Source: Euglena gracilis (lineage: Eukaryota). Taken from it: a DNA stretch of 64,000 bases. The stretch covers positions 9,178,634 to 9,242,633 of the forward strand of contig CP154954.1 in the NCBI GenBank assembly GCA_039621445.1, read 5' to 3'. Position numbers and translations under genes: made by a program. Shown piece by piece: positions 1 to 64,000 of this stretch (positions are counted from its first letter, which is position 1; every line of letters begins with the position of its first letter). The notes under the pieces are model-generated. The model saw nothing but the letters and a program-made list of their open reading frames with translations. It was not told where the DNA came from and ran no database searches.

Positions 1-68
1 CTCTTTTTTCGGAATGCTTTTTTCTTCCATTTTGAAAGAAACACTCTCTATATCAAGAACTGCGTCTT

Positions 69-169
69 AAACGCAGACTCTGACCTGAGTCTGCGTTTCG
101 AAACGCAGACTCAGGCCGAGTAACAGACTCAGCGTTTCGAAACACAGACTCAGGTCAGAGTCTGCGTTT
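69..169. repeat. Nested palindromic repeat (AAACGCAGACTC-based; 38-bp inverted arms)
   Basis: 69-106 is the reverse complement of 132-169 with one mismatch; each arm is itself a hairpin. Confidence 0.85.
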
Positions 170-594
170 TTTTTAGAAACACAGATTTTGACCAAAGCCA
201 TGCTGCTATGAACACAGCCTTCGCCCGAAATCCGATGATATCAATAGAATTGCAATACAGACGTCGAGCCCAGAAAATATGTTTAACCTTTCCAAATCAC
301 TCCTCACCCGAAAGCTGTGCTTTCAGATGACCAGTGATGACAACTGGTTCAGGACAAACTTGCCAAATGCTTTTTCTGAAGTTCCAGAAAATGATAATCT
401 TAAGTACCGTCCTTCCGTCTGTTCCATCCAAAGTTCAGCCAGCGGTGATCACCTGACCATAAAATTTGGTTTTTGTCTGATCCATAACGCCTCCACAACC
501 CCGTAGGACCAAAAATGTTTAAAAAAAGGGAATGTCCAAAAATGTCCAAAAAGTCACTAAAAATTCCCAATCTGACCAGCAACAGATTTCAATG

Positions 595-714
595 GAATGG
601 AAATCGACCGACATAAACGGGCGCCTGAATGGAAATCGACTGACATAAACGGACGCCTGAATGGAAATCGACCGACATAAACGGGCGCCTGAATGGAAAT
701 TGACCGACATAAAC
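595..714. repeat. 32-bp tandem repeat, ~3.75 copies (GAATGGAAATCGACCGACATAAACGGGCGCCT)
   Basis: Units start at 595, 627, 659 and 691, head to tail with no spacers. Confidence 0.9.
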
Positions 715-990
715 AATTTCAGCCTGAAATCCGTTAATGTCAGTAGAATTTCAAGACAGGCGTCGGGCCCAGAAAATAGGTTTTAAGGACAGGTGGGGGG
801 GGTGGTCCGGACCCCCCCCCCACCTAAACGTGGTCCGGGTGACCGATTTTCAGCCCGGTGCGAAGCGCCGGGCCAAAAATTTGACATCCAGCGAAATCGA
901 AGAGCAAGCGCCGAAACCGTCAAACCGCCCGCCCACCTCAGTGAATGCCCGGTGGGGCTCCTTGTCCGCCCCGCTCCGTGTACTGTGTAC

Positions 991-1090
991 ACTGTCTGAG
1001 TGTCTATTTTTTTCAGTATATACTCGTTCCACCCATGTGGACAAGGAAGCCCCCTTGAGCCCCTAAATGTGGTATTATGACGGAATTTAA
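991..1090 (+). ncRNA. Putative spliced-leader RNA gene or pseudogene (euglenid type)
   Basis: 991-1015 ACTGTCTGAGTGTCTATTTTTTTCA resembles the Euglena SL exon as I recall it (ACTTTCTGAGTGTCTATTTTTTTTCG) and is followed directly by GTATAT, a donor-like GT; 3' end is a guess. Confidence 0.65.
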
Positions 1091-1650
1091 AGGAGTAGGG
1101 TTGGGGTTAAGAGTCTCATGCAAACAGTTGAACCATTCCCACTCAGCTTCGTTATATTGGCCTCTAGCGAACCCAAAGAGCCGCCCAACCAAGGTTAAAA
1201 ACATGGGTGGACCCGAGCAAGGCGCCGAAGGCGCAGAGCGAGGGTCCACCCATGTGTATTAACCCTGGTTGGGCGGGTCTTTGGGGTAGCTGGTACCCTG
1301 TAGGGGCCAATTTATCACTTTATTGTGTGATGCACCCTGACCCTAACCCCACCCTGACCCTGACCCAACCCGAACCCTAACCCTACTCCTAACCCCCTGT
1401 TTTTCTTTTTATTCTTTTCCAAGGCCGACTTGTAAAATTCTGGGTGGGGGTCGTTTAGCGAAGGAGTAACAAAAGTGGGTACTCCTTCGCTAAACGACCC
1501 CCACCCAAATGGGTTATCATTGGGTTATTTGAAGGAGGTAGGGTTAGGGCAACATGGCCATGTTGCCCTAACCCTACTCCTCAAATAACCCATCCAACTT
1601 GAAAATTTTCGGTGGGGGTCGTTTAACGAAGGGGTACCCAAAGTGCTCCA
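1090..1650. repeat. Cluster of foldback/hairpin elements with telomere-like TTAGGG/CCCTAA motifs
   Basis: Imperfect ~300-bp foldback 1090-1390; ~28-bp-stem hairpin 1441-1507; palindrome ~1520-1592. Confidence 0.8.
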
Positions 1651-2159
1651 CAAATGCTCCCTAAAATGAAACATGGATGGGAAAAGAAACATGGATTTTG
1701 GACCGGTTCAAACACCGAGCCGCTCTGGAACCGTGAGGAGTTGGGCTCTGGAGGGTTGGTTTCCCGGAAAAGGGTTCAAAAACAAAATTTCCCATCTGTT
1801 CCCGCAGTATCACCCAGAATCTTGTTTCCGAAATATTTTCAGTCTATGATGCCAGGACTTCTGCCAGGATTTATGGAGCTGGCTTTTTTTGGCCATTTTT
1901 GGAAGTTTTTGTTTGAACGCTGTGGTTCCTTTCATTTTGAACCAATCAAAAGAAAAAGTGGAGGACGGGCCGACCTGGTCAGACCGACCTCCATGTCTCA
2001 TGCCTGTGCATCAATTTCATAAGTCCATCCACACCCTATTCCGCCTTGTTCAATTGGAACCGTGTGACGTCATACAGGAGTGTGCAGCTGAGGAATGACG
2101 TCATAAGGTCAACATCATCTGTGCTTTATGACGTCAAAGCATAGGGGGAAGAAAGGGTG

Positions 2160-2582
2160 TAAATCGAGTGGTTTTGGTGTGGATCGACTGAGTGCGTGAA
2201 AGAGTATGAGTATGAGAGCCGAAACCCTTGTCAGAAGTGCAATAAGGAAGCCAACGAACCCAAGGGCGATCGCAACAAGGAGGAATTGCTTGCACGTGTT
2301 GTTTCCTCCGGTCAAGGGGGCACCCTTGGGGCCGACGATGAAGTCGTTGTCCATGCAAGTCTGCTGATGCACAGGGCTGAAGGTTTGAACATAGCACGTC
2401 TTGAATGGGTACGAAAAGACACGGGTGCCGATGGCGGCATCCATTTGAACCCAGGGAACAAACAGCGCAATGAACCCCAGGAGGATGGCAAGACAGAGGA
2501 GAAGGATGGTGAGAAGGTACATAACCAAAGCAGGGTGGTGCTCACGTCGGCCGGTGGCGGCTTGCAGGGCGTGACCGATCAT
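2160..2582 (-). CDS. Amastin/claudin-like membrane protein, partial (first exon or fragment)
   Basis: TM helix, then PW...KTC...C...C loop, then second TM; pyrimidine tract plus AG just upstream of ATG 2582; 3' boundary uncertain. Confidence 0.5.
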
Positions 2583-3149
2583 TTTTCTCTGGAAAAAAAC
2601 CACTGGCGAAGAAGTTGAATTTGGAACTAACTTAGACAACTTCAACAATTGTGCTAAATATTAATGGGCAAGTGTTGAGAATGGGAAAAACAGAATCACT
2701 GGACCCTTTGGTTTGAAGCAAAAAAATCCAGAAAACCCCAAGGTCCCCCTGTTGCAAACCAGACTGGTCCAAGTTTAAAACAACTGCCATCAAACATCAA
2801 ATTTCAGTGCATGTGAAATTTGACCGATTCTCTGGAAATGAAATAACTGATGGGAGGCGTGGTTGGACCCAGAATTCGACTCAAATGGGGTTGTGCACTT
2901 TTCTTTTTGTCATGTGCGCAAATTCACGCGAAAATTCGGAATTGCGTGAAAAGCAAAAGAAAATTTTCCACTCACCTCTCACCCAGTCACCGAAAACCTC
3001 TTTGTAAACCCCTCAGTATAGCTACCGCTGACCTGTGAACGCACAGGGAGTCATGAGGAGGTTCTCCTTGTGGCGAGGGCCAAAAGAGACGTTTCCCTGG
3101 GCCCGGGGCACGGTTAAAAGAAAATCACACCGTTCCAGGATGGACAATC

Positions 3150-4221
3150 AATTACATTGGAACATCCTGAAATTCCCGCGTACGTCATCCCCAGGGCCCT
3201 GTGGGCTTCGTCCCATTCACCTGCAAGACGCAATCAAGCGCCCAGGTAGAGGGGCACATCTGATCTCAGCTCTCGCCAAGCTCACCAACACCTGGGTTAA
3301 TGGGGACCTCCCCTCAGCACACTCCTCGTTCTGGTGCGGTGCCAACCTCACACCCCTCCGGAAAAAGGATGATGGGGTCAGACCGGTGGCAGTGGGCGAA
3401 ACCATACGGAGATTGATTGGCAAAGCCCTATTGGCAACAGGCACGGCTAAAGACCAGGTGAGCAAGCTCCAACCCATACAAGTCGGGGTAAGGGTCACGA
3501 TCGCTGCAGAATCAGTTGCGATTGGCTTCCAACACCTGGTGCACAAACTCGACCCAACCGGAAATTGGGCAAGCCTGCAGTTGGATTTCTCCAATGCCTT
3601 CAATTGCATGGACAGGTCACACCTTTTGTTGGAGGCAACTACCAGGACACCCTGCCTCTTCAATTATCTCAACTTCGCATACAAGAACCCCGCCCCCCTT
3701 TTCTGCGCTGGCAAAGTCCTTTGGTCCCGTTGCGGCACTGGGCTGCCCACTGGGCCCCGTCGGCTTCTGCATCGGCCTGCAGCCGAAACCACCACAAACA
3801 ACGCAGAATTACTCTGGAGTTCCTGGTACATGGATGATGGCATCATGGTGGGACAGCCTGACAAACTGCAGAAAGTCATCTCCTTCCTCCAGGGTGAGGC
3901 CACACGCTGCGGGTTACAATTGAACCTCCAGAAGTGTGTGGTCTGGGGGCCAGCCGTCAATTCAATCACCTCTGCACCAGAAATGACCCTGATTCCGTGG
4001 GAAAAAGATTCAGGTATCACGGTACTGGAGGTACCCGTGGACTTCCCCACAAGCCACCACAAAACAGCAGAAGCATGGGACTGCGCCACAGAAAAAATCG
4101 AACACGCAGCAGACAATGTTACCAGAATGACGGATGCCCAAATCTCTCATCACCTCCTACGCTCATGTCTTGACGGATGCAAAGTCAACCACCTACTTCG
4201 CGGCTCCAACAGCTACCTCTG
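3150..4221 (+). mobile_element. CRE/SLACS-like non-LTR retrotransposon RT fragment, 5' part
   Basis: SPGPCGLR, RPVAVGETIRRL, LDFSNAFN and WYMDDG motifs; local frameshift near 3735-3780; cut by element A1. Confidence 0.85.
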
Positions 4222-4532
4222 TGTGTACCAGGCGTATGCTTCTGTCCCCTTCCGTTGAGGAAGTTAGGATGGAAGCAGATCCTATTAGGATTTCCTAATG
4301 GGTGCCCCTTCTCTCTCCACAGGTGGTATTCTTATTCTTCTTATACCTTTTCCTTGGACTGGACTTGGATTTCCAGTCCGTCCTCCCTGCATTGCTCCGT
4401 GCTTTGCTTCTTGGGAAGTGGGAAAAGGGTTTTTACTGTTACTCTGATTTTCAGTTCCCAAGTAGGTGCGCCAAGGCGAAAGCGAAGGCTTTTGGGAATT
4501 GGGAAAGGGGAATTGGGAATCAGACGTACACT
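4222..4532 (+). repeat. 5' LTR of A1
   Basis: TGTGTACC...GTACACT; appears identical to 18078-18388. Confidence 0.95.
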
Positions 4533-4555
4533 TGGTAGCAGATTGGTTACGATCC
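4533..4555 (+). promoter_or_regulatory. Primer-binding site, initiator tRNA-Met-like
   Basis: TGGTAGCAGATTGGTTACGATCC directly after the LTR; complementary to the typical eukaryotic tRNAi-Met 3' end and T arm. Confidence 0.8.
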
Positions 4556-4601
4556 TATACACACTTCACAAACAGAAAGGCTACCAGGTTTTACACTGAT
4601 G

Positions 4602-7600
4602 GATGAGGTCGAGCCTCGCGGACTCTGAATACGCTTTCGCGCTTCAGGATTAGGGCACTCCCGAGACATATGTCCCGGTTTGTTGCACAAAAAGCACACT
4701 TTATCCGTGGCTTGGTCCGAAGAACGCGGGTATCGCGTTTTCGATCCAGTGGTGGGTGAAGCGGGTGAAACCGGTGATTTTTGCAATACGTTCACCGAAC
4801 CAGCCGGTAATCCAGCGGTTGGGTGTGCGGTATACGCGGATTGAATCTGACCAAGAAGCTGTGATAGCTTCAGTTGCTTGGAAACATAATTCCAGCGTTG
4901 GTCAAGAGTCATTGCATTACCCGCCAACTCCTCACGATGGATATCCTTGATGAGGCTAGGCGTGAAATGCATGAGAACAGCGTCAAACTGTTCGCGCATT
5001 TGCTTTTCACTGAGTTCATCCACTTCAGCGGCAAGTCCTAACCATTTGGCATACCAAAGGTCAATGGACTTCCACTTGCGATCGGGTGGGGCGCATTGCC
5101 GCCACTTGGTCTCCAGGGTAATCCTAGCGACCAAACTTGAACTGGTGGAAGCGTATTGCTCCACCAGGTCATCAAAGGAAACGCGGTAGCGAATGACGAG
5201 TTGTCGCGCGCGCTCCTTCTCATCCCTAGGGAGGCAATCGATGAATTCCATCTTGATCACCTCCGGGTTTGTGTCCTGGGTTGGCCCTTTCAATGCCCAG
5301 TAGTACTCCCAGTCCCGGAAAAACTGTCTCCATGTGGTTGGATCACCGTCCCATTGGGGTTTCACCTTATTCGCGATTGCGATGGTGCCCTTGAAGTCTT
5401 TCTGAAAAACCCGTTGGCCCTCGGTGGTATTCCGTGGATTCGGGCCCGGGTACGCTCGAGCACCAAGCGTATCCTTTCCGGATTCTTGTCGGAATCGCGA
5501 AATTTCTGGTGAAGGTGAATCCTGGTACCGGAAATCCGGTCGCAAACCCTGTTGGTCACCCGTAATAGGGGGACACTCCGGTGTGGGGGTATGTCGCGCA
5601 TGCAACATGTGACCCACTCCCGGTGTACGGGTTTGGCTCATTCCACGCACAAGCATGGAATGATGGATTTCTTGGTGGAGACTTGGCGGAATCGCCGTGT
5701 TTTCCGAAAATTCGGTTCCCGTAATGGGAGATTCATCCGAAAACTGGTTTTGAGTTGTAGGCAAGGCCAATGGTGGCACAATTCGCGGAATCGCGGATTG
5801 TGACACTCGGGACACGGGTGGTGGTGGTGCATATGCACCCAGATTCGGGTTGTGGAAACGCGAATCTGGAGCATCTGGCGTATCTTCGGCAATGCATACT
5901 GCCGAATTGCGGTGTGAAACCCGCTGTTGGTTGGACACATTATCCAAACCCACAGACAAGTCATGCACACTTTGCTCCAAATGCTCAACGAGTTGGAGTT
6001 GGCCGCAAATACGGTCAACTTCATCCTCCAAAGCGCGAATACGCTTGCGGTAACGGGAAAAGTCATCCAAGTGCGGAATCCTTTCGGAAATTCCGGTAAC
6101 ATCTTGGACAAGTTTCCCGTGAGACTTATCCAATAATTGGAGTTGTCCCATTAATGCTTTTACAGCATTTGAGAGAATCTGCAAAGGTGATGTCACCTTG
6201 GTTGGTGTGGTGATGGGTGCAACCGGTGCAGGGTTATCCGACAACACGGTTGTGGTACCCATGGGCAAATTTCCAGGTTGTGGGTTATCCAACAACGCGG
6301 AAATTCGCTCATCCAACCTGGTAATCTCACTTTGCGTGGATCGGGCATTCCGATTCACCGATTCCTCAAGCCGTAATAGGCTGTTGCAGAAATCTTGCAA
6401 GGTTTCCTGATTGTTAGTGAGCATTTTGTCATAAAATGCCTGGAAATCAGGGTTCTCGGTAATCCGAGAACTGGAACCTGCAGGTAGAGACTGCATTTCC
6501 GTTATTTTGGTAGACACCGATGCATACCGGGTCTGGAGTTCCCCAATAGCAGTCTGAATACCGCTAATGTCCGGAACTCGGTGGGAAAGTGCGGAATAGC
6601 TTTGTTGCAAACCCGCAATGGCCGAGTTAATCCCGCCAATGTCGGATTGCAACTGCAACTGCAGGGAATCCTGCCGTTGTGCCATTTCCGCGACTTTCGC
6701 GCTCAGATTGGATAATCCAACCCGATTCGCGTCACAATAGCAGGTTTTCTGCTCCAAACGGGAAAGTCGCTCCTCCAACTGCCGCACATACGTGTGGGGA
6801 GCAAAATTCTCGTTGGCTTGTGACTGGAATTGCCGAAACTTTTCCGTTTCATCGCACAACTGCATAATGCGGTGTTGCGATTCATGGAAAGTTGCGGACA
6901 ATGTGGTGAAATGGTCCATAGACACAAATCCACCACTGCTGGATGTTGCAGACGAGGAATCTCGTGCATGCAACTGTTGTTGCAAATGCAACAACGCGGA
7001 TGAACAGGACTCCATTTGTCCCGATAACTGTTGTAGTGAGCCATGCAAGTGCAGAAACTTGGAGTCATTCCGCGTTTCCGCTTCATGCATGCATTCACTA
7101 ATTTGCCGGAAGTTTTGCGGGAGCTGTTGGCATATTCTGTCAAAGGTTTCCCGAAAGTTTGCAAGGTCAATACCCGCACTTTCGAAGTTCCTCTGGCAAT
7201 ATCTGCCAACTTCCTGCAAGTAATTCCAGCAGTGTTCCAGCTTGGTGAAGACATGTTTCTGGTTGTCCTCATCAAACTGAAGCACTTTGTTCAATGCGGT
7301 TGCACACTCTGCAACGCATTGTTGCACATGGTTGAACTGCCTCACAAGGGGGTGATCCCCTGGAAGCCGAGCAACAATATCCTGCACATCCTCAGCAGTG
7401 AGGAGCTCACCAGTGCCCTTCCCATAGTCATCCATGGGTTGGGATGTACCGGAGAATTCCGGCACCACGAGGCGAGTCTCCGGTTGCCAAGGTAGTACGG
7501 GATAGCACCCGATATCGGGGGGTGGTGGCAAAGCTCTGTAAGGGCTTGCCGGTGGAAGAGCGGGTGGTGGTTGAAAGAAACACGGAGTTTCCAACCCACC

Positions 7601-7942
7601 ATCACCAGAGAAGCCCGGTGGCGGAATCACCACGGGTCTCTCCGGTGTGTGCAGCTGCACCATTGCCGTAGACAGAGGCGAATACCCCCGTTGTGGCAAG
7701 GTGAGTGCGGAAGAGGCCGCATTAGCCTCTGAAGCCAATGATGTGGAGGGCTCATCGCCGACCACTGTCAATGATGACAAGTGTTGCAATTGTGACAATT
7801 GAATCAATTGTGCCTCATCGGCGTGGGAACTGGAAGCACTTTCACATAAAAGCTTCCAATCCCCATTTTCTTGGTCAATGTCTTGCAAGGATGCCTGTAA
7901 TAAGGCATAGTTGAATTGATGGTTGGGGCCTGTGCTTTGCAT
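4602..7942 (-). CDS. gag: Gag of A1, inverted and C-terminally truncated
   Basis: Near-identical to 22278-26204; coiled-coil region, PQWDGDPTTW capsid-like region, CFLCNKPGHMSREC knuckle; likely ATG at 7942 (MQST). Confidence 0.9.
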
Positions 7943-8160
7943 CTTTCTGGTGACAAAAGCAGCAAAAACCCACAAAACTAAGCAGTTGTGCTGGCACCAG
8001 AGGGGCTGTAACGGGTAATACCGTACAGAACCTTCCGGAGCCTGCTCGTCTGCTTAGACGTTGACTAGAAGCCGGGAGCTGACGCTGCGACCGTGTAATA
8101 ACGGTGCAGGGGCTCTCCGCTGCCAGTCAGCGTAGGATCGAACCAATCTGCTACCAAGTG

Positions 8161-11100
8161 TGTTTTCATTGGTGGGATTTACCCGCTGATGTACCACTAT
8201 TTGAGGATTTTTGTGGTATATTATTACCACCTGTTAAAGAAATCATTTTTCGCGTTTGTTTCTTTGACGCATTCGGAATATCCGATGTGCGTATGCCAAG
8301 ATACCTTGGTACCAATGGGGATGCCACACCCTCAACGCAGATTTCTGCGGTCATTGAGAGTGCGGACCAACATCCCAAGTCCGCTGATTATTGTTCGCGA
8401 ATTGCTCGCGAATTTCATGGTGTACTGGATAATCCAGTTTACGCCTGCGACATCGACCCCGCGATTCGCGGTCCGTTCGGTGTTTGCAAAATCGAGCTCA
8501 AGGATGGCGCTAAACCTATGCACCGGAAATTTTTCCGTTGTTCGGGTGAACGCGAACAGGCTCTCAACGAGATGATTGAGAAGCTCATCCAGCGGAAGTG
8601 GATTATCCCTTCCAAGAGCGAGTGGACATCACAAGCTTTTGTGGTGCCCAAACCCGCTGACCAGTCTGGTCAGAAGAAGTGGAGACTGGTGCTGGATTAC
8701 CGGTACCTGAACTCCCAAACGAAGGATGACCCCTTCCCGTTACCGCTGATCGAGGATTTGATCACAAAACAATCGGATAACCGGTTGTGGTCAATCTTTG
8801 ATCTGGAAGACGGTTTCCATCTGATGTTTTTGCATCCTGATTCGCAACCGTACACGGCATTCGTGACATCCAAGGGTGTGTACCAATGGACGGTACTCCC
8901 CATGGGTGTTAAGAATGGCCCAGCCATGTTTCAACGCATGATCCAGTGGGTTTTGCGCGAATTACCGTTTGCTCTGGTGTACATCGATGATGTACTGGTG
9001 GGAACCCAACCGCCATCCGCGAAATCGGGCGAGGATATCCTCGACCCGCATTATCGCGATGTGCGCGCGGTATTATCCGCGTTCCAAAAGCACGTGCTTT
9101 TTGTGAAGGGTTCCAAAATGCACCTGTTTCGCAAAATTATTAAGTTTTGCGGACACATCCTGAGCAACGGGCAGCGTAAAGCCGCACCCAGCAAGATGGA
9201 GGCCATTAAGAAATGGACTCCTGCGGTCATTAAGACCTTAACGCATTTAAAGGGATTTTTGGGATTAGCCCAATACTACGCGATTTACATGAAAGATTTC
9301 GCGAAAATCGCGGTACCCCTAACCCGACAACTCAAAAATCGGACACCCGATAACGCAAAAGTCATTTGGGATCACCAAATGCGCGAGGCCTTGAATAAAA
9401 TCAAGGACTTGCTCCTCGAGAACGTGGTTCTCGATATCGCGGATCCATATAAACCGTATGTCCTGGAGGTCGACAGCAGCGATTACGCTGTTGGCGGGGT
9501 CCTTAGCCAGCATAATGCGGCGAATGAACTCCGACCTGTGGCTTTCTTCAGCAGGAAGCTACAGGGCGACAACGGGAAAGGACAGGTTAAATGGAGCATT
9601 CGCGAAAAGGAGACATATGCCATTGTGCTAATTCTCCAGAAGTTCCGCAGCTGGATAGCCAGCAGCTTGGTCCAGATATTAGTGTTGACGGATCATGAGA
9701 GCCTTCAACACTGGTATACCGAGGACCTGAACAAGGCCATGTCATCAGTTGGCAGAAGATGCCGATGGCATGAGTTCTTGAGCCAGTTTAACCTGGTGGT
9801 AGTTTATACCCCAGGTCACACGCAAAAAGTTGCGGATCCTCTCAGCCGAGCCCCCTGGTATTATCCTGGGAACCCGGATGAGGGTGATGCGACTTTTCAT
9901 GGCAGCCATGAGGCTGACCAGTTCGCACGTCGATCCGACGCTGCGGACAACATGCTCGATTCACTACCGGTTTCCCGGGTGTATCGCAGCATCGCCATTT
10001 CACCATTGCGTGGAAGGCGCCGGCGTGGACGCACTGCCGGACCCCGTCGCATTACGCGTACGGAAACTCCTACCCCCCTATTTTTCCGCGAATGGGATTA
10101 TTCGCGTGACCCGATATATAGTACCATTGTGAATAGACTTCGTAATGGTGAATCCATAGAGAATTACTCTCTATCACCATTGCGGCTTATTTTCCGGAAT
10201 GATTCTGGTTATAAATATTGTATACCCCAAGACCTGGTTGATGATGTGATTTTGAGCTATCACAACCATGGTCACCCTGGGGCCCCCAAACTTCTTTCAC
10301 TAGTGGGTCGCAGATATTGCACAACCCTGAGTGAAAAAGAATTATATTCGCGCTGTTTGCGAATTTCGCAACGGTGCCAAATTTGTCAGGCTGTGAAACC
10401 GCGCAGAGGTACCCCCCCTGGTACGATGGACTTTTTCCCCGTACCACCTGACATTTTTACATCCCTCTGCATGGATTTTCTCGAACTTGAACCTTGCAAA
10501 GGATCAGATGACAAAATTTACGATTACGTTTTTGTTGTCGTCTGTCGGCTGAGTGGGTACATAGTAGCCATTCCATGCCGGAAAGCAGGGTTGACAGCCC
10601 AAATTTTGGCATCCATATTCCTGGAGAAATGCATCTGCTTAATGGGTTTACCGAACGAAATCGTGAGTGATCAAGATCACTTGATCTCTTCGCGGTTTTT
10701 CACAACTTTGTGCGGTTTACTCGGCATTGAGCAGCATTTTTCCATTATATACCGCCCGAAAGGCAATGGTAGAGCCGAGGCAGCCGTGAAATCCGTTGTC
10801 AATATGCTTCGCCTTTCACTGGCTGACTCGGGTAAGAATTGGTTATCCATTCTTCATTGGTGTTTATTTTACATCAATACCTTGCCAGGGTTGGTATTAC
10901 CACACTCACCGTACAAAATTGTTTTCGGACGAGACCCTCCGGCCATAGGGGATATCCCCTCGGAGAGACCCGCCCGAAGTAGCGTCAGCTGTGAAACGTG
11001 GTTTGCAGAAGTGGAATCACTCCGCTCTGCAGTCCAATCACGTATCACAGAAATTCATTCCAACAAACGGAAATCGTTTTTACAAAACTTCAACACACCT

Positions 11101-11547
11101 GTGTATAGTCCAGGTGACCGCGTGTGGGTACGGAATAACCGCACCCGCATGCAATCTTCCAAGCTAGATCCTCTTTGGCTCGGCCCATGCGAAATTTTGG
11201 AGAGGTTAGGTAGTAGCGGGCGATATAAAGTTGCCTTGCCCAACGGGATTGAGGACGTCCATATGGACGACTTCAAACCGTACCTAAGCCCCCCAGACGG
11301 AAAAGCTATCCCCTGCCTATATTTCAAGCCCCGTTCCAGATTACCTGAAACGGACGACTTTGTGGTCGATAAGATAATAGACCACAAGGTCGACAGGGGT
11401 GTGCACTATTGGAAAGTTCGCTGGAAAGGGTATGGGCCAGAGGAGGACACTTGGGAGCCAGCATCCAGTTTTGTTGGATATGTCCAACAGGATTGGAAGC
11501 TGTGGAACAAGCGCAATAACATAGACATAAACATAAACACTTTCTGA
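8161..11547 (+). CDS. pol: Pol of A1: end of Dam-like domain, RT, RNase H, integrase, chromodomain (5'-truncated, open frame)
   Basis: LPMGVKNGP and YIDD; VDSS/EKE/TDH; H-H-C-C and [23 protein letters not shown]. Confidence 0.95.
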
Positions 11548-11742
11548 AACGATTTCGTTTTGGAGAATGCGTGTGTTTTATGTGAATTTTTCGCGTTTAT
11601 ACCCCCCCCTGCACTTCATTATTTCTCTATCTTTATCGCAGAGTTTTGATTAAGATAGAAGCCTTGCTTTTTCAGTGCACCAGCACTCAAAGCGACTGAC
11701 AACAAGGTTACCCTTAGTTGTCGTCGTCGTTCGGGTAGCATC

Positions 11743-14700
11743 ATGCTGCCTGGGCGCGGACCTGGACCAGGTCCACCATGGCCGCAGCCTTCTGGCGCGC
11801 CATACCCCCAGTACCCTCAGTATGCTGAGGCCCCGATTCCGGGTGCCCCACATGCTGAGAGGGTTTCAGCCCCGGTATTCGCCGCGGCTACCAGCAGCCG
11901 GTCCGCATATGCGGTACCAGATCCATCTGCCGTCCAGCAGCCGGCACCTCAGCCACCAGCGCAGCGCAGATCGCGCCTGCCCCCGTATGCGGGAGAGATG
12001 ATCTTCCGCACTACGGAGACGTTGGAGCGGGCGATGCGTATGTGCGCACACCCCCCAACGGAGCCCTTTATGCAAGCCCTTTGGGATGCATACTGCGCTC
12101 AGTGTTGGTGGTAGCCAACACCCCTGTGGCTCAGTGGTGTCCCTGCGGTCAAGCCCTGATGACGGGAGACGGTATTTCTCGTCCGCAGCCGATTCCGGCT
12201 TCGAACCCGGCGAGACCATGATGGACCTGGGCGTGTATGTGCCGCCCATGCTGCAAACGCAGACGCCGGTGGGATCCCACACCGTGCATATGCGTGAGCA
12301 CACGCCCCCACCGGTAGGTGAGGCTGTGCATGTCCCACCTGGGATGACGAGAATTTTTGCTCGCCCGCCCTCGCCGCAGCGAATGCCGCCGCGCGAGCCG
12401 CCAGCGGAGCAATTTGTCTCGCGGTACGCGACGCACGCGGATTACCCGCGCGGCGCACGCGTGCTCCCAGCCGGACAGTCGGACGTGCCCTCTGAGGCAT
12501 ACGTCCAACACATGTTCATGCACTGGATGCCACAAGCATCATCGGTCGCCCCTGCCCCTGGCGTTGAGCCACGGAGGCAGGCGGAGCCCATAGTGGTGGA
12601 GGATGAACCTTCCCACCGTGAGCCAGCCCGCCCAGTGCAGCCCCTGTCCAGACTGGGGATGTCCCCCGTCGGCAGGAGGCTCCCTACTATCATATGGCAC
12701 CTCCGGGAACCGAGCAGGATGAGCTTGCTCGGCACTTCCTGCAGGAGCCAGTATTCGCGTCTGAAGAGCACCGGACGAGGTATTACGCCTCTCTGGCTGC
12801 CCTTCAGGGTCGTGGATACACCCCCTACCATCCGTACCAGCCGCAGCTGCGGGTGGCAACCCCGGTATTACCCGGTGAGCCCCCGGCAGGAGCGGCAGGA
12901 TTACCTGCCACCCTGAAGCGCGATAGGGTTACGGAGAACCTTACCCCACAGCCCAGGCGACCCAGCCCACGGGACGCGGAAGGCGGTGCGGCAATGCAGG
13001 TGGAAGCCAGCCAGGATACCCTGGTCGGGCAACCACCGGCAGTGGCACAGGCAGCGATGAGCCGTCCTGTTGCCGCAATGCCACCGCCGATCCCTCCGGT
13101 ATGGAAGGAGCCGCGACCCCCTACGCCGAAACCAAGCCCACGCCAGGCTCCTAGCCAGCGCCCAATCACGCCGTCACCGCGACGTGCAGCGGAACGGCAA
13201 GGTCCCTCCCCAGAGATGGAATGGGAAGGTACCGAACCGACTCCTGCCGCACCGAGCGCCCGACCCTCTGGTATTCGCCAGACAGGGAAGGACAAAGGTA
13301 AGGCTGAGGGCAAAGGCAAGGGAGAAGGCAAAGGCGTGGCCGGCAAAGGTAAGGGTGAGGGCAAGGGTAAGGGTACAGCCCGTGAGGAGGAGGAAGAACC
13401 AGCAGAAGTCCTCTCGGACTTTGAGCAAATGCTCAGGTTCAAGGAGGAGCTGGAGGACGAAGGCTGGCGAATGCAGCATGATTACCATGTTGCAGGAAAC
13501 CGCCCCGTCACCCCTCCGGAGGCAGTCATCGAGGTGGTATTACACCACACCGAAAAAAGAGTCAGACAATTCCATTACGGAATTGACCTGTACGCCTTCG
13601 AAGGTGAAGGTGGCAGACCCTTGCTGGATGCCCAGCCGGGTTTCTGGGAACTCTGGTTTTGGCTGGGATACCCCTGCCAGAACTGGGGTCTCTTCAGCGA
13701 CTCCACTGGCCGCAGTTACCTGCACCAGTTAGGATTTCGGGACCAGCATGTGTTGGCCCGAAGGCTGAAGGCAATCTTCGACTGTATTCACACAGTCGGG
13801 CCCCTCGGTGTGCAGTGGAAATACTACCCACTGAACCCCGACATCGAACGCCTGATCGAGGTGTTGTGGTGCAACAACCTCCAGGTGTGGCTGGTGAGCC
13901 ATTACGGCTCCACCTTCCGCGTTAAGCGCGTTTCCCTGGCTTACCCACAGAGGTATGACCTCTGTTGTAAGTACTGCCGGCAGGAATTTCCTGTCGACTT
14001 CTGGGGATTCGGCGTGCGCGGAAGTCCTCCACCGCCTCGGGATAACCCGGGCCTGGAGATGGGACGCCGCATGCTTATGCATGTGTGCCGCGACGCCCCG
14101 GATGTCCAGGGCAAAAGTCGCCGCGTCCATAAGCAGCGTATTTTTATGCTGCAACAGTTCTGGTGGCGAGCCTGGACCACCTACGTCATGGAGGTGTATA
14201 TACATCTCCGTGACCCCCAGGACGATAGGCCTGGTATGGAAAGCTTGCCACCAGACTACGGCGACCCCGTTGAGGGACCTCGTCGTCGTCGGGTTATCGC
14301 CGACCTGCGCCCCAACTGGCACCTGGCCGGGATAGACCTGGAGGAACATTTGAGGCGACAGTTTGGCGGTACCCTCGACAGGGAGGTATTCCTCCAGCTG
14401 ATGACTCACCCGAAGGCCATCCTCGACCTGGGTATGCCGATTCTGGCATGCGTGCAGGAGTTCGAGGACGGGTTTTTCGAGGTCTGGGAAGACACGCGTT
14501 ACCGCGGCTTCCTGGGCCCGAACAGGCCTGCAAACGCTTGGGTGCAGCCATCATGGCCGCCACCCTGGCCCAACAGCGCCAGCAGCAGCACGCTGGCCTT
14601 TTACAGGCTGGCGGATGCCCAGGGATGCCGATGGCACCCCGACGATCCTCGTTCGCCCGAGGATCTGCGCGCCTTCATCGCCCCAGAGGATGAACCTCTG

Positions 14701-17256
14701 GCGCGAAGGAGACGGGAGGCGTCAGTCGCTTCCACCACCGCGATTCCGCGGCGGGAGGAACGCGACCGCAGCCCCTCCGTCACCATTCTGGAGGCAGCGC
14801 CGCCGTCTCCGACAGGAACGGCTGTATCCTTCGTCTCTGCCCCGCGAGCGGCAGGGGAAAGATCGGTTTCCCCGGCCCCCGCGACGGCTCCCGTCTGTCC
14901 ACCGGTAGGTGGAGACCAGGAACTTCCTGAGGAGGAAGGTGAGAACGTGGAGGATATCCTCTACGCTGCTCTGCATGCTCCGGCACAGCCTAGGCCAGAC
15001 GAAGCACCCGCAGGGGATATACCTGTGGCTGCTACGCCTGTTCCAACGGCTGAGCCTCCAGCCGAGATGACTGGTATGGTCGTCGAGGATATCCTCGAAG
15101 AACCTACCAGCCCCGCAGCACGCACCTCATTAGGAGGCCGTGTGCTCGGCGCCGTGGTCACTGGCATTACTGCCGTGGCTGCTGCACTAACGCCACGAGG
15201 TGGAGGTGTAGCATCAAGCTCCGCCGCTGAGGTCGTGGAGACACCAGATGTCGGTGTCCCCACACCCCCATCTCCGGCAACAGTGCAACCACCTTCAGGG
15301 GATGAACCCCAGCCGACAGAGCCATCTGTCGCACCGGCTACAGCGGAGGATCAACCTCCTGTAGCACCTGCGCCAGCGGTTGTGGAGGATCAACCTCCTA
15401 GACCGGATGTCGAAATGGAAGTGGAGGAGATACCCCCACGACCACCGACACCGCGCAGGGTCCCTGCCGCCCCGAGGACAATGGCAGAGTTTCTGGGAGC
15501 GCCAGCGCCTGTGGAAGCACCGATTCCGGTGACGACCACAGTGCCACGCCTCGTCGGACAGGATGAACCTGTTCGGCGACGGCCTGCTGAACAACCCCAG
15601 GAACGAATGCCAACCCCTCGGAGCGTCATGCGCGACCCAGCGGTCAGTATGCCCGCTTCGCCCAGACGGCAAACGTCTACTCCGGCACCATCGGCTCCTG
15701 ATACCAGGAGTAAGCCGCAGGCGTCGTCTCCTGATTCCGGGAGTGCGAAGCCGAAAGGAGGCAAATCGGGTGCTGCACCCTGTAAGCCCCCTTCCAAAGG
15801 CGGTGATGGGAAACCACCACCGAAAGGTGGCGCTGGAGGTCAGACTGGCGGACAGCCGAAAGGCCCTACGACAATGCACGACTATTCGGCCGTTGCATCG
15901 TCCGGGTACGGCCAGAGCAAACCGAAAGGTAAGGCTCGTGGTCGACAGGCCCAGTCTTCCGCCGGATCGACGGATGAGGAGCAGGATGAACCTGCTTCAC
16001 CTCCTGTGTCTGCGGATGCCCAGCTCTGGACCCAGGATATCCTGACCAGACTAGGCACCGTGGAAGAGAGGACGAAGAAACTGGCTGCTATTAGGCACCA
16101 GAAAGGGTCACTGAATCGATGGATTCAGCCCCTCTTCGTCCGCGGAGAACCTTTCCACTATGTCCCGGAACATACCTGGACATTCTGGAACAGGCGCTCA
16201 CCCAGAGTACTGGCACAGTACTTTGGTGAGGACTGCGTGTTGGATTTCCAGCACGGCACGTCCTTTGCCTGGACGTGCACCGTGTGCCACCATGTGCGGC
16301 ACAACCAACCGCTTGTGCATGTGTGCAAGCGGCAGGTGCAATCCTCGTGGTTCCATCACAGGGCATATGTGCCGAACTGTGTGGCGCTCGTATGTGGCGA
16401 GTGCCTGAACGCCTGGAAGCACAGCTTGAACTACTCCTACAGTGAGAATGCTCACGACAGGGATATCCCTGCCTTGTGCATCAACTGTATAGGAGGCAAG
16501 TTCGTGCAGACTGCTGATGGAGCAGTCATCACCATTGTCCCCCAGCACTGGGAGACACTGGAGAAGTGGAAGAAGGAGTACAAGCAGGTGGAAGGCCGCC
16601 TGAAGCACTCCGACTACAAAAAGGTAGAAAGCTACCGCCACACGGGAATGGCCCGTGAGTTCCAGATCGACGCTGGGGCAATGCGCCTCGCCGTCGAGGA
16701 ACACGCCAAGGTAAGAATGCCTTACCTCTGGACTGATGGCGACTGGGAGACACAGGTTTACCCCCTGTTCTCCAAGCGTCAGCATGGCGGATACGCCTTG
16801 CCACTGTGGCCTCCTGAAGAACACGATTTGGTGGACTTCAGAGGTTGGTTGGCGGCTGTATTACGGCCCCATACCGCAAGAGTTCGGACAGCGAGGTGGA
16901 TGTATGACATCAACTTCAAGCAGACCCCGGGGATGCCCCCGCAGGTGCCTGCGAATCACCCCCGGATGAATTACATCATCTGGCCGGTGATGCTGCCCAG
17001 AATTTTCTGGGAGCAACTCCAACGGTATCTTCAGCATCATGCTGAACGTACCAGGGAGAAGCTGCCGGATAATTGGATCAAGGACTGGGAGACCCCTTCC
17101 TTTGATGTCAACGATCCGGAGCTCAACACCATTCGGAGTGAATCAGCTCCACCGCGTTCCCCACGCCAACTGGAGTTGGTTGAGGACCCATTAGGGGACC
17201 CCCAACACGACTACTGGCGTGAGGTCCGCGAACGTCCAGCCAATAAAGGCAGGTGA
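11743..17256 (+). CDS. Extra ORF3 of A1, unknown function (~1,840 codons reconstructed; frameshifts in 5' part; 12694-17256 open)
   Basis: Lies between pol and the 3' LTR; 5' frame restored by comparison with 31432-32508; Pro-rich linkers and two Cys/His/Trp-rich domains. Confidence 0.85.
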
Positions 17257-18077
17257 GGTGTCTGTCAGCGCCAATGCGGCGTCTTTCAGCACCCTCGTCA
17301 GGTATTCGCCTGACACCCTGTTTGGGTATTCGCCCGAACAGCCCCTTCGAAGACCCTTTGCGGTATTCGCCGCTAGTAAGTTCCCACCGGGATGCTGCCA
17401 TGTGCAGGATTCCGTGCGCATGCATGCACACCCCTCTCCCCTCTCCCCTCTCGCGGGCGTGCGACACGCAGCGCACAGGGCCGACGGCCTCTTTTCCTTT
17501 CCCTTTCTTTTCTTTTCGGCCGTTTGAGGCCTTAAGGCTGCCAGACAGCACCATTTTTCTGGCCTAAGCCAACCCCCCACTCCTCTCTACTTTCCCCCCG
17601 GGGCAAATGCTGTCGCCGGCAGTTGGTTTTGTAGAGTAGGATTTCCTTTTGCGTGGTCAGGTTTGACTGGCCATGCGCCCTGCCCAGGTTTGACTGGTCA
17701 GAGGCCCCCTCCTTCCACACCCTCCCCATGGGTTTTCCTGGAATGCCCATGGACCCAACCCCAAGTGCCTTTGGCACACCCAAACAGGGTGGATGGGTTT
17801 GCTTGGCAAGGAAACCTGCCAGCCCCATTTTCCCCAATGGGCTATAATATACTATACCCCATAAGCCACCGCAAAATAGGTGAAACAATTTTGCGCGTTT
17901 TGGGCTTTTGGGTCCCCTCCTTTCCGCCCCCCCCCTTTGAGTGGACCCCTGTGCGACGGAAAGGGCCCCTGTGGATGCGCCAGGGTGCACCTCCCACAGA
18001 CCAGGTCTGTGTCCGAAATCCCTGTGGCCAGAATGCCTGGTCCAAAGGGGAAATCGGGCATAGCCCTGGGAGGGGGA

Positions 18078-18388
18078 TGTGTACCAGGCGTATGCTTCTG
18101 TCCCCTTCCGTTGAGGAAGTTAGGATGGAAGCAGATCCTATTAGGATTTCCTAATGGGTGCCCCTTCTCTCTCCACAGGTGGTATTCTTATTCTTCTTAT
18201 ACCTTTTCCTTGGACTGGACTTGGATTTCCAGTCCGTCCTCCCTGCATTGCTCCGTGCTTTGCTTCTTGGGAAGTGGGAAAAGGGTTTTTACTGTTACTC
18301 TGATTTTCAGTTCCCAAGTAGGTGCGCCAAGGCGAAAGCGAAGGCTTTTGGGAATTGGGAAAGGGGAATTGGGAATCAGACGTACACT
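18078..18388 (+). repeat. 3' LTR of A1
   Basis: Follows PPT GGGAGGGGGA; followed by TSD CTCTG. Confidence 0.95.
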
Positions 18389-18960
18389 CTCTGCCAGGAA
18401 GCAGTCAATCGGTCCTCCGAAGTCATCTTACAAGCCTTTGAGGACGTGGTGGGAGTCGCACTGAACACGACACAGAGACTGCAAGCAGCACTACCACTCT
18501 CTAAAGGAGGATGTGGGCTGCGCGTCCCCTCACACAACCAAGCAGCGGCCCGTATAGTAGTACTTTGTGCTTTCTACACTGAAGGGCATCGGAAAATTGG
18601 TCTGCCCCAATAGGCAAGAAGTCCCGTGGCAGATCTCATTGAGCCACCAGTGAGAGAACTGTGTGCTGCCCTACCCAACCATCCGACAGCCCCGAGACTG
18701 CTAGGAAACCTGGCAACAACCCAGACCGCAGGAAAAGATGAGCAGTCCCAAAAATGGTGGTCCAAAGAAATAGGCAAAACCACAATGGACAACCTGATTA
18801 ATCAATGCAAGCCACGGGACCAAGCCCGCCTTTTGGAACAGTCCTCAGGAATTGGTCATGGTTGGATGGCCTCTCCTCCCTCACCGGCTCCACACACAGT
18901 CTTCTCAAGTGATGAGTACTGTCTTGGGCTCAAATGGTGGCTTGGGCTGCCCATCATTGT
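18389..18960 (+). mobile_element. CRE-like non-LTR retrotransposon, 3' continuation (stop at ~18611)
   Basis: Rejoins in frame as SYLC-QEAV once A1 is removed; LPLSKGGCGL and WWLGLPI motifs. Confidence 0.85.
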
Positions 18961-19218
18961 TCGCCTTGCCTCAGCTCCTGACGCTTGGCGATGGCGTGCT
19001 TGATAGGGGTTGCTTGTCCTTAGTGTTACTGCTCGGCCGAAGCCGCAATGGTTTAATCGTGACAGGTCAGGTAGGCAACCTTTGTTGAACCGATGGTTCA
19101 CCGGCCCTTACCCATCAGGCACGCCAGGGTCAAGCCTCTGGTTGCTGATTTCCACTTCGGCGCCATCGGAACTTCCCCCTAGGGCTAGTGTCCCATGGCG
19201 GAGTGTAGCTCCACAAGC

Positions 19219-19243
19219 ACTTTCTGAGTGTCTATTTTTTTCG
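19219..19243 (+). other. Isolated SL exon copy (relic SL) without GT donor
   Basis: ACTTTCTGAGTGTCTATTTTTTTCG followed by CATAATACATGGCG. Confidence 0.75.
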
Positions 19244-19524
19244 CATAATACATGGCGGACAATTGAAAGCCCCAGGTGGGGTCAATATCCAAGTTAAGAG
19301 TTCAAATATCATCGAAGTTACTTACAAGTCCTGCTGGTGCAGGCAGAAGAAGTCCTGCTGGTGCAGGCAGAAATAGAAGTCAAGCACAAGTACAAGCTCA
19401 AGACAAGACATACAAGAACTCCAGCTCGAGCAGTTCAACGTGCGGTTGAAGTTCTTGGGCTTCTCAGCCCTTTTTGGTCTTGATGCTGCAGAACTTCCCC
19501 ATGCTGCTATGGGCTGTATTGGGC

Positions 19525-19710
19525 ATCAAAAGGCCCCCTCAACCCCGCCTCTTGCCTGAAAAGGCCCTGGGCCTGCTAATGGGCCTGAAAAGGCCCCTCC
19601 ACCCACTGGGCCTGAAAAGCCCCCCCCCCAGTCTCTTGGCCTGAAAAGGCCCCCTCAAACCAGCCAGTGGCAAAAAAAGGCTATGGGCCTGAAAAGGCCC
19701 CCTCCAACAG
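19525..19710. repeat. Degenerate GGCCTGAAAAGGCCCC repeat array
   Basis: About six spaced copies visible. Confidence 0.7.
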
Positions 19711-19732
19711 TGACCCCCCAATCACTGCACAC

Positions 19733-20254
19733 TGTGTACCAGGCAGCATGAACATGACACTATGCATAAAAGCAGTCTGCAGAATGTACAACGTCATGCT
19801 AGATAGTACTATTCCATGTTCTGCAACACAAATTGCAGAATTAGGAATAGCCTATCCTATCTCATATTTGCCTCCCTATTCACAGGTGGTATTATTTTGT
19901 TTCGCGCTTCATTGGCCTGAAAGGGCAAACCAAGATTTGAAGATTTGAACTCCGATAGGAGAAGACTACTGGAACTGAGGTTCCAAAATAACACCTGGTT
20001 TACCTTGTGCTCTGCATAAGCCCAAAGGCACTAAAAACTAATAGTTAAGTGAAAGACTTTTATTTCTGTTACTCTCCTGGTTCTGTTCCCATGGGAGGGT
20101 TTAAGTAGGCCGACAGGCAGGGAGGCAAACCCGAGAAAGGATAGGCTATTCGCAATTCTACAATTTGTGTTGCAGAACATGGAAAAGTACTATCTAGCAT
20201 GACATTGCACATTCTGCAGACTGCTGCTATGCACAGTGCCATGTTCATGCTGCC
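19733..20254. repeat. LTR-like fragment with an inverted copy of its first ~135 bp
   Basis: Starts TGTGTACCAGGC like A LTRs and contains CACAGGTGGT; ~19742-19876 is inverted at ~20120-20254. Confidence 0.65.
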
Positions 20255-20904
20255 CCTTCTACCATGTCCAACCACTGCAAACCCACCATGGATCCAACCA
20301 ATCTCTGGCTTTGCAAAGGTTCCTGCATTCTTCTCATACCCACCCTCATCACCAACCCTACATCAGTCTTTCCATTTGCATGCAAAGAGACCTTTTGGTG
20401 CTGACATCTTCCACCAACCCCCCAGATTGTTTTCAAAAGGTGTCTTCCATCTTCACCCCAGTTGTCTCACATCATCTATCAGACATCATTTCCCAATTCT
20501 GTTTCTCTTTGCCAGTTTTTGGGCCACTGGTTGCACCAACATCGGTTGTCTGTCCCCCTTTGTCACCTGGAACCTATTTGCATTCCATTTCTGTGCATTT
20601 ATTGTTGCTTTGTTTGAAAGTTCCAATGAAAACCTGTGTCCACAAAGAAAACTCAGTTCACCTGCTGATACCTTTTCGTTCAGACACATTTTGCCACCCC
20701 AACCTCCCTGTGACACCATTTTACCCCAGTGTCCTGCAATGACCATGGGCCTGCAAAGGCCCCCCTAGGACACCATTTCGACCTATTACATCATTTTGCT
20801 CCAATGGCCTGCAAAGGCCCTGGGCCGGAGTCGGAGTAAATGTTTCTTGATGGACCTGAGCATTGAAAACTTCTGCTTCCCAAGACTTTAGAAGAGTGCC
20901 TAAC

Positions 20905-21266
20905 TGTGTACCAGCCATCCTACAGATGGCCAACAACGGCCTGAATTAGGAATACCTATTCCTGCTGTCAATTATTCTGGTTCTCCTCTCCACAGGTGGT
21001 ATTTTATTTCATTCTGATGTTTCATTCAAGACTTGATTTCCAAGTTTGATTTTTCTCATTTGACGTCCTGAAAGGACAGCCAAGTCACTTGGCACTTTTC
21101 CTTGTCGTAGCCCATAGGGCTTCTCCCCTGTCTTGTGCTCTGCCTCTTAATTAGGGAAAAGGGCGAACAACTTTTATATTATTCTTTTCAATTTTAGCTG
21201 TTACTCCAACTTTTACCTTTTTTTGCACACCAAAGGGCGAAAGCGAGGAAAGGTTGGACGTACACT
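20905..21266 (+). repeat. 5' LTR of family B copy B1
   Basis: TGTGTACC...GACGTACACT followed by PBS TGGTAGCAG; shares CTCTCCACAGGTGGTATT with A LTRs. Confidence 0.8.
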
Positions 21267-22277
21267 TGGTAGCAGTTTAGGTTTTTCGATCCTTTTGACC
21301 GCAAACGGTCGTGTGGTGCCCCGCCATAGGCGATCACAGGCACTACAAGCCGTTTCCGGCCAAAGCCGTACGCACGGACACGTCCTCTGACGGTTCGCAG
21401 TATACGATGCTTCAAACCTCAGAGTTCGGGTCCCTGCTTACTTTTTATACTTTTCCCTCTTTTTGCACTTGTTTCTGCATTTTACACCACAATTCACACT
21501 TGGTTTTCGCATTTTTCCTTTAAAAATGCAGAGCACAACGCCAATTGACTACGCTGCAATGAACCTGCGGCATCGTTGACCAGCTCTATTGAGCATTCAC
21601 AACCCCATAGGGGTAATCAAGCATTGACTCATTTCATAGGTGATCCTCCTTCCCCGCGTGCGTCACACCTATCGGTATCTGTGTCGAGTAATCCCCCCCC
21701 CGCCCAATGGGCACTCCCACACCTATCGGTGTGAAGCTCTATAGAGCAACCCAATGCCCAACAGGCACAACTTCTTCTGTTGGAAAGCCGATCGGCTAAC
21801 ACCTATTCCCCCCGGCGAGATCTCGCACTAGTGCCGATAGGCACATTTGACTCTGAGGCGGATACTGTGTACCAGGCGTATGCTTCCGTCCCCTTCCGTT
21901 GAGGAAGTTAGGATGGAAGCAGATCCTATTAGGATCTCCTAATGGGTGCCCCTTCTCTCTCCACAGGTGGTATTCCTCTTTATACCTTTTCCTTCCTTTC
22001 CATCGGACCGGACTTGGTGATCCAGTCCGTCCTCCCTGCATTGCTCTGTGCTTTGCTTCTTGGGAAGTGGGAAAAGGGATTTTTCTGTTACTCTGCTTTT
22101 CAGTTCCCAAGTAGGTGCGCTAAGGCGAAAGAGAAGGCTTTTGGGAATTGGTAAAGGAGAATTGGGAATCAGATGTACACTTGGTAGCAGATTGGTTACG
22201 ATCCTACACATACTTCACAGAAAGAAAGGCTACCAGGTATTACACTTGGTAGCAGATTTGTTCGATCCTAGGCATCA

Positions 22278-25200
22278 TTGCAAGACATTGACCAAGAAAA
22301 TGGGGATTGGAAGCTTTTATGTGAAAGTGCTTCCAGTTCCCACGCCGATGAGGCACAATTGGTTCAATTGTCAAGATTGCAACATTTGTCATCATTGACA
22401 GTGGTCGGCGATGAGCCCTCCACATCATTGGCTTCAGAGGCTAATGCGGCCTCTTCCGCACTCACCTTGCCACAACGGGGGTATTCGCCTCTGTCTGCGG
22501 CAATGGTGCAGCTGCGCACACCGGAGAGACCCGTGGTGATTCCGCCACCGGGCTTCTCTGGTGATGGTGGACTGGAAACCCCGTGTTTCTTTCAACCACC
22601 ACCCGTTCTTCCACCGGCAAGCCCTTACAGAGCTTTGCCACCACCACCCGATCTTGGGTGCTATCCCGCACTACCTTGGCAACCGGAGACTCGCCTAGTG
22701 GTACCGGAATTCTCCGGTACGTCCCAACCCATGGATGGCTATGGGAAGGGCACTGGTGAGCTCCTTACCGCTGAGGATGTGCAGGATATCGTTGCTCGGC
22801 TCCCAGGGGATCACCCCCTTGTGAGGCAGTTCAACCATGTGCAACAATGCGTTGCAGATTGTGCAACTGAACTCAACAAAGTGCTCCAGTTTGATGAGGA
22901 CAACCAAAAAAAACATGTCTTCACCAAGCTGGAATACTGCTGGAATTACTTGCAGGAAGTTGGCAAATATTGCCAGAGGAATTTAGAAAGTGCGGGTGTT
23001 GACCTTGCAAACTTTCGGGAAACCTTTGACAAAATGTGCCAACAACTCCCGCAAAACTTCCGGCTAATTAGTGAATGCAGGCATGAGGCGGAAACACGGA
23101 AGGACTCCAAGTTTCTGCACTTGCATGACTCACTACAACGGTTATCGGGACAAATGGAGTCCTGTTCATCCGCGTTGTTGCATTTGCAACAACAGTTGCA
23201 TGCACGAGATTCCTCGTCTGCAACAAAAAACAGTGGTGGATTTGTATCTATGGACCATTTCACCACATTGTCCGCAACTTTCCATGAATCGCAACACCGC
23301 ATTATGCAGTTGTGCGATGAAACGGAAAAGTTTCGGCAATTCCAGTCACAAGCCAACGAGAATTTTGCTCCCCACACGTATGTGCGGCAGTTGGAGGAGC
23401 GACTTTCCCGTTTGGAGCAGAAAACCCGCTATTGTGACGCGAATCAGGTTGGATTATCCAATCTGAGCGCGAAAGTAGCGGAAGTAGCACAACGGCAGGA
23501 TTCCCTGCAGTTGCAGTTGCAATCCGACATTGGCGGGATTAACTCGGCCATGGCGGGTTGGCAACAAAGCTATTCCGCACTTTCCCACCGAGTTCCGGAC
23601 ATTAGCGGTATTCAGACTGCTATTGGGGAAGTCCAGACCCGGTATGCATCGGTGTCTACCAAAGTAACGGAAATGCAGTATTTGCCTGCAGGTTCCAGTT
23701 CTCGGATTACCGAGAACCCTGATTTCAAGGCATTTTATGACAAAGTGCTCACCGGCAATCAGGAAACCTTGCAAGATTTTTGCAACAGCCTATTACGGCT
23801 TGAGGAATCGGTGAATCGGAAGGCCCGATCCACGCAAAGTGAGATTACCAGGTTGGATGAGCGAATTTCCGCGTTTTTGGATAAGCCACAACCCGGAAAT
23901 TTGCCCATGGGTACCACAACCGCGTTGTCGGATAACCCTGCACCGGTTGCACCCACCACCACACCAACCAAGGTGACATCACCTTTGCAGATTCTCTCGA
24001 ATGCTGTAAAAGCATTAATGGGACAACTCCAATTATTGGATAAGTCTCACGGGAACCTTGTCCAAGATGTTACCGGAATTTCCGAAAGGATTCCGCACTT
24101 GGATGACTTTTCCCGTTACCGCAAGCGTACTCGCGCTTTGGAGGATGAAGTTGACCGTATTTGCGGCCAACTCCAACTCGTTGAACATTTGGAGCAAAGT
24201 GTGCATGACTTGTCTGTGGGTTTGGATAATGTGTCCAACCAACAGCAGGTTTCACACCGCAATTCGGCCGTATGCGTTGCCGAAGATGCGCCAAATGTTT
24301 CAGAGTCGCGTTTCCATAACCCGACTCTGGGTGCACATGCACCACCACCACCCGTGTCCCGAGTGTCACAATCCGCGATTCCGCGAATTGTGCCCCCATT
24401 GGCCCTGTCCACAACCCAAACCCAGTTTTCGGATGAATTTCCCATTACGGGAACCGAATTTGCGGAAAACACGGCGATTCCGCCAAGTCTGCATCAAGAA
24501 ATCCATCATTCCATGCTTGTGCGTGGAATGAGCCAAACCCGTACACCGGGGGTGGGTCACATGTTGCATGCGCGACATACCCCCACACCGGAGAGTCTCC
24601 CTATTACGGGTGACCAACAGGGTTTGCGACCGGATTTCCGGTACCAGGATTCACCTTCACCAGAAATTTCGCGATTCCGACAAGAATCCGGAAAGGATCC
24701 GCTTGGTGCTCGAGCGTACCCGGGCCCGAATCCGCGGAATACCACCGAGGGTCAACGGGTTTTTCAGAAAGACTTCAAGGGCACCATCGCAATCGCGAAT
24801 AAGGTGAAACCCCAATGGGACGGTGATCCAACTACATGGAGACAGTTTTTCCGGGACTGGGAGTATTACTGGGCATTGAAAGGGCCAACCCAGGACACAA
24901 ACCCGGAGGTGATCAAGATGGAACTCATCGATTGCCTCCCTAGGGATGAGAAGGAGCGCACGCGACAACTTGTCATTCGCTACCGCGTTTCCTTTGATGA
25001 CCTGGTGGAGCAATATGCTTCCACCAGTTCAAGTTTGGTCGCTAGGATTACCCTAGAGACCAAGTGGCGGCAATGCGCCCCACCCGATCGGAAGTGGAAG
25101 TCCATTGACCTTTGGTATGCCAAATGGTTAGGACTTGCCGCTGAAGTGGATGAACTCAGTGAAAAGCAAATGCGCGAACAGTTTGACGCTGTTCTCATGC

Positions 25201-26204
25201 ATTTCACGCCTAGCCTCATCAAGGATATCCATCGTGAGGTGTTGGCGAGTCATCCAATGACTCTTGACCAACGCTGGAACTACGTTTCCAAGCAATTGAA
25301 GCTATCACAGCTTCTTGGTCAGATTCAATCCGCGTATAACGCACACCCAACCGCTGGATTACCGGCTGGTTCGGTGAATGCATTGCAAAAATCACCGGTT
25401 TCACCCACTTCACCCACCACGGGATCGAAAACGCGATACCCGCGTTCTTCGGACCAAGCCACGGATAAAGTGTGCTTTTTGTGCAACAAATCGGGACATA
25501 TGTCTCGGGAATGTCCTAATCCTGAAGCGCGTAAGCGTATTCAGAGTCCGCGAGGCTCGACCTCATCACAAGGTTCGGGTTCCTCCGCGTTTTCACGCCA
25601 ATCGGGCAATTCACGGTCATCGGGTCCCCGTTCCGGTGGTATTAGCCCCCGGATCCCGTTCCGCGATGAGCGGAAACACGGTACCCCTCGGGGTAGGTCA
25701 CCCGGTGCCCCGGCCAAGAAGCGTGATTCTCATCGCGAGGCATCGCGATCGCGTTCGCGAAGCGGATCATCCTCTTCGCGATCCTCATCGGGAAAACCCC
25801 GATACACCGGTCATGGTCGACGGGATACCCGGTCACCACGGCGGTTTGACGGGAAATCGGGAAACCGATCCCCCCGTTTCCCAGAATCGCGACACAAATC
25901 TCGGTGTTCGCTTTGTGGATCGCGTGATCACCACTCATCCAAATGTCCGCGTTCTCGTTCTCCCCGCCCTGGCCAACGTCATCGCGGTATGAATCGCGGT
26001 GACAAGGGTCACTCCTCCAACCGCCATAAAGTCGGTTTCAAGATATCTTGTTTGGAGGATGACACCCCGGCTTCGGGCAGGGAGGGGGATGAGACCAGGG
26101 ATACCGATTTCGACGAGGCCCGCATTGCGGTGCGCACGTTGAAAGCCGTGTATACCTCTAAAAGGCCCATAGCCGGCTATTCGGCCGGTTCGGACCTGGA
26201 GTAG
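22278..26204 (+). CDS. gag: Gag of A2 (1308 aa, start deleted), two CCHC knuckles, RS-rich tail
   Basis: CFLCNKSGHMSREC and CSLCGSRDHHSSKC; ends at TAG 26202-26204. Confidence 0.9.
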   Translation: MQDIDQENGDWKLLCESASSSHADEAQLVQLSRLQHLSSLTVVGDEPSTSLASEANAASSALTLPQRGYSPLSAAMVQLRTPERPVVIPPPGFSGDGGLETPCFFQPPPVLPPASPYRALPPPPDLGCYPALPWQPETRLVVPEFSGTSQPMDGYGKGTGELLTAEDVQDIVARLPGDHPLVRQFNHVQQCVADCATELNKVLQFDEDNQKKHVFTKLEYCWNYLQEVGKYCQRNLESAGVDLANFRETFDKMCQQLPQNFRLISECRHEAETRKDSKFLHLHDSLQRLSGQMESCSSALLHLQQQLHARDSSSATKNSGGFVSMDHFTTLSATFHESQHRIMQLCDETEKFRQFQSQANENFAPHTYVRQLEERLSRLEQKTRYCDANQVGLSNLSAKVAEVAQRQDSLQLQLQSDIGGINSAMAGWQQSYSALSHRVPDISGIQTAIGEVQTRYASVSTKVTEMQYLPAGSSSRITENPDFKAFYDKVLTGNQETLQDFCNSLLRLEESVNRKARSTQSEITRLDERISAFLDKPQPGNLPMGTTTALSDNPAPVAPTTTPTKVTSPLQILSNAVKALMGQLQLLDKSHGNLVQDVTGISERIPHLDDFSRYRKRTRALEDEVDRICGQLQLVEHLEQSVHDLSVGLDNVSNQQQVSHRNSAVCVAEDAPNVSESRFHNPTLGAHAPPPPVSRVSQSAIPRIVPPLALSTTQTQFSDEFPITGTEFAENTAIPPSLHQEIHHSMLVRGMSQTRTPGVGHMLHARHTPTPESLPITGDQQGLRPDFRYQDSPSPEISRFRQESGKDPLGARAYPGPNPRNTTEGQRVFQKDFKGTIAIANKVKPQWDGDPTTWRQFFRDWEYYWALKGPTQDTNPEVIKMELIDCLPRDEKERTRQLVIRYRVSFDDLVEQYASTSSSLVARITLETKWRQCAPPDRKWKSIDLWYAKWLGLAAEVDELSEKQMREQFDAVLMHFTPSLIKDIHREVLASHPMTLDQRWNYVSKQLKLSQLLGQIQSAYNAHPTAGLPAGSVNALQKSPVSPTSPTTGSKTRYPRSSDQATDKVCFLCNKSGHMSRECPNPEARKRIQSPRGSTSSQGSGSSAFSRQSGNSRSSGPRSGGISPRIPFRDERKHGTPRGRSPGAPAKKRDSHREASRSRSRSGSSSSRSSSGKPRYTGHGRRDTRSPRRFDGKSGNRSPRFPESRHKSRCSLCGSRDHHSSKCPRSRSPRPGQRHRGMNRGDKGHSSNRHKVGFKISCLEDDTPASGREGDETRDTDFDEARIAVRTLKAVYTSKRPIAGYSAGSDLE

Positions 26205-29200
26205 GGGAGCCCGAGGTCCGAGGGCACGGACCACTGGGCTGATGAACAGATGGAGGTAGGACCTGATCAACCCTGCCCCCCCTGCCCATCTGCCTTTCTG
26301 GTCGGTACCCGGAAAATTTTCGGGTCCCCCACCCCCCACTCCAACTTTCCGCTCGGAATGTTGTGCCAAGTAGGAAAGGGTTCATGGGAAAGCTGGCAAG
26401 AAAACGTATTTTCGCCAGACCCTTCACTTTGATTACCCCCCATGGAACTTTTAGTCCAGGCGGAAATCAAAATCCAAAATTTTTGTGCAAAAGTCAAAAT
26501 TATCATTGACACTGGTTGTCGCATTGCACTACTTTTTCGGTTCGGGTTGATACCAACCCCCCTCTTGGTGAAAGCCAAGAAGCCGATCAAAATTACGACG
26601 GCTGACAACACCCCCATGTGCGGTGGTGACTTGGGATGCTTTTTGGACATTGTCCTACCCCTCATCCCCAAGCACCACTCACCCCCCCCAACCGCAAATT
26701 TTTCCGGATACCTGGGGATACGAATCTGGAATCCACGGTTCTGACGTAATTCTGGAATACCCCTTTTTACGTCAGCACCGGCTGGTAGTGGATTGCCACT
26801 CCCACGGTTTGCGCACATCACCATTCTCTTCATTGCCCCCCAAACCTTCATCACCTGTGGCGTCAACCGCGACGACCACCAATTTTTCCACACCGTTTTC
26901 GAAAAATTTTACCCGTTACCAACCACACCCACCAACGTTTTCTACACCGGGTGTACCGAGAAAGTTCACCCCCTGCCCGTTGACACACCAAGTTCCGTTT
27001 CCCATGAGGCAGGGCAAGCGAGTAGCGGTACCCCCCTCGTTTCACTGGGTTACAAGACGAAAGCCCAAAGGCCTGAAGTGATCACAGTGTCGAGTAGTCG
27101 CCCAGCTGCATCAATACCCCGTTTTCCACCAGATGTATCGCTTTCAGATACATCTGTACACCCCCCAGCAGCTTCAAAAGCGCATCCCAACTTTTACACA
27201 CACCCTCACCAGACCAACATGCGCGACCAGGACCACTACTCCGACACTTCCTACCAATGTGTGCACTGTAGGAGAATTTCCGCCCAGCCAGATTTCGATT
27301 GTGGATGTCTAGTCCAAACACCAACACAAATCCCGATTTCGCTCGCCCATACACTTGGTTGCGGATCGCAATGCGCGACCGTACATCAAGTGCTCCAACA
27401 ACGAGGTATTGCCTTGTTGTTTGGGACCGCGAAATCCGTGTCACACACCTCCCCCACCTCCATCTGGCATGATATGGACTGGGTATGCACCCATCCAACC
27501 CATCAACCCTTGGGAATGCCCCTAGGGAGTGTGGATGACACACCCTTGACCTATGTTTGCGGATCCCTGAATTGCGTTACCGCTCTTCAACCCGCGAACC
27601 AGGTCGACACCTACGCGATGCGCCTATGGAACGCCTTTAATTTTGGCCAATACCGTATTTTGGAGGAATGGTTCTCCAAAATCGTGGTTTTGGCTGATTC
27701 CTTCGATTTGTCGTTGGAAATTGATGCGTTTTCATCAACAGCGCATGCGCGCTTGTCGCGATATTGGTCGCGACATTCCAACGCATTTGTTAAATTTTGG
27801 GGTGATACGGTGCTCTGGATGCACCCTCCCCCAAAACTTATCCCGGATGTGGTGGAGAAAATCCTCCGCGATGAAGTGCGAGGAGCTCTCCTCATACCCG
27901 TCAATCCGAATGCGGATTGGTTTCACCAATTGTCCTATGTGTGTTTTCATTGGTGGGATTTACCCGCTGATGTACCACTATTTGAGGATTTTTGTGGTTT
28001 ATTATTACCACCTGTTAAAGAAATCATTTTTCGCGTTTGTTTCTTTGACGCATTCGGAATATCCGATCTGCGTGTGCCAAGATACCTTGGTACCAATGGG
28101 GAGGCCACACCCTCAACGCAGATTTCTGCGGTCATTGAGAGTGCGGACCAACACCCCAAGTCTGCTGACTATTGTTCGCGAATTACTCGCGAATTCCATG
28201 GTGTACTGGATAACCCAGTTTAAGCCTGCGACATCGACCCCGCGATTCGCGGCCCGTTCGGTGTTTGCAAAATCGAGCTCAAGGATGGCGCTAAACCCAT
28301 GCACCGGAAATTCTTCCGTTGTTCGGGTGAACGCGAACAAGCTCTCAACGAGATGATTGAGAAGCTCATCCAGCGGAAGTGGATTATCCCTTCCAAGAGC
28401 GAGTGGACATCACAAGCTTTTGTGGTGCCCAAACCAGCTGACCAGTCTGGTCAGAAGAAGTGGAGACTAGTGCTGGATTACCGGTACCTGAACTCCCAAA
28501 CGAAGGATGACCCCTTCCCGTTACCGGTGATCGAGGATTTGATCACCAGACAATCGGATAACCGGTTGTGGTCAATCTTTGATCTGGAAGACGGTTTCCA
28601 TCAGATGCATTTGCATCCTGATTCGCAACCGTACACGGCATTCGTGACATCCAAGGGTGTGTACCAATGGACGGTACTCCCCATGGGTGTTAAGAATGGC
28701 CCAGCCATGTTTCAACGCATGATCCAGTGGGTTTTGCGCGATTTACCGTTTGCTCTGGTGTACATCGATGATGTACTGGTGGGAACCCAACCGCCATCCG
28801 CGAAATCGGGCGAGGATATCCTCGACCCGCATTATCGCGATGTGCGGGCGGTATTATCCGCGTTCCAAAAGCATGTGCTTTTTGTGAAGGGTTCCAAAAT
28901 GTACCTGTTCCGCAAAATTATTAAGTTTTGCAGGCATATCCTGAGCAACGGGCAGCGTAAAGCCGCACCCAGTAAGATGGAGGCCATTAAGAAATGGACT
29001 CCTGAGGTCATTAAGACCTTAACGCATTTAAAGGTATTTTTGGGATTAGCCCAATATTGCGCGATTTACACGAAAGATTTCACGAAAATCGGGGTACCCC
29101 TAACCCGACAACTCAAAAATCGGACACCCGATAACGCAAAAGTCATTTGGGATGACCAAATGCGCGAGGCCTTGAATGAAATCAAGGACTTGCTGCTCGA

Positions 29201-31235
29201 GAACGTGGTTCTCGATATCGCGGATCCATACAAGCTGTATGTCCTGGAAGTCGACAGCAGCGATTACGCTGTTGGCGGGGTTCTTAGCCTGCATAATGCG
29301 GCGAATGAACTCCGACCTGTGGCTTTCTTCAGCAGGAAGCTACAGGGCGACAACGGGAAAGGACAGGTTAAATGGAGCATTCGCGAAAAGGAGACATATG
29401 CCATTGTGCTTATTCTCCAGCAATTCCGCAGCTGGATAGCCAGCAGCTTGGTCCAGATACTTGTGTTGACGGATCATGAGAGCCTTCAACACTGGTATAC
29501 CGAGGACCTGAACAAGGCCAGGTCATCAGTGGGCAGAAGATGCCGATGGCATGAGTTCTTGAGCCAGTTTAACCTGGTGGTTATCTATACCCCAGGTCAC
29601 ACGCAAAAAGTTGCGAATCCTCTCAGCCGAGCCCCCTGGTATTATCCTGGGAACCCGGATGAGGGTGATGCGACTTTTCATGGCAGCCATGAGGCTGACC
29701 AGTTCGCACGTCGATCCGACGCTGCGGACAACATGCTCGATTCACTACCCGTTTCCCGGGTATATCGCAGCATCGCCATTTCACCATTGCGTGGAAGGCG
29801 CCGGCGTGGACGCACTGCCGGACCCCGTCGCATTACGCGTACGGAAACTCCTACCCCCATATTTTTCCGCGAATGGGATTATTCGCGTGACCCTATATAT
29901 AGTACCATTGTGAATAGACTTCGTAAATGGTGAATCTATAGAGAATTACTCTCTATCACCATTGCGACTTATTTTCCGGAATGATTCTGGTTATAAATAT
30001 TGTATACCCCAAGACCTGGTTGATGATGTGATTTTCAGCTATCACAACCATGGTCACCCTGGGGCCCCCAAACTTCTTTCACTAGTGGGTCGCAGATGTT
30101 GCACAACCCTGAGTGTAAAAGATTTATATTCGCGCTGTTTGCGAATTTCGCAACGGTGCCAAATTTGTCAGGCTGTGAAACCGCGCAGAGGTACCCCCCC
30201 TGGTACGATGGACTTTTTCCCCGTACCACCAGACATTTTTACGTCCCTCTGCATGTATTTTCTCGAACTTGAACCTTGCAAAGGATCAGATGACAAAATT
30301 TACGGTTACGTTTTTGTTGTATCTGCTTAATGGGTTTACCGAACGAAATCGTGAGTGATCAAGATCACTTGATCTCTTCGCGGTTTTTCACAACTTTGTG
30401 CGTTTTACTCGGCATTGAGCAGCATTTTTCCATTATATACCGCCCAAAAGGCAATGATAGAGACGAGGCAGCCGTGAAATCCGTTGTCAATATGCTTCGC
30501 CTTTCACTGGCTGACTCGGGTAAGAATTGTTTATCCGTTCTTCACTGGTGTTTGTTTTACATCAATACCTTGCCAGGGTTGGTATTACCACACTCACCGT
30601 ACAAAATTGTTTTCGGACGAGACCCTCCGGCCATAGGGGATATCCCCTCGGAGAGACATGCCCGAAGTAGCGTCAGCTGTGAAACGTGGTTTGCAGAAGT
30701 GGAATCACTCCGCTCTGCAGTCCAATCACGTAACACAGAAATTCATTCCAACAAACGGAAATCGTTTTTACAAAACTTAAACACACCTGTGTATAGTCCA
30801 GGTGACCGCGTGTGGGTACGGAATAACCGCACCCGCATGCAATCTTCCAAGCTAGATCCTCTTTGGCTCGGCCCATGCGAAATATTGGAGAGGTTAGGTA
30901 GTAGCGGGCGATATAAAGTTGCCTTGCCCAACGGGATTGAGGACGTCCATATGGACGACTTCAAACCGTACCTAAGCCCCTCAGACGGAAAAGCTATCCC
31001 CTGCCTATATTTCAAGCCCCGTTCCAGATTACCTGAAACGGACGATTTTGTGGTCGATAGGATAATAGACCACAAGGTCGACAGGGGTGTGCACTACTGG
31101 AAAGTTCGTTGGAAAGGGTATGGGCCAGAGGAGGACACTTGGGAGCCAGCATCCAGTTTTGTTGGATATATCCAGCAGGATTGGAAGCTGTGGAACAAGC
31201 GCAATCACATAGACATAAACATAAACACTTTCTGA
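26205..31235 (+). pseudogene. pol: Pol of A2: protease, Cys-rich spacer, Dam-like domain, RT, RNase H, integrase (internal deletion), chromodomain
   Basis: IIDTGC protease motif ~26505; IDAF...NAF...WMHPPP 27717-27840; stops at 26430 and 28221; frameshifts. Confidence 0.9.
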
Positions 31236-31431
31236 AACGATTTCGTTTTGGAGAATGCGTGTGTTTTATGTGAATGTTTCGCGTTTATACCCCCCCTGCA
31301 CTTCCTTCTTTCTCTATCTTTCTCGCAGAGTTTTTAATTAAGATAGAAGCCTACTTTTTTTCAGTGCACCAGCACTCACAGCGACTGACAACAAGGTTAC
31401 CCTTGGTTGTCGTCGTCGTCCGGGTAGCATC

Positions 31432-34400
31432 ATGCTGCCTGGGCGCGGACCTGGACCAGGTCCACCATGGCCGCACCCTTCTGGCGCGCCATACCCCCAG
31501 TACCCTCAGTATGCTGAGGCCCCGATTTCGGGTGCCCCACATGCTGAGAGGGTTTCAGCCCCGGTATTCGCCGCGGCTACCAGCAGCCGGTCCGCATATG
31601 CGGTACCAGATCCATCTGCCGTCCAGCAGCCGGCACCTCAGCCACCGGCGCAGCGCAGATCGCGCCTGCCCCCGTATGCGGGAGAGATGATCTTCCGCAC
31701 TACGGAGACGTTGGAGCGGGCGATGCGTATGTGCGCACACCCCCCAACGGAGCCCTTTATGCAAGCCCTTTGGGATGCGTACTGTGCTCAGTTGTTGGTG
31801 GTAGCCAACACCCCGGTGGCTCAGTGGTGTCCCTGTGGTCAAGCCCTGATGACAGGGAGACGGTATTTCTCGTCGGCATCCGATTCCGGATTCGAGCCTG
31901 GCGAGACAATGATGGACCTGGGCGTGTATGTGCCGCCCATGCTGCAAACGCAGACGCCGGTGGGATCCCACACCGTGCACATGCGTGAGCACACGCCCCC
32001 ACCGGTAGGTGAGGCTGTGCATGTCCCACCTGGGGTGACGAGAATTTTTGCTCGCCCGCTCTCGCCGCAGCGAATGCCGCCGCGCGAGTCGCCAGCGGAG
32101 CAATTTGTCTCGCGGTACGCGACGCACGCGGATTACCCGCGCGGCGCACGCGTGCTCCCGGCCGGACAGTCGGACGTGCCCCCTGAGGCATACGTCCAAC
32201 ACATGTCACAGGCATCACCGGTCGCCCCTGCCCCTGGCGTTGAGCCACGGCGGCAGGCGGAGCCCATAGTGGTGGAGGATGAACCTCCCCACCGTGAGGC
32301 AGCCCGACCGCCCAGTGCAGCTCCTGTCCAGACTGGGGATATCCCCCGTCGGCAGGAGACTCCCTACTATCACATGGCACCTCCGGGAACCGAGCAGGAT
32401 GAGCTTGCTCGGCACTTCCTGCAGGAGCCAGTATTCGCGTCTGAAGAGCACCGGACGAGGTATTACTCCTCTCTGGCTGCCCTTCAGGGCCGTGGATACA
32501 CCCCCTAACATCCGTACCAGCCGCAGCTGCGGGTGGCAACCCCGGTATTACCCGGTGAGCCCCCGGCAGGTGTGGCAGCATTACCTGCCACCCTGAAGCG
32601 CGACAGGACTACGGAGAACCTTACCACACAACCCAGGCGACCCAGCCCACGGGACGCGGACGGCCGTGTGGCAATGCAGGTGGATGCCAGCCAGGATACC
32701 CCGGCTGGACGACCACCGGAGGCACAGGTGGCGATGAGCCGTCCTGTTGCCGCAATGCCACCGCCAATCCCTCCGGTATGGAAGGAGCCGCGACCCCCTG
32801 CGTCGAAGCCAAGCCCACGCCAGACTCCTAGCCAACGCCCAGCCACGCCATCACCGCGACGTGCAGCGGAGCGGCCAGGTCCCTCCCCAGAGATGGAATG
32901 GGAAGGAACCGAACCGACTCCTGCGGCACCGAGCGCCCGACCCTCTGGTATTCGCCAGACGGGAAAGGACACAGGCAGGGCCGAGGGCAAAGGCAAGGGA
33001 GAAGGCAAAGGCGTGGCCGGCAAAGGGAAGGGTGAGGGTAAAGGTAAGGGAACAGCACGTGAGGAAGAAGAGGAACCAGCAGAAGTCCTCTCGGACTTTG
33101 AGCATATGCTCAGGTTCAAGGAGGAGCTGGAGGACGAAGGCTGGCGAATGCAGCATTATTACCATGTTGCAGGAAACCGCCCCGTCACTCCTCCACAGGC
33201 AGTCATCGATGTGGTATTACGCCACACCGAGAACCGAGTCAGACTATTCCATTACGGAAAAGATCTGTACGGCTTCGAAGGTGAAGGTGGCAGACCCTTG
33301 CTGGATGCCCAGCCGGGTTTCTGGGAGCTCTGGTTTTGGCTGGGATACCCCTGCCAGAACTGGGGTCTCTTCAGCGATTCCACTGGTCGCAGTTACCTGC
33401 ACCAGTTGGGATTACGGGACCAGCATGTGTTGGCCCGGCGGCTGAAGGCATACTTCGATTGTATTCATACAGTCGGACCCCTCGGCGTGCAGTGGGAATT
33501 CTACCCACTACATCCCGGCGTCGAACGCCTGATCGAGGTGTTGTGGTGCAACAACCTCCAGGTGTGGCTGGTGAGCCATTACGGCTCCACCTTCCGCGTT
33601 AAGCGCGTTTCCCTGGCTTACCCGCAGAGGTATGACCTCTGCTGTAAGTACTGCCGGCAGGAATTTCCTGTCGACTTTTGGGGATTCGGCGTGCCCGGAA
33701 GTCCTCCACCGCCTCGGGATAACCCGGGCCTGGAGATGGGACGCCGCATGCTTATGCATGTGTGCCGCGACGCCCCGGATGTCCGGGGCAGAAGTCGCCG
33801 CGTCCACAAGCAGCGTATTTTTATGCTGCAGCAGTTCTGGTGGCGAGCCTGGACCACCTAAGTCATGGAGGTGTATATACATCTCCGTGATCCCCAGGAC
33901 GATAGGCCTGGAATGGAAAGCCTGCCACCGGATTACGGTGACGCCATCGAGGGTCCTCGTCGTCGGATTCTCGGCCACCTGCGCCCCAACTGGCACCTGG
34001 CTGATAGCAGCCTGGAGGAACATTTGCGGCGGCAGTTTGGCGGTACCCTCAACCGGGAGGTATTCCTTCCGCTGATGTGTCACCCGAAGGCCATCCTCGA
34101 ACAGAGTATGCCGATTCTGGCATGCGTTCAGGAGTTCGAGGAGGGCTTTTCGAGGTCTGGGAAGACACGCGTTACCGCAGCTTCCTGGGCGCGAACAGGC
34201 CTGCCAACGCCTGGGTGCAGCCATCATGGCCGCCACCCTGGCCCAACAGCGCCAGCAGCAGTACGCTGGCATTTTACAGGCTGGCGGACGCTCAGGGATG
34301 TCGATGGCACCCCGACGGTCCTCGTTCGCCCGAGGATCTGCGCGCCTTCATCGCCCCAGAGGATGAACCTCTGGCGCGAAGGAGACGGGAGGCGTCAGTC

Positions 34401-36929
34401 GCTTCCACCACCGCGATTCCGCGGCGGGAGGAACGCGACCGCAGCCCCTCCGTCACCATTCTAGAGGCAGCGCCGCCGTCTCCGACAGGAACGGCTGTAT
34501 CCTTCGTCTCTGCCCCGCGAGCGGCAGGGGAATGATCGGTTTCCCCGGCTCCCGCGGCGGCTTCCGTCTGTCCACCGGTAGGTGGAGACCAGGAACTTCC
34601 TGAGGAGGTAGGTGAGAACGTGGAGGATATCCTCTACGCTGCTCTGCCTACTCTGGCACAGCCTAGGCCAGACGAAGCACCCGCAGGGGATATACCTGGG
34701 GCTGCTACGCCTGTTCCAACGGCTGAGCCTCCAGCCGAGGTGACTGGTATGGTCGTCGAGGATATCCTCGAAGAACCTACCAGCCCCGCAGCACGCACCT
34801 CATTAGGAGGCCGTGTGCTCGGCGCCGTCGTCACCGGCATTACTGCCGTGGCTGCTGCACTAACGCCACGAGGTGGAGGCGTAGCATCAAGCTCCGCCGC
34901 CGAGGTCGTGGAGACACCAGATGTCGGTGTCCCCGCACCCCCATCTCCGGCAGCAGTGCAACCATCTTCAGGGGATGAACCCCAGCCGACAGAGCCATCT
35001 GTCGCACCAGCTACAGCGGAGGATCAACCTCCCGTAGTAGCTGCGCCAGCGGTTGTGGAGGATCAACCTCCTAGACCGGATGTCGACATGGAAGTGGAGG
35101 AGATACCCCCACGACCATCGACACCGCGCAGGGTCCCTGCCGTCCCAAGGACAATGGCAGAGTTTCTGGGAGCGCCAGCGCCTGTGGAAGCACCGATTCC
35201 GGTGACGACCACAGTGCCACGCCTCGTCGGACAGGATGAACCTGCTCGGCGACGGCCGGCTGAACAACCCCAGGAACGTGTGCCGACCCCTCGGAGCGTC
35301 ATGCGCGACCCAGCGGTCAGTATGCCCGCTTCGCCCAGACGGCAAACGTCTACTCCGGCACCATCGGCTCCTGATACCAGGAGTAAGCCGCAGGCGTCGC
35401 CTCCTGATTCCGGGAGTGCGAAGCCGAAAGGAGGCAAACCGGGTGCTGCACCCTGTAAGCCCCCTGCCAAAGGCGGTGATGGGAAACCACCACCGAAAGG
35501 TGGCGCTGGAGGTCAGACTGGCGGACATCCGAAAGGCCCTACGACAATGCACGACTATTCGGCCGTTGCATCGTCCGGGTACGGCCAGATCAAACCGAAA
35601 GGTAAGGCTCGTGGCCGACAGGCCCAATCTTCCGCCGGATCGACGGATGAGGAGCAGGATGAACCTGCTTCACCTCCTGTGTCTGCGGATGCCCAGCTCT
35701 GGACTCAGGATATCCTGACCAGACTAGGCACCGTGGAAGAGAGGACGAAGAAACTGGCTGCTATTAGGCACCAGAAAGGGTCACTGAATCGATGGATTCA
35801 GCCCCTCTTCGTCCGAGGAGAACCTTTCCACTATGCCCCGGAACATACCTGGACATTCTGGAACAGGCGCTCACCCAGAGTACTGGCACAGTACTTTGGT
35901 GAGGACTGCGTGTTGGATTTCCAGCACGGCACGTCCTTTGCCTGGACGTGCACCGTGTGCCACCATGTGCGGCACAACCAACCGCTTGTGCATGTGTGCA
36001 AGCGGCAGGTGCAATCCTCGTGGTTCCATCACAGGGCATATGTGCCGAACTGTGTGGCGCTCGTATGTGGCGAGTGCCTGAACGCCTGGAAGCACAGCTT
36101 GAACTACTCCTACAGTGAGAATGCTCACGACAGGGATATCCCTGCCTTGTGCATCAACTGTATAGGAGCCAAGTTCGTGCAGACTGCTGATGGAGCAGTC
36201 ACCACCATTGTCCCCCACCACTGGGAGACACTGGAGAAGTGGAAGAAGGAGTACAAGCAGGTGGAAGGCCGCCTGAAGCACTCCGACTTCCGAAAGGTAG
36301 AAAGCTACCGCCACACGGGAATGGCCCGTGAGTTCCAGATCGACGCTGGGGCAATGCGCCTCGCCGTCGAGGAACACGCCAAGGTAAGAATGCCTTACCT
36401 CTGGACTGATGGCGACTGGGAGACACAGGTTTACCCCCTGTTCTCCAAGCGTCAGCATGGCGGATACGCCTTGCCACTGTGGCCTCCTGAAGAACACGAT
36501 TTGGTGGACTTCAGAGGTTGGTTGGCGGCTGTATTACGGCCCCATACCGCAAGAGCTCGGACAGCGAGGTGGATGTATGACATCAACTTCAAGCAGACCC
36601 CGGGGATGCCCCCGCAGGTGCCTGCGAATCACCCCCGGATGAATTACATCATCTGGCCGGTGATGCTGCCCAGAATTTTCTGGGAGCAACTCCAACGGTA
36701 TCTTCAGCATCATGCTGAACGTACCAGGGAGAAGCTGCCGGATAATTGGATCAAGGACTGGGAGACCCCTTCCTTTGATGTCAACGATCCGGAGCTCAAC
36801 ACCATTCGGAGTGAATCAGCTCCGCCGCGTTCCCCACGCCAACTGGAGTTGGTTGAGGACCCATTAGGGGACCCCCAACACGACTACTGGCGTGAGGTGC
36901 GCGAACGTCCAGCCGATAAAGGCAGGTGA
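31432..36929 (+). pseudogene. ORF3 of A2, disrupted
   Basis: Collinear with 11743-17256; stops at 32506, 33859 and 34533; frameshift ~34150. Confidence 0.9.
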
Positions 36930-38606
36930 GGTGTCTGTGAGCGCCAATGCGGCGTCTTTCAGCACCCTCGTCAGGTATTCGCCTGACACCCTGTTTGGGT
37001 ATTCGCCCGAACAACCCCTTCGAAGACCCTTTGCGGTATTCGCCGCTAGTAAGTTCCCACCGGGATGCTGCCATGTGCAGGATTCCGTGCGCATGCATGC
37101 ACACCCCTCTCCCCTCTCCCCTCTCGCGGGCGTGCGACACGCAGCGCACGACGGGGGCCGACGGCCTCTTTTCCTTTCCCTTTCTTTTCTTTTCGGCCGT
37201 TTGAGGCCTTAAGGCTGCCAGACAGCACAACTTTTCTGGCCTAAGCCAACCCCCCACTCCTCTCTACTTTCCCCCCGGGGCAAATGCTGTCGCCGGCAGT
37301 TGGTTTTGTAGAGTAGGATTTCCTTTTGCGTGGTCAGGTTTGACTGGCCATGCGACCTGCCCAGGTTTGACTGGTCAGAGGCCCCCTCCTTCCACACCCT
37401 CCCCATGCGTTTTCCTGGAATGCCCATGGACCCAACCCCAAGTGCCTTGGTCACACCCAAACTGGGTGGATGGGTTTGTTTGGCAAGGAAACCTGCCAGC
37501 CCCATTTTCCCCAGTGGGCTATAATATACTATATACCCAGAAGCCACCGCAGAATAGGTGAAACCATTTTTGCGCGTTTTGGGCTTTTTGGGTCCCCACC
37601 TTTCCGCCCCCCCCCCCTTTTTGAGTGGACCCCTGTGCGACGGAAAGGGCCCCTGTGGATGCGCCAGGGTGCACCTCCCACAGACCAGGTCTGTGTCCGA
37701 AATCCCTGTGGCCAGAAAGGGGAAATCGGGCATAGCCCTGGGAGGGGGATGTGTACCAGGCGTATGCTTCTGTCCCCTTACGTTGAGGAAGTTAGGATGG
37801 AAGCAGATCCTATTAGGATCTCCTAATGCGTGCCCCTTCTCTCTCCACAGGTGGTATTCTTCTTTATACGTTTTCCTTCCCTTCCATCGGACCGGACTTG
37901 GTTATCCAGTCCGTCCTCCCTGCATTGCTCTGTGCTTTGCTTCTTGGGAAGTGGGAAAAGGGATTTTTCTGTTTCTCTGATTTTCAGTTCCCAAGCAGGT
38001 GCGCTAAGGCGAAAGCGAAGGCTTTTGGGAATTGGGAAAGGGGAATTGGGAATCAGACGTACACTGATACGCCACGGCAATTTTTTGTTGAGGGTGGGTT
38101 AGAAACACCATGTTTCTTTCAGCCCCCCCTTACGCTTCCCCCCACAAGTCCGATTGGACAATTGCCCGCACCGACCGATACGGGTTCTTTTCCGGCATTG
38201 CCATGGCACCCGGAGATGCGTTTGACAGTACCGGCTTATACAAGTCCCACAGAATTTATGAGCAGTGATGTGGAAGAGTTGGAAAATATTTCGCCTCAAC
38301 CCATTACCGTGATTCAGCGCATAGTCGCAAATCTTCCAGTGGACCACCCGCTAACTCGGCAAATCTCCCATGTCCACACTTGTGTAGCGTATTGCGCTAT
38401 GCCACTTAACAAGGTTTTGGATTTAGATGAAAACAACCAAAAGGTTGTAGAACACAAGCTGAATTACCTTTGGAGTTATGTGCGTGATGTTCGTGAGTAT
38501 TGCCAAACAAATTTTCAATCCACCAATGTGGACATAGCAACTTTGCGCCAAGGTTTGGACACACATTTGCAGGTACATTTGCCACAACACTTCCAAAAAG
38601 TGAGTG

Positions 38607-39539
38607 TGTGGGCGCTGGGAAAGAGATTAAAATTCCAGCAAAGGAATTAGGAATTACACAAAATTCTGTCTGTGTTTGTGTTTACAGTGGCAAGCAGCAT
38701 GTTCAGTTTGTGTAGGGGGTGTGGGCCTCACCAATCCCACAACCCCCTGGCGGCTGGCCCCTGGCGCCTGCAGGTCCTGCCACTGGCTGGGATCCATCAA
38801 TTCACCCAGAGGGCCTGGCACCCACCTGGGACCTGCTGCTGGCAGGCTCAGGGCCCATGGCAGGGTGGCCTCTGATGCCAGGCTGCTGGATGCTGTGGAA
38901 GGACATGTCAGAGACGGGAATGCCAAGGATAGATATTCCAGAGATGACGGTCCAAGGGGTATCTTTGGGCTGTTCTGGGGGGGAACCCTGCCAGAACGGC
39001 CCAAGGCGGTGCGGGTGCCTGCTGCTCCCCCCTGCTGCTGTAGGAGACCGATCCCCCTAAGGGTCGGCCTTCGACCCCCGCCCTGCCCCACAGAGAAAAA
39101 AAATAAAACAGACCAACAGAAAGAAAAATTCAAGATTGTGTTCGTGAACAAAAAAAACAAACTCCCAGCGCCTTTTTGCCGAAGGCAGGTTTAGCTGCCC
39201 GGGGCAGCTTTTTAAGGAGGGGAGTGTGGGCGCTGGGAAAGAGATTAAGATTCCAGCAGAGGAATTAGGAATTACACAAAATTCTGTCTGTGTTTGTGTT
39301 TACAGTGGCAAGCAGCATGTTCAGTTTGACTTTGGTTGTTCAGTTCTGGGAAGTATTGTGACTTGTGCCAGCGCAGGGAATTGGGAAGTGGGATTACAAT
39401 GAAAAGTGACAAGGAAAGTCCCAGGTGGGTGCCAGGCCCTCTGGGTGAATTGATGGATCCCAGCCAGTGGCAGGACCTGCAGGCGCCAGGGGCCAGCCGC
39501 CAGGGGGTTGTGGGAGTGGTGAGGCCCACACCCACTACA
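38607..39539 (+). mobile_element. Small non-autonomous LTR-like element (TRIM-like), rearranged
   Basis: TG...CA ends; TSD AGTG; PPT AAGGAGGGGAG before 39225; 104-bp direct and 122-bp inverted repeats. Confidence 0.8.
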
Positions 39540-40674
39540 AGTGAAGCCATGTGTGAAACACAATCCCGCAATGAAGCGATTTTCTCCAACCTGCAACATA
39601 GTTTGCAAGCCTTATCCCATCAATTGGAGCCAATTACGGCAATTTTTACACAATTGCAGCAAAAGTTGCATGAACCTCCCATCAAAAGTCCCAATTTGGG
39701 ACAATTTATAACATTGGAGCAATTCTCCACACTTGCATCCGCATTTCAAGAAGCGCAACAGCGAATTTTCCAGTTGAGCGGTGATTCCGCGAATTTGGCC
39801 CACTTTTCGACCCAAGCCAATGAAAGTTTTGCCCGCCGCACGTATGTGCAACAATTGGAGGAAAGACTTTCTCGATTGGAGAAAAAATGCTGCCATTGTG
39901 GTGGGATTCCTGCTGAAATTGCAAGTTTTCACACCCAAATGGCGAATATCGCGAGTAGGATTGAGAATTTGCAACAACAGTGGCAGAATGACACAATGGA
40001 ATTCCGAACCGCAATCGCAGAACCGCAACGCGGCAACCCGTGCACCAACACCGGATATTAGCGGACTCAAGGCCACCATGTCCGATTTGCACAAACAGTT
40101 ACAACAGGATGTTGGTAGCATTGAAGCCTCATTGGCCAATTTGCATACCCGCTATGCGGAAGTAGCTGGTAGGATCCCGGATGTTACCGGCATTCAAACC
40201 GCGATAGCGTATTTGCACAAACTCATGCAATATTATAATTTGTGTTTTTTCTGTTCAGTCAAACCTCATGAGTTGATTGCTGGGCCCGTGGGTTGTGGCA
40301 TTCTGGGATATCTGCGGACCATGGGATTGATTGAAGACTGGGAGATTTGAGTTTTGTGCTGTGGTTTAGGTTTGGAAATTTGAAGTGGAATTTTCCTGCC
40401 AATGGGTAGGAAGGCGAAGCCCAAGGCAAAGGCGAAACCAAAGGCGAAGCCGAAGCCAGCCAAACAGGGGGCCCGGGGTCGGGCGGCAGAAGAGGTGTGG
40501 ATTGCGAAGAGGGCCCCCAACCCGGCGCCGCCCCTGTTTCACAAGCAACTCAGCAGTGAAGACCTGACGGATGACGCAGTGTCGCATGCTGGATTGGTGC
40601 ATGCACCGGTGGTACATCCTGGAGCTTGACATGGTCAACCTGTTCAAGATGTACATTCCGGTAATTTGGGCCAT

Positions 40675-40797
40675 GCCGCAGATTCACATGGGGTGCATGG
40701 TGCAGATGCCGCAGATGCACGTGGGGTGCATGCTGCAGATGCCTCAGGTGCACATGGGGTGCAGGCTGCAGATGGCCCACATGGACATGGTGTGCAT
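40675..40797 (+). repeat. 33-bp tandem repeat (~3.7 copies; reads AADxHGVHxAD)
   Basis: GCCGCAGATTCACATGGGGTGCATGGTGCAGAT-like units within a broken low-complexity ORF 40402-41269. Confidence 0.75.
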
Positions 40798-42599
40798 CAT
40801 GGGGCTGGCCTGACTGGAGGTGCAGATGACGGAGATGTGCATGTAGTGACGGCCCGGTCAGGGCGGACGGTGGATGATGCCCTGGCCATGCATTCTGAAG
40901 TTGGACATGTTGGTGGCAGAACCCGGCCCTGATGGCAGCATGGCCAACATCGTGAAGGCGGCACAGCAGGTCACATGGCAAGCGACCGAATCCCTGTGTG
41001 CTCCGGCCTGGGAGTTTTCGGTGCTGGCCATGATGGGGCTTGCAACCCCAGGGGCCGCTGAAGCCCCGTCCAGTTCTTCAGGGGAAGCTGAAGGAGAAGT
41101 CCCCAGGGACATCGCTTCCAGCCTCGAAGCCTCCAGGCGGGCAAACAAGGAGTTCAGCTTCGAGGCAGAGGAGGCCCACTGGAGGGCCTTGGCAACGACG
41201 AGATCATTGACGGGTACGGAGAAGAGGAGACGCCGACGAGCCAGGCTCGAGTACCACCGGGCCACATAGCCCACCCTGCCCAGAGGATCGTGGGTGTGGT
41301 TGGTGCATGTGTTTGGGTTTCAAAAAATGAAAGGGGTGCCTCAAACCGAGTCGAAGAGACGGGACTGGGCGGGGCGAAGAGTTCTGTCCAGGTGGTTCCA
41401 CCATAAGGGATGTAAGGGGATTATCATTGGGGAGTGGTTGGGAGTGTGCGTTTCGGCCCCTCTGGATCTGTCCCCAATGCAGTTTTGAGACAATGCAGAT
41501 TTGAGTTTCCAGGGGTGGGCAACATTACCGTTTCCTACTTGAGATGACCCATCTTGTGTGTTTCGACCCCAGGTGGGGGGTACATACATTGTGAGTGGGC
41601 GCTGCTGAGGCAAAATTTTTTCTGAGGGTGAATCATATTAAGAATTGGGAACCCCAGTTTTCAGCTGTATTTTTATCTGACCTTACCCTCTGTTCTGTAG
41701 CTCACAACTGTCTTTCAGTTGATTGCCCAAGGCTTGGATGTCTCATCTTTATTGCTTGGTTTCAATTTGGGAGTTGACACTCAAGAAGTGGGGATATGGA
41801 AGCGCCAGGAGGAATATGAGGAAAATTCATGAATTGGATAAAGAAAAGTTCAAGAACCACCCAGGGGCGCCAGGGTCGCAGGGAATCAGGGTTGGCGGCC
41901 CCGGTGTTCCCCTCTCACAATCAAAACAATTGTTGTGTCATTGGTCACATGCCTGAAGTCCAGGTGGAAGATCAAGAAAGGAAGAACCAAGAAGAAGATA
42001 AGACATTACCGCCGGCACACGCTCAGACAGAGGTGTGTGAGTCATGGGAAGAAGTACAAGATGAATTTTCAGTTTCACATTACATTTTTGGAAGTGACGT
42101 GGAAGATGAGATGTCATTGGAACCCACCCCCACCTGTGCTGCGGCCGGTGGGGCAATGGCAGCTGGGGTAGCTGCAGTCCCCAGTGCCTCTGGGTCCACG
42201 GCCAGTGATGCAATTGAATCCGGGGTTGGCAACCTCGTCATTGGACATCTTGAAACTGGTGCTGACAGGGTGGATTCGGACATGATGGATGTACTGGGTA
42301 CTGGGGTCACCTGTGCTTCGGCCGGTGGCCCAGCTGCAGAAGTACGTGGCGCTGGGAGGACAACATCCTGTTCACACGGCAAGGCCCCCGCCTGTGCTTC
42401 GGCCTGCGGAGGGGCCGATTCAGTCCAGTCATCGGCTGATGACATTGATAATTCTTCAGGATTGGGAATTGTTTGGGAAGGATATCGTAATTGCAGTGTG
42501 CGGTGTTCTAATGATTTCAGTTCTGGAAGTTCTGACCGTGTCTCGACCGGCATAAAAAATTAACAGGGTAGTGCTGCGGCCACCCCTTTTTGGCGGAGT

Positions 42600-45500
42600 C
42601 TTTTCGATCCTTTTGACCGCAAACGGTCGTGTGGTGCCCCGCCTATAGGCGATCACAGGCACTAAAAGCCGTTTCCGGCCAAAGCCGTACGCACGGACAC
42701 GTCCCCTGACGGTTCGCAGTATACGCTGCTTCAAACCTCAGAGTTCGGGTCCCTGCTTACTTTTTATACTTTTCCCTCTTTTTGCACTTGTTTCTGCATT
42801 TTACGCCACAATTCACACTTGGTTTTCGCATTTTTCCTTTAAAAATGCAGAGCACAACGCCAATTGACTACGCTGCAATGAACCTGCGGCATCATTGACC
42901 AGCTCTATTGAGCATTCACAACCCCATAGGAGTAATCAAGCATTGACTCATTTCACAGGTAAGCCTCCTTCCCCGCGTGCGTCACACCTATCGGTATCTG
43001 TGTCGAGTAATCCTCCCCCCGCCCAATGGGCACTCACACACCTATCGGTGTGAAGCTCTATAGAGCAACCCAATGCCCAACAGGCACAACCTCTTCTGTT
43101 GGAAAGCCGATCGGCGAACACCAATTCCCCCCGGCGAGATCTCGCACCAGTACCGATAGGCACATTTGACTCTAAGGCGGATACGCCACGGCAACTTTTT
43201 GTTGAGGGTGGGTTAGAAACACCATGTTTCTTTCTGCCCCCCCCCCCTACGCTTCCCCCCCACAAGTCCGATTAGACAATTGCCCGCACCGACCGATACG
43301 GGTTCTTTTCCGGCATTGCCATGGCACCCGGAGATGCGTTTGACAGTACCGGCTTATACAAGTCCCACAGAATTTATGAGCAGTGATGCGGAAGAGTTGG
43401 AAAGTATTTCTCCTCAACCCATTACCGTGATTCAGCGCATAGTTGCAAATCTTCCAGTGGATCACCTGCTAACGCGGCAAATCTCCCATGACCACACTTG
43501 TGTAGCGTATTGCGCTATGACACTTAACAAGGTTTTGGATTTTGATGAAATCAACCAAAAGGTTGTAGAACACAAGCTGAATTACCTTTGGACTTATGTG
43601 CGTGATGTTGGTGAATATTGCCAAACAAATTTTCAATCCACCAACGTGGACCTAGCAACTTTGCGCCAAGGTTTGGACACACATTTGCAGGTACATTTGC
43701 CTCAACACTCCCAAAAAATGAGTGAAGCCATGTGTGAAACACAATCCCGCAATGAAGCGATTTTCTCCAACCTGCAACATAGTTTGCAAGCCTTATCCCA
43801 TCAATTGGAGCCAATTACGGCAATTTTTCCACAATTGCAGCAAAAGTTGCATGAACCTCCCATCAAAAGTCCTGATTTGGGACAATTTATAACATTGGGG
43901 CAATTCTCCACACTTGCATCCGCATTTCAAGAAGCGCAACAGCCAATTTTCCAGTTGAGCGGTGATTCCGCGAATTTTGCCCACTTTTCTGCCCAAGCCA
44001 ATGAAAGTTTTGCCCCCCGCACGTATGTGCAACAATTGGAGGAAATACGTTCTCGATTGGAGAAAAAATGTTGCCATTGTGGTGAGATTCCCGCTGAAAA
44101 CACACGTTTTCACACCCAAATCGCGAATATCGCGAGTAGGTTTGAGAATTTGCAACAACAGTGGCAGAATGACACAATGGAATTGCGAACCGCAATCGCA
44201 GAACCGCAACGCGGCAACCCGAGCACCAACACCGAATATTAGCGGACTCAAGGCCACCATGTCCGATTTGCACAAACAGTCACAACAGGATGTTGGTAAC
44301 ATTGAAGCCTCGTTGGCCAAGCTGCATACCCGCTATGCGGAAGTAGCTGGTAGGATCCCGGATGTTACCGGCATTCAAACCGCGATAGCGGATTTGCACA
44401 AACGCATGCAAGAAATGAGCACAAAAATGATTCAGGTGCAACCACCAACCCAAGGCAGATTGCCGTTACCAACACCTACCCCCACACTCCTAAACACACA
44501 CTTGGACCAGATTCGCGCTGAAATGTGCACGGAAAATGACCAAATCATGCAAGGATTTTGTGACAGTCTCGTGAACACCGAGAAAACGGTAAAGCAGGAT
44601 GTCACAAAACTTCAAAATGACCTTATCGCGCTATCCGCGCAAGTTTCAGTGTTGCAGAAACAGCCAATGGCTGAAACAGTCAAAGATCCGCATTCGTACC
44701 AACCCACCAAGCCATCTCCACAGTTGGAGAACATTTGCAGTGCGATGCGCACCTTGGGCAACAAGAGTACAGGAATTATACGCTGGTTTTGGTGCAAATT
44801 CGCACGATTTTCAGTCGATTTCTGACAAAATCCCGCTTTTCGATGAGCTACCCTCATACCGTAGGCGGATTAAGCCTTTGCAGGAGGATGTGGGTCGGAA
44901 AACTGACAGTTGGCAGGTTTTTGACCATTTGGAGCAAAGTGTGAGTGAGTTTGCAACAAATTTGGACCAAATTCACGCACAAATGCGTTCCATCCACCAA
45001 AACCCGCAACCGGGTAAAGTTGGCACACTTGCCGCATCTTCCAGCGCAAAAGCGCTATTCGCGCACCAATCCCCGAGTCCACAGGCACATTGCCACCAAA
45101 TCGCGTTTCCGCTCATGCGGTGGTTCCCCCACTAGCATTACCAGTCCCACGGGTGATGAGTCGGGTTTTCAAGCGAAAACCAGACCCACCCCCCTCTTAA
45201 ATCAAGAGATTTAGACGAACTAATTCGTGGTGTGATCCGCACCTCCACACCGGGTATTGGTCATACCACCCAAATTCGCTTAGTGGCACCAATGGTGCAA
45301 CCATGTGATACCTCACCTCCACATGCGCAACCGCATCACCATTCGCGCAATTGCGATTCCGAAAATTTGCATGGTACATATGGTACACTAAGTGGTATGT
45401 TCCATGCGCATTCACAAAATAACCCGAATAACACCCTTGGTGCAACCACCGGTGTACCTGCACATGGTGCAATTTCGCGCCCGGGCCCACACCTGGAATA

Positions 45501-47960
45501 CCACCGAAGGGCCACGGGTTTCTCAGAAAGATTTCAAAGGCACCATCGCGATAGCGAACAAGGTGAAGCCGCAATGGGACGGTGACCCCACCACGTGGAA
45601 ACAATTTTTCTGCGACTGGGAATATTATTGGGATTTGAAGGGACCCACCCAAGATGACAACCCAGAGGTAATCAAGATGGAATTTTTTGTTTACCTCCCA
45701 AGGGAAGAAAAAGAACGCGCCAGACAATTAGTCATTTGCAGGCGCATTTCTTTTGAGGAATTGGTTGAGCAATATGCTTCTTCACGCTCCAGTTTGGTTT
45801 CCAGAATCAGTCTGGAAAACAAATGGCGATTTACCCCCCCCCACCCGGACCGCAATTGGAATTCGATAGACTTATGGTACGCCAAATGGCTTGCATTGAC
45901 AGCCCAAGTTAATGAGTGAGGGTAAAAGCAAATCAAGGAGCAAATTGATGCGGTATTACTGCGTTAATCCCCAAACTCATCAAGGAAATCAACCGCGAGG
46001 AACTCGCGGGACACATTTTGACTCTCGATGAGGGATGGAACTACGTTTCCAAACAAATGAAGTTATCACAACTTCTGGGACAGATTGAATCGTTATATCA
46101 CCACCACCTTACCGCTGGTGTACCCACCGGTTCAGTCCATGCAGTCCAAAGGACTACCTCCCCAAAATCACCAAAATCACCATCGAGTGATTCCAAAACG
46201 GGCTATCCGCGCTCAAACACCAAATCCCCCACACGGGAATCCAAATCGTGCTATTCGCGCACTTTCTGATCAAGCTTCGGACAAAGTGTGCTTTTTGTTC
46301 AATCAACCGGGACATATGTCTCGGGAGTGTCCGAATCCCCAAGCGCGAAAGCGCAGTAAGAGCCCCCGAGGATCCCTCTCTTCCTGGAGTTCACGTTCTT
46401 CACGATCTGCGCATTCGCAGCGGTCAGGATACCGATCGGGTGATGGTCGACCGCGTTTCCGTTCACGCCGCCGCAATAGCGGACGTGGTTTCATACCGCG
46501 TGGTCGGTCATCCCGGCCCACCCGCAATCGGGATGCGAATCGCGATTCTTCGCGATCTCGGTCGCGAAGTGGATCATCCTTTTCGCGGTCCGATCACGGT
46601 GGAGCGGATACCCGCTCCCCACGTCGCTATGATGCCAAAATGCAATCACAATCGCGAGACTGTTGTTCCCTTTGTGGGTATAAAGACCACCATTCATCCA
46701 AGTGCCCCCGTTCCCGTTCTCTCCGCCCTAGGCATGGTCGTCGCGATTCCAATCGCGGTTCTGCCAATAGGCAGCGGGTTGGTTTCAAAATATCATCTAT
46801 AGAGGAAAAAGACCTGGCTTCTGGCAGGGTGGGGGATGAGAGCACCGAAGATGAGCTGATGGAAGACAGGAATGCCATTCGCGCGATACGCGCAATTTAC
46901 TCTAGGAAGTCCACCATAGGCCAAAAGACCGACTCCGATATGGAGTAGGGGAGCCCGAGGTCTGAGGGCACAGACCTCTGGGCTGATGAACAGATGGAGG
47001 TAGGAACTGATCACCCCTGCCCCCCCTGCCCATCGGTCTTTTTGGTCGGTACCCGGAAAAGTTTCGGGTCCCCAACTCCCTGCGCCAAATTTTTGCTTGG
47101 AATTTTGAGCAAAGTAAGCAAAGGGTCATGGAACAGTTGGCGCGACAACAACTTTACACCCGACGCTTCGCTTTGCGTTCCTCCCATTGAACTTTTGGTA
47201 CAAGCGAAAATTAAAACTCAAAATTTTCGTGCACAAGCTAAAATTTTAGTCGACACAGGGTGTTGAATCTTGACCGCTGACAACGGTCCCATGTGCGGTG
47301 GTGACTTGGGAGGCATTTTGGACATAGTACTCCCCATTATCCCGAAGCACCACCCCCCCCCACACACAATTCCAGATTTTTCTGGGTACTTTGGCATTCG
47401 AGGCGAATATCGCCGGGTCAGATGTCATTTTGGGTTTTCCATTCCTACGGCAACACCGATTGGTGGTTTGCGTACTACCCCGCGCACACACACCACACCC
47501 CCAAACTTGTTCCCAATGACGTCACCCAGGACGTCCCCCCGCATTTCCACAACGTTTTCCACAACCGAAAACAGCGTTTCCTACCCTAGGGGTAAAGACA
47601 TATCTGCACCACTACCCACCGCACTTTTACCGCTCGTTTACCATGCGGTAGAGAAAACCAGTAGCTTAACCCAGCACGTTTCGCTGGGTTACCAGGCGAA
47701 AGCCCAAAGGTCTGAAGTAATTGCGGTGTCGAGTAGCCGCCCAGCTGCACAACTTTTTCGCTTTCCACCAGGTGTGTCGACCACAGACACCCCTGTACAC
47801 CCCCCAGCAGCTCCCCCAACCGACACCAACTTATGCACTGACACCCACACAAACGCGCACCACATGCACCAACCCTCCTACCAATGCGCTCACTGTCGGA
47901 GAATCTCCGCTTACCATGATTTTGATTGTGGATGTCTAGTTGAATCTTCCAAACTAATTT
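42600..47960 (+). mobile_element. Family B fragment B2: leader, degenerate gag, readthrough signal, protease and Cys-rich spacer
   Basis: Homologous to A gag; TAG 46946-46948; LVDTGC ~47250; CAHCRRISAYHDFDCGC. Confidence 0.85.
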
Positions 47961-48093
47961 GATTTGATCCCGCAACCGGGAATGTTTGCCCCCCTACACT
48001 TGGTAGTGGTACCTATGTACTTGGTAATGGTACAACCGGTACGGATTTAATAGATAACCAAAAGGTACATGGCCTGGGTACAATGCGTGATAC

Positions 48094-50285
48094 TGTGTAC
48101 CAGGCGTATGCTTCTGTCCTCTTCCGTTGAGGAAGTTAGGATGGAATCAGATCCTATTAGGATTTCCTAATGGGTGCCCCTTCCCTCTCCACAGGTGGTA
48201 TTCTATTCTTTTATATTCTTGTTCCTTCCTTTTCTCCGGACCGGACTTGGATATCCAGTCCGTCCTCCCTGCATTGCTCTGTGATTTGCTTCTTGGGAAG
48301 TGGGAAAAGGGTTTTTCTGTTACTATGATTTTCAGTTCCCAAGTAGGTGCGCCAAGGCGAAAGCGGAGGCTTTTTGGGAATTGGGAAAGGGGAATTGGGA
48401 ATCAGACGTACACTTGGTAGCAGATTGGTTACGATCCTACACATACTTCACAGAAAGAAAGGCTACCAGGTATTACTCACACGATCACAGAAAGAGGTAC
48501 CAGGTATTACGGTATCATTTTTTTCGATCCTACGCAGCGACAGGCTCCGGACTGGACGGTATTACCGTCGCGCGTCAGCTCGCGCTCTATCAGGTCGCAC
48601 AGGCTCCCTCTGTACGAACAGGCTCTGGTGCCAGCAATTGTTTGTGTTTGTTGCTGTTTTTGTCTTGGTTTTGTCATCAAAGCAAAACAGGCTTCACACC
48701 CCCATCAATTCAACTATGCCTTTTGGCATTGCATGCAAACATTGACGGGATTGCTGTTATTAAGTGCAAAGTTCCAACGCCGATAAGGCACAACTGGTTT
48801 CAACATTGCCAATGCCATGGTGGCCTGCGCACCTTCACATGCTCCACGTCAGGTCTGCGGCAATGGTGCCGCACACGCCTCCGCAGGCCAGCGCCGTGGT
48901 GGCAAACCCCCTTCTTTCAGCCACACCCACCCGTCTCCCCCACCAGCAAGCCCTTACAGAGCTTTGCCACCACCCGATCTTGGGTGCTATCCCCTTGGCA
49001 ACGAGGAGGCCTGGGGTACCACTCTGGTACGTCCCAACCCAAGGCTATGGAAGTCCACTGCTGAGGGTTCGTTGCTCGGCTTCCAGGGGATCACCCACTT
49101 GTGAGGCAGTTCAACCATGTGCAACAATGCGTTGCAGATTGTGCAACCGCGTTCAACAAAGTGCTTCAGTTTGATGGGGACAACCAAAAACATGTCTTCG
49201 CCAAGCTGGAATACTGCTGTAATTACTTGCAAGTGGCAAATATTGCCAGATGAATTTCGAACTTGCTGGTATTGACCTTGCAAACTTTCGGGAAACCTTT
49301 GACAAAATGTGCCAACAACTCCCGCAAAACTTCCGGCTAATTAGTGAATGCATGCCTGAAGTGGAAACGCGGAATGACTCCAAGTTTCTGCACTTGCATG
49401 ACTCACTCCAGAAATTATCGGGACAAATGGAGTCCTGTTCATCCGCTTTGTTGCATTTGCAACAGCAGTTGCATGCACGAGATTCCTCGTCTGCAACAAC
49501 AAACAGTGGTGGATTTGTGTCTATGGACCATTTCACCACATTGTCCGCAACTTTCCATGAATCGCAACAGCGCATTATGCAGTTGTGCGATGAAACGGAA
49601 AGGTTTCGGCAATTCCAGTCACAAGCCAACGAGAATTTTGCTCCCCACACGTATGTGCGGCAGTTGGAGGAGCGACTTTCCCGTTTGGAGCAGAAAACCT
49701 GCTATTGTGACGCAAATCGGGTTGGATTATCCAATCTGAGCGCGAAAGTCGCGGAAGTAGCACAACGGCAGGATTCCCTGCAGTTGCAGTTGCAATCCGA
49801 CATTGGCGGGATTAACTCGGCCATTGCGGGTTTGCAACAAAGCTATTCCGCACTTTCCCACCGAGTTCCGGACATTAGCGGTATTCAAACTGCTATTGGG
49901 AACTCCAGACCCGGTATGCATCGGTGTCTGCTAAAATAACGGAAATGCAGTCTCTACCTGCAGTTTCCAGTTCCCGGATTACCGAGAACCCTGATTTCAA
50001 GGCATTTTATGACAAAATGCTCACCGGCAACCAGGAAACCTTGCAAGGTTTCTGCAACAGCCTATTACGGCTTGAGGAATCGGTGAATCGGAATGCCCGA
50101 TCCACGCAAGGTGAGATTACCAGGTTGGATGAGCGAATTTCCGCGTTTTTGGATAAGCCACAACCCGGAAGTTTGCCCGTGGGTACCACCACCGTGTTGT
50201 CGGATAACCCTGCACCGGTTGCACCCACCGCCACACCAACCAAGGTGACATGACCTTTGCAGATTCGCTGTAAAAGCATTAATGG
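48094..50285 (+). mobile_element. Partial copy A3: 5' LTR 48094-48414, PBS, degenerate gag
   Basis: A-type LTR; gag homology ends abruptly at 50285. Confidence 0.9.
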
Positions 50286-50764
50286 TGTTGTAACCGTGGT
50301 GCCCGCCCTGGAGTTTCCAGTCCCTCGGGGCCGGCACCCCGTTGCGTAGGATCTTTTACACTGCCCAGGGTGTTTTCAATTCCCCTCGTGGCTTGTTTTA
50401 AAAATTGCATTTTCTTTTGTTTTGGTGGGTCTTTTTGGTGAAAACAGGTGAGTTGGGTGGCTCACACCTTTTCTTTGATAAAAAATCCACAAGACCAACA
50501 GCACAATACAAGCAATTCAGCAATTCCAAAACCAGCACCAATGTAATGAACCACGTACTGTCCAGGTAAGAATGATAATTGATAACCAAGATAATTCGAT
50601 TCTTGAACTTGAAACAGACAAAAACAAGACAGAGCCCTGTGCAGACAAATGGGGTCAGCTAATTGATAATTCCTAATAAGATTTTCCTAATCCTAACTGC
50701 AGAGTCATCAGGTTGGGTTGGGTTAGGTTATGTTGTTTTGGGCACTCAGCACCCCTGACTCACA
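50286..50764 (-). repeat. Putative 3' LTR of element C
   Basis: Minus strand reads PPT GGGAAGGGGAG, then TGTGAG...ACAACA, ending at the A3 gag break; no second copy in the window. Confidence 0.55.
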
Positions 50765-51913
50765 CTCCCCTTCCCGAAGGAGTTGTTTACAACTCTTCAC
50801 GACTCCAACAGGAAGGGGTGTGGAGTGCACTCGTTGTGAGGAGGGGCCAGCGAGGGGACCGTTGTGGTTCAGGGTCCCCCCCCCTCAGGGGGCTGTGCCG
50901 TTCAGGTTCGTTTTAGGGCCGGGGGGCTGAGTCAAATGTTCTCCTTTGACAGTTGGGTCTGTGCGGGGTCTGGTGTGTTGTCCCCCCCCCAGCCCGCCTA
51001 GGGCTGTTTGTCGTTGGGGGGGGGGGCAGGCGCCGTTGTGAACCAAGCGCCAGCCACGGTTAAAATTTTCAGGAAATTCTTATTCCCAGGTCAGGTGAGT
51101 TGTTTTGTCACGGTCAGGGTCCTAGACAGCCGTTTTCTGTTCGGTTAGCCAATTCGTTGTCTGGGGTTGGTGTCCGTTCGGTGTTGGGTGGGTCCAGCTG
51201 GGGCCTTCCAGCCCCCCCCCCCCAGGCCAAGCGGTCAGGCTTTGGCCGGGGACGAATTTTAATAAAAATCAGGTGAAGGCTGGGTTTCGGTTAAAAATCA
51301 GGCTGGGTCAAGGACAATGTTTTTTTTGTATTTTTGTATTTTTTTTCTGGGGGGTAGGCTGGTTTGTGCGAGGTCAGGTGCTGTGGATGGTCCTCGCCCC
51401 CCCCCCCGGGCCGGTGGCCCGGGGCCGGCCAGGTCCGGGATTTTTTAGACAAAGTCAGGTTTCCCTTCCACCGTTTGCCCAGTTTGGCTGGCTGCTACGG
51501 TTGGGGTTGGGGGCTGTGTTTTGTTTTTACAAGTAGGCTGGCCAGGTCCAGGGGTGAAGGTTCGTTCTCCCCGGGGGGGGTCCCAACCAACAACAACAAC
51601 GATGATGAATTGAAGAATGGATCGATTGGCAGAAGAGAGGCACTTGAGGTCAGTGAATTCGGGTCGGGTCGGGTCTTGTTCAGGTCCGTTGGGCTGGTTC
51701 GAGTTGGGCTGGCCAGCGGTTCGGGTTCAGGTGGGCTGGCCAGGGGGCTGCCCATGCCTGTTTTGTCGTTTTGAGTCAGGCAGGTTTTGTCAGTGGTGTA
51801 CAGGTTCAAGTCGACAGAGGTTAATATTGGTGGTAGAGCTGGGGTTGGCTTCCAGGTCGTTGTTTGGCGACGTGGCGGTGTGTGCGAGAGAGCGCAGGGG
51901 TATGTGACACGTG

Positions 51914-54544
51914 TCACTCCATCCCATCAAGCAACTCTCTCACATCCACAGCTAAATCCCGTTCCTTGCAATATTGGACCACATCTTTGTTCGTTCGGAG
52001 GAAGAAGTGGTTCAGGGGTTCCCACTGAGTGTCAGACGGGTCCCAGTTTTTCCACTGAATCAAAAATTGAAGTTTTCCGTCTTTCCTACGGTGGTTCAGC
52101 ACTTTTTCAACCTCCCACTCGTCTGGGCCGACCTCCAACTCCTGTGCCTTGCCCGACCAAAAATAGAGAGGGACAGGGGTTGTGTTGTAGAGGTCCTCCA
52201 CGTGGGGTTTGAGTTGTGAACGGTGGGCAGGTTGTCGGTTTCCCGGTCGTAGTTCAACCACGTAGGAGTGTTGTCCTACCCGTTCCAACACCACCGCAGG
52301 TCCTTTCCACTCCGGTTCGAGTTTGTCGGTGCCAGGTTGTCTTTCAGGTTGATACCAGACTTTGGAACCGATTTCCAAGGCAGGTGGTTCTCTGCGTTTT
52401 CGGTTCACAGTTTCAGCCCGTTCACGTTGTTTTTCGTTCGGGACCAGGCTCACCCACTGGTCTTGTTCTTTCATCCTTTCCAAGAACGCTGTGGCCCCTT
52501 CCGCTTCCCTTTGTGGTTGGTATGGCAATCCCGCCAACGGTCTGTGCCTGCCAAACACAATTTCGTACGGTGACAAACCGGTTTCACCTGGGACGTCGTG
52601 TAGGGCCCTCAAGGCGTTCGGTAGGAGTTCAAACCAGGGTACCCCTTTTTCAGCAGCCAGTTTTGCCAGTTTTCGGAGGACTTGTTGACCCGCTACCTCA
52701 GCCCGTCCGTTGGCTTGGTGGTGGTATGCCTGCCCGTATGCCACACGGACCCCGTGGGCAGCACACAGTATTTTCCACCAACCGGCTGTGAAGTGGGAGC
52801 CCCGGTCGGAGCTCACCACCGAGGGTATCCCAAAAATTCCCCACTGTTTGTACATTTCCTTTCCAACCTTTTCTGCTGTGAGTCCCTTGGCCAGGTGGGG
52901 GGTTGCAACCATCCACCCACTCAGCCTGTCCACACACAACGCCAACGTGTCATATTTTTTCCCTTCAAAAGTCGTTTCAGGCAGTGAGAACAAATCGATG
53001 GCAACACTGTCCATCAGGTGTGCAGGAATCGGTGTCGGTTCGATGGGGCACTTGTATGGTAGGTGGCTGGGTTCTGTTGCTTGGCAGGTTTCACACATGG
53101 TCATCATTTTGCCTGTCAGTTTTTTTGCATCCTGGTGGTCCGCAAACGCAAACCACCTTCCCATCTGGTCCCACAGTCGGGCTGACCCTGGGTGCCCGGC
53201 TGTTTCGTGATGTTCCCGAATTACGTTTCCAGTCAACCCACTTGGTACACACAGGAGACCGTTTTTGTAGAGCCTGCCGTTGTCGAATCGGTACCCGTCA
53301 GGCCAGTTTTTGAACCCCGTTTCCTTCAGGTCCTTGAGCACAGGTCCCCACCTTGGGCAACTTTCGTACTCGTTCTTCCATTCCCTGTCCATCACCCCTT
53401 TCGGTTCCCCCTGTTGAAGCTCCGGGGCGTGCACTCCCCTTGATGGAGGTCCAACGGGTGTCCCTGTTGAGGATGACGCACCTTGCGCGTCCTGTTGTTT
53501 TGTTGAGTCTGTTGTTGTTAGGGGTTCCACAGGGTCCTCTTCCAGGGGTCTTCGCCTTGGTGGGTCTTCCTCAGTGGATGGTCCCTCGGCCGTTTTTGAA
53601 TTTTTTGGGGTTTTGTTTTTTGGTTGGTCTGGTCGGATCAGGTTTCCCGCCTCGTCCGTGGTCTCCCTTGGGGTTGCCTCAGCCAGTTTTTTGTTTGGTT
53701 CCACCACAGTCTTTTCCTTCACAACCCATTTCTTTGTCGTTTTTGCAGGTTTTTGAGCTGGTTTTGAAATTTTTTGAGGGGTGTCACCATTTTCCGTTGA
53801 ACCAGGCACTGTGGGCGAATCTTCACCCGTTTTGGCTCCCCCCCTTGTTGTGACGGCCACAGTGACGGGTTCTTGAAGTTGTTTTTGTGCCTGTGTCAGG
53901 TCTGCCACGTTGATCACCATACAAGTTTTCTGTTCCTTTTCCTCCTGTTTGATGATTTCTTTCATGAGTCGGTCGTCCTCCTCACTCCCGTGGATACTCA
54001 CGTCGGCGAATGCCTGTGAGGCGGGGTAGGCCCACCTACTCAAGGCATCGGCGACCGTGTTGTCTTTGCCAGGTACGTATGCAACGGTTATGTCGAACCG
54101 CGAAAGCAGTTCGTGCCACCTAGCCCTACGTCCAGCTGGTCCACTGGGGGTGTCCAGCGCCTCCGTTGCCCATGCCTCAATGGACTTGTGGTCCGTCAAC
54201 ACCAGTACCGGTTGCATTCCTATCCAGGAAGCCCATTTTTGCAGGGCCAGGATCACTGCGTAGGTCTCCTTCTCCCTAGGAGACCACGAGCGAACCTGCC
54301 CAGGTGCCAGTTTTCGTGAACAGAAAGCTACGGGTACTGTTTTTTTGGTCATGGCTGTTGTTGGGTCTGGTTTGTCTGCAGTGTCCTCCGCAAATTGTTC
54401 CAGAGCCGCACGTACGGCTCTGCCACTTGCATCCACCCTGAGTATGAACGGTTTGTCTGGGTTCACCGTTTGCAGTTTCAGGCTTCCCAGCAGTCTTTCT
54501 TTGATGCTCTGGAAGGCTGTTCTTTCTTTTTCACCGAAAAACAC
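51914..54544 (-). CDS. pol: Element C pol 3' part: RNase H, low-complexity spacer, integrase, chromodomain
   Basis: VDASG/REKE/TDH; H-H-C-C; IDLF, SDRG and AEVA; IQWKNWDPSDTQWEP. Confidence 0.95.
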   Translation of the reverse strand: MFFGEKERTAFQSIKERLLGSLKLQTVNPDKPFILRVDASGRAVRAALEQFAEDTADKPDPTTAMTKKTVPVAFCSRKLAPGQVRSWSPREKETYAVILALQKWASWIGMQPVLVLTDHKSIEAWATEALDTPSGPAGRRARWHELLSRFDITVAYVPGKDNTVADALSRWAYPASQAFADVSIHGSEEDDRLMKEIIKQEEKEQKTCMVINVADLTQAQKQLQEPVTVAVTTRGGAKTGEDSPTVPGSTENGDTPQKISKPAQKPAKTTKKWVVKEKTVVEPNKKLAEATPRETTDEAGNLIRPDQPKNKTPKNSKTAEGPSTEEDPPRRRPLEEDPVEPLTTTDSTKQQDAQGASSSTGTPVGPPSRGVHAPELQQGEPKGVMDREWKNEYESCPRWGPVLKDLKETGFKNWPDGYRFDNGRLYKNGLLCVPSGLTGNVIREHHETAGHPGSARLWDQMGRWFAFADHQDAKKLTGKMMTMCETCQATEPSHLPYKCPIEPTPIPAHLMDSVAIDLFSLPETTFEGKKYDTLALCVDRLSGWMVATPHLAKGLTAEKVGKEMYKQWGIFGIPSVVSSDRGSHFTAGWWKILCAAHGVRVAYGQAYHHQANGRAEVAGQQVLRKLAKLAAEKGVPWFELLPNALRALHDVPGETGLSPYEIVFGRHRPLAGLPYQPQREAEGATAFLERMKEQDQWVSLVPNEKQRERAETVNRKRREPPALEIGSKVWYQPERQPGTDKLEPEWKGPAVVLERVGQHSYVVELRPGNRQPAHRSQLKPHVEDLYNTTPVPLYFWSGKAQELEVGPDEWEVEKVLNHRRKDGKLQFLIQWKNWDPSDTQWEPLNHFFLRTNKDVVQYCKERDLAVDVRELLDGME

Positions 54545-55560
54545 AGGTGTCAGGCTTCCTTTCTTCCCCTTGTCCCTTTTTTACTTTCAGTTTTTCCATC
54601 AGGTCTGCCGCCAATTCCGCATACCCTGGGATGTATGAGGCGTAGTAATTTGTGAATCCCAGGAATGCCCGCAGGGCTGTGACCGTTTTTGGTTCCTCCC
54701 ATTTTTCAAAGGCCATCAGTTTCCCAGGTGCTGGTTTTCGTTGTCCACCACCGAGCACGTGTCCACAGAATTCCACCTCCTTCACGAAAAATTTGCATTT
54801 CTTGATGTCTGCCACGTGTTGCTGTTTTTCAGTGCCTCCATCACCCTCCTGATGTCTTTGTCGTGTTGTTATAGGGTTTTTTTTTCTGTTTTCTGCCACA
54901 CGGTTCCTACGATTATGTCGTCCACGTAGGGGTTTGCAATGTCCTGTACCTCCTCCAGGCTGTACTCGATCACCCTCTGGAAAATCGGTACACCGTTTTT
55001 CATTCCCATGACCACCACTCTCCACTGTTTTGTTCCCTTGGGTGTGCTGCAGCAGGTGTAGGGTCTGGATTCTGTTCTCAGTGGCACCTGGTGGAAGGCG
55101 TCTTTCAGGTCCAGTACACTGTACAGGGCCCGTTGTCCTTGTTGAACTAGGATGTCTTCTATCCTAGGGAGGGGATGGGCGTCTGTGATTGTTGCCTCGT
55201 TCAGTGCTCTGAAATCCACCACCCCTCTCCATTTTCCACCTTTTTTGGCCACCACGAACGTGGGGCTGGACCAGTCACTCTTCCCGTCTTCCACTTTCAG
55301 GTCCCTAACCCATTCGTCCACCATGTCGATGAGTGCCTGTCGGCGTTCTCCTGTCATGTGGATGGGTCTTTGCTTTTTCGCCACTGTTCCAGGTTTCAGT
55401 TCGATTTTCCCATAACCCAGTGGTCCGCGTTCTGGGGGGTCTGGGTAGATTTTGTCTCGCAAGACCACTCCTTCATAGTCCTGCCGCAGTTTTTTCACCA
55501 GTTCTGCCACCTTTTCGCCTTGTGTTTCCTGTCCTTCTGGCACCACCACAACACCGTGAA
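54531..55560 (-). pseudogene. Element C reverse transcriptase (frameshifted)
   Basis: WRGVVDFR, LDLKDAFHQ, MGMKNG, YVDD and FCGH spread over several frames. Confidence 0.92.
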
Positions 55561-55829
55561 CCCTGTCAGATTTCTTTGCCGATTTCTGAAGTTGTTTTGG
55601 CCAGAGTTTCCAGTGTTGTTTCGTCTTCAAACAGTTTTTCCTCGTCCTGGCCCGCTTCAGCAGGAATCTGCAAATTCATTGCCCGCACTGCCGAAATGTT
55701 TTTCTGAAGTTGGTGTATTTTCCGTTCCCTGTGTTTTTGTTCCTTCAGCTGGTGCCAACTGGACAGCAGCCGCAGTGGTTCACCTATGAGGGCCAGTGAT
55801 TGTAGCTGTGGGAAATCCCCCCAGGTGGT

Positions 55830-56160
55830 GTTGTTCCGTAACGGATACCCGAGGATGGCATCCACTTGGATGTCGGCGTCATGGAACGTTCCAATGGTGG
55901 ACCATTCCCTTGTTCTGTCCGTGTTGTGCACCCGTGATGAAAACTGCAGTTCCAGTGTGACTTCGTGTAGTCCTCCTTCCATCCTTGTTCCGTCCGCTGT
56001 GATCAGGGCCAAGGGTTTTTGTGAACGTCTGAAGTTTTGTTGGGGAATCAGGTTCTTTTTCACCAGGTTTGCCTGTGCTCCCGTGTCAATCAGGGCCTGT
56101 AGGAACATTTTTTTGCCGTCCGGCAACACAGCACGGACTTCGATGAGGAGTTGTTTTGCT
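55830..56160 (-). CDS. Element C aspartic protease domain
   Basis: ALIDTGAQANL...ITADG...DAILG. Confidence 0.88.
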
Positions 56161-56409
56161 TTCTTTCTGCTGATGACCTGCCCCAGCAGGAGTTTGGACA
56201 CCGGTTCACACAGTCGTTTTGGAAGCCGAATGTTTTGGTCAGGTTCTGTTTTGTCAGTTGAATCTGGGTTTGGCTGTTGACCTGTCAGTTCTGGGCTGGG
56301 CTGTGAGAGCATGTTTTGTCGTGCAGTCTGGGCAGGGCTGGGCTGCTGCAGCGGTTGTTGCTGCGCGGCCTGGGCTTGGCTGGTTTGCCGTAGCCGTTCG
56401 TGGAACCCC

Positions 56410-56989
56410 GCCAGGTCCTGAATCAGTTGTTCTGGGATCCTGAATTTTTTGAAGGCTGGAATGTTGTGTTTGTTGCTGAGTTTCACCAGGTGACCACCAC
56501 CGTTTGGGTCCAGGTTCTTGCACGTTTTCCGTCACACCGTTTTGCTGGTACCTGCAGGATGTCAGGGCTGCCCCAGATTCGTGTTGGTTTTTTGTAACCC
56601 CAGTCTGTGTATTGACAGTAATCCACGTCAATGTACGGGTACGGTTTCATGTAATCTCGTTTTCCCAGGTATCCGTACCTTGGGTTTTCCAACCACCATT
56701 TCTGCGGCTGCAGAAATTCCACAATTTCCAGGGCTTTCTTTGCAAGGCTGTCTCCCTTTTCCAGGTTTCTGGGTCTTGTCGTCAGGGCAATGCTGAATTC
56801 TGTGCAGGGAACTCCACACACCACCGTGTGGAATTCACCAGGTTTGAAATGTTTTCTGAAGTCCCAGTCCAGTACGTCCACCTGGTAATCCGCTTTCCAC
56901 CTGGGGTCTGAATCCACCGTCACCACCTGGAAACCCATTTTTTCATACACCTTGCTGACCGATTTTGTTCCACAGAACAGGTCCAGCAT
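56410..56989 (-). CDS. C5-cytosine DNA methyltransferase domain in element C
   Basis: Motif I LDLFCG, IV GVPCTEFS, VI LENP, then DYCQY...KPTRIW; C-terminal FRIP after a 1-nt shift. Confidence 0.9.
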
Positions 56990-57512
56990 TTTTGGGTTGG
57001 TTTTTCTGCTGTGGCCCGTTCTGGTGTCGCTGTGGCTGCCTTCTGCAGTTTTCTGATGTGTTTCTGTGGTTTTTCTGTCCCCAAATCGGCTTTTTGTTCA
57101 CCACCCTCCACCTCGTCCTCCACTGGCGGGTGCTCGTGGGCTGTGCCGAACCTCACCTTGGATGTCGGATGTAGGGGGGTGAAGTGTTTGTGGAAACCTG
57201 GTAGGTACTTGCACCGTGTTTTGTGTCCGCATACCAAAAACACTTCCACATGCCACGGTGTATTCCTGCAGTTCTTGTCACCCTGTCCGAACAGTTTTGT
57301 TCCCGCTGGGATGAACATTGACATCACTGCCAGTTTTTTGATTTCTCCGTACCATTTTCTGTGAACCCATCTGGGTACCATGAGGAGTGCATGGGCCTCG
57401 TCTGTTTGGATTTTTCTCACCACCTGTGAAATTTTGCTGAATGGGGGGTTCATCCACAGCAGTTTTCCGTGCCAGTTTTTTTCAAATGCGTCTGTTCCAT
57501 CTGGGCTGCCAG
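56990..57512 (-). CDS. N6-adenine methyltransferase (Dam-like) domain in element C, 5'-truncated
   Basis: DAFEKNW...WMNPPFSKISQVVRKI...LLMVPRW...WY. Confidence 0.88.
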
Positions 57513-59228
57513 TATAGGGGGGGGCCCATTCCGGCCCCCACTTTGTCTTTGCCATTGGCAGATCTGACATTTGCAGGTTTTTCTGTAGCAATTCTTGTAC
57601 TCCCCTGCCAGCATAAATCCTTCCCTTTCAGCAACCTTCAGCGCCCAGGGGCCACAGACATTTGTAGGATCTTTCCCCAGGTACTTGACACACTGACTCA
57701 AATTTTCCTTTTCAATCTGCTCCTCCCTGCGCCTTGATTCCTCCATCAGCCAATTCATTGCGCCAAACCTTCCCAAAACCACAGCAAGAAACAAACCAGA
57801 AGTCAAAGCCCCAAAGGGTTCATACTGCTTGCCACCTGCACAAAGTTACAGATGACAGACTGTGGAATGTACAAATTAGGAATCTCTGGCCTGGCTCTGC
57901 TTAATTCTGCTGCACATCTGGGAGCGAATCCCACACTCCCCTCCTCAAAAAGCTTCCCAAGCTATGTCAGCCATTGGCATCTGGGAGTCGCTCACAGATG
58001 GGCTTCACCTGTGCCACCTGCCTTTCCACCGCCCTCGAGCCACACAAGTCGTTTTTCGAGCAATTGCCAACCCCACCATGCCACACCCGTGCATGCCGTG
58101 GCCCACTGCCTGCGGTTTGTGCACAGGGGGCAATTGGTTCCCTGGAGCAATTGCTACCTGAGCAATCGTCGAAGACGTGCCACCAGGGCCTGCCACACAG
58201 GGGGGGGGTTTGGGGCAAAAGTTACCTGGGCAATCATCCCGGAAGATGTGCCACCAGGACTTGCCACACAAACCGGCATGCCACTGAAAATTCGACCCGG
58301 AGCTTTCGACAGGGGGCAAAAAGAACAAGGCAATCAGGTTAACACCCGGTCCGCTTAGTCCTCGAGTCGCTTGGCAGCCTTAAGCTTCAGCCTTCTCCTT
58401 CTCCGCTTCCAACTGGTCGTCTCATTCTTCCCTCTTGACTTTGGTTCGTCTGCACCTGGCTCAGCCACATCCTTCTTCGGGACTTCCCAGTTGAACGGTT
58501 CTTCCTCGTCGGTGGACTCGCATCTGACCTTTGACAGCTCCTTCTGGCTTGTTTCTTGCACTGCATCACCAGCATGTACACCTGTGGCATGCACAGCTTG
58601 AGCATCTTCTCCATCACCACTTCTGGCATGCAATGGGTCCCCATGGCCCAGCTGTACATCACCACATCCGCCTTCATCAACTTCAATGTCACCATGTCCA
58701 GGGCTGTAATGCCCGATGCTGGCATTACACACCTCAGCATTCCTTGACTTGTCATCTTCAGCATGCACAACTTGGACATCTCTGCAAGGCTCATGAACCC
58801 TTTGTGTAGGGGGGGGGCCCATTCTGGCCCCCACTTTGTCTTTGCCATTGGCAGATCTGACATTTGCAGGTTTTTCTGTAGCAATTCTTGTACTCCCCTG
58901 CCAGCATAAATCCTTCCCTTTCAGCAACCTTCAGCGCCCAGGGGCCACAGACATTTGTAGGATCTTTCCCCAGGTACTTGACACACTGCCTCAAATTTTC
59001 CTTTTCAATCTGCTCCTCCCTGCGCCTTGATTCCTCCATCATCCAATTCATTGCGCCAAACCTTCCCAAAACCACAGCAAGAAACAAACCAGAAGTCAAA
59101 GCCCCAAAGGGTTCATACTGCTTGCCACCTGCACAAAGTTACAGATGACAGACTGTGGAATGTACAAATTAGGAATCTCTGGCCTGGCTCTGCTTAATTC
59201 TGCTGCACATCTGGGAGCGAATCCCACA
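57513..59228 (-). mobile_element. Non-autonomous LTR element (TRIM-like), 1.7 kb
   Basis: ~423-bp near-identical repeats 57513-57935 and 58805-59228; PPT GAGGAGGGGAG; CCAG on both flanks (57509-57512, 59229-59232). Confidence 0.88.
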
Positions 59229-59299
59229 CCAGGCCCCCCCACGACCCCCCCCAGAACCCCCCCAGGACCCCCCCAGGACAGGGTCCTGGGGGGGGGAAC

Positions 59300-62200
59300 G
59301 GCCATAAGTGAACGACACAATCGTCAACGGCACTACCACCGTTTTCATTTCCAGCCCATCTGGATGCTGGAAGTCAGCTGCCCGTACAACGGGATCAGCC
59401 GATGGCTCAGGAGCCTGGATCCTGGACTGGGGATGTGGAGCAGGCCGAGGCCGAAGGCCGTATGGCTGTGGAAGAGGAAGTACCAATGGTACATGAACCT
59501 CTTCCAGAACCCTGCTTCACGTCACCTCAGCAAAGTCATCCACTACCAATCCCTGGAACAGCTTCAAGGCCCTCGGTCTGGAGAGCGCAGATATGCGTCA
59601 CAGCCGTACAGGTCAGCAGACCTGGGGAAACGGGGTAGGCCAGAATCTTCATCCCCAATGAAGAGACCGAAACCACCAGCCCCCGCCCCAGCCCCAGCCA
59701 GGCTAACCAAGCACGGCAACGGCGGACGTCGGGTGGGCAACAGGCCGCACCCTCGCCCGTACCCGTGCCGTTTGCCGTGCTGGATAAACCAGCGCCAATG
59801 GCGCAAACCCCCAGACCGGTGCCAGTAAAAGCAGCAGCGCCGGCAGCTCCAGCAGCGCCAAAGGCGCTACAGCTTGTAGCAGCGCCAACGGCGCCACAGC
59901 CTGTAGCAGCGCCAATGGCGCCATCACCACAGTGCCTCCAGGCCAACAGGCCACCACCGAGGTACTGCCTGTTCCTGAACCCACTCTGCAACAGCTCGAG
60001 GAGGCCGAACTGGCCCAAGGAGCCCATAGGGCAGCAATCGAGCATGAAGCTGCGGAGCGTGCACACGTACATAAAATTCTTGATGACACCCTCGAACGTG
60101 TACGAAACCCCACCTACATCGATCCGCCTAGAGGCGAACCCCTCCCTATCAACAATCCACCGCTATTGGCGGACATTAAGGATCAACCTGCAGCATAACC
60201 AGCAGCCAAAATGGCTTATGCCTCACAGGAATTGCTTGGACGAAGAAGCGATATGAATCCTGCCTTTTTGGGACCCCGTTTCGCATCCCATCTCAGTCCT
60301 CATGCTTGGAAACAAGCTAGAGAAGAGATTCCTCAATGGGAATCCCGATCGGGCAAGGGTAAAGGCAAAAATGATCCCAAACGAGCACCTACTGCAGGCC
60401 AAAAGGACAAGGCCAAGTCCAAAAAGGCCAATACCGGGACGTCTATGAAGACGACATGGCAGCTCTATTCGAGCACATCCAGAGTATTCATGACCTCGCA
60501 TTCGAGGCCATGCGGAGGTTCGAAAATGAACTTAGTCTTCCAATCCGGGTCGCCTCCCCCGTCGTGACTTTGACCAGACAGCTCTATATGGAGCGCAATC
60601 GTGAGTTCCACCATGATGGAACTTTATATGCCTTTGAGGGCAATGCCATCTTCGGTCCGATATTGGACAATCTGCCAGGTTTCTGGCACGTTTGGTTCTG
60701 GGCGGGAAATCCCACCCAAAACTTCGAAAGGTTCCTGAACTCATGCGGTTATCCTTATCTGGATTGTGGTCGAGAAGACCGATACAATACAGGTAAAGAC
60801 CAACTGCAGCAGCTATTTGACTGCGTCCGCAGTGTAGGCCTGGAATGGTACATCTACCCACTGCCCGAAAATATCGCCAAATTGGCGGAAAACATGTTCT
60901 GCAAGTCTTTTACCACTGGCAATATGCCTATCACTTCGAAGTGGTCGATATGGACCTCCGCTTCCGCCAGATGTATATCGTCCGATGTTCTTACTGCTAC
61001 GAAAAGTTTGCAGTGGACTTCTGGGGATTCGGAGTACGCAGTACTCAACCACAGGCCGAAGGCCGGGATGAGGACGGCAAACAGGCCAATATCCCGCAGA
61101 CAGCGCCAAAGCGCATCATGCTCCTGCACCTTTGCAAAAATCCAAAGGATGTTCACCAAAGCTCGAACGGGCGACGCAACCACCGTCAACCCCTGCTGTA
61201 TTTGCAGCAGTTCTGGTTCAGGGCTTGGACCTGCCAGATCATGGAGATATATTATTATATCAACCCCGATAGGGAAATTCCCCCGGACTATGTCCCGATC
61301 AGGCCCCGGTTCGAAAAGGAAAGCATTGACGATTATGTCAAACGCCGATTCGGCGATACGCTCGATAGAGCGTTGTTACTGCCGTTTTTTTCAAGGCGGC
61401 AGAGTCAATGAACAGGGCATGGCCATACCCCTCCTGCGCTTCAACCACACGATGGTTGAAGGTGAACGGACGCCATTGGACAGTTTCCGATTACGGAAAA
61501 GACACGTGCCAAAGGCACAACGCCCCAAGCCGCAATCGGCTGCGGAAGTTCGGCCATCGGAATACTCAACCCAGCCGCAACTGGCAACATCAGTCACATC
61601 TCAGCCGCAATCGGCAACGCCAGTACCCCAGGGAATCCCTGGTCAGACACCACCACCTGTATTCGGGCGTGGTCGGCGTTACCTGGGATCAAGCCTATCG
61701 GCTACGGCAGAACCTTTTGTCCCTAATGGACCTCAGGAAAGCCAATTTGCTGTCGCCACCTCTTCTCCCCAGCCCGCTACTGCGGCACCCACCAGCGCGA
61801 CTGCGCAAACAGGTACTGTGCCTAGCGCTATAGCGGAACAGCCAGCAGCCCCTGCCGCTTCACCAGAAACGGTGGAGTGCAGTGAAGAGAGCGATGGCGA
61901 AAGCGGTGAAGACCGCATGGAAGGCCTGGAGGAAATATGTGCTGATGAACCTCAGCGTCCAGCTCTTCCGCCAGCCCCAATGGGCTCAAGAACACCCCTT
62001 CCTCCTGAGGGAGATGCAATCTCAGAGACCGAATCCCCTACATCTAAGGCTGAACAGCCAGCGGTACCTCTGGTACCACCCCTCTCCTTACCTGGAATGC
62101 CAACGGCACCAACCACGACAGAATTTGTCGCATCACCGACAGTACCGACAGGTGTTTTAGGTGGTGTGCTACAGGGTCTGACCGCGGCAATGTCCGCAGT

Positions 62201-63922
62201 ATCAGCAGTGCTGACTCATCGCGGCTCACCTGCCGCAACCCCTCCAGAAGCTCAACGGGTTCCTGCTGCTCGTAGCAGCTCAACAGCCGTACAGTCGTAC
62301 AGCCGTACGGTCACAACTCCAATGGAGTTGGATGTCCCAGCAGCCAAACCAGCTGCTCAAGCACCGCCAACGGCGGAAATGCAACCACCTCCTGCCAAAC
62401 CGGCAGCTCCGGCACCGCCAACGGCGGAAAGACGAGTGCCTCCGGCAGACCCTAGGTAAGAACGCCGATATGGCAAACAGAAAAAGCCTAAGGATAAACC
62501 CTCAACCGAAGACACCTGCAAGCCCGCTGAAAAGCGGCGGGACGATGAGCCACCACCTGCTGGTGGAGATGGCTCTGGAGCAGGCCAAAGGCCTACCATC
62601 CCTTTGCAAAGCTTTTCGGCTGCCGTTTCCTCAGGCGCTAAGCGCAATCCTCCCATCAGACCGATTCGGTGAAATGTCCCTCATGACGCCAATGAGCCAC
62701 TTTGGACTGATGACGTATTGTCCAGAGTAGACCCCCTCCAGACTCGCCAGTCTAGGGCCAATATGATCCGTAACAGCAGTGACCCCTGGCTGAATAAGTG
62801 GATCAAGCCCTTGTTACACCGGGTCAACCTGGTATTTTCACGACCAGCCACACCTGGCGTTTTTGGAATGCGAAAACTCCAAGGGTATTCGCCCAATATT
62901 TTGGGGGAAATTTCGTCCTGGATTTCCAGGAAAATGATCCACTATTGTGGTTATGTACAGCGTGCCATAGGCTTCGAAACGGCATGCCCGCAGTGCAAAT
63001 CTGCACACGCAACCAGGACTGCATAAGCTTCCACCACGACGCATATGTGCGAAATTGCGCAGCATTGGTTTGTGATGAATGCCTATTGGCATGTCCAATA
63101 TGAACAATTTCCGCTGGACGGAAAGCGATCATGATAAGGACATACCAGTCCGTTGCATCAACTGCCTATAGGCAGATTTCTGGTTTCCTGCCGGTGGCAG
63201 TATGACTAGAGTCATACCAGAAAATGAAGACCATTTGGTCAAATTGGAACAGGACTATAGGTCCCAGATCAATTCTTACCAGTTCAAGAAATTAAAAGCT
63301 GTGCACAGCTACCGCACAGGCGGAATCGCCAAAGATTTTCATCTTGACAGCGCAGCTGTCCGACTCGCAGTCGAGTCAGCAGGCAAGGCAAAAGTGCCAT
63401 GTCTTTTTTACGACTCCGACTGGGATGGGGTGATATACCCACTTTTTCAGCACAAACCTGCCAAACCGATCAGGTTATACATTTTTGTTGCCTGAATACC
63501 CCCCTGAGGCCTATAAAATGGAATTTACCGGTTGGGTAAGAGAAATCTTAAGGCCATTCACAATACGAGCGCGAGTCGCAGGCTAGCATTGCAAGGAGGA
63601 TCCTGCCGTTTACCCGGGGAGACCCCCACATGTTCAATGCAACCACCCCCGCCTGAATTTTCGGATCTAGCCGGCAATGTTGCCACTTTTCTTTTGGGAT
63701 AGCCTCCAGAATTTTCTTCATCGAGAAGCCAACAGGCTCGGAGTACGATTACCCGATGGGTATACACAAGCATGGGAATCGCCCGACTATGATGTCGAGG
63801 AGCCTGAAAGGCAACTTGTAATTTTTGAACCTCCGATGCTGGAGATAGTGGAAACTCCTGAAGGAGATTACGTTCGGGAGATAAGACCACCAACTCCCAC
63901 AAAATGGCCATCTGTGTCATAG
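59300..63922 (+). pseudogene. Diverged, frameshifted homolog of family A ORF3
   Basis: Shared blocks LYAFEG, PGFW.WFW, C..C...VDFWGFGVR, LQQFW.RAWT, HTW.FWN...AQYFG, CTAC, NCAALVCDECL, DIP..CINC; start uncertain. Confidence 0.9.
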
Positions 63923-64000
63923 ATACCCCAGACCTACAGGCCACAGGTCCATGCATCCTGCTCTGACGTTTTCATCGGTCCTACAGTCCCTGTATTCGGT

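Follow-up and report, generated by a model that had tools for sequence, protein, structure and literature searches.

A very long plus-strand reading frame, which we denote ORF3, follows pol in two copies (A1 and A2) of a long terminal repeat element within a 64,000-nt stretch of Euglena gracilis DNA (hereafter the window) that is packed with Ty3/gypsy chromoviruses. ORF3 evolved under purifying selection and was translated while the lineages of A1 and A2 diverged and, judging by sequence comparison, it belongs to a protein family without a detectable known relative. The explanation that we consider probable is that ORF3 is a real gene of a Ty3/gypsy chromovirus that encodes a soluble accessory protein rather than an envelope fusogen.

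The element and its two copies

The element that carries ORF3 is a recently active Ty3/gypsy chromovirus of E. gracilis, probably of the Dam-carrying group. Copy A1 (4222-18388) is bounded on the plus strand by a 311-bp 5' LTR (4222..4532) and a 3' LTR (18078..18388) that are identical at 311/311 bases, so that the insertion is very young, and a perfect 5-bp target duplication, CTCTG, can be read directly from its flanks (4217-4221 and 18389-18393). A primer-binding-like site (TGG...) follows the 5' LTR at 4533, and a purine tract, gggaggggga, lies just before the 3' LTR. The pol frame of A1 (8083..11547, plus strand) shows the chromovirus order of reverse transcriptase, RNase H, integrase and C-terminal chromodomain, with Pfam matches to RVT_1 (5.8e-25), RT_RNaseH_2 (2.2e-24) and Chromo (8.8e-10) as well as to rve, Integrase_H2C2 and SH3_Tf2-1; in the 1,154-aa frame, RVT_1 occupies residues 189-360, RT_RNaseH 429-569, Integrase_H2C2 714-774, rve 795-892 and Chromo 1093-1128. 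The gag gene of A1, located by tblastn and recognizable by its zinc knuckle (zf-CCHC, E 6e-6), lies on the minus strand (4602..7896) and is thus inverted relative to pol and ORF3, the blastn alignment pairing A1 4602-7896 with A2 25567-22270 at 96%; in the same comparison, A1 has no stretch equivalent to A2 25568-27938.

Copy A2 (21866..38065, plus strand; perfect 5-bp target duplication GATAC) is collinear, in the order LTR-gag-Dam-like-pol-ORF3-LTR, and its LTRs are alike at 302/316 bases. It comprises gag (22272-26204), in which zf-CCHC is found as in A1, a Dam-like stretch within 26745-28223, and pol (28224-31235), all on the plus strand. The match of the frame 26745-28220 to the Pfam Dam model is weak (E 7.9e-4; 19.6 bits, under the cut-off of 28.1 bits). 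The scanned A1 and A2 frames contain neither an aspartic protease family at E <= 0.01 nor a C5 cytosine methyltransferase (DNA_methylase) match in Pfam. A neighboring minus-strand element combines Dam-like, DNMT and chromodomain segments, with a DNA_methylase match at 56486-57097 (25.5 bits, cut-off 22), and it alone yields a protease match, a weak one.

The reading frame and the selection that acts on it

The original prediction, which placed an ORF of ~1,840 codons behind the pol gene of both copies, correctly identified the long frame but not its intactness: ORF3 is whole in neither copy. In A1 (11743..17256, plus strand), the frame is uninterrupted from 12622 to 17256, over 1,544 codons, a length that is not due to chance (P ~ 4e-22 given the base composition). 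The N-terminal part of A1 ORF3 is frameshifted, with three frame-breaking indels relative to A2, at 12102, 12163 and 12627, and the ATG at 11743 starts a separate piece of 123 codons. The A2 counterpart (31432..36929, plus strand) is interrupted twice by in-frame stop codons (32506, 33859) and once by a frameshift, a 1-nt gap at 34142. Given that both copies are broken and that A1 is rearranged as well, neither can make the ORF3 protein. Another copy of the element has an unbroken N-terminus, as seen from an independent database protein of 367 aa derived from it (P0002), which is 95% identical to the A2 frame and reads across the zone that is broken in A1.

In the comparison of A1 with A2, the single pair of copies from which all these values come, the dN/dS ratio of ORF3 is 0.345 in frame (90 synonymous and 100 non-synonymous differences; p = 2.4e-12) against 1.26 and 1.15 in the +1 and +2 control frames, and the two values for pol are 0.27 and 0.33. 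Block 1, the first of the two conserved blocks described below, is on its own as constrained as pol (0.26); block 2 differs at just 13 positions, too few for the test (p = 0.30). The purifying selection that had been proposed for ORF3 is therefore real. The description of the sequence outside the blocks as Pro-rich linker is apt with regard to composition but slightly too strong if taken to mean nothing but linker, given that these regions are constrained too (dN/dS 0.41, p = 5e-5).

Conserved blocks and motifs of the predicted protein

As originally claimed, conservation resides in two globular blocks, at residues 242-591 (nt 13345-14394) and 1169-1536 (nt 16126-17229) of the A1 frame. Block 1 (13411..14649, plus strand; 413 aa), 31-37% identical to a distant copy in the window, is Trp-rich, with a C-x2-C ... 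C cluster, and carries the motif VDFWGFGxR; in an alignment of 8 rows, the conserved columns are C186 (5/6), C189, F197 and R203 (6/6 each) and C226 (5/5). Block 2 (16015..17253, plus strand; 413 aa), conserved in three alignments of relatives, includes a Cys/His cluster at ~16276-16488, with C88 conserved in 6/7 sequences, C91 in 7/7, C104 in 6/6, H114 in 5/6, C122 and C127 in 7/8 each, C155 in 8/8 and C158 in 7/7, and a C-terminal motif, PGxPxQxxxNHPxxNxxIWP (~16927-17103), in which P305, G306, Q310 and N314 are each present in 9/9. Linkers rich in Pro and Ala, with basic tracts, make up about half of the protein, including the 455 residues between the blocks. Two further features had been singled out, and both are found in A1 with counterparts in the distant copy: a Lys/Gly-rich basic run, GKDKGKAEGKGKG... 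(13285..13386, plus strand), mirrored by GKGKGK and KGQGQVQKG runs before block 1 of the distant copy, and a short hydrophobic Ala/Gly/Val/Thr segment within the Pro-rich linker (15142..15201, plus strand), which also has a counterpart in the database protein P0005.

ORF3 has no sequence match in Pfam, NCBIfam or PDB, in agreement with the claim that it is neither a recognizable envelope gene nor an ordinary host gene, and no methyltransferase is matched in it by Pfam. For block 2, AF2 produced a model of mediocre quality (mean pLDDT 60.2, pTM 0.50), and a search with this model, of block 2 only, yielded no fold match (Foldseek, VIA). A language-model search with block 2 lists RING-type clusters first, at a score of 0.81 that shuffled proteins reach one third of the time. 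The similarity to RING and PHD fingers lies in the eight or nine conserved Cys/His residues arranged in C-x2-C pairs; the actual spacing, C-x2-C-x12-C-x9-H-x7-C-x4-C-x2-C-x24-C-x2-C, departs from the usual consensus of either finger. With this misfit, with none of 14 family members matching a Pfam RING or PHD model at E <= 1, and with no fold match to the mediocre model, we consider RING and PHD unlikely identities of block 2. Zinc binding may still be read from the conserved Cys/His columns together with the weak RING-type lead of the language model.

Relatives of ORF3 and the possibility of a captured host gene

The distant homolog within the window had been placed at ~59300-63922; homology is borne out (tblastn, 27-37% identity), but over 60375..63922 (plus strand), and the copy is decayed by frameshifts and stops. 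It retains both blocks, block 1 at 60402-61381 (E 1e-49) and block 2 at 62484-63886 (E 1e-40), in the same order as in A1, and the hydrophobic segment lies near 62200. In the window, tblastn finds no plus-strand pol upstream of it, so that there is just one family in which linkage of ORF3 with pol is demonstrated.

That ORF3 represents a protein family is further borne out by the database: among 1.84 billion representative proteins, 24 short ones match at E <= 1e-3, 16 of them at E <= 1e-10. Four of the 24 (P0001, P0003, P0010 and P0018) are E. gracilis transcript products, P0001 being 100% identical over block 2; the matches also include open fragments of 185-431 aa that are 25-36% identical and keep the Cys/His columns. 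Each database relative spans one block only, and the database fragments are probably truncated, the contigs behind them being 573-3,715 nt long.

Could ORF3 then be a transduced host gene, or a fragment of one, that travels as a passenger without service to the element? The third-position GC content of block 1 (0.71) and block 2 (0.69), far from that of gag and pol of the same element (0.52-0.53), hints at a separate origin; retroelements of this lineage have taken up Dam and DNMT domains, as described in the preprint text (bioRxiv 10.64898/2026.05.21.726589); and part of the ORF3 linker is found inside P0003 and P0015, transcripts from E. gracilis that encode a host protein resembling response regulators. 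However, the selection between the two element copies is as strong as that on pol, a result to be expected only where propagation depends on the product, and a version that is 27-37% identical resides elsewhere in the same transposon-dense window. Furthermore, the search retrieved short fragments and no full-length named host protein, with 0 matches to block 2 among proteins of 849-2702 aa. We therefore regard a passenger as unlikely; the accessory-gene explanation would also accommodate a host gene that was captured long ago and then domesticated for the element.

One protein or several, and the envelope question

A comparably low probability attaches to the possibility that the 5.5-kb region gives rise to two or more products, such as one protein for each block, via splicing or proteolysis. 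The blocks show no mutual similarity (hhalign probability 0.1) and are far apart along the chain, the database relatives cover one block at a time, a related copy encodes an aspartic protease (the weak match mentioned above), and dS is 0.18 in block 1 vs 0.017 in block 2, a tenfold gap which implies that the blocks had different histories in A1 and A2. All the same, a single frame of 1,544 codons runs through both blocks in A1, the linkers themselves are constrained, the distant copy keeps both blocks in the same order, the one-block fragments are probably truncated, and no splice joints are seen in RNA reads, at very low depth.

The location after pol is that of an env gene, and a divergent envelope-like protein, with the Ala/Gly-rich segment as fusion peptide or anchor, would make the element endogenous retrovirus-like. 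This segment indeed resembles a fusion peptide in composition; in 19-residue Kyte-Doolittle windows with a threshold of 1.6, it reaches a maximum of 1.60 (residues 837-855 of 1,544), and it recurs in the distant copy and P0005. Notwithstanding this feature, the N-terminus is Pro-rich with a maximum of 1.08 and no signal peptide is seen in it; nor is there a C-terminal membrane anchor, the sole peak at the threshold being internal and the next best (1.23) lying inside block 1, as had been noted for both features. With no Pfam envelope family at E <= 0.01 and about half of the sequence made up of Pro/Ala-rich linker and basic tracts, as befits an intracellular protein, we deem the envelope assignment highly improbable.

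Finally, a functionless decaying relic whose long frame arose by chance because the sequence is rich in GC and poor in stops, a reading that could appeal to the interruption of both window copies and to the low RNA coverage on both strands, deserves next to no credence because it is already contradicted by the chance estimate for the open frame, by the dN/dS deficit in the true frame only and by the open frames and Cys/His columns shared by divergent relatives.

A tentative model of expression and function

Under the explanation that we favor, intact copies would encode a soluble, non-secreted protein of ~1,840 residues in which blocks 1 and 2, as folded modules that each contain a conserved Cys/His cluster, would be mounted on long, disordered Pro/Ala-rich linkers; these would hold the basic tracts of Lys and Gly and a single hydrophobic helix, short and conserved. 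The Cys/His clusters and basic tracts suggest binding of nucleic acids or chromatin; the protein might thus assist the element as an accessory factor acting in trans, with its zinc-type modules and basic tracts serving in a regulatory, RNP-scaffolding or anti-silencing capacity. Support for the anti-silencing or chromatin role that was originally proposed comes solely from context: the element itself has a chromodomain and, in A2, a stretch weakly similar to Dam, and its neighbor has Dam plus DNMT, as described for Euglena elements (bioRxiv 10.64898/2026.05.21.726589).

ORF3 is transcribed at a low level, and RNA support is slender: in three runs labelled as E. gracilis, of which ~5-6% each was covered, 26-204 reads fall on the 13.9-kb stretch, on both strands. 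Three in-frame stops separate pol from the ORF3 ATG, and a pyrimidine tract followed by AG, ttgctttttcag (11663..11674, plus strand), 69 nt before this ATG, with a counterpart in A2 at ~31352-31365, is a possible splice or trans-splice acceptor through which ORF3 might be expressed via a subgenomic RNA of its own, spliced or trans-spliced. Those reads, of very low depth, include no joint, start or loose end near 11674. The combined proposal, a trans-acting factor that binds nucleic acid or chromatin and is made from its own subgenomic RNA, is a conjecture to which we give clearly less than even chances. Bolder still, and in our view rather unlikely, is the idea that ORF3 represents a new class of host-manipulating retroelement proteins, in which the two zinc-type modules, as an E3-ligase-like or chromatin-effector pair, would join the chromodomain and the captured Dam (and DNMT in sister elements) in a self-contained epigenetic counter-silencing toolkit, with the disordered linkers driving replication condensates.

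As a selected, family-specific gene of 5.5 kb, ORF3 would rank among the largest accessory genes of any LTR retrotransposon; it holds two protein domains without known relatives and would add an example from a protist to the few accessory proteins of retrotransposons. Its role could help explain the success of such elements in a genome where 5mC and 6mA are both in use. According to PMC11252322, LTR retrotransposons account for some 20% to 33% (roughly one fifth to one third) of the E. gracilis genome of 2.4 Gb. Even as a mere passenger, ORF3 would be a useful marker for annotating the large unclassified share of the genome.

Comparison with known systems

In errantiviruses and other envelope-carrying Ty3/gypsy elements, env is a third ORF, located downstream of pol. 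ORF3 shares this position and, probably, expression from its own subgenomic mRNA; unlike errantiviral env, it has no signal peptide, membrane anchor or envelope family match, and about half of it is proline-rich linker. Some LTR elements have captured enzymatic or reader domains: orchid Ty3/gypsy elements reportedly carry an m6A demethylase domain, and such captures are thought to help in handling host regulation. The ORF3 element is similar in that extra conserved protein modules have become fixed in it, but the domains captured in those cases belong to known families whereas blocks 1 and 2 match none.

Other counterparts come from the same host. Euglena elements have built unusual epigenetic toolkits, according to the text of a preprint on the DAM-LTR and EpiLTR retrotransposons (Fernandez-Moreno et al., bioRxiv 10.64898/2026.05.21.726589), the latter defined there by the combination of Dam-like, DNMT and chromodomain segments. 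The ORF3 element resembles DAM-LTR as described in that text (Ty3-like LTR, chromodomain and, in A2, a stretch with a weak Dam match), and the neighboring minus-strand element matches the EpiLTR combination, A1 and A2 being without a DNMT match. The searched text of the preprint does not mention a third or accessory ORF.

With regard to architecture, the Retand/Tat-type Ty3/gypsy elements of plants, as far as the account by Vicient (2025, PMC11963269) describes them, have extra ORFs between pol and the 3' LTR, with a TRP28 domain, and are like the ORF3 element in possessing a long region between pol and the 3' LTR, a conserved lineage-specific protein and a suspected nucleic-acid-binding regulatory role. 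By the same account, however, the Retand elements, which occur in flowering plants, fall outside the chromoviruses, and the extra ORFs lie in antisense orientation. ORF3, by contrast, is a ~5.5-kb frame in sense orientation to pol in a protist chromovirus and has no Pfam match.

The carrier elements and their surroundings

ORF3, the giant third gene that follows pol in A1 and A2, two copies of one Ty3/gypsy chromovirus LTR retrotransposon, is borne by the element itself, in a family that has been active recently, and we consider it probable that its product serves the retrotransposon as an accessory protein. The window consists almost entirely of nested retrotransposons. Copy A1 (4222-18388) has 311-bp LTRs that are identical at 311/311 bases, a purine tract just before the 3' LTR, and a perfect flanking 5-bp duplication, CTCTG; it is a very young insertion. 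In copy A2 (21866-38065), the LTRs match at 302/316 bases and the duplication is GATAC. A2 is collinear, with gag, a weak Dam-like stretch (E 7.9e-4, under the Pfam cut-off), RT, RNase H, integrase and chromodomain, followed by ORF3. Its gag frame (22272-26204) is very large, at 1,310 codons; it gives coiled-coil-type chance matches and has a single zinc knuckle, near residue 1070. A1 is rearranged: the gag segment 4602-7896 is inverted and 2.4 kb corresponding to A2 25568-27938 are missing. The LTRs of this copy, rearranged over 4602-8157, are nonetheless 100% identical and its target duplication is perfect, a combination that could reflect mobilisation in trans of a non-autonomous copy, a rearrangement just after insertion, or an assembly error. 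The A1/A2 family fits the DAM-LTR group of Euglena as outlined in a recent preprint (bioRxiv 10.64898/2026.05.21.726589).

A separate minus-strand retrotransposon (51914-57627) encodes protease, RT, RNase H, integrase and a chromodomain, together with a Dam-like stretch (56923-57627; E 1.3e-4, under the cut-off) and the N-terminal part of a C5 DNA methyltransferase (56486-57097; 25.5 bits, over the cut-off), the combination outlined for Euglena under the name 'EpiLTR' (bioRxiv 10.64898/2026.05.21.726589). No LTR pair of this element was found within the window; the beginning of its Dam-like frame is present twice, in a 420-bp direct repeat (57517-57936 and 58810-59229, 99.3% identical, 1,293 bp apart). 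Its 5' side adjoins, with no gag between, the distant copy, a decayed plus-strand homologue of ORF3 (60375..63922), and inverting the pol segment of 51914-63922 would bring back the order of pol followed by ORF3. Further related elements occupy 38066-47940 and 48094-50313. One such family has a gag 43-55% identical to that of A1 and A2 and is partly duplicated (38066-40230 versus 43180-44411, 95%); a third, truncated copy of the A family comprises an LTR (48094) and gag sequence as far as 50313. One of the related elements was apparently the insertion target of A2, since 21283-21865 matches 42601-43184 at 97%. A 408-codon frame (3032-4258) with a weak RVT_1 match (E 1.4e-6, just under the cut-off) breaks off at the point where A1 inserted and probably belongs to another retroelement, which A1 interrupted.

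Reading frame and expression

The original prediction placed a plus-strand frame of ~1,840 codons after pol in both copies. A long frame is indeed present in each (A1 11743..17256, A2 31432..36929), whereas the full-length frame is interrupted in both. In A1, frame-breaking indels relative to A2 lie at 12102, 12163 and 12627, and the stretch 12622-17256 is uninterrupted over 1,544 codons, a length with a chance probability of ~4e-22 at this base composition; in A2 the breaks are two stops (32506, 33859) and a 1-nt gap (34142). P0002, a 367-residue database protein encoded by another copy (JGI contig, 5.6 kb), shares 95% identity with the A2 reading and continues across the zone that is broken in A1, so that an intact form of ~1,840 codons is credible. 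The ORF3 ATG (A1 11743, A2 31432) lies 196 nt past the pol stop, with two more stops in the same frame between them; fusion to pol by readthrough or frameshift is ruled out by these three intervening in-frame stops.

Three RNA runs labelled E. gracilis were mapped to 4222-18077, covering ~5-6% of each run, and gave 42, 26 and 204 reads. In one run all 30 bins were covered, at ~1-2 fold and on both strands; the reads indicate low-level transcription at most. No joints or transcript starts were seen on 4222-18077 among the sparse reads of the three runs, which are too few to decide for or against a subgenomic or dedicated ORF3 mRNA. An odd junction in 3 + 2 reads links 4240 with 17605, CTCT lying in between, and loose ends at 17626 were set aside as consisting only of short matches beside a repeat. 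A pyrimidine tract with AG, 69 nt upstream of the ORF3 ATG in both A1 and A2, might be a candidate acceptor for cis-splicing or spliced-leader trans-splicing.

Relatives of ORF3

The distant homologue that had been proposed from the sequence is real, and its matches are limited, as suggested, to two blocks, which we delimit as 413-aa segments at A1 13411..14649 (block 1) and 16015..17253 (block 2). A1 ORF3 residues 242-420 match 60402-60911 of the distant copy at 31% identity, residues 420-591 match 60899-61381 at 37%, and residues 1169-1536 match 62804-63886 at 29%, with a weaker match of residues 1043-1249 to 62484-63086 (27%). Stops and frameshifts interrupt the distant copy. Both lineages, that of A1/A2 and that of the distant copy, also have the Lys/Gly run and the hydrophobic segment, as had been predicted.

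An exhaustive HMMER search of 1.84 billion representative proteins with residues 345-1544 of the 1,544-codon frame (nt 13654-17253) yielded 24 matches at E <= 1e-3, 16 of them at <= 1e-10 and 2 at <= 1e-30. Twenty of the 24 come from Logan (8), ENA (5), JGI (5) and EukProt E. gracilis (2, labelled EP00667_Euglena_gracilis), and sit on contigs of 573-3,715 nt. The best match, P0001, is EukProt EG_transcript_25142 from E. gracilis, with 100% identity over 230 residues; P0003 is likewise an E. gracilis transcript product. Given P0001 and the two EP00667 matches, we take the window to be nuclear DNA of E. gracilis. Block 2 aligns with ten fragments of 106-431 residues (22-38% identity), and block 1 is covered by five. 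Word-indexed protein searches returned 0 matches at near length for block 2 and, with the alignment as query, just two proteins, both already found; locus scans of metagenomes and IMG/VR gave 0 confirmed relatives. The metatranscriptome run X3, which may include DNA, contains contigs 95-99% identical. Judging from these sequences, the ORF3 family is so far known from E. gracilis and otherwise only from unlabelled contigs of environmental or transcript origin. In P0003 and P0015, both E. gracilis transcript products, 43-67 residues are 94-95% identical, in frame, to the middle of an ORF3 linker (~15240-15440). One of the two has a weak response-regulator receiver match, and the linker stretch is internal in P0015; exonisation of a retrotransposon fragment or chimeric transcript assembly would account for it.

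Domain architecture

ORF3 is modular. Its folded parts are two blocks bearing Cys/His residues, and besides these it has basic Lys/Gly tracts, long disordered linkers (Pro 17-18%, Ala 13-14%) and one conserved hydrophobic helix. In block 2, the conserved columns include C88, C91, C104, H114, C122, C127, C155 and C158, followed by an invariant C-terminal motif (P305, G306, Q310, N314, H315, P316, N319, I322, P324); block 1 conserves C186, C189 and C226 and the motif VDFWGFGxR. An internal duplication was rejected, as hhalign detects no relation between the blocks.

Pfam searches with ORF3 and every member of both block alignments gave only scattered single matches at chance level (E >= 0.02 among block members), NCBIfam a single one (Lar, E 0.037), and the PDB profile search none for block 2 and one at chance level for block 1 (AbiA, E 0.52). 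For block 2 the ESM Atlas gave a weak lead to RING-type proteins (0.81); for block 1 its scores were no higher than 0.78. The spacing of the block 2 Cys/His ligands departs from the consensus for RING and PHD fingers. The AF2 model of block 2 reached a pLDDT of 32.2 from the single sequence and, with a 17-row alignment, 60.2 (pTM 0.50; pLDDT >= 70 at 110/413 residues), with the highest confidence at the Cys/His cluster and one C-terminal helix. The best Foldseek E-values for this model were 5.0 against PDB and 0.75 against BFVD. VIA-align against 48,161 chains gave a best Z of 3.8, the matches listed all being to the N-terminal helix only (residues 1 to ~48), and at a second look 0/23 chains had Z >= 2. 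Given the quality and length of the model, these searches do not establish a new fold.

Alternative origins and selection

So could ORF3 be something other than a gene of the element? The possibility that it is a host gene carried as a passenger draws on base composition: at third codon positions the two blocks (13411-17253) have a GC of 0.69-0.71, versus 0.52-0.53 in gag and pol (4550-11544). The linkers, at 0.52-0.59, are closer to gag and pol, and the gene is found in both the A1/A2 and the distant-copy lineages. The GC shift of the blocks may reflect either separate origin or separate expression. A further, less likely reading is that the region encodes two separate products; both blocks are contained in the single uninterrupted 1,544-codon frame of A1. 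An envelope-like protein, for which the position after pol would be suitable, agrees poorly with hydropathy: the Pro-rich N-terminus reaches a maximum of only 1.08, there is one internal peak (1.60, residues 837-855), and no peak was found at the C-terminus. Such a profile is at odds with a type I envelope protein, in line with the original prediction that ORF3 does not look like an envelope.

The interruptions in both copies might suggest a dead relic, a reading that is hard to reconcile with the evidence that ORF3 was translated and was under constraint similar to that on pol. When A1 and A2 were aligned with MAFFT and compared by Nei-Gojobori counting, dN/dS was 0.345 in the true frame (90 synonymous and 100 non-synonymous differences, p = 2.4e-12) versus 1.26 and 1.15 in the +1 and +2 control frames, and two stretches of pol from the same pair gave 0.27 and 0.33. 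The ratio is 0.26 in block 1 and 0.41 in the linkers (p = 5e-5); for block 2, with just 13 differences, it is uninformative (p = 0.30). All these values come from a single copy pair and include neutral post-insertion change, and therefore understate the constraint. The tenfold difference in dS between block 1 (0.18) and block 2 (0.017) suggests recombination between element lineages.

ORF3 and the extra genes of other retrotransposons

For an accessory protein of the retrotransposon, the likeliest mechanism, which we put forward tentatively, is that of a trans-acting intracellular factor that would bind nucleic acid or chromatin and would either support replication or counter silencing. Such a role would be in keeping with the chromodomain and methyltransferases that the family also carries. 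Envelope-carrying gypsy elements are known for an extra ORF past pol, and so are the plant Retand/Tat elements, as outlined in PMC11963269. In Euglena elements, captured domains have been newly described in a preprint, the one paper in the literature searched that mentions both Euglena and chromoviruses, and the main text of this preprint makes no mention of a third ORF (bioRxiv 10.64898/2026.05.21.726589). Additional ORFs downstream of pol are already known, and what appears to be new in ORF3 are its two protein domains.

Follow-up and report, generated by a model that had tools for sequence, protein, structure and literature searches.

Dam-like and C5-cytosine methylase domains in the pol of a Euglena gracilis chromovirus: a defective copy and its in-frame relatives

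Results

Domain organization of the locus

We searched the minus strand of a 64-kb stretch of Euglena gracilis DNA (hereafter the window) with Pfam models, revealing a Dam-like domain, a small C5-cytosine methylase, a protease, a reverse transcriptase (RT), an RNase H, a DDE integrase and a chromodomain, in that order, between 57510 and 51914. This bears out the domain order of the original prediction for this locus. The Dam-like adenine-methylase domain (57202-57510) is joined by a linker (56990-57201) to a C5-cytosine DNA methylase of ~200 aa (56412-56989), which is followed by a retroviral-type aspartic protease (55920-56144) with a DTG motif at 56079-56087. The protease was recovered by tblastn with the protease parts of three relatives (P0015, P0028 and P0036), and Pfam protease families matched the ORF at 55566-56531 with E-values of 5e-4 to 3e-2, all under their own cut-offs. 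The RT (54600-55249; RVT_1, E = 4.4e-22) contains YVDD at 54917-54928, and the RNase H (54095-54463) was matched by RT_RNaseH (E = 2.2e-19) and RT_RNaseH_2 (E = 1.3e-15). The integrase (52721-53248) combines an H2C2 zinc-binding domain (Integrase_H2C2, E = 4.4e-5) with a DDE core (rve, E = 1.5e-5) and ends in a C-terminal chromodomain (52013-52117; PF00385, E = 8.5e-10, 38.9 bits against a cut-off of 25.1). RT_RNaseH, Integrase_H2C2, rve and Chromo all fall on one 888-aa ORF (51914-54580), with Chromo at residues 822-856 and the stop codon of the element at 51914-51916.

Full-length relatives were collinear with the window from 57495 to 51923 (tblastn). The succession of protease, RT, RNase H and DDE integrase is collinear with that of P0028 and P0036 (Pfam and tblastn), whose integrases are ~40% identical to the one in the window. 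We rejected identity as a DIRS element: rve and Integrase_H2C2 are present, and a tyrosine recombinase was not found in the ORFs scanned.

Two predicted methylase domains

The Dam-like domain is N-terminally truncated in this copy. On the ORF at 56920-57627, Pfam Dam (PF05869) scored 22.1 bits (E = 1.3e-4), below its cut-off of 28.1 because of the truncation. Alignment to the relative P0001 shows that the domain begins, at 57510, with the residue matching G43; about 42 N-terminal residues are gone, including the LDAFA of P0001, and over residues 43-213 the two sequences are identical at 159 of 171 positions. Contigs of runs X15 and X20 diverge from the window beyond 57510, and their reverse complement reads ...NKRFPQWWGS, the P0001 residues preceding that point. 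A complete phage-type N6-adenine methylase domain was not found in the window copy, which keeps NPPF at the predicted place (57439-57450) and is missing the N-terminal D-x-F-A strand. Of the 26 Dam domains examined, 22 have D[ACV]F[ASG] and 21 have NPP[FWY]. TIGR01712 scores were low, at 24.6-39 bits (cut-off, 97); in a Foldseek search of viral models, the first domain of the P0001 model matched phage N6-adenine methylases.

The cytosine methylase carries FCG, PC and ENP, all of which had been predicted, together with a DYCQY..WGYKKPTRIW block and a C/C/H cluster. DNA_methylase (PF00145) matched the ORF at 56483-57097 above its cut-off of 22 (25.5 bits, E = 1.1e-5), which, with the Dam match, answers by HMM search the question of whether methylase domains are present, and phrog_757 matched the C5 domain with an E-value of 2.1e-14. 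A frameshift at 56528/56529 divides the domain in the window, and the segments concerned are identical to P0001 at 154 of 155 and 164 of 164 positions. Using Foldseek against the PDB, the P0001 model showed a methylase fold, with matches to DNMT3A, DIM2 and DNMT1 at E-values of about 1e-6 to 1e-7 (methylase domain of DNMT3A, 3.7e-7). The domain thus combines the FCG (motif I), PC (motif IV), ENP (motif VI) and Arg-bearing PTRIW (motif VIII) motifs with a Rossmann-type methylase fold. A profile of the methylase family reached E = 6e-4 at best against solved C5 methylases (DNMT1, DIM2 and DNMT2).

Of 61 methylase domains close to full length, 60 have PC and 60 have EN[PVI]; P277, C278 and E317 do not vary across an alignment of 34 sequences, and the catalytic motifs are kept across relatives with only 29-54% identity. 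In the AlphaFold2 (AF2) model of P0001, pLDDT is about 95 both for residues 11-140 and for most of 211-380, dropping below 50 in the linker (residues 146-193). Both domains gave confident models in which methylase folds were found, and we treat them as predicted methylases.

Frame breaks in this copy and unbroken relatives

The architecture as predicted, a DDE-integrase chromovirus with Dam-like and C5-methylase domains in pol, proved real on the strength of the Pfam matches and of relatives in which the reading frame is unbroken, while an intact polyprotein at the locus itself was not borne out. In addition to the Dam truncation, five 1-nt frameshifts and a stop codon interrupt this copy. The frameshifts lie in the linker between the methylases (56996/56997; a 1-nt longer form occurs in X1, X3 and X15), inside the C5 methylase (56528/56529; seen against family copies), just upstream of the RT (near 55599), in the RT (near 54824) and just upstream of the RNase H (54566/54567). 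The last three are evident as indels against other contigs and had been missed, as had the TAA stop in the RT (54869-54871), seen in a three-frame view. Loose contig ends at 54893, 21 from X1 and 14 from X3, read GAA on translation in place of this TAA.

For each of the five frameshifts, other contigs contain an alternative form differing by 1 nt, and all five alternatives together restore one frame. X15, taken to be an RNA run by guess only, has the alternative form at 5/5 sites, with one contig per site. In X1 and X3, both DNA-like runs, the larger part of the summed depth, which does not equal copy number, belongs to the window's frame-broken form at 4/5 and 3/5 sites, respectively; many family copies may therefore be defective. 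Support for transcription is weak, coming from one run guessed to be RNA and from a metatranscriptome possibly containing DNA.

Unbroken relatives were found in ENA, JGI and Logan sources. P0001 (544 aa) encodes Dam, methylase and protease in one frame. Its identity to the window is 93%, 99.4% and 100% over the three segments that are in frame there, and it scores above the Pfam cut-off for both Dam (31.9 bits; cut-off, 28.1) and DNA_methylase (22.6 bits; cut-off, 22). The same order occurs in one frame in P0005 and P0006, from contigs and sources separate from those of P0001. Four longer proteins (P0015, P0028, P0033 and P0036; 1763-1911 aa) carry Dam, methylase, protease, RT, RNase H, integrase and chromodomain without a break; the methylase of P0028 was detected by a custom HMM and is absent from its precomputed Pfam list. 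The domains therefore lie in a single ORF in P0001 and in these four proteins, unlike in the window copy, and other family members do carry the methylases in frame with pol.

Comparison with P0001 also bears on the two frame joins that had been proposed, each by adding one A to an A run. Both were right in effect: P0001 is joined at each, reading ...KPKPKMLDLFCG... across the first and ...CDGKTCKNLDPNGGGHLVKLSNKHNIPAFKKFRIPEQL... across the second, the latter exactly as predicted. The base positions differ in other copies: at the first join these carry the additional base ~8 nt upstream of the predicted site, within a short run of A, and at the second they carry it within a run of G.

Flanking sequence

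A blastn comparison of 50000-61000 with the window revealed no LTR pair around the element within the window, a point that the original prediction had missed, and no target-site duplication flanking this copy was shown. Because the 5′ end is truncated, the failure to find LTRs is a property of this copy rather than of its family. With no LTRs, gag, primer-binding site or target-site duplication shown for this copy, the element is classed as an LTR retrotransposon by its pol homology and chromodomain.

Foreign sequence adjoins the truncated 5′ end (57511-59229; blastn and register alignment), in the form of an LTR-like mini element of 873 nt enclosed by a pair of direct repeats, each 420 nt long (57517-57936 and 58810-59229; 99.3% identical). 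This mini element is outside the methylase element, and summed word depth in X1 falls from ~330,000 to ~38,000 across 57349-58016. On the other side, the 3′ flank after the stop codon (50270-51913) has high depth, meaning that it is repetitive in the source organism, and has no other match in the window at a word size as small as 7 nt; it may represent the 3′ UTR and 3′ LTR. The window as a whole is a patchwork of nested repeats and holds a second Dam chromovirus, which is DNMT-less.

Viral relatives and placement within pol

The closest kin found for the cytosine methylase are stand-alone methylases of ~210 aa on viral contigs and a protein of Tetraselmis virus 1, an observation that appears to be new. 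These viral mini methylases (Tetraselmis virus 1 A0A2P0VN45, 218 aa; 59 IMG/VR contigs; phrog_757) are of the same size and alignable end to end, sharing with the element methylase PC, ENP, the DYC..WGY.KPTR block, the C/C/H cluster and a C-terminal YRIP. They are 35-41% identical to it, with E-values of 2e-28 by sequence and 4.2e-19 by fold, and PC is kept in 42/43 and EN in 43/43 of the stand-alone relatives. Unlike the element domain, they are separate genes, and most of those aligned have a ~20-aa insert after motif IV. Within chromovirus pol, the methylase module occurs at five different places, each arrangement forming a clade of its own in the methylase tree (support 98, 100 and 99), and this too appears to be new. 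The tree is unrooted and gives no direction of transfer between virus and element.

Discussion

The locus is, with high probability, a dead, 5′-truncated copy of a Ty3/gypsy chromovirus whose intact family members encode a polyprotein running from a Dam-like domain through a C5 methylase and pol to a chromodomain. The novelty that the original prediction saw in such a combination is not upheld: in May 2026 a preprint (Fernandez-Moreno et al., bioRxiv 2026, 10.64898/2026.05.21.726589) described, under the name EpiLTRs, LTR elements of Euglena gracilis and Cymbomonas tetramitiformis that combine DAM, DNMT and a chromodomain. The DAM (PF05869) and DNMT (PF00145) that mark EpiLTRs are both present here, DAM through the intact relative P0001 and the NPPF motif. 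The E. gracilis EpiLTRs are likewise described as Ty3/gypsy LTR-type, among other DAM-carrying LTR elements, and we infer that the window element belongs to this family. The likeness is one of domain set, the Euglena domain order being absent from the preprint's main text, and the window copy differs in being truncated and frame-broken. The Cymbomonas EpiLTRs are also chromoviruses with DAM, DNMT and chromodomain, and their DNMT is reported to group with the Euglena one, but it is appended at the 3′ end of pol, whereas both methylases precede the protease here. In Supplementary Fig. 2D of the preprint, the EpiLTR DNMT is placed sister to the DNMT4 clade.

Other retroelements share parts of this architecture. 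DAM-LTR and DIRS elements are described as having a Dam-like domain with an NPP motif, but DIRS elements use a tyrosine recombinase in place of a DDE integrase, and ordinary DAM-LTRs are described as lacking the cytosine methylase. The DNMTs of Symbiodiniaceae and streptophyte retrotransposons (de Mendoza et al. 2018, PMC5890265) are likewise C5 methylases captured into a retrotransposon coding region; these are reported as DNMT3-type or LINE/DIRS-associated, in contrast to the ~200-aa domain of the window with its viral closest kin.

Could the methylases and pol have come together by chance or artefact? A nested insertion or assembly chimera placing a methylase element, or a host methylase gene, beside an ordinary chromovirus would suit the nested-repeat setting of the window and the unrelated sequence at the 5′ end of this copy, and the preprint warns that some Euglena architectures may be nested insertions or assembly artefacts (10.64898/2026.05.21.726589). 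We consider this very improbable, as the Dam-methylase-protease order recurs in one frame on separate contigs, the four long proteins run unbroken from both methylases to the chromodomain, and the origin of relatives in ENA, JGI and Logan contradicts a single misassembled data set. Random chimeras are also unlikely because each arrangement forms its own supported clade. An alternative concerning only the damage is that the assembly introduced the five frameshifts as homopolymer errors and that pol is intact apart from its truncated 5′ end. All five do lie in or beside short single-base runs and have an in-frame alternative in other data, and the window differs from the X15 contigs by ~1% (35 other letters over 3468 aligned bases, in five pieces). 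However, the window form carries 20-81% of depth in X1 and 40-86% in X3 across all five sites, in contigs not assignable to this very locus, and frame-broken forms thus exist in independent data; moreover, the TAA is a substitution, not an indel. Assembly error is accordingly improbable as the explanation for the frameshifts. Programmed ribosomal frameshifting between Dam, methylase and pol, like that of retroviral gag/pol, is the least credible account of the breaks. The first two shifts are indeed both -1 and near A-rich runs, but a zero-frame heptamer of the slippery pattern X XXY YYZ was not found at either site when the sequence was read, the five shifts are of mixed sign, and near-identical copies simply have the frames joined.

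A weightier, though still unlikely, alternative is that in intact members one or both domains no longer methylate DNA but bind DNA or chromatin, or have RNA as their target. When eukaryotic DAMs were expressed in E. coli lacking Dam, 6mA is reported not to have risen, and these proteins are said to cover only a portion of the T4 and E. coli Dam enzymes in alignments (10.64898/2026.05.21.726589). The cytosine methylase, for its part, is tiny, its target-recognition domain being all but absent, and its family profile matches solved C5 methylases only distantly. Against such a loss stand the near-universal retention of the catalytic Cys of PC and Glu of ENP, the NPP motif of most Dam domains and the same catalytic residues in stand-alone viral relatives of equal size. 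In E. gracilis, a higher share of DAM-LTR insertions is also reported to be 6mA-methylated (10.64898/2026.05.21.726589).

The window copy itself is capable of none of the steps that an active element would require, and LTR expression in E. gracilis is reported as low or undetectable (10.64898/2026.05.21.726589). For intact members with active methylases, we tentatively propose, at somewhat less than even confidence, a putative role in marking the element's own DNA. The methylases would be made as part of pol and would act on the double-stranded cDNA of the element or on fresh insertions. New copies would thereby carry CG methylation, the default state in E. gracilis (10.64898/2026.05.21.726589), and perhaps 6mA too, and the chromodomain would direct integration to chromatin so marked.

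Domain architecture and in-frame relatives

The family of dual-methylase elements is real. Six overlapping open frames on the minus strand (57627-51914) gave Pfam matches in the order claimed by the original prediction: Dam (PF05869; E = 1.3e-4, 22.1 bits, under the cut-off of 28.1), DNA_methylase (PF00145; E = 1.1e-5, 25.5 bits, exceeding the cut-off of 22), weak matches to aspartic-protease families, RVT_1 (E = 4.4e-22), RT_RNaseH (E = 2.2e-19), Integrase_H2C2 with rve, and Chromo (E = 8.5e-10). This HMM search had been proposed together with the prediction, and the motifs named there were likewise found, namely FCG, PC and ENP in the cytosine methylase and NPPF at 57439-57450 in the Dam-like domain.

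A related protein recovered by sequence searches, P0001 (544 aa), encodes Dam, the methylase and the beginning of the protease in a single frame, exceeds both Pfam cut-offs and is nearly identical to three in-frame segments of the window (159/171, 154/155 and 164/164 residues). Its junction peptides confirm the two frame joins by which the Dam, methylase and protease frames had been linked. When the methylase ORF was used to search for longer proteins, 49 of 194 candidates matched. Of these 49, 22 also have a Dam domain according to a custom HMM, and four relatives (P0015, P0028, P0033 and P0036; 1763-1911 aa) each extend as one protein from the methylases to the chromodomain. Because methylase HMM matches were obtained and the domains lie in frame with pol in P0001 and these four proteins, the predicted architecture stands. 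A metagenome scan with P0001 returned two loci only, both distant (32-33% identity), so that a full-length copy of the family with its flanks was not recovered; an Rfam scan of the 64-kb window at gathering thresholds gave 0 matches.

An AlphaFold2 model of P0001, built from a 34-row alignment, had a mean pLDDT of 79, reaching ~95 over residues 11-140 and most of 211-380, with a disordered linker at residues 146-193. Foldseek matched the second domain to the DNMT3A methylase domain in the PDB (E = 3.7e-7), and also to DIM2 and DNMT1, while the first domain matched phage N6-adenine methylases among viral models; the sole phmmer match of P0001 to PDB sequences was irrelevant (E = 0.48). Across 61 near-full-length methylase domains, PC and EN[PVI] were each present in 60 and motif I in 57, and NPP[FWY] was present in 21 of 26 Dam domains. 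Since these catalytic motifs are kept even though aligned relatives share merely 29-54% identity with P0001, they look to be under selection.

Truncation and frameshifts of the window copy

The copy in the window is 5'-truncated and inert. Its family homology begins at 57510, corresponding to residue 43 of the intact relative P0001, and the sequence upstream is a 420-nt repeat (57517-57936 and 58810-59229, 99.3% identical), so the Dam domain is without its first ~42 residues; the missing part includes the LDAFA strand seen in P0001. Past 57510, contigs of two public sequencing runs carry different sequence, which in reverse complement reads as the preceding residues of P0001. No continuation of the methylase element was found upstream of 59229. 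Within the window no direct repeat flanks the element, and LTRs, gag and a target-site duplication are not demonstrable for this copy. Joints at 50764-50766 were rejected as the element end; they sit at a hairpin-like palindrome (~50768-50790) where several public contigs jump or change strand, which probably explains them, and we read them as contig-graph flips.

A three-frame view combined with public contigs revealed five 1-nt frameshifts relative to other family copies (56996/7, 56528/9, 55599, 54824 and 54566/7), and combining the alternative forms at all five sites restores one frame. The element also has a TAA stop codon at 54869-54871, where translated loose contig ends at 54893 have GAA (21 in X1 and 14 in X3, two DNA-like public runs). 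Could the frameshifts be pure assembly errors? In-frame forms exist in both runs, with shares of summed contig depth, which is not copy number, of 19% in X1 and 60% in X3 at 56996, 26% and 14% at 56528, 26% and 28% at 55599, 80% and 51% at 54824, 4% and 27% at 54566, and 28% and 0% at 54567, from contigs that cannot be tied to this very locus. A further run, X15, whose RNA label is a guess, has the in-frame form at 5/5 sites (one contig each). Pure assembly error is, on the other hand, made less likely by the presence of the window's frameshifted forms in X1 and X3, which are independent of the assembly. In X20, a leaf-litter metatranscriptome (0.35 of sampled words; depth in 24 of 30 bins and none in 6), the in-frame form occurs at two sites and the form of the window at two others, and the fifth site has no cover.

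Relation to previously described EpiLTRs

The original prediction held that an LTR element with both methylase types was new, a claim superseded by a preprint of May 2026 (10.64898/2026.05.21.726589), which reports DAM domains in non-DIRS LTR elements and describes "EpiLTRs" from Euglena gracilis and Cymbomonas tetramitiformis, in which an LTR element combines DAM and DNMT with a chromodomain. The literature search turned up no other paper describing this kind of element. If the window comes from E. gracilis, its element belongs to the very family of the preprint; otherwise it is a further member of the same kind. The preprint leaves an assembly chimera standing as a possibility for the Euglena architecture; the present locus independently confirms the fusion as a genuine architecture, as opposed to such a chimera.

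Possible viral kinship and shuffling of the cytosine methylase

In comparisons with viral proteins, a phage-type family, PF00145 and solved structures of DNMT1, DIM2 and DNMT2, the element's cytosine methylase resembles viral mini methylases, which points away from a DNMT4 kinship. Its domain matched the phage-type family phrog_757 (E = 2.1e-14, 54 bits), with PF00145 much weaker. Of 102 candidates in a near-length search, 91 proteins matched, some of them complete genes of ~210 aa. One of these, P0108, matched at 41% identity (E = 2e-28), and its own relatives occur on 59 viral contigs of IMG/VR, of which at least 15 measure 24-27 kb. By fold, the top viral match was a Tetraselmis virus 1 protein annotated as a putative cytosine DNA methylase (218 aa, E = 4.2e-19, 35% identity, TM 0.79). 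Element and stand-alone viral methylases can be aligned end to end and have in common PC, ENP, a DYC..WGY.KPTR block, a C/C/H cluster and a C-terminal YRIP. Against solved structures, the methylase-family profile reached at best E = 6e-4 (DNMT1), 0.04 (DIM2) and 0.17 (DNMT2). An exhaustive profile search gave 907 cluster representatives at E ≤ 1e-30 and 7862 at E ≤ 1e-3; among the best 150, 136 were new, and of these we classed 56 as having the size of stand-alone proteins and 63 as parts of longer ones.

On one of the viral contigs (L004, 26 kb), a 209-aa stand-alone cytosine methylase at 8001-8630 lies ~5 kb upstream of an NCLDV-type Capsid_N ORF (13531-14952, E = 2.8e-9); this was the only Pfam match among 10 neighbouring ORFs, and 0 of 9 had a PHROG match. 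Four other such contigs (L006, L023, L028 and L050) are AT-rich (27-39% GC) and 0 of their 10 ORFs had a Pfam match, so that they possibly represent small dsDNA viruses infecting protists. In E. gracilis, giant endogenous viral elements are reported to carry methyltransferase genes (J Virol 2025).

In long relatives, domain positions were assigned with custom HMMs and motif patterns, the pattern-based protease and integrase calls being rough. The order Dam-methylase-protease is found in the window, P0001, P0005 and P0006; protease-Dam-methylase-RT in P0015, P0028, P0030 and P0031; and methylase-Dam-protease-RT in P0033, P0036, P0034 and P0039. Dam is absent from P0027 (methylase-protease-RT, with the methylase N-terminal) and from the chromovirus polyproteins P0042 and P0040 of ENA contigs (protease-RT-RNase H-methylase-integrase). 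In a quick tree built with IQ-TREE from 104 methylase domains (95 distinct rows; midpoint-rooted, with SH-aLRT as the sole support measure), the arrangements fell into separate supported clades, at 98 for the 8-row clade of the window and 100, 97 and 99 for others. Viral methylases formed one clade (97), which the P0042/P0040 arrangement joined weakly (77). The module may have been shuffled among several pol positions, including Dam-less lineages. This may be new relative to the preprint, whose screen was for DAM and whose main text, as far as we found, does not describe the Dam-less forms (P0042, P0040 and P0027).

According to the preprint, the element DNMT is the sister of DNMT4, on a tree of representative sequences taken from an earlier eukaryotic survey (10.64898/2026.05.21.726589). 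That placement and a viral kinship may be compatible, and the kinship may likewise be new relative to the preprint's main text. We give an even chance to the reading that the methylase belongs to a large family of ~210-aa stand-alone proteins of protist dsDNA viruses, of the Tetraselmis virus 1 type, and does not derive from a cellular DNMT family; that a chromovirus took or gave the module, which then came to occupy at least five pol positions with or without Dam; and that both methylation modules are of viral or phage-like ancestry.

Neighbouring elements

The two 420-nt direct repeats (99.3% identical) enclose 873 nt on the minus strand at 57517-59229, adjoining the truncated end of the methylase element. 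They start with TGTGGG and end with ...CCCCTA(C/T)A, with a purine-rich run just 5' of the downstream copy, and the whole has the appearance of a miniature LTR element. X15 contains a 721-nt contig that spans 58352-59073 and is deeper than the neighbouring element.

A large chromovirus (14-16 kb) has two plus-strand copies, at 4222-18377 and 21866-38054, with LTR pairs at 4222-4521/18078-18377 (100% identical) and 21871-22170/37755-38054. The second copy encodes a gag ORF with a CCHC knuckle, protease, a Dam-like domain (27564-27983; Pfam E = 7.9e-4, under the cut-off) and then RT, RNase H, integrase and chromodomain; no cytosine methylase is present, which makes this copy a DAM-LTR in the neighbourhood of the dual-methylase element. 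Downstream of the chromodomain, the first copy has a GC-rich (~62%) 1544-aa open frame (12622-17256) with no Pfam match, which in the second copy (32509-36929) is split into several frames. In the first copy, the gag region (4602-7274) runs opposite to that copy's pol and to the corresponding segment of the second copy (22895-25567), with arms 96% complementary despite identical LTRs; the inversion is either genuine or a fault of the assembly. A third LTR and gag start of this family lie on the plus strand at 48094-50269, adjoining the 3' flank of the methylase element on its lower-coordinate side; beyond 50266 the sequence continues in other copies of the family, with an 8-nt indel.

Proposed function and implications

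In intact members, the methylases would be produced within pol and would act on the element's own cDNA or fresh insertions, while the chromodomain would steer integration. Motif conservation and the methylome data of the preprint, where DAM-LTR insertions have a larger 6mA-methylated share, point to this putative mechanism, which we hold tentatively, at slightly under even chances. As the chief functional alternative, the ability to methylate DNA may have been lost from one domain or from both; eukaryotic DAMs brought no 6mA gain in E. coli (10.64898/2026.05.21.726589), and with the catalytic motifs kept across the family we consider this unlikely. According to the same preprint, CG methylation is the default state in E. 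gracilis and LTR expression is low; RNA evidence for the present family is weak.

Writers of 6mA and 5mC and a chromatin reader in one retrotransposon amount to a rare epigenetic toolkit of its own, one already in print. If the viral kinship of the cytosine methylase is true, it would link the gene pools of giant or small viruses, retrotransposons and host methylomes in protists.
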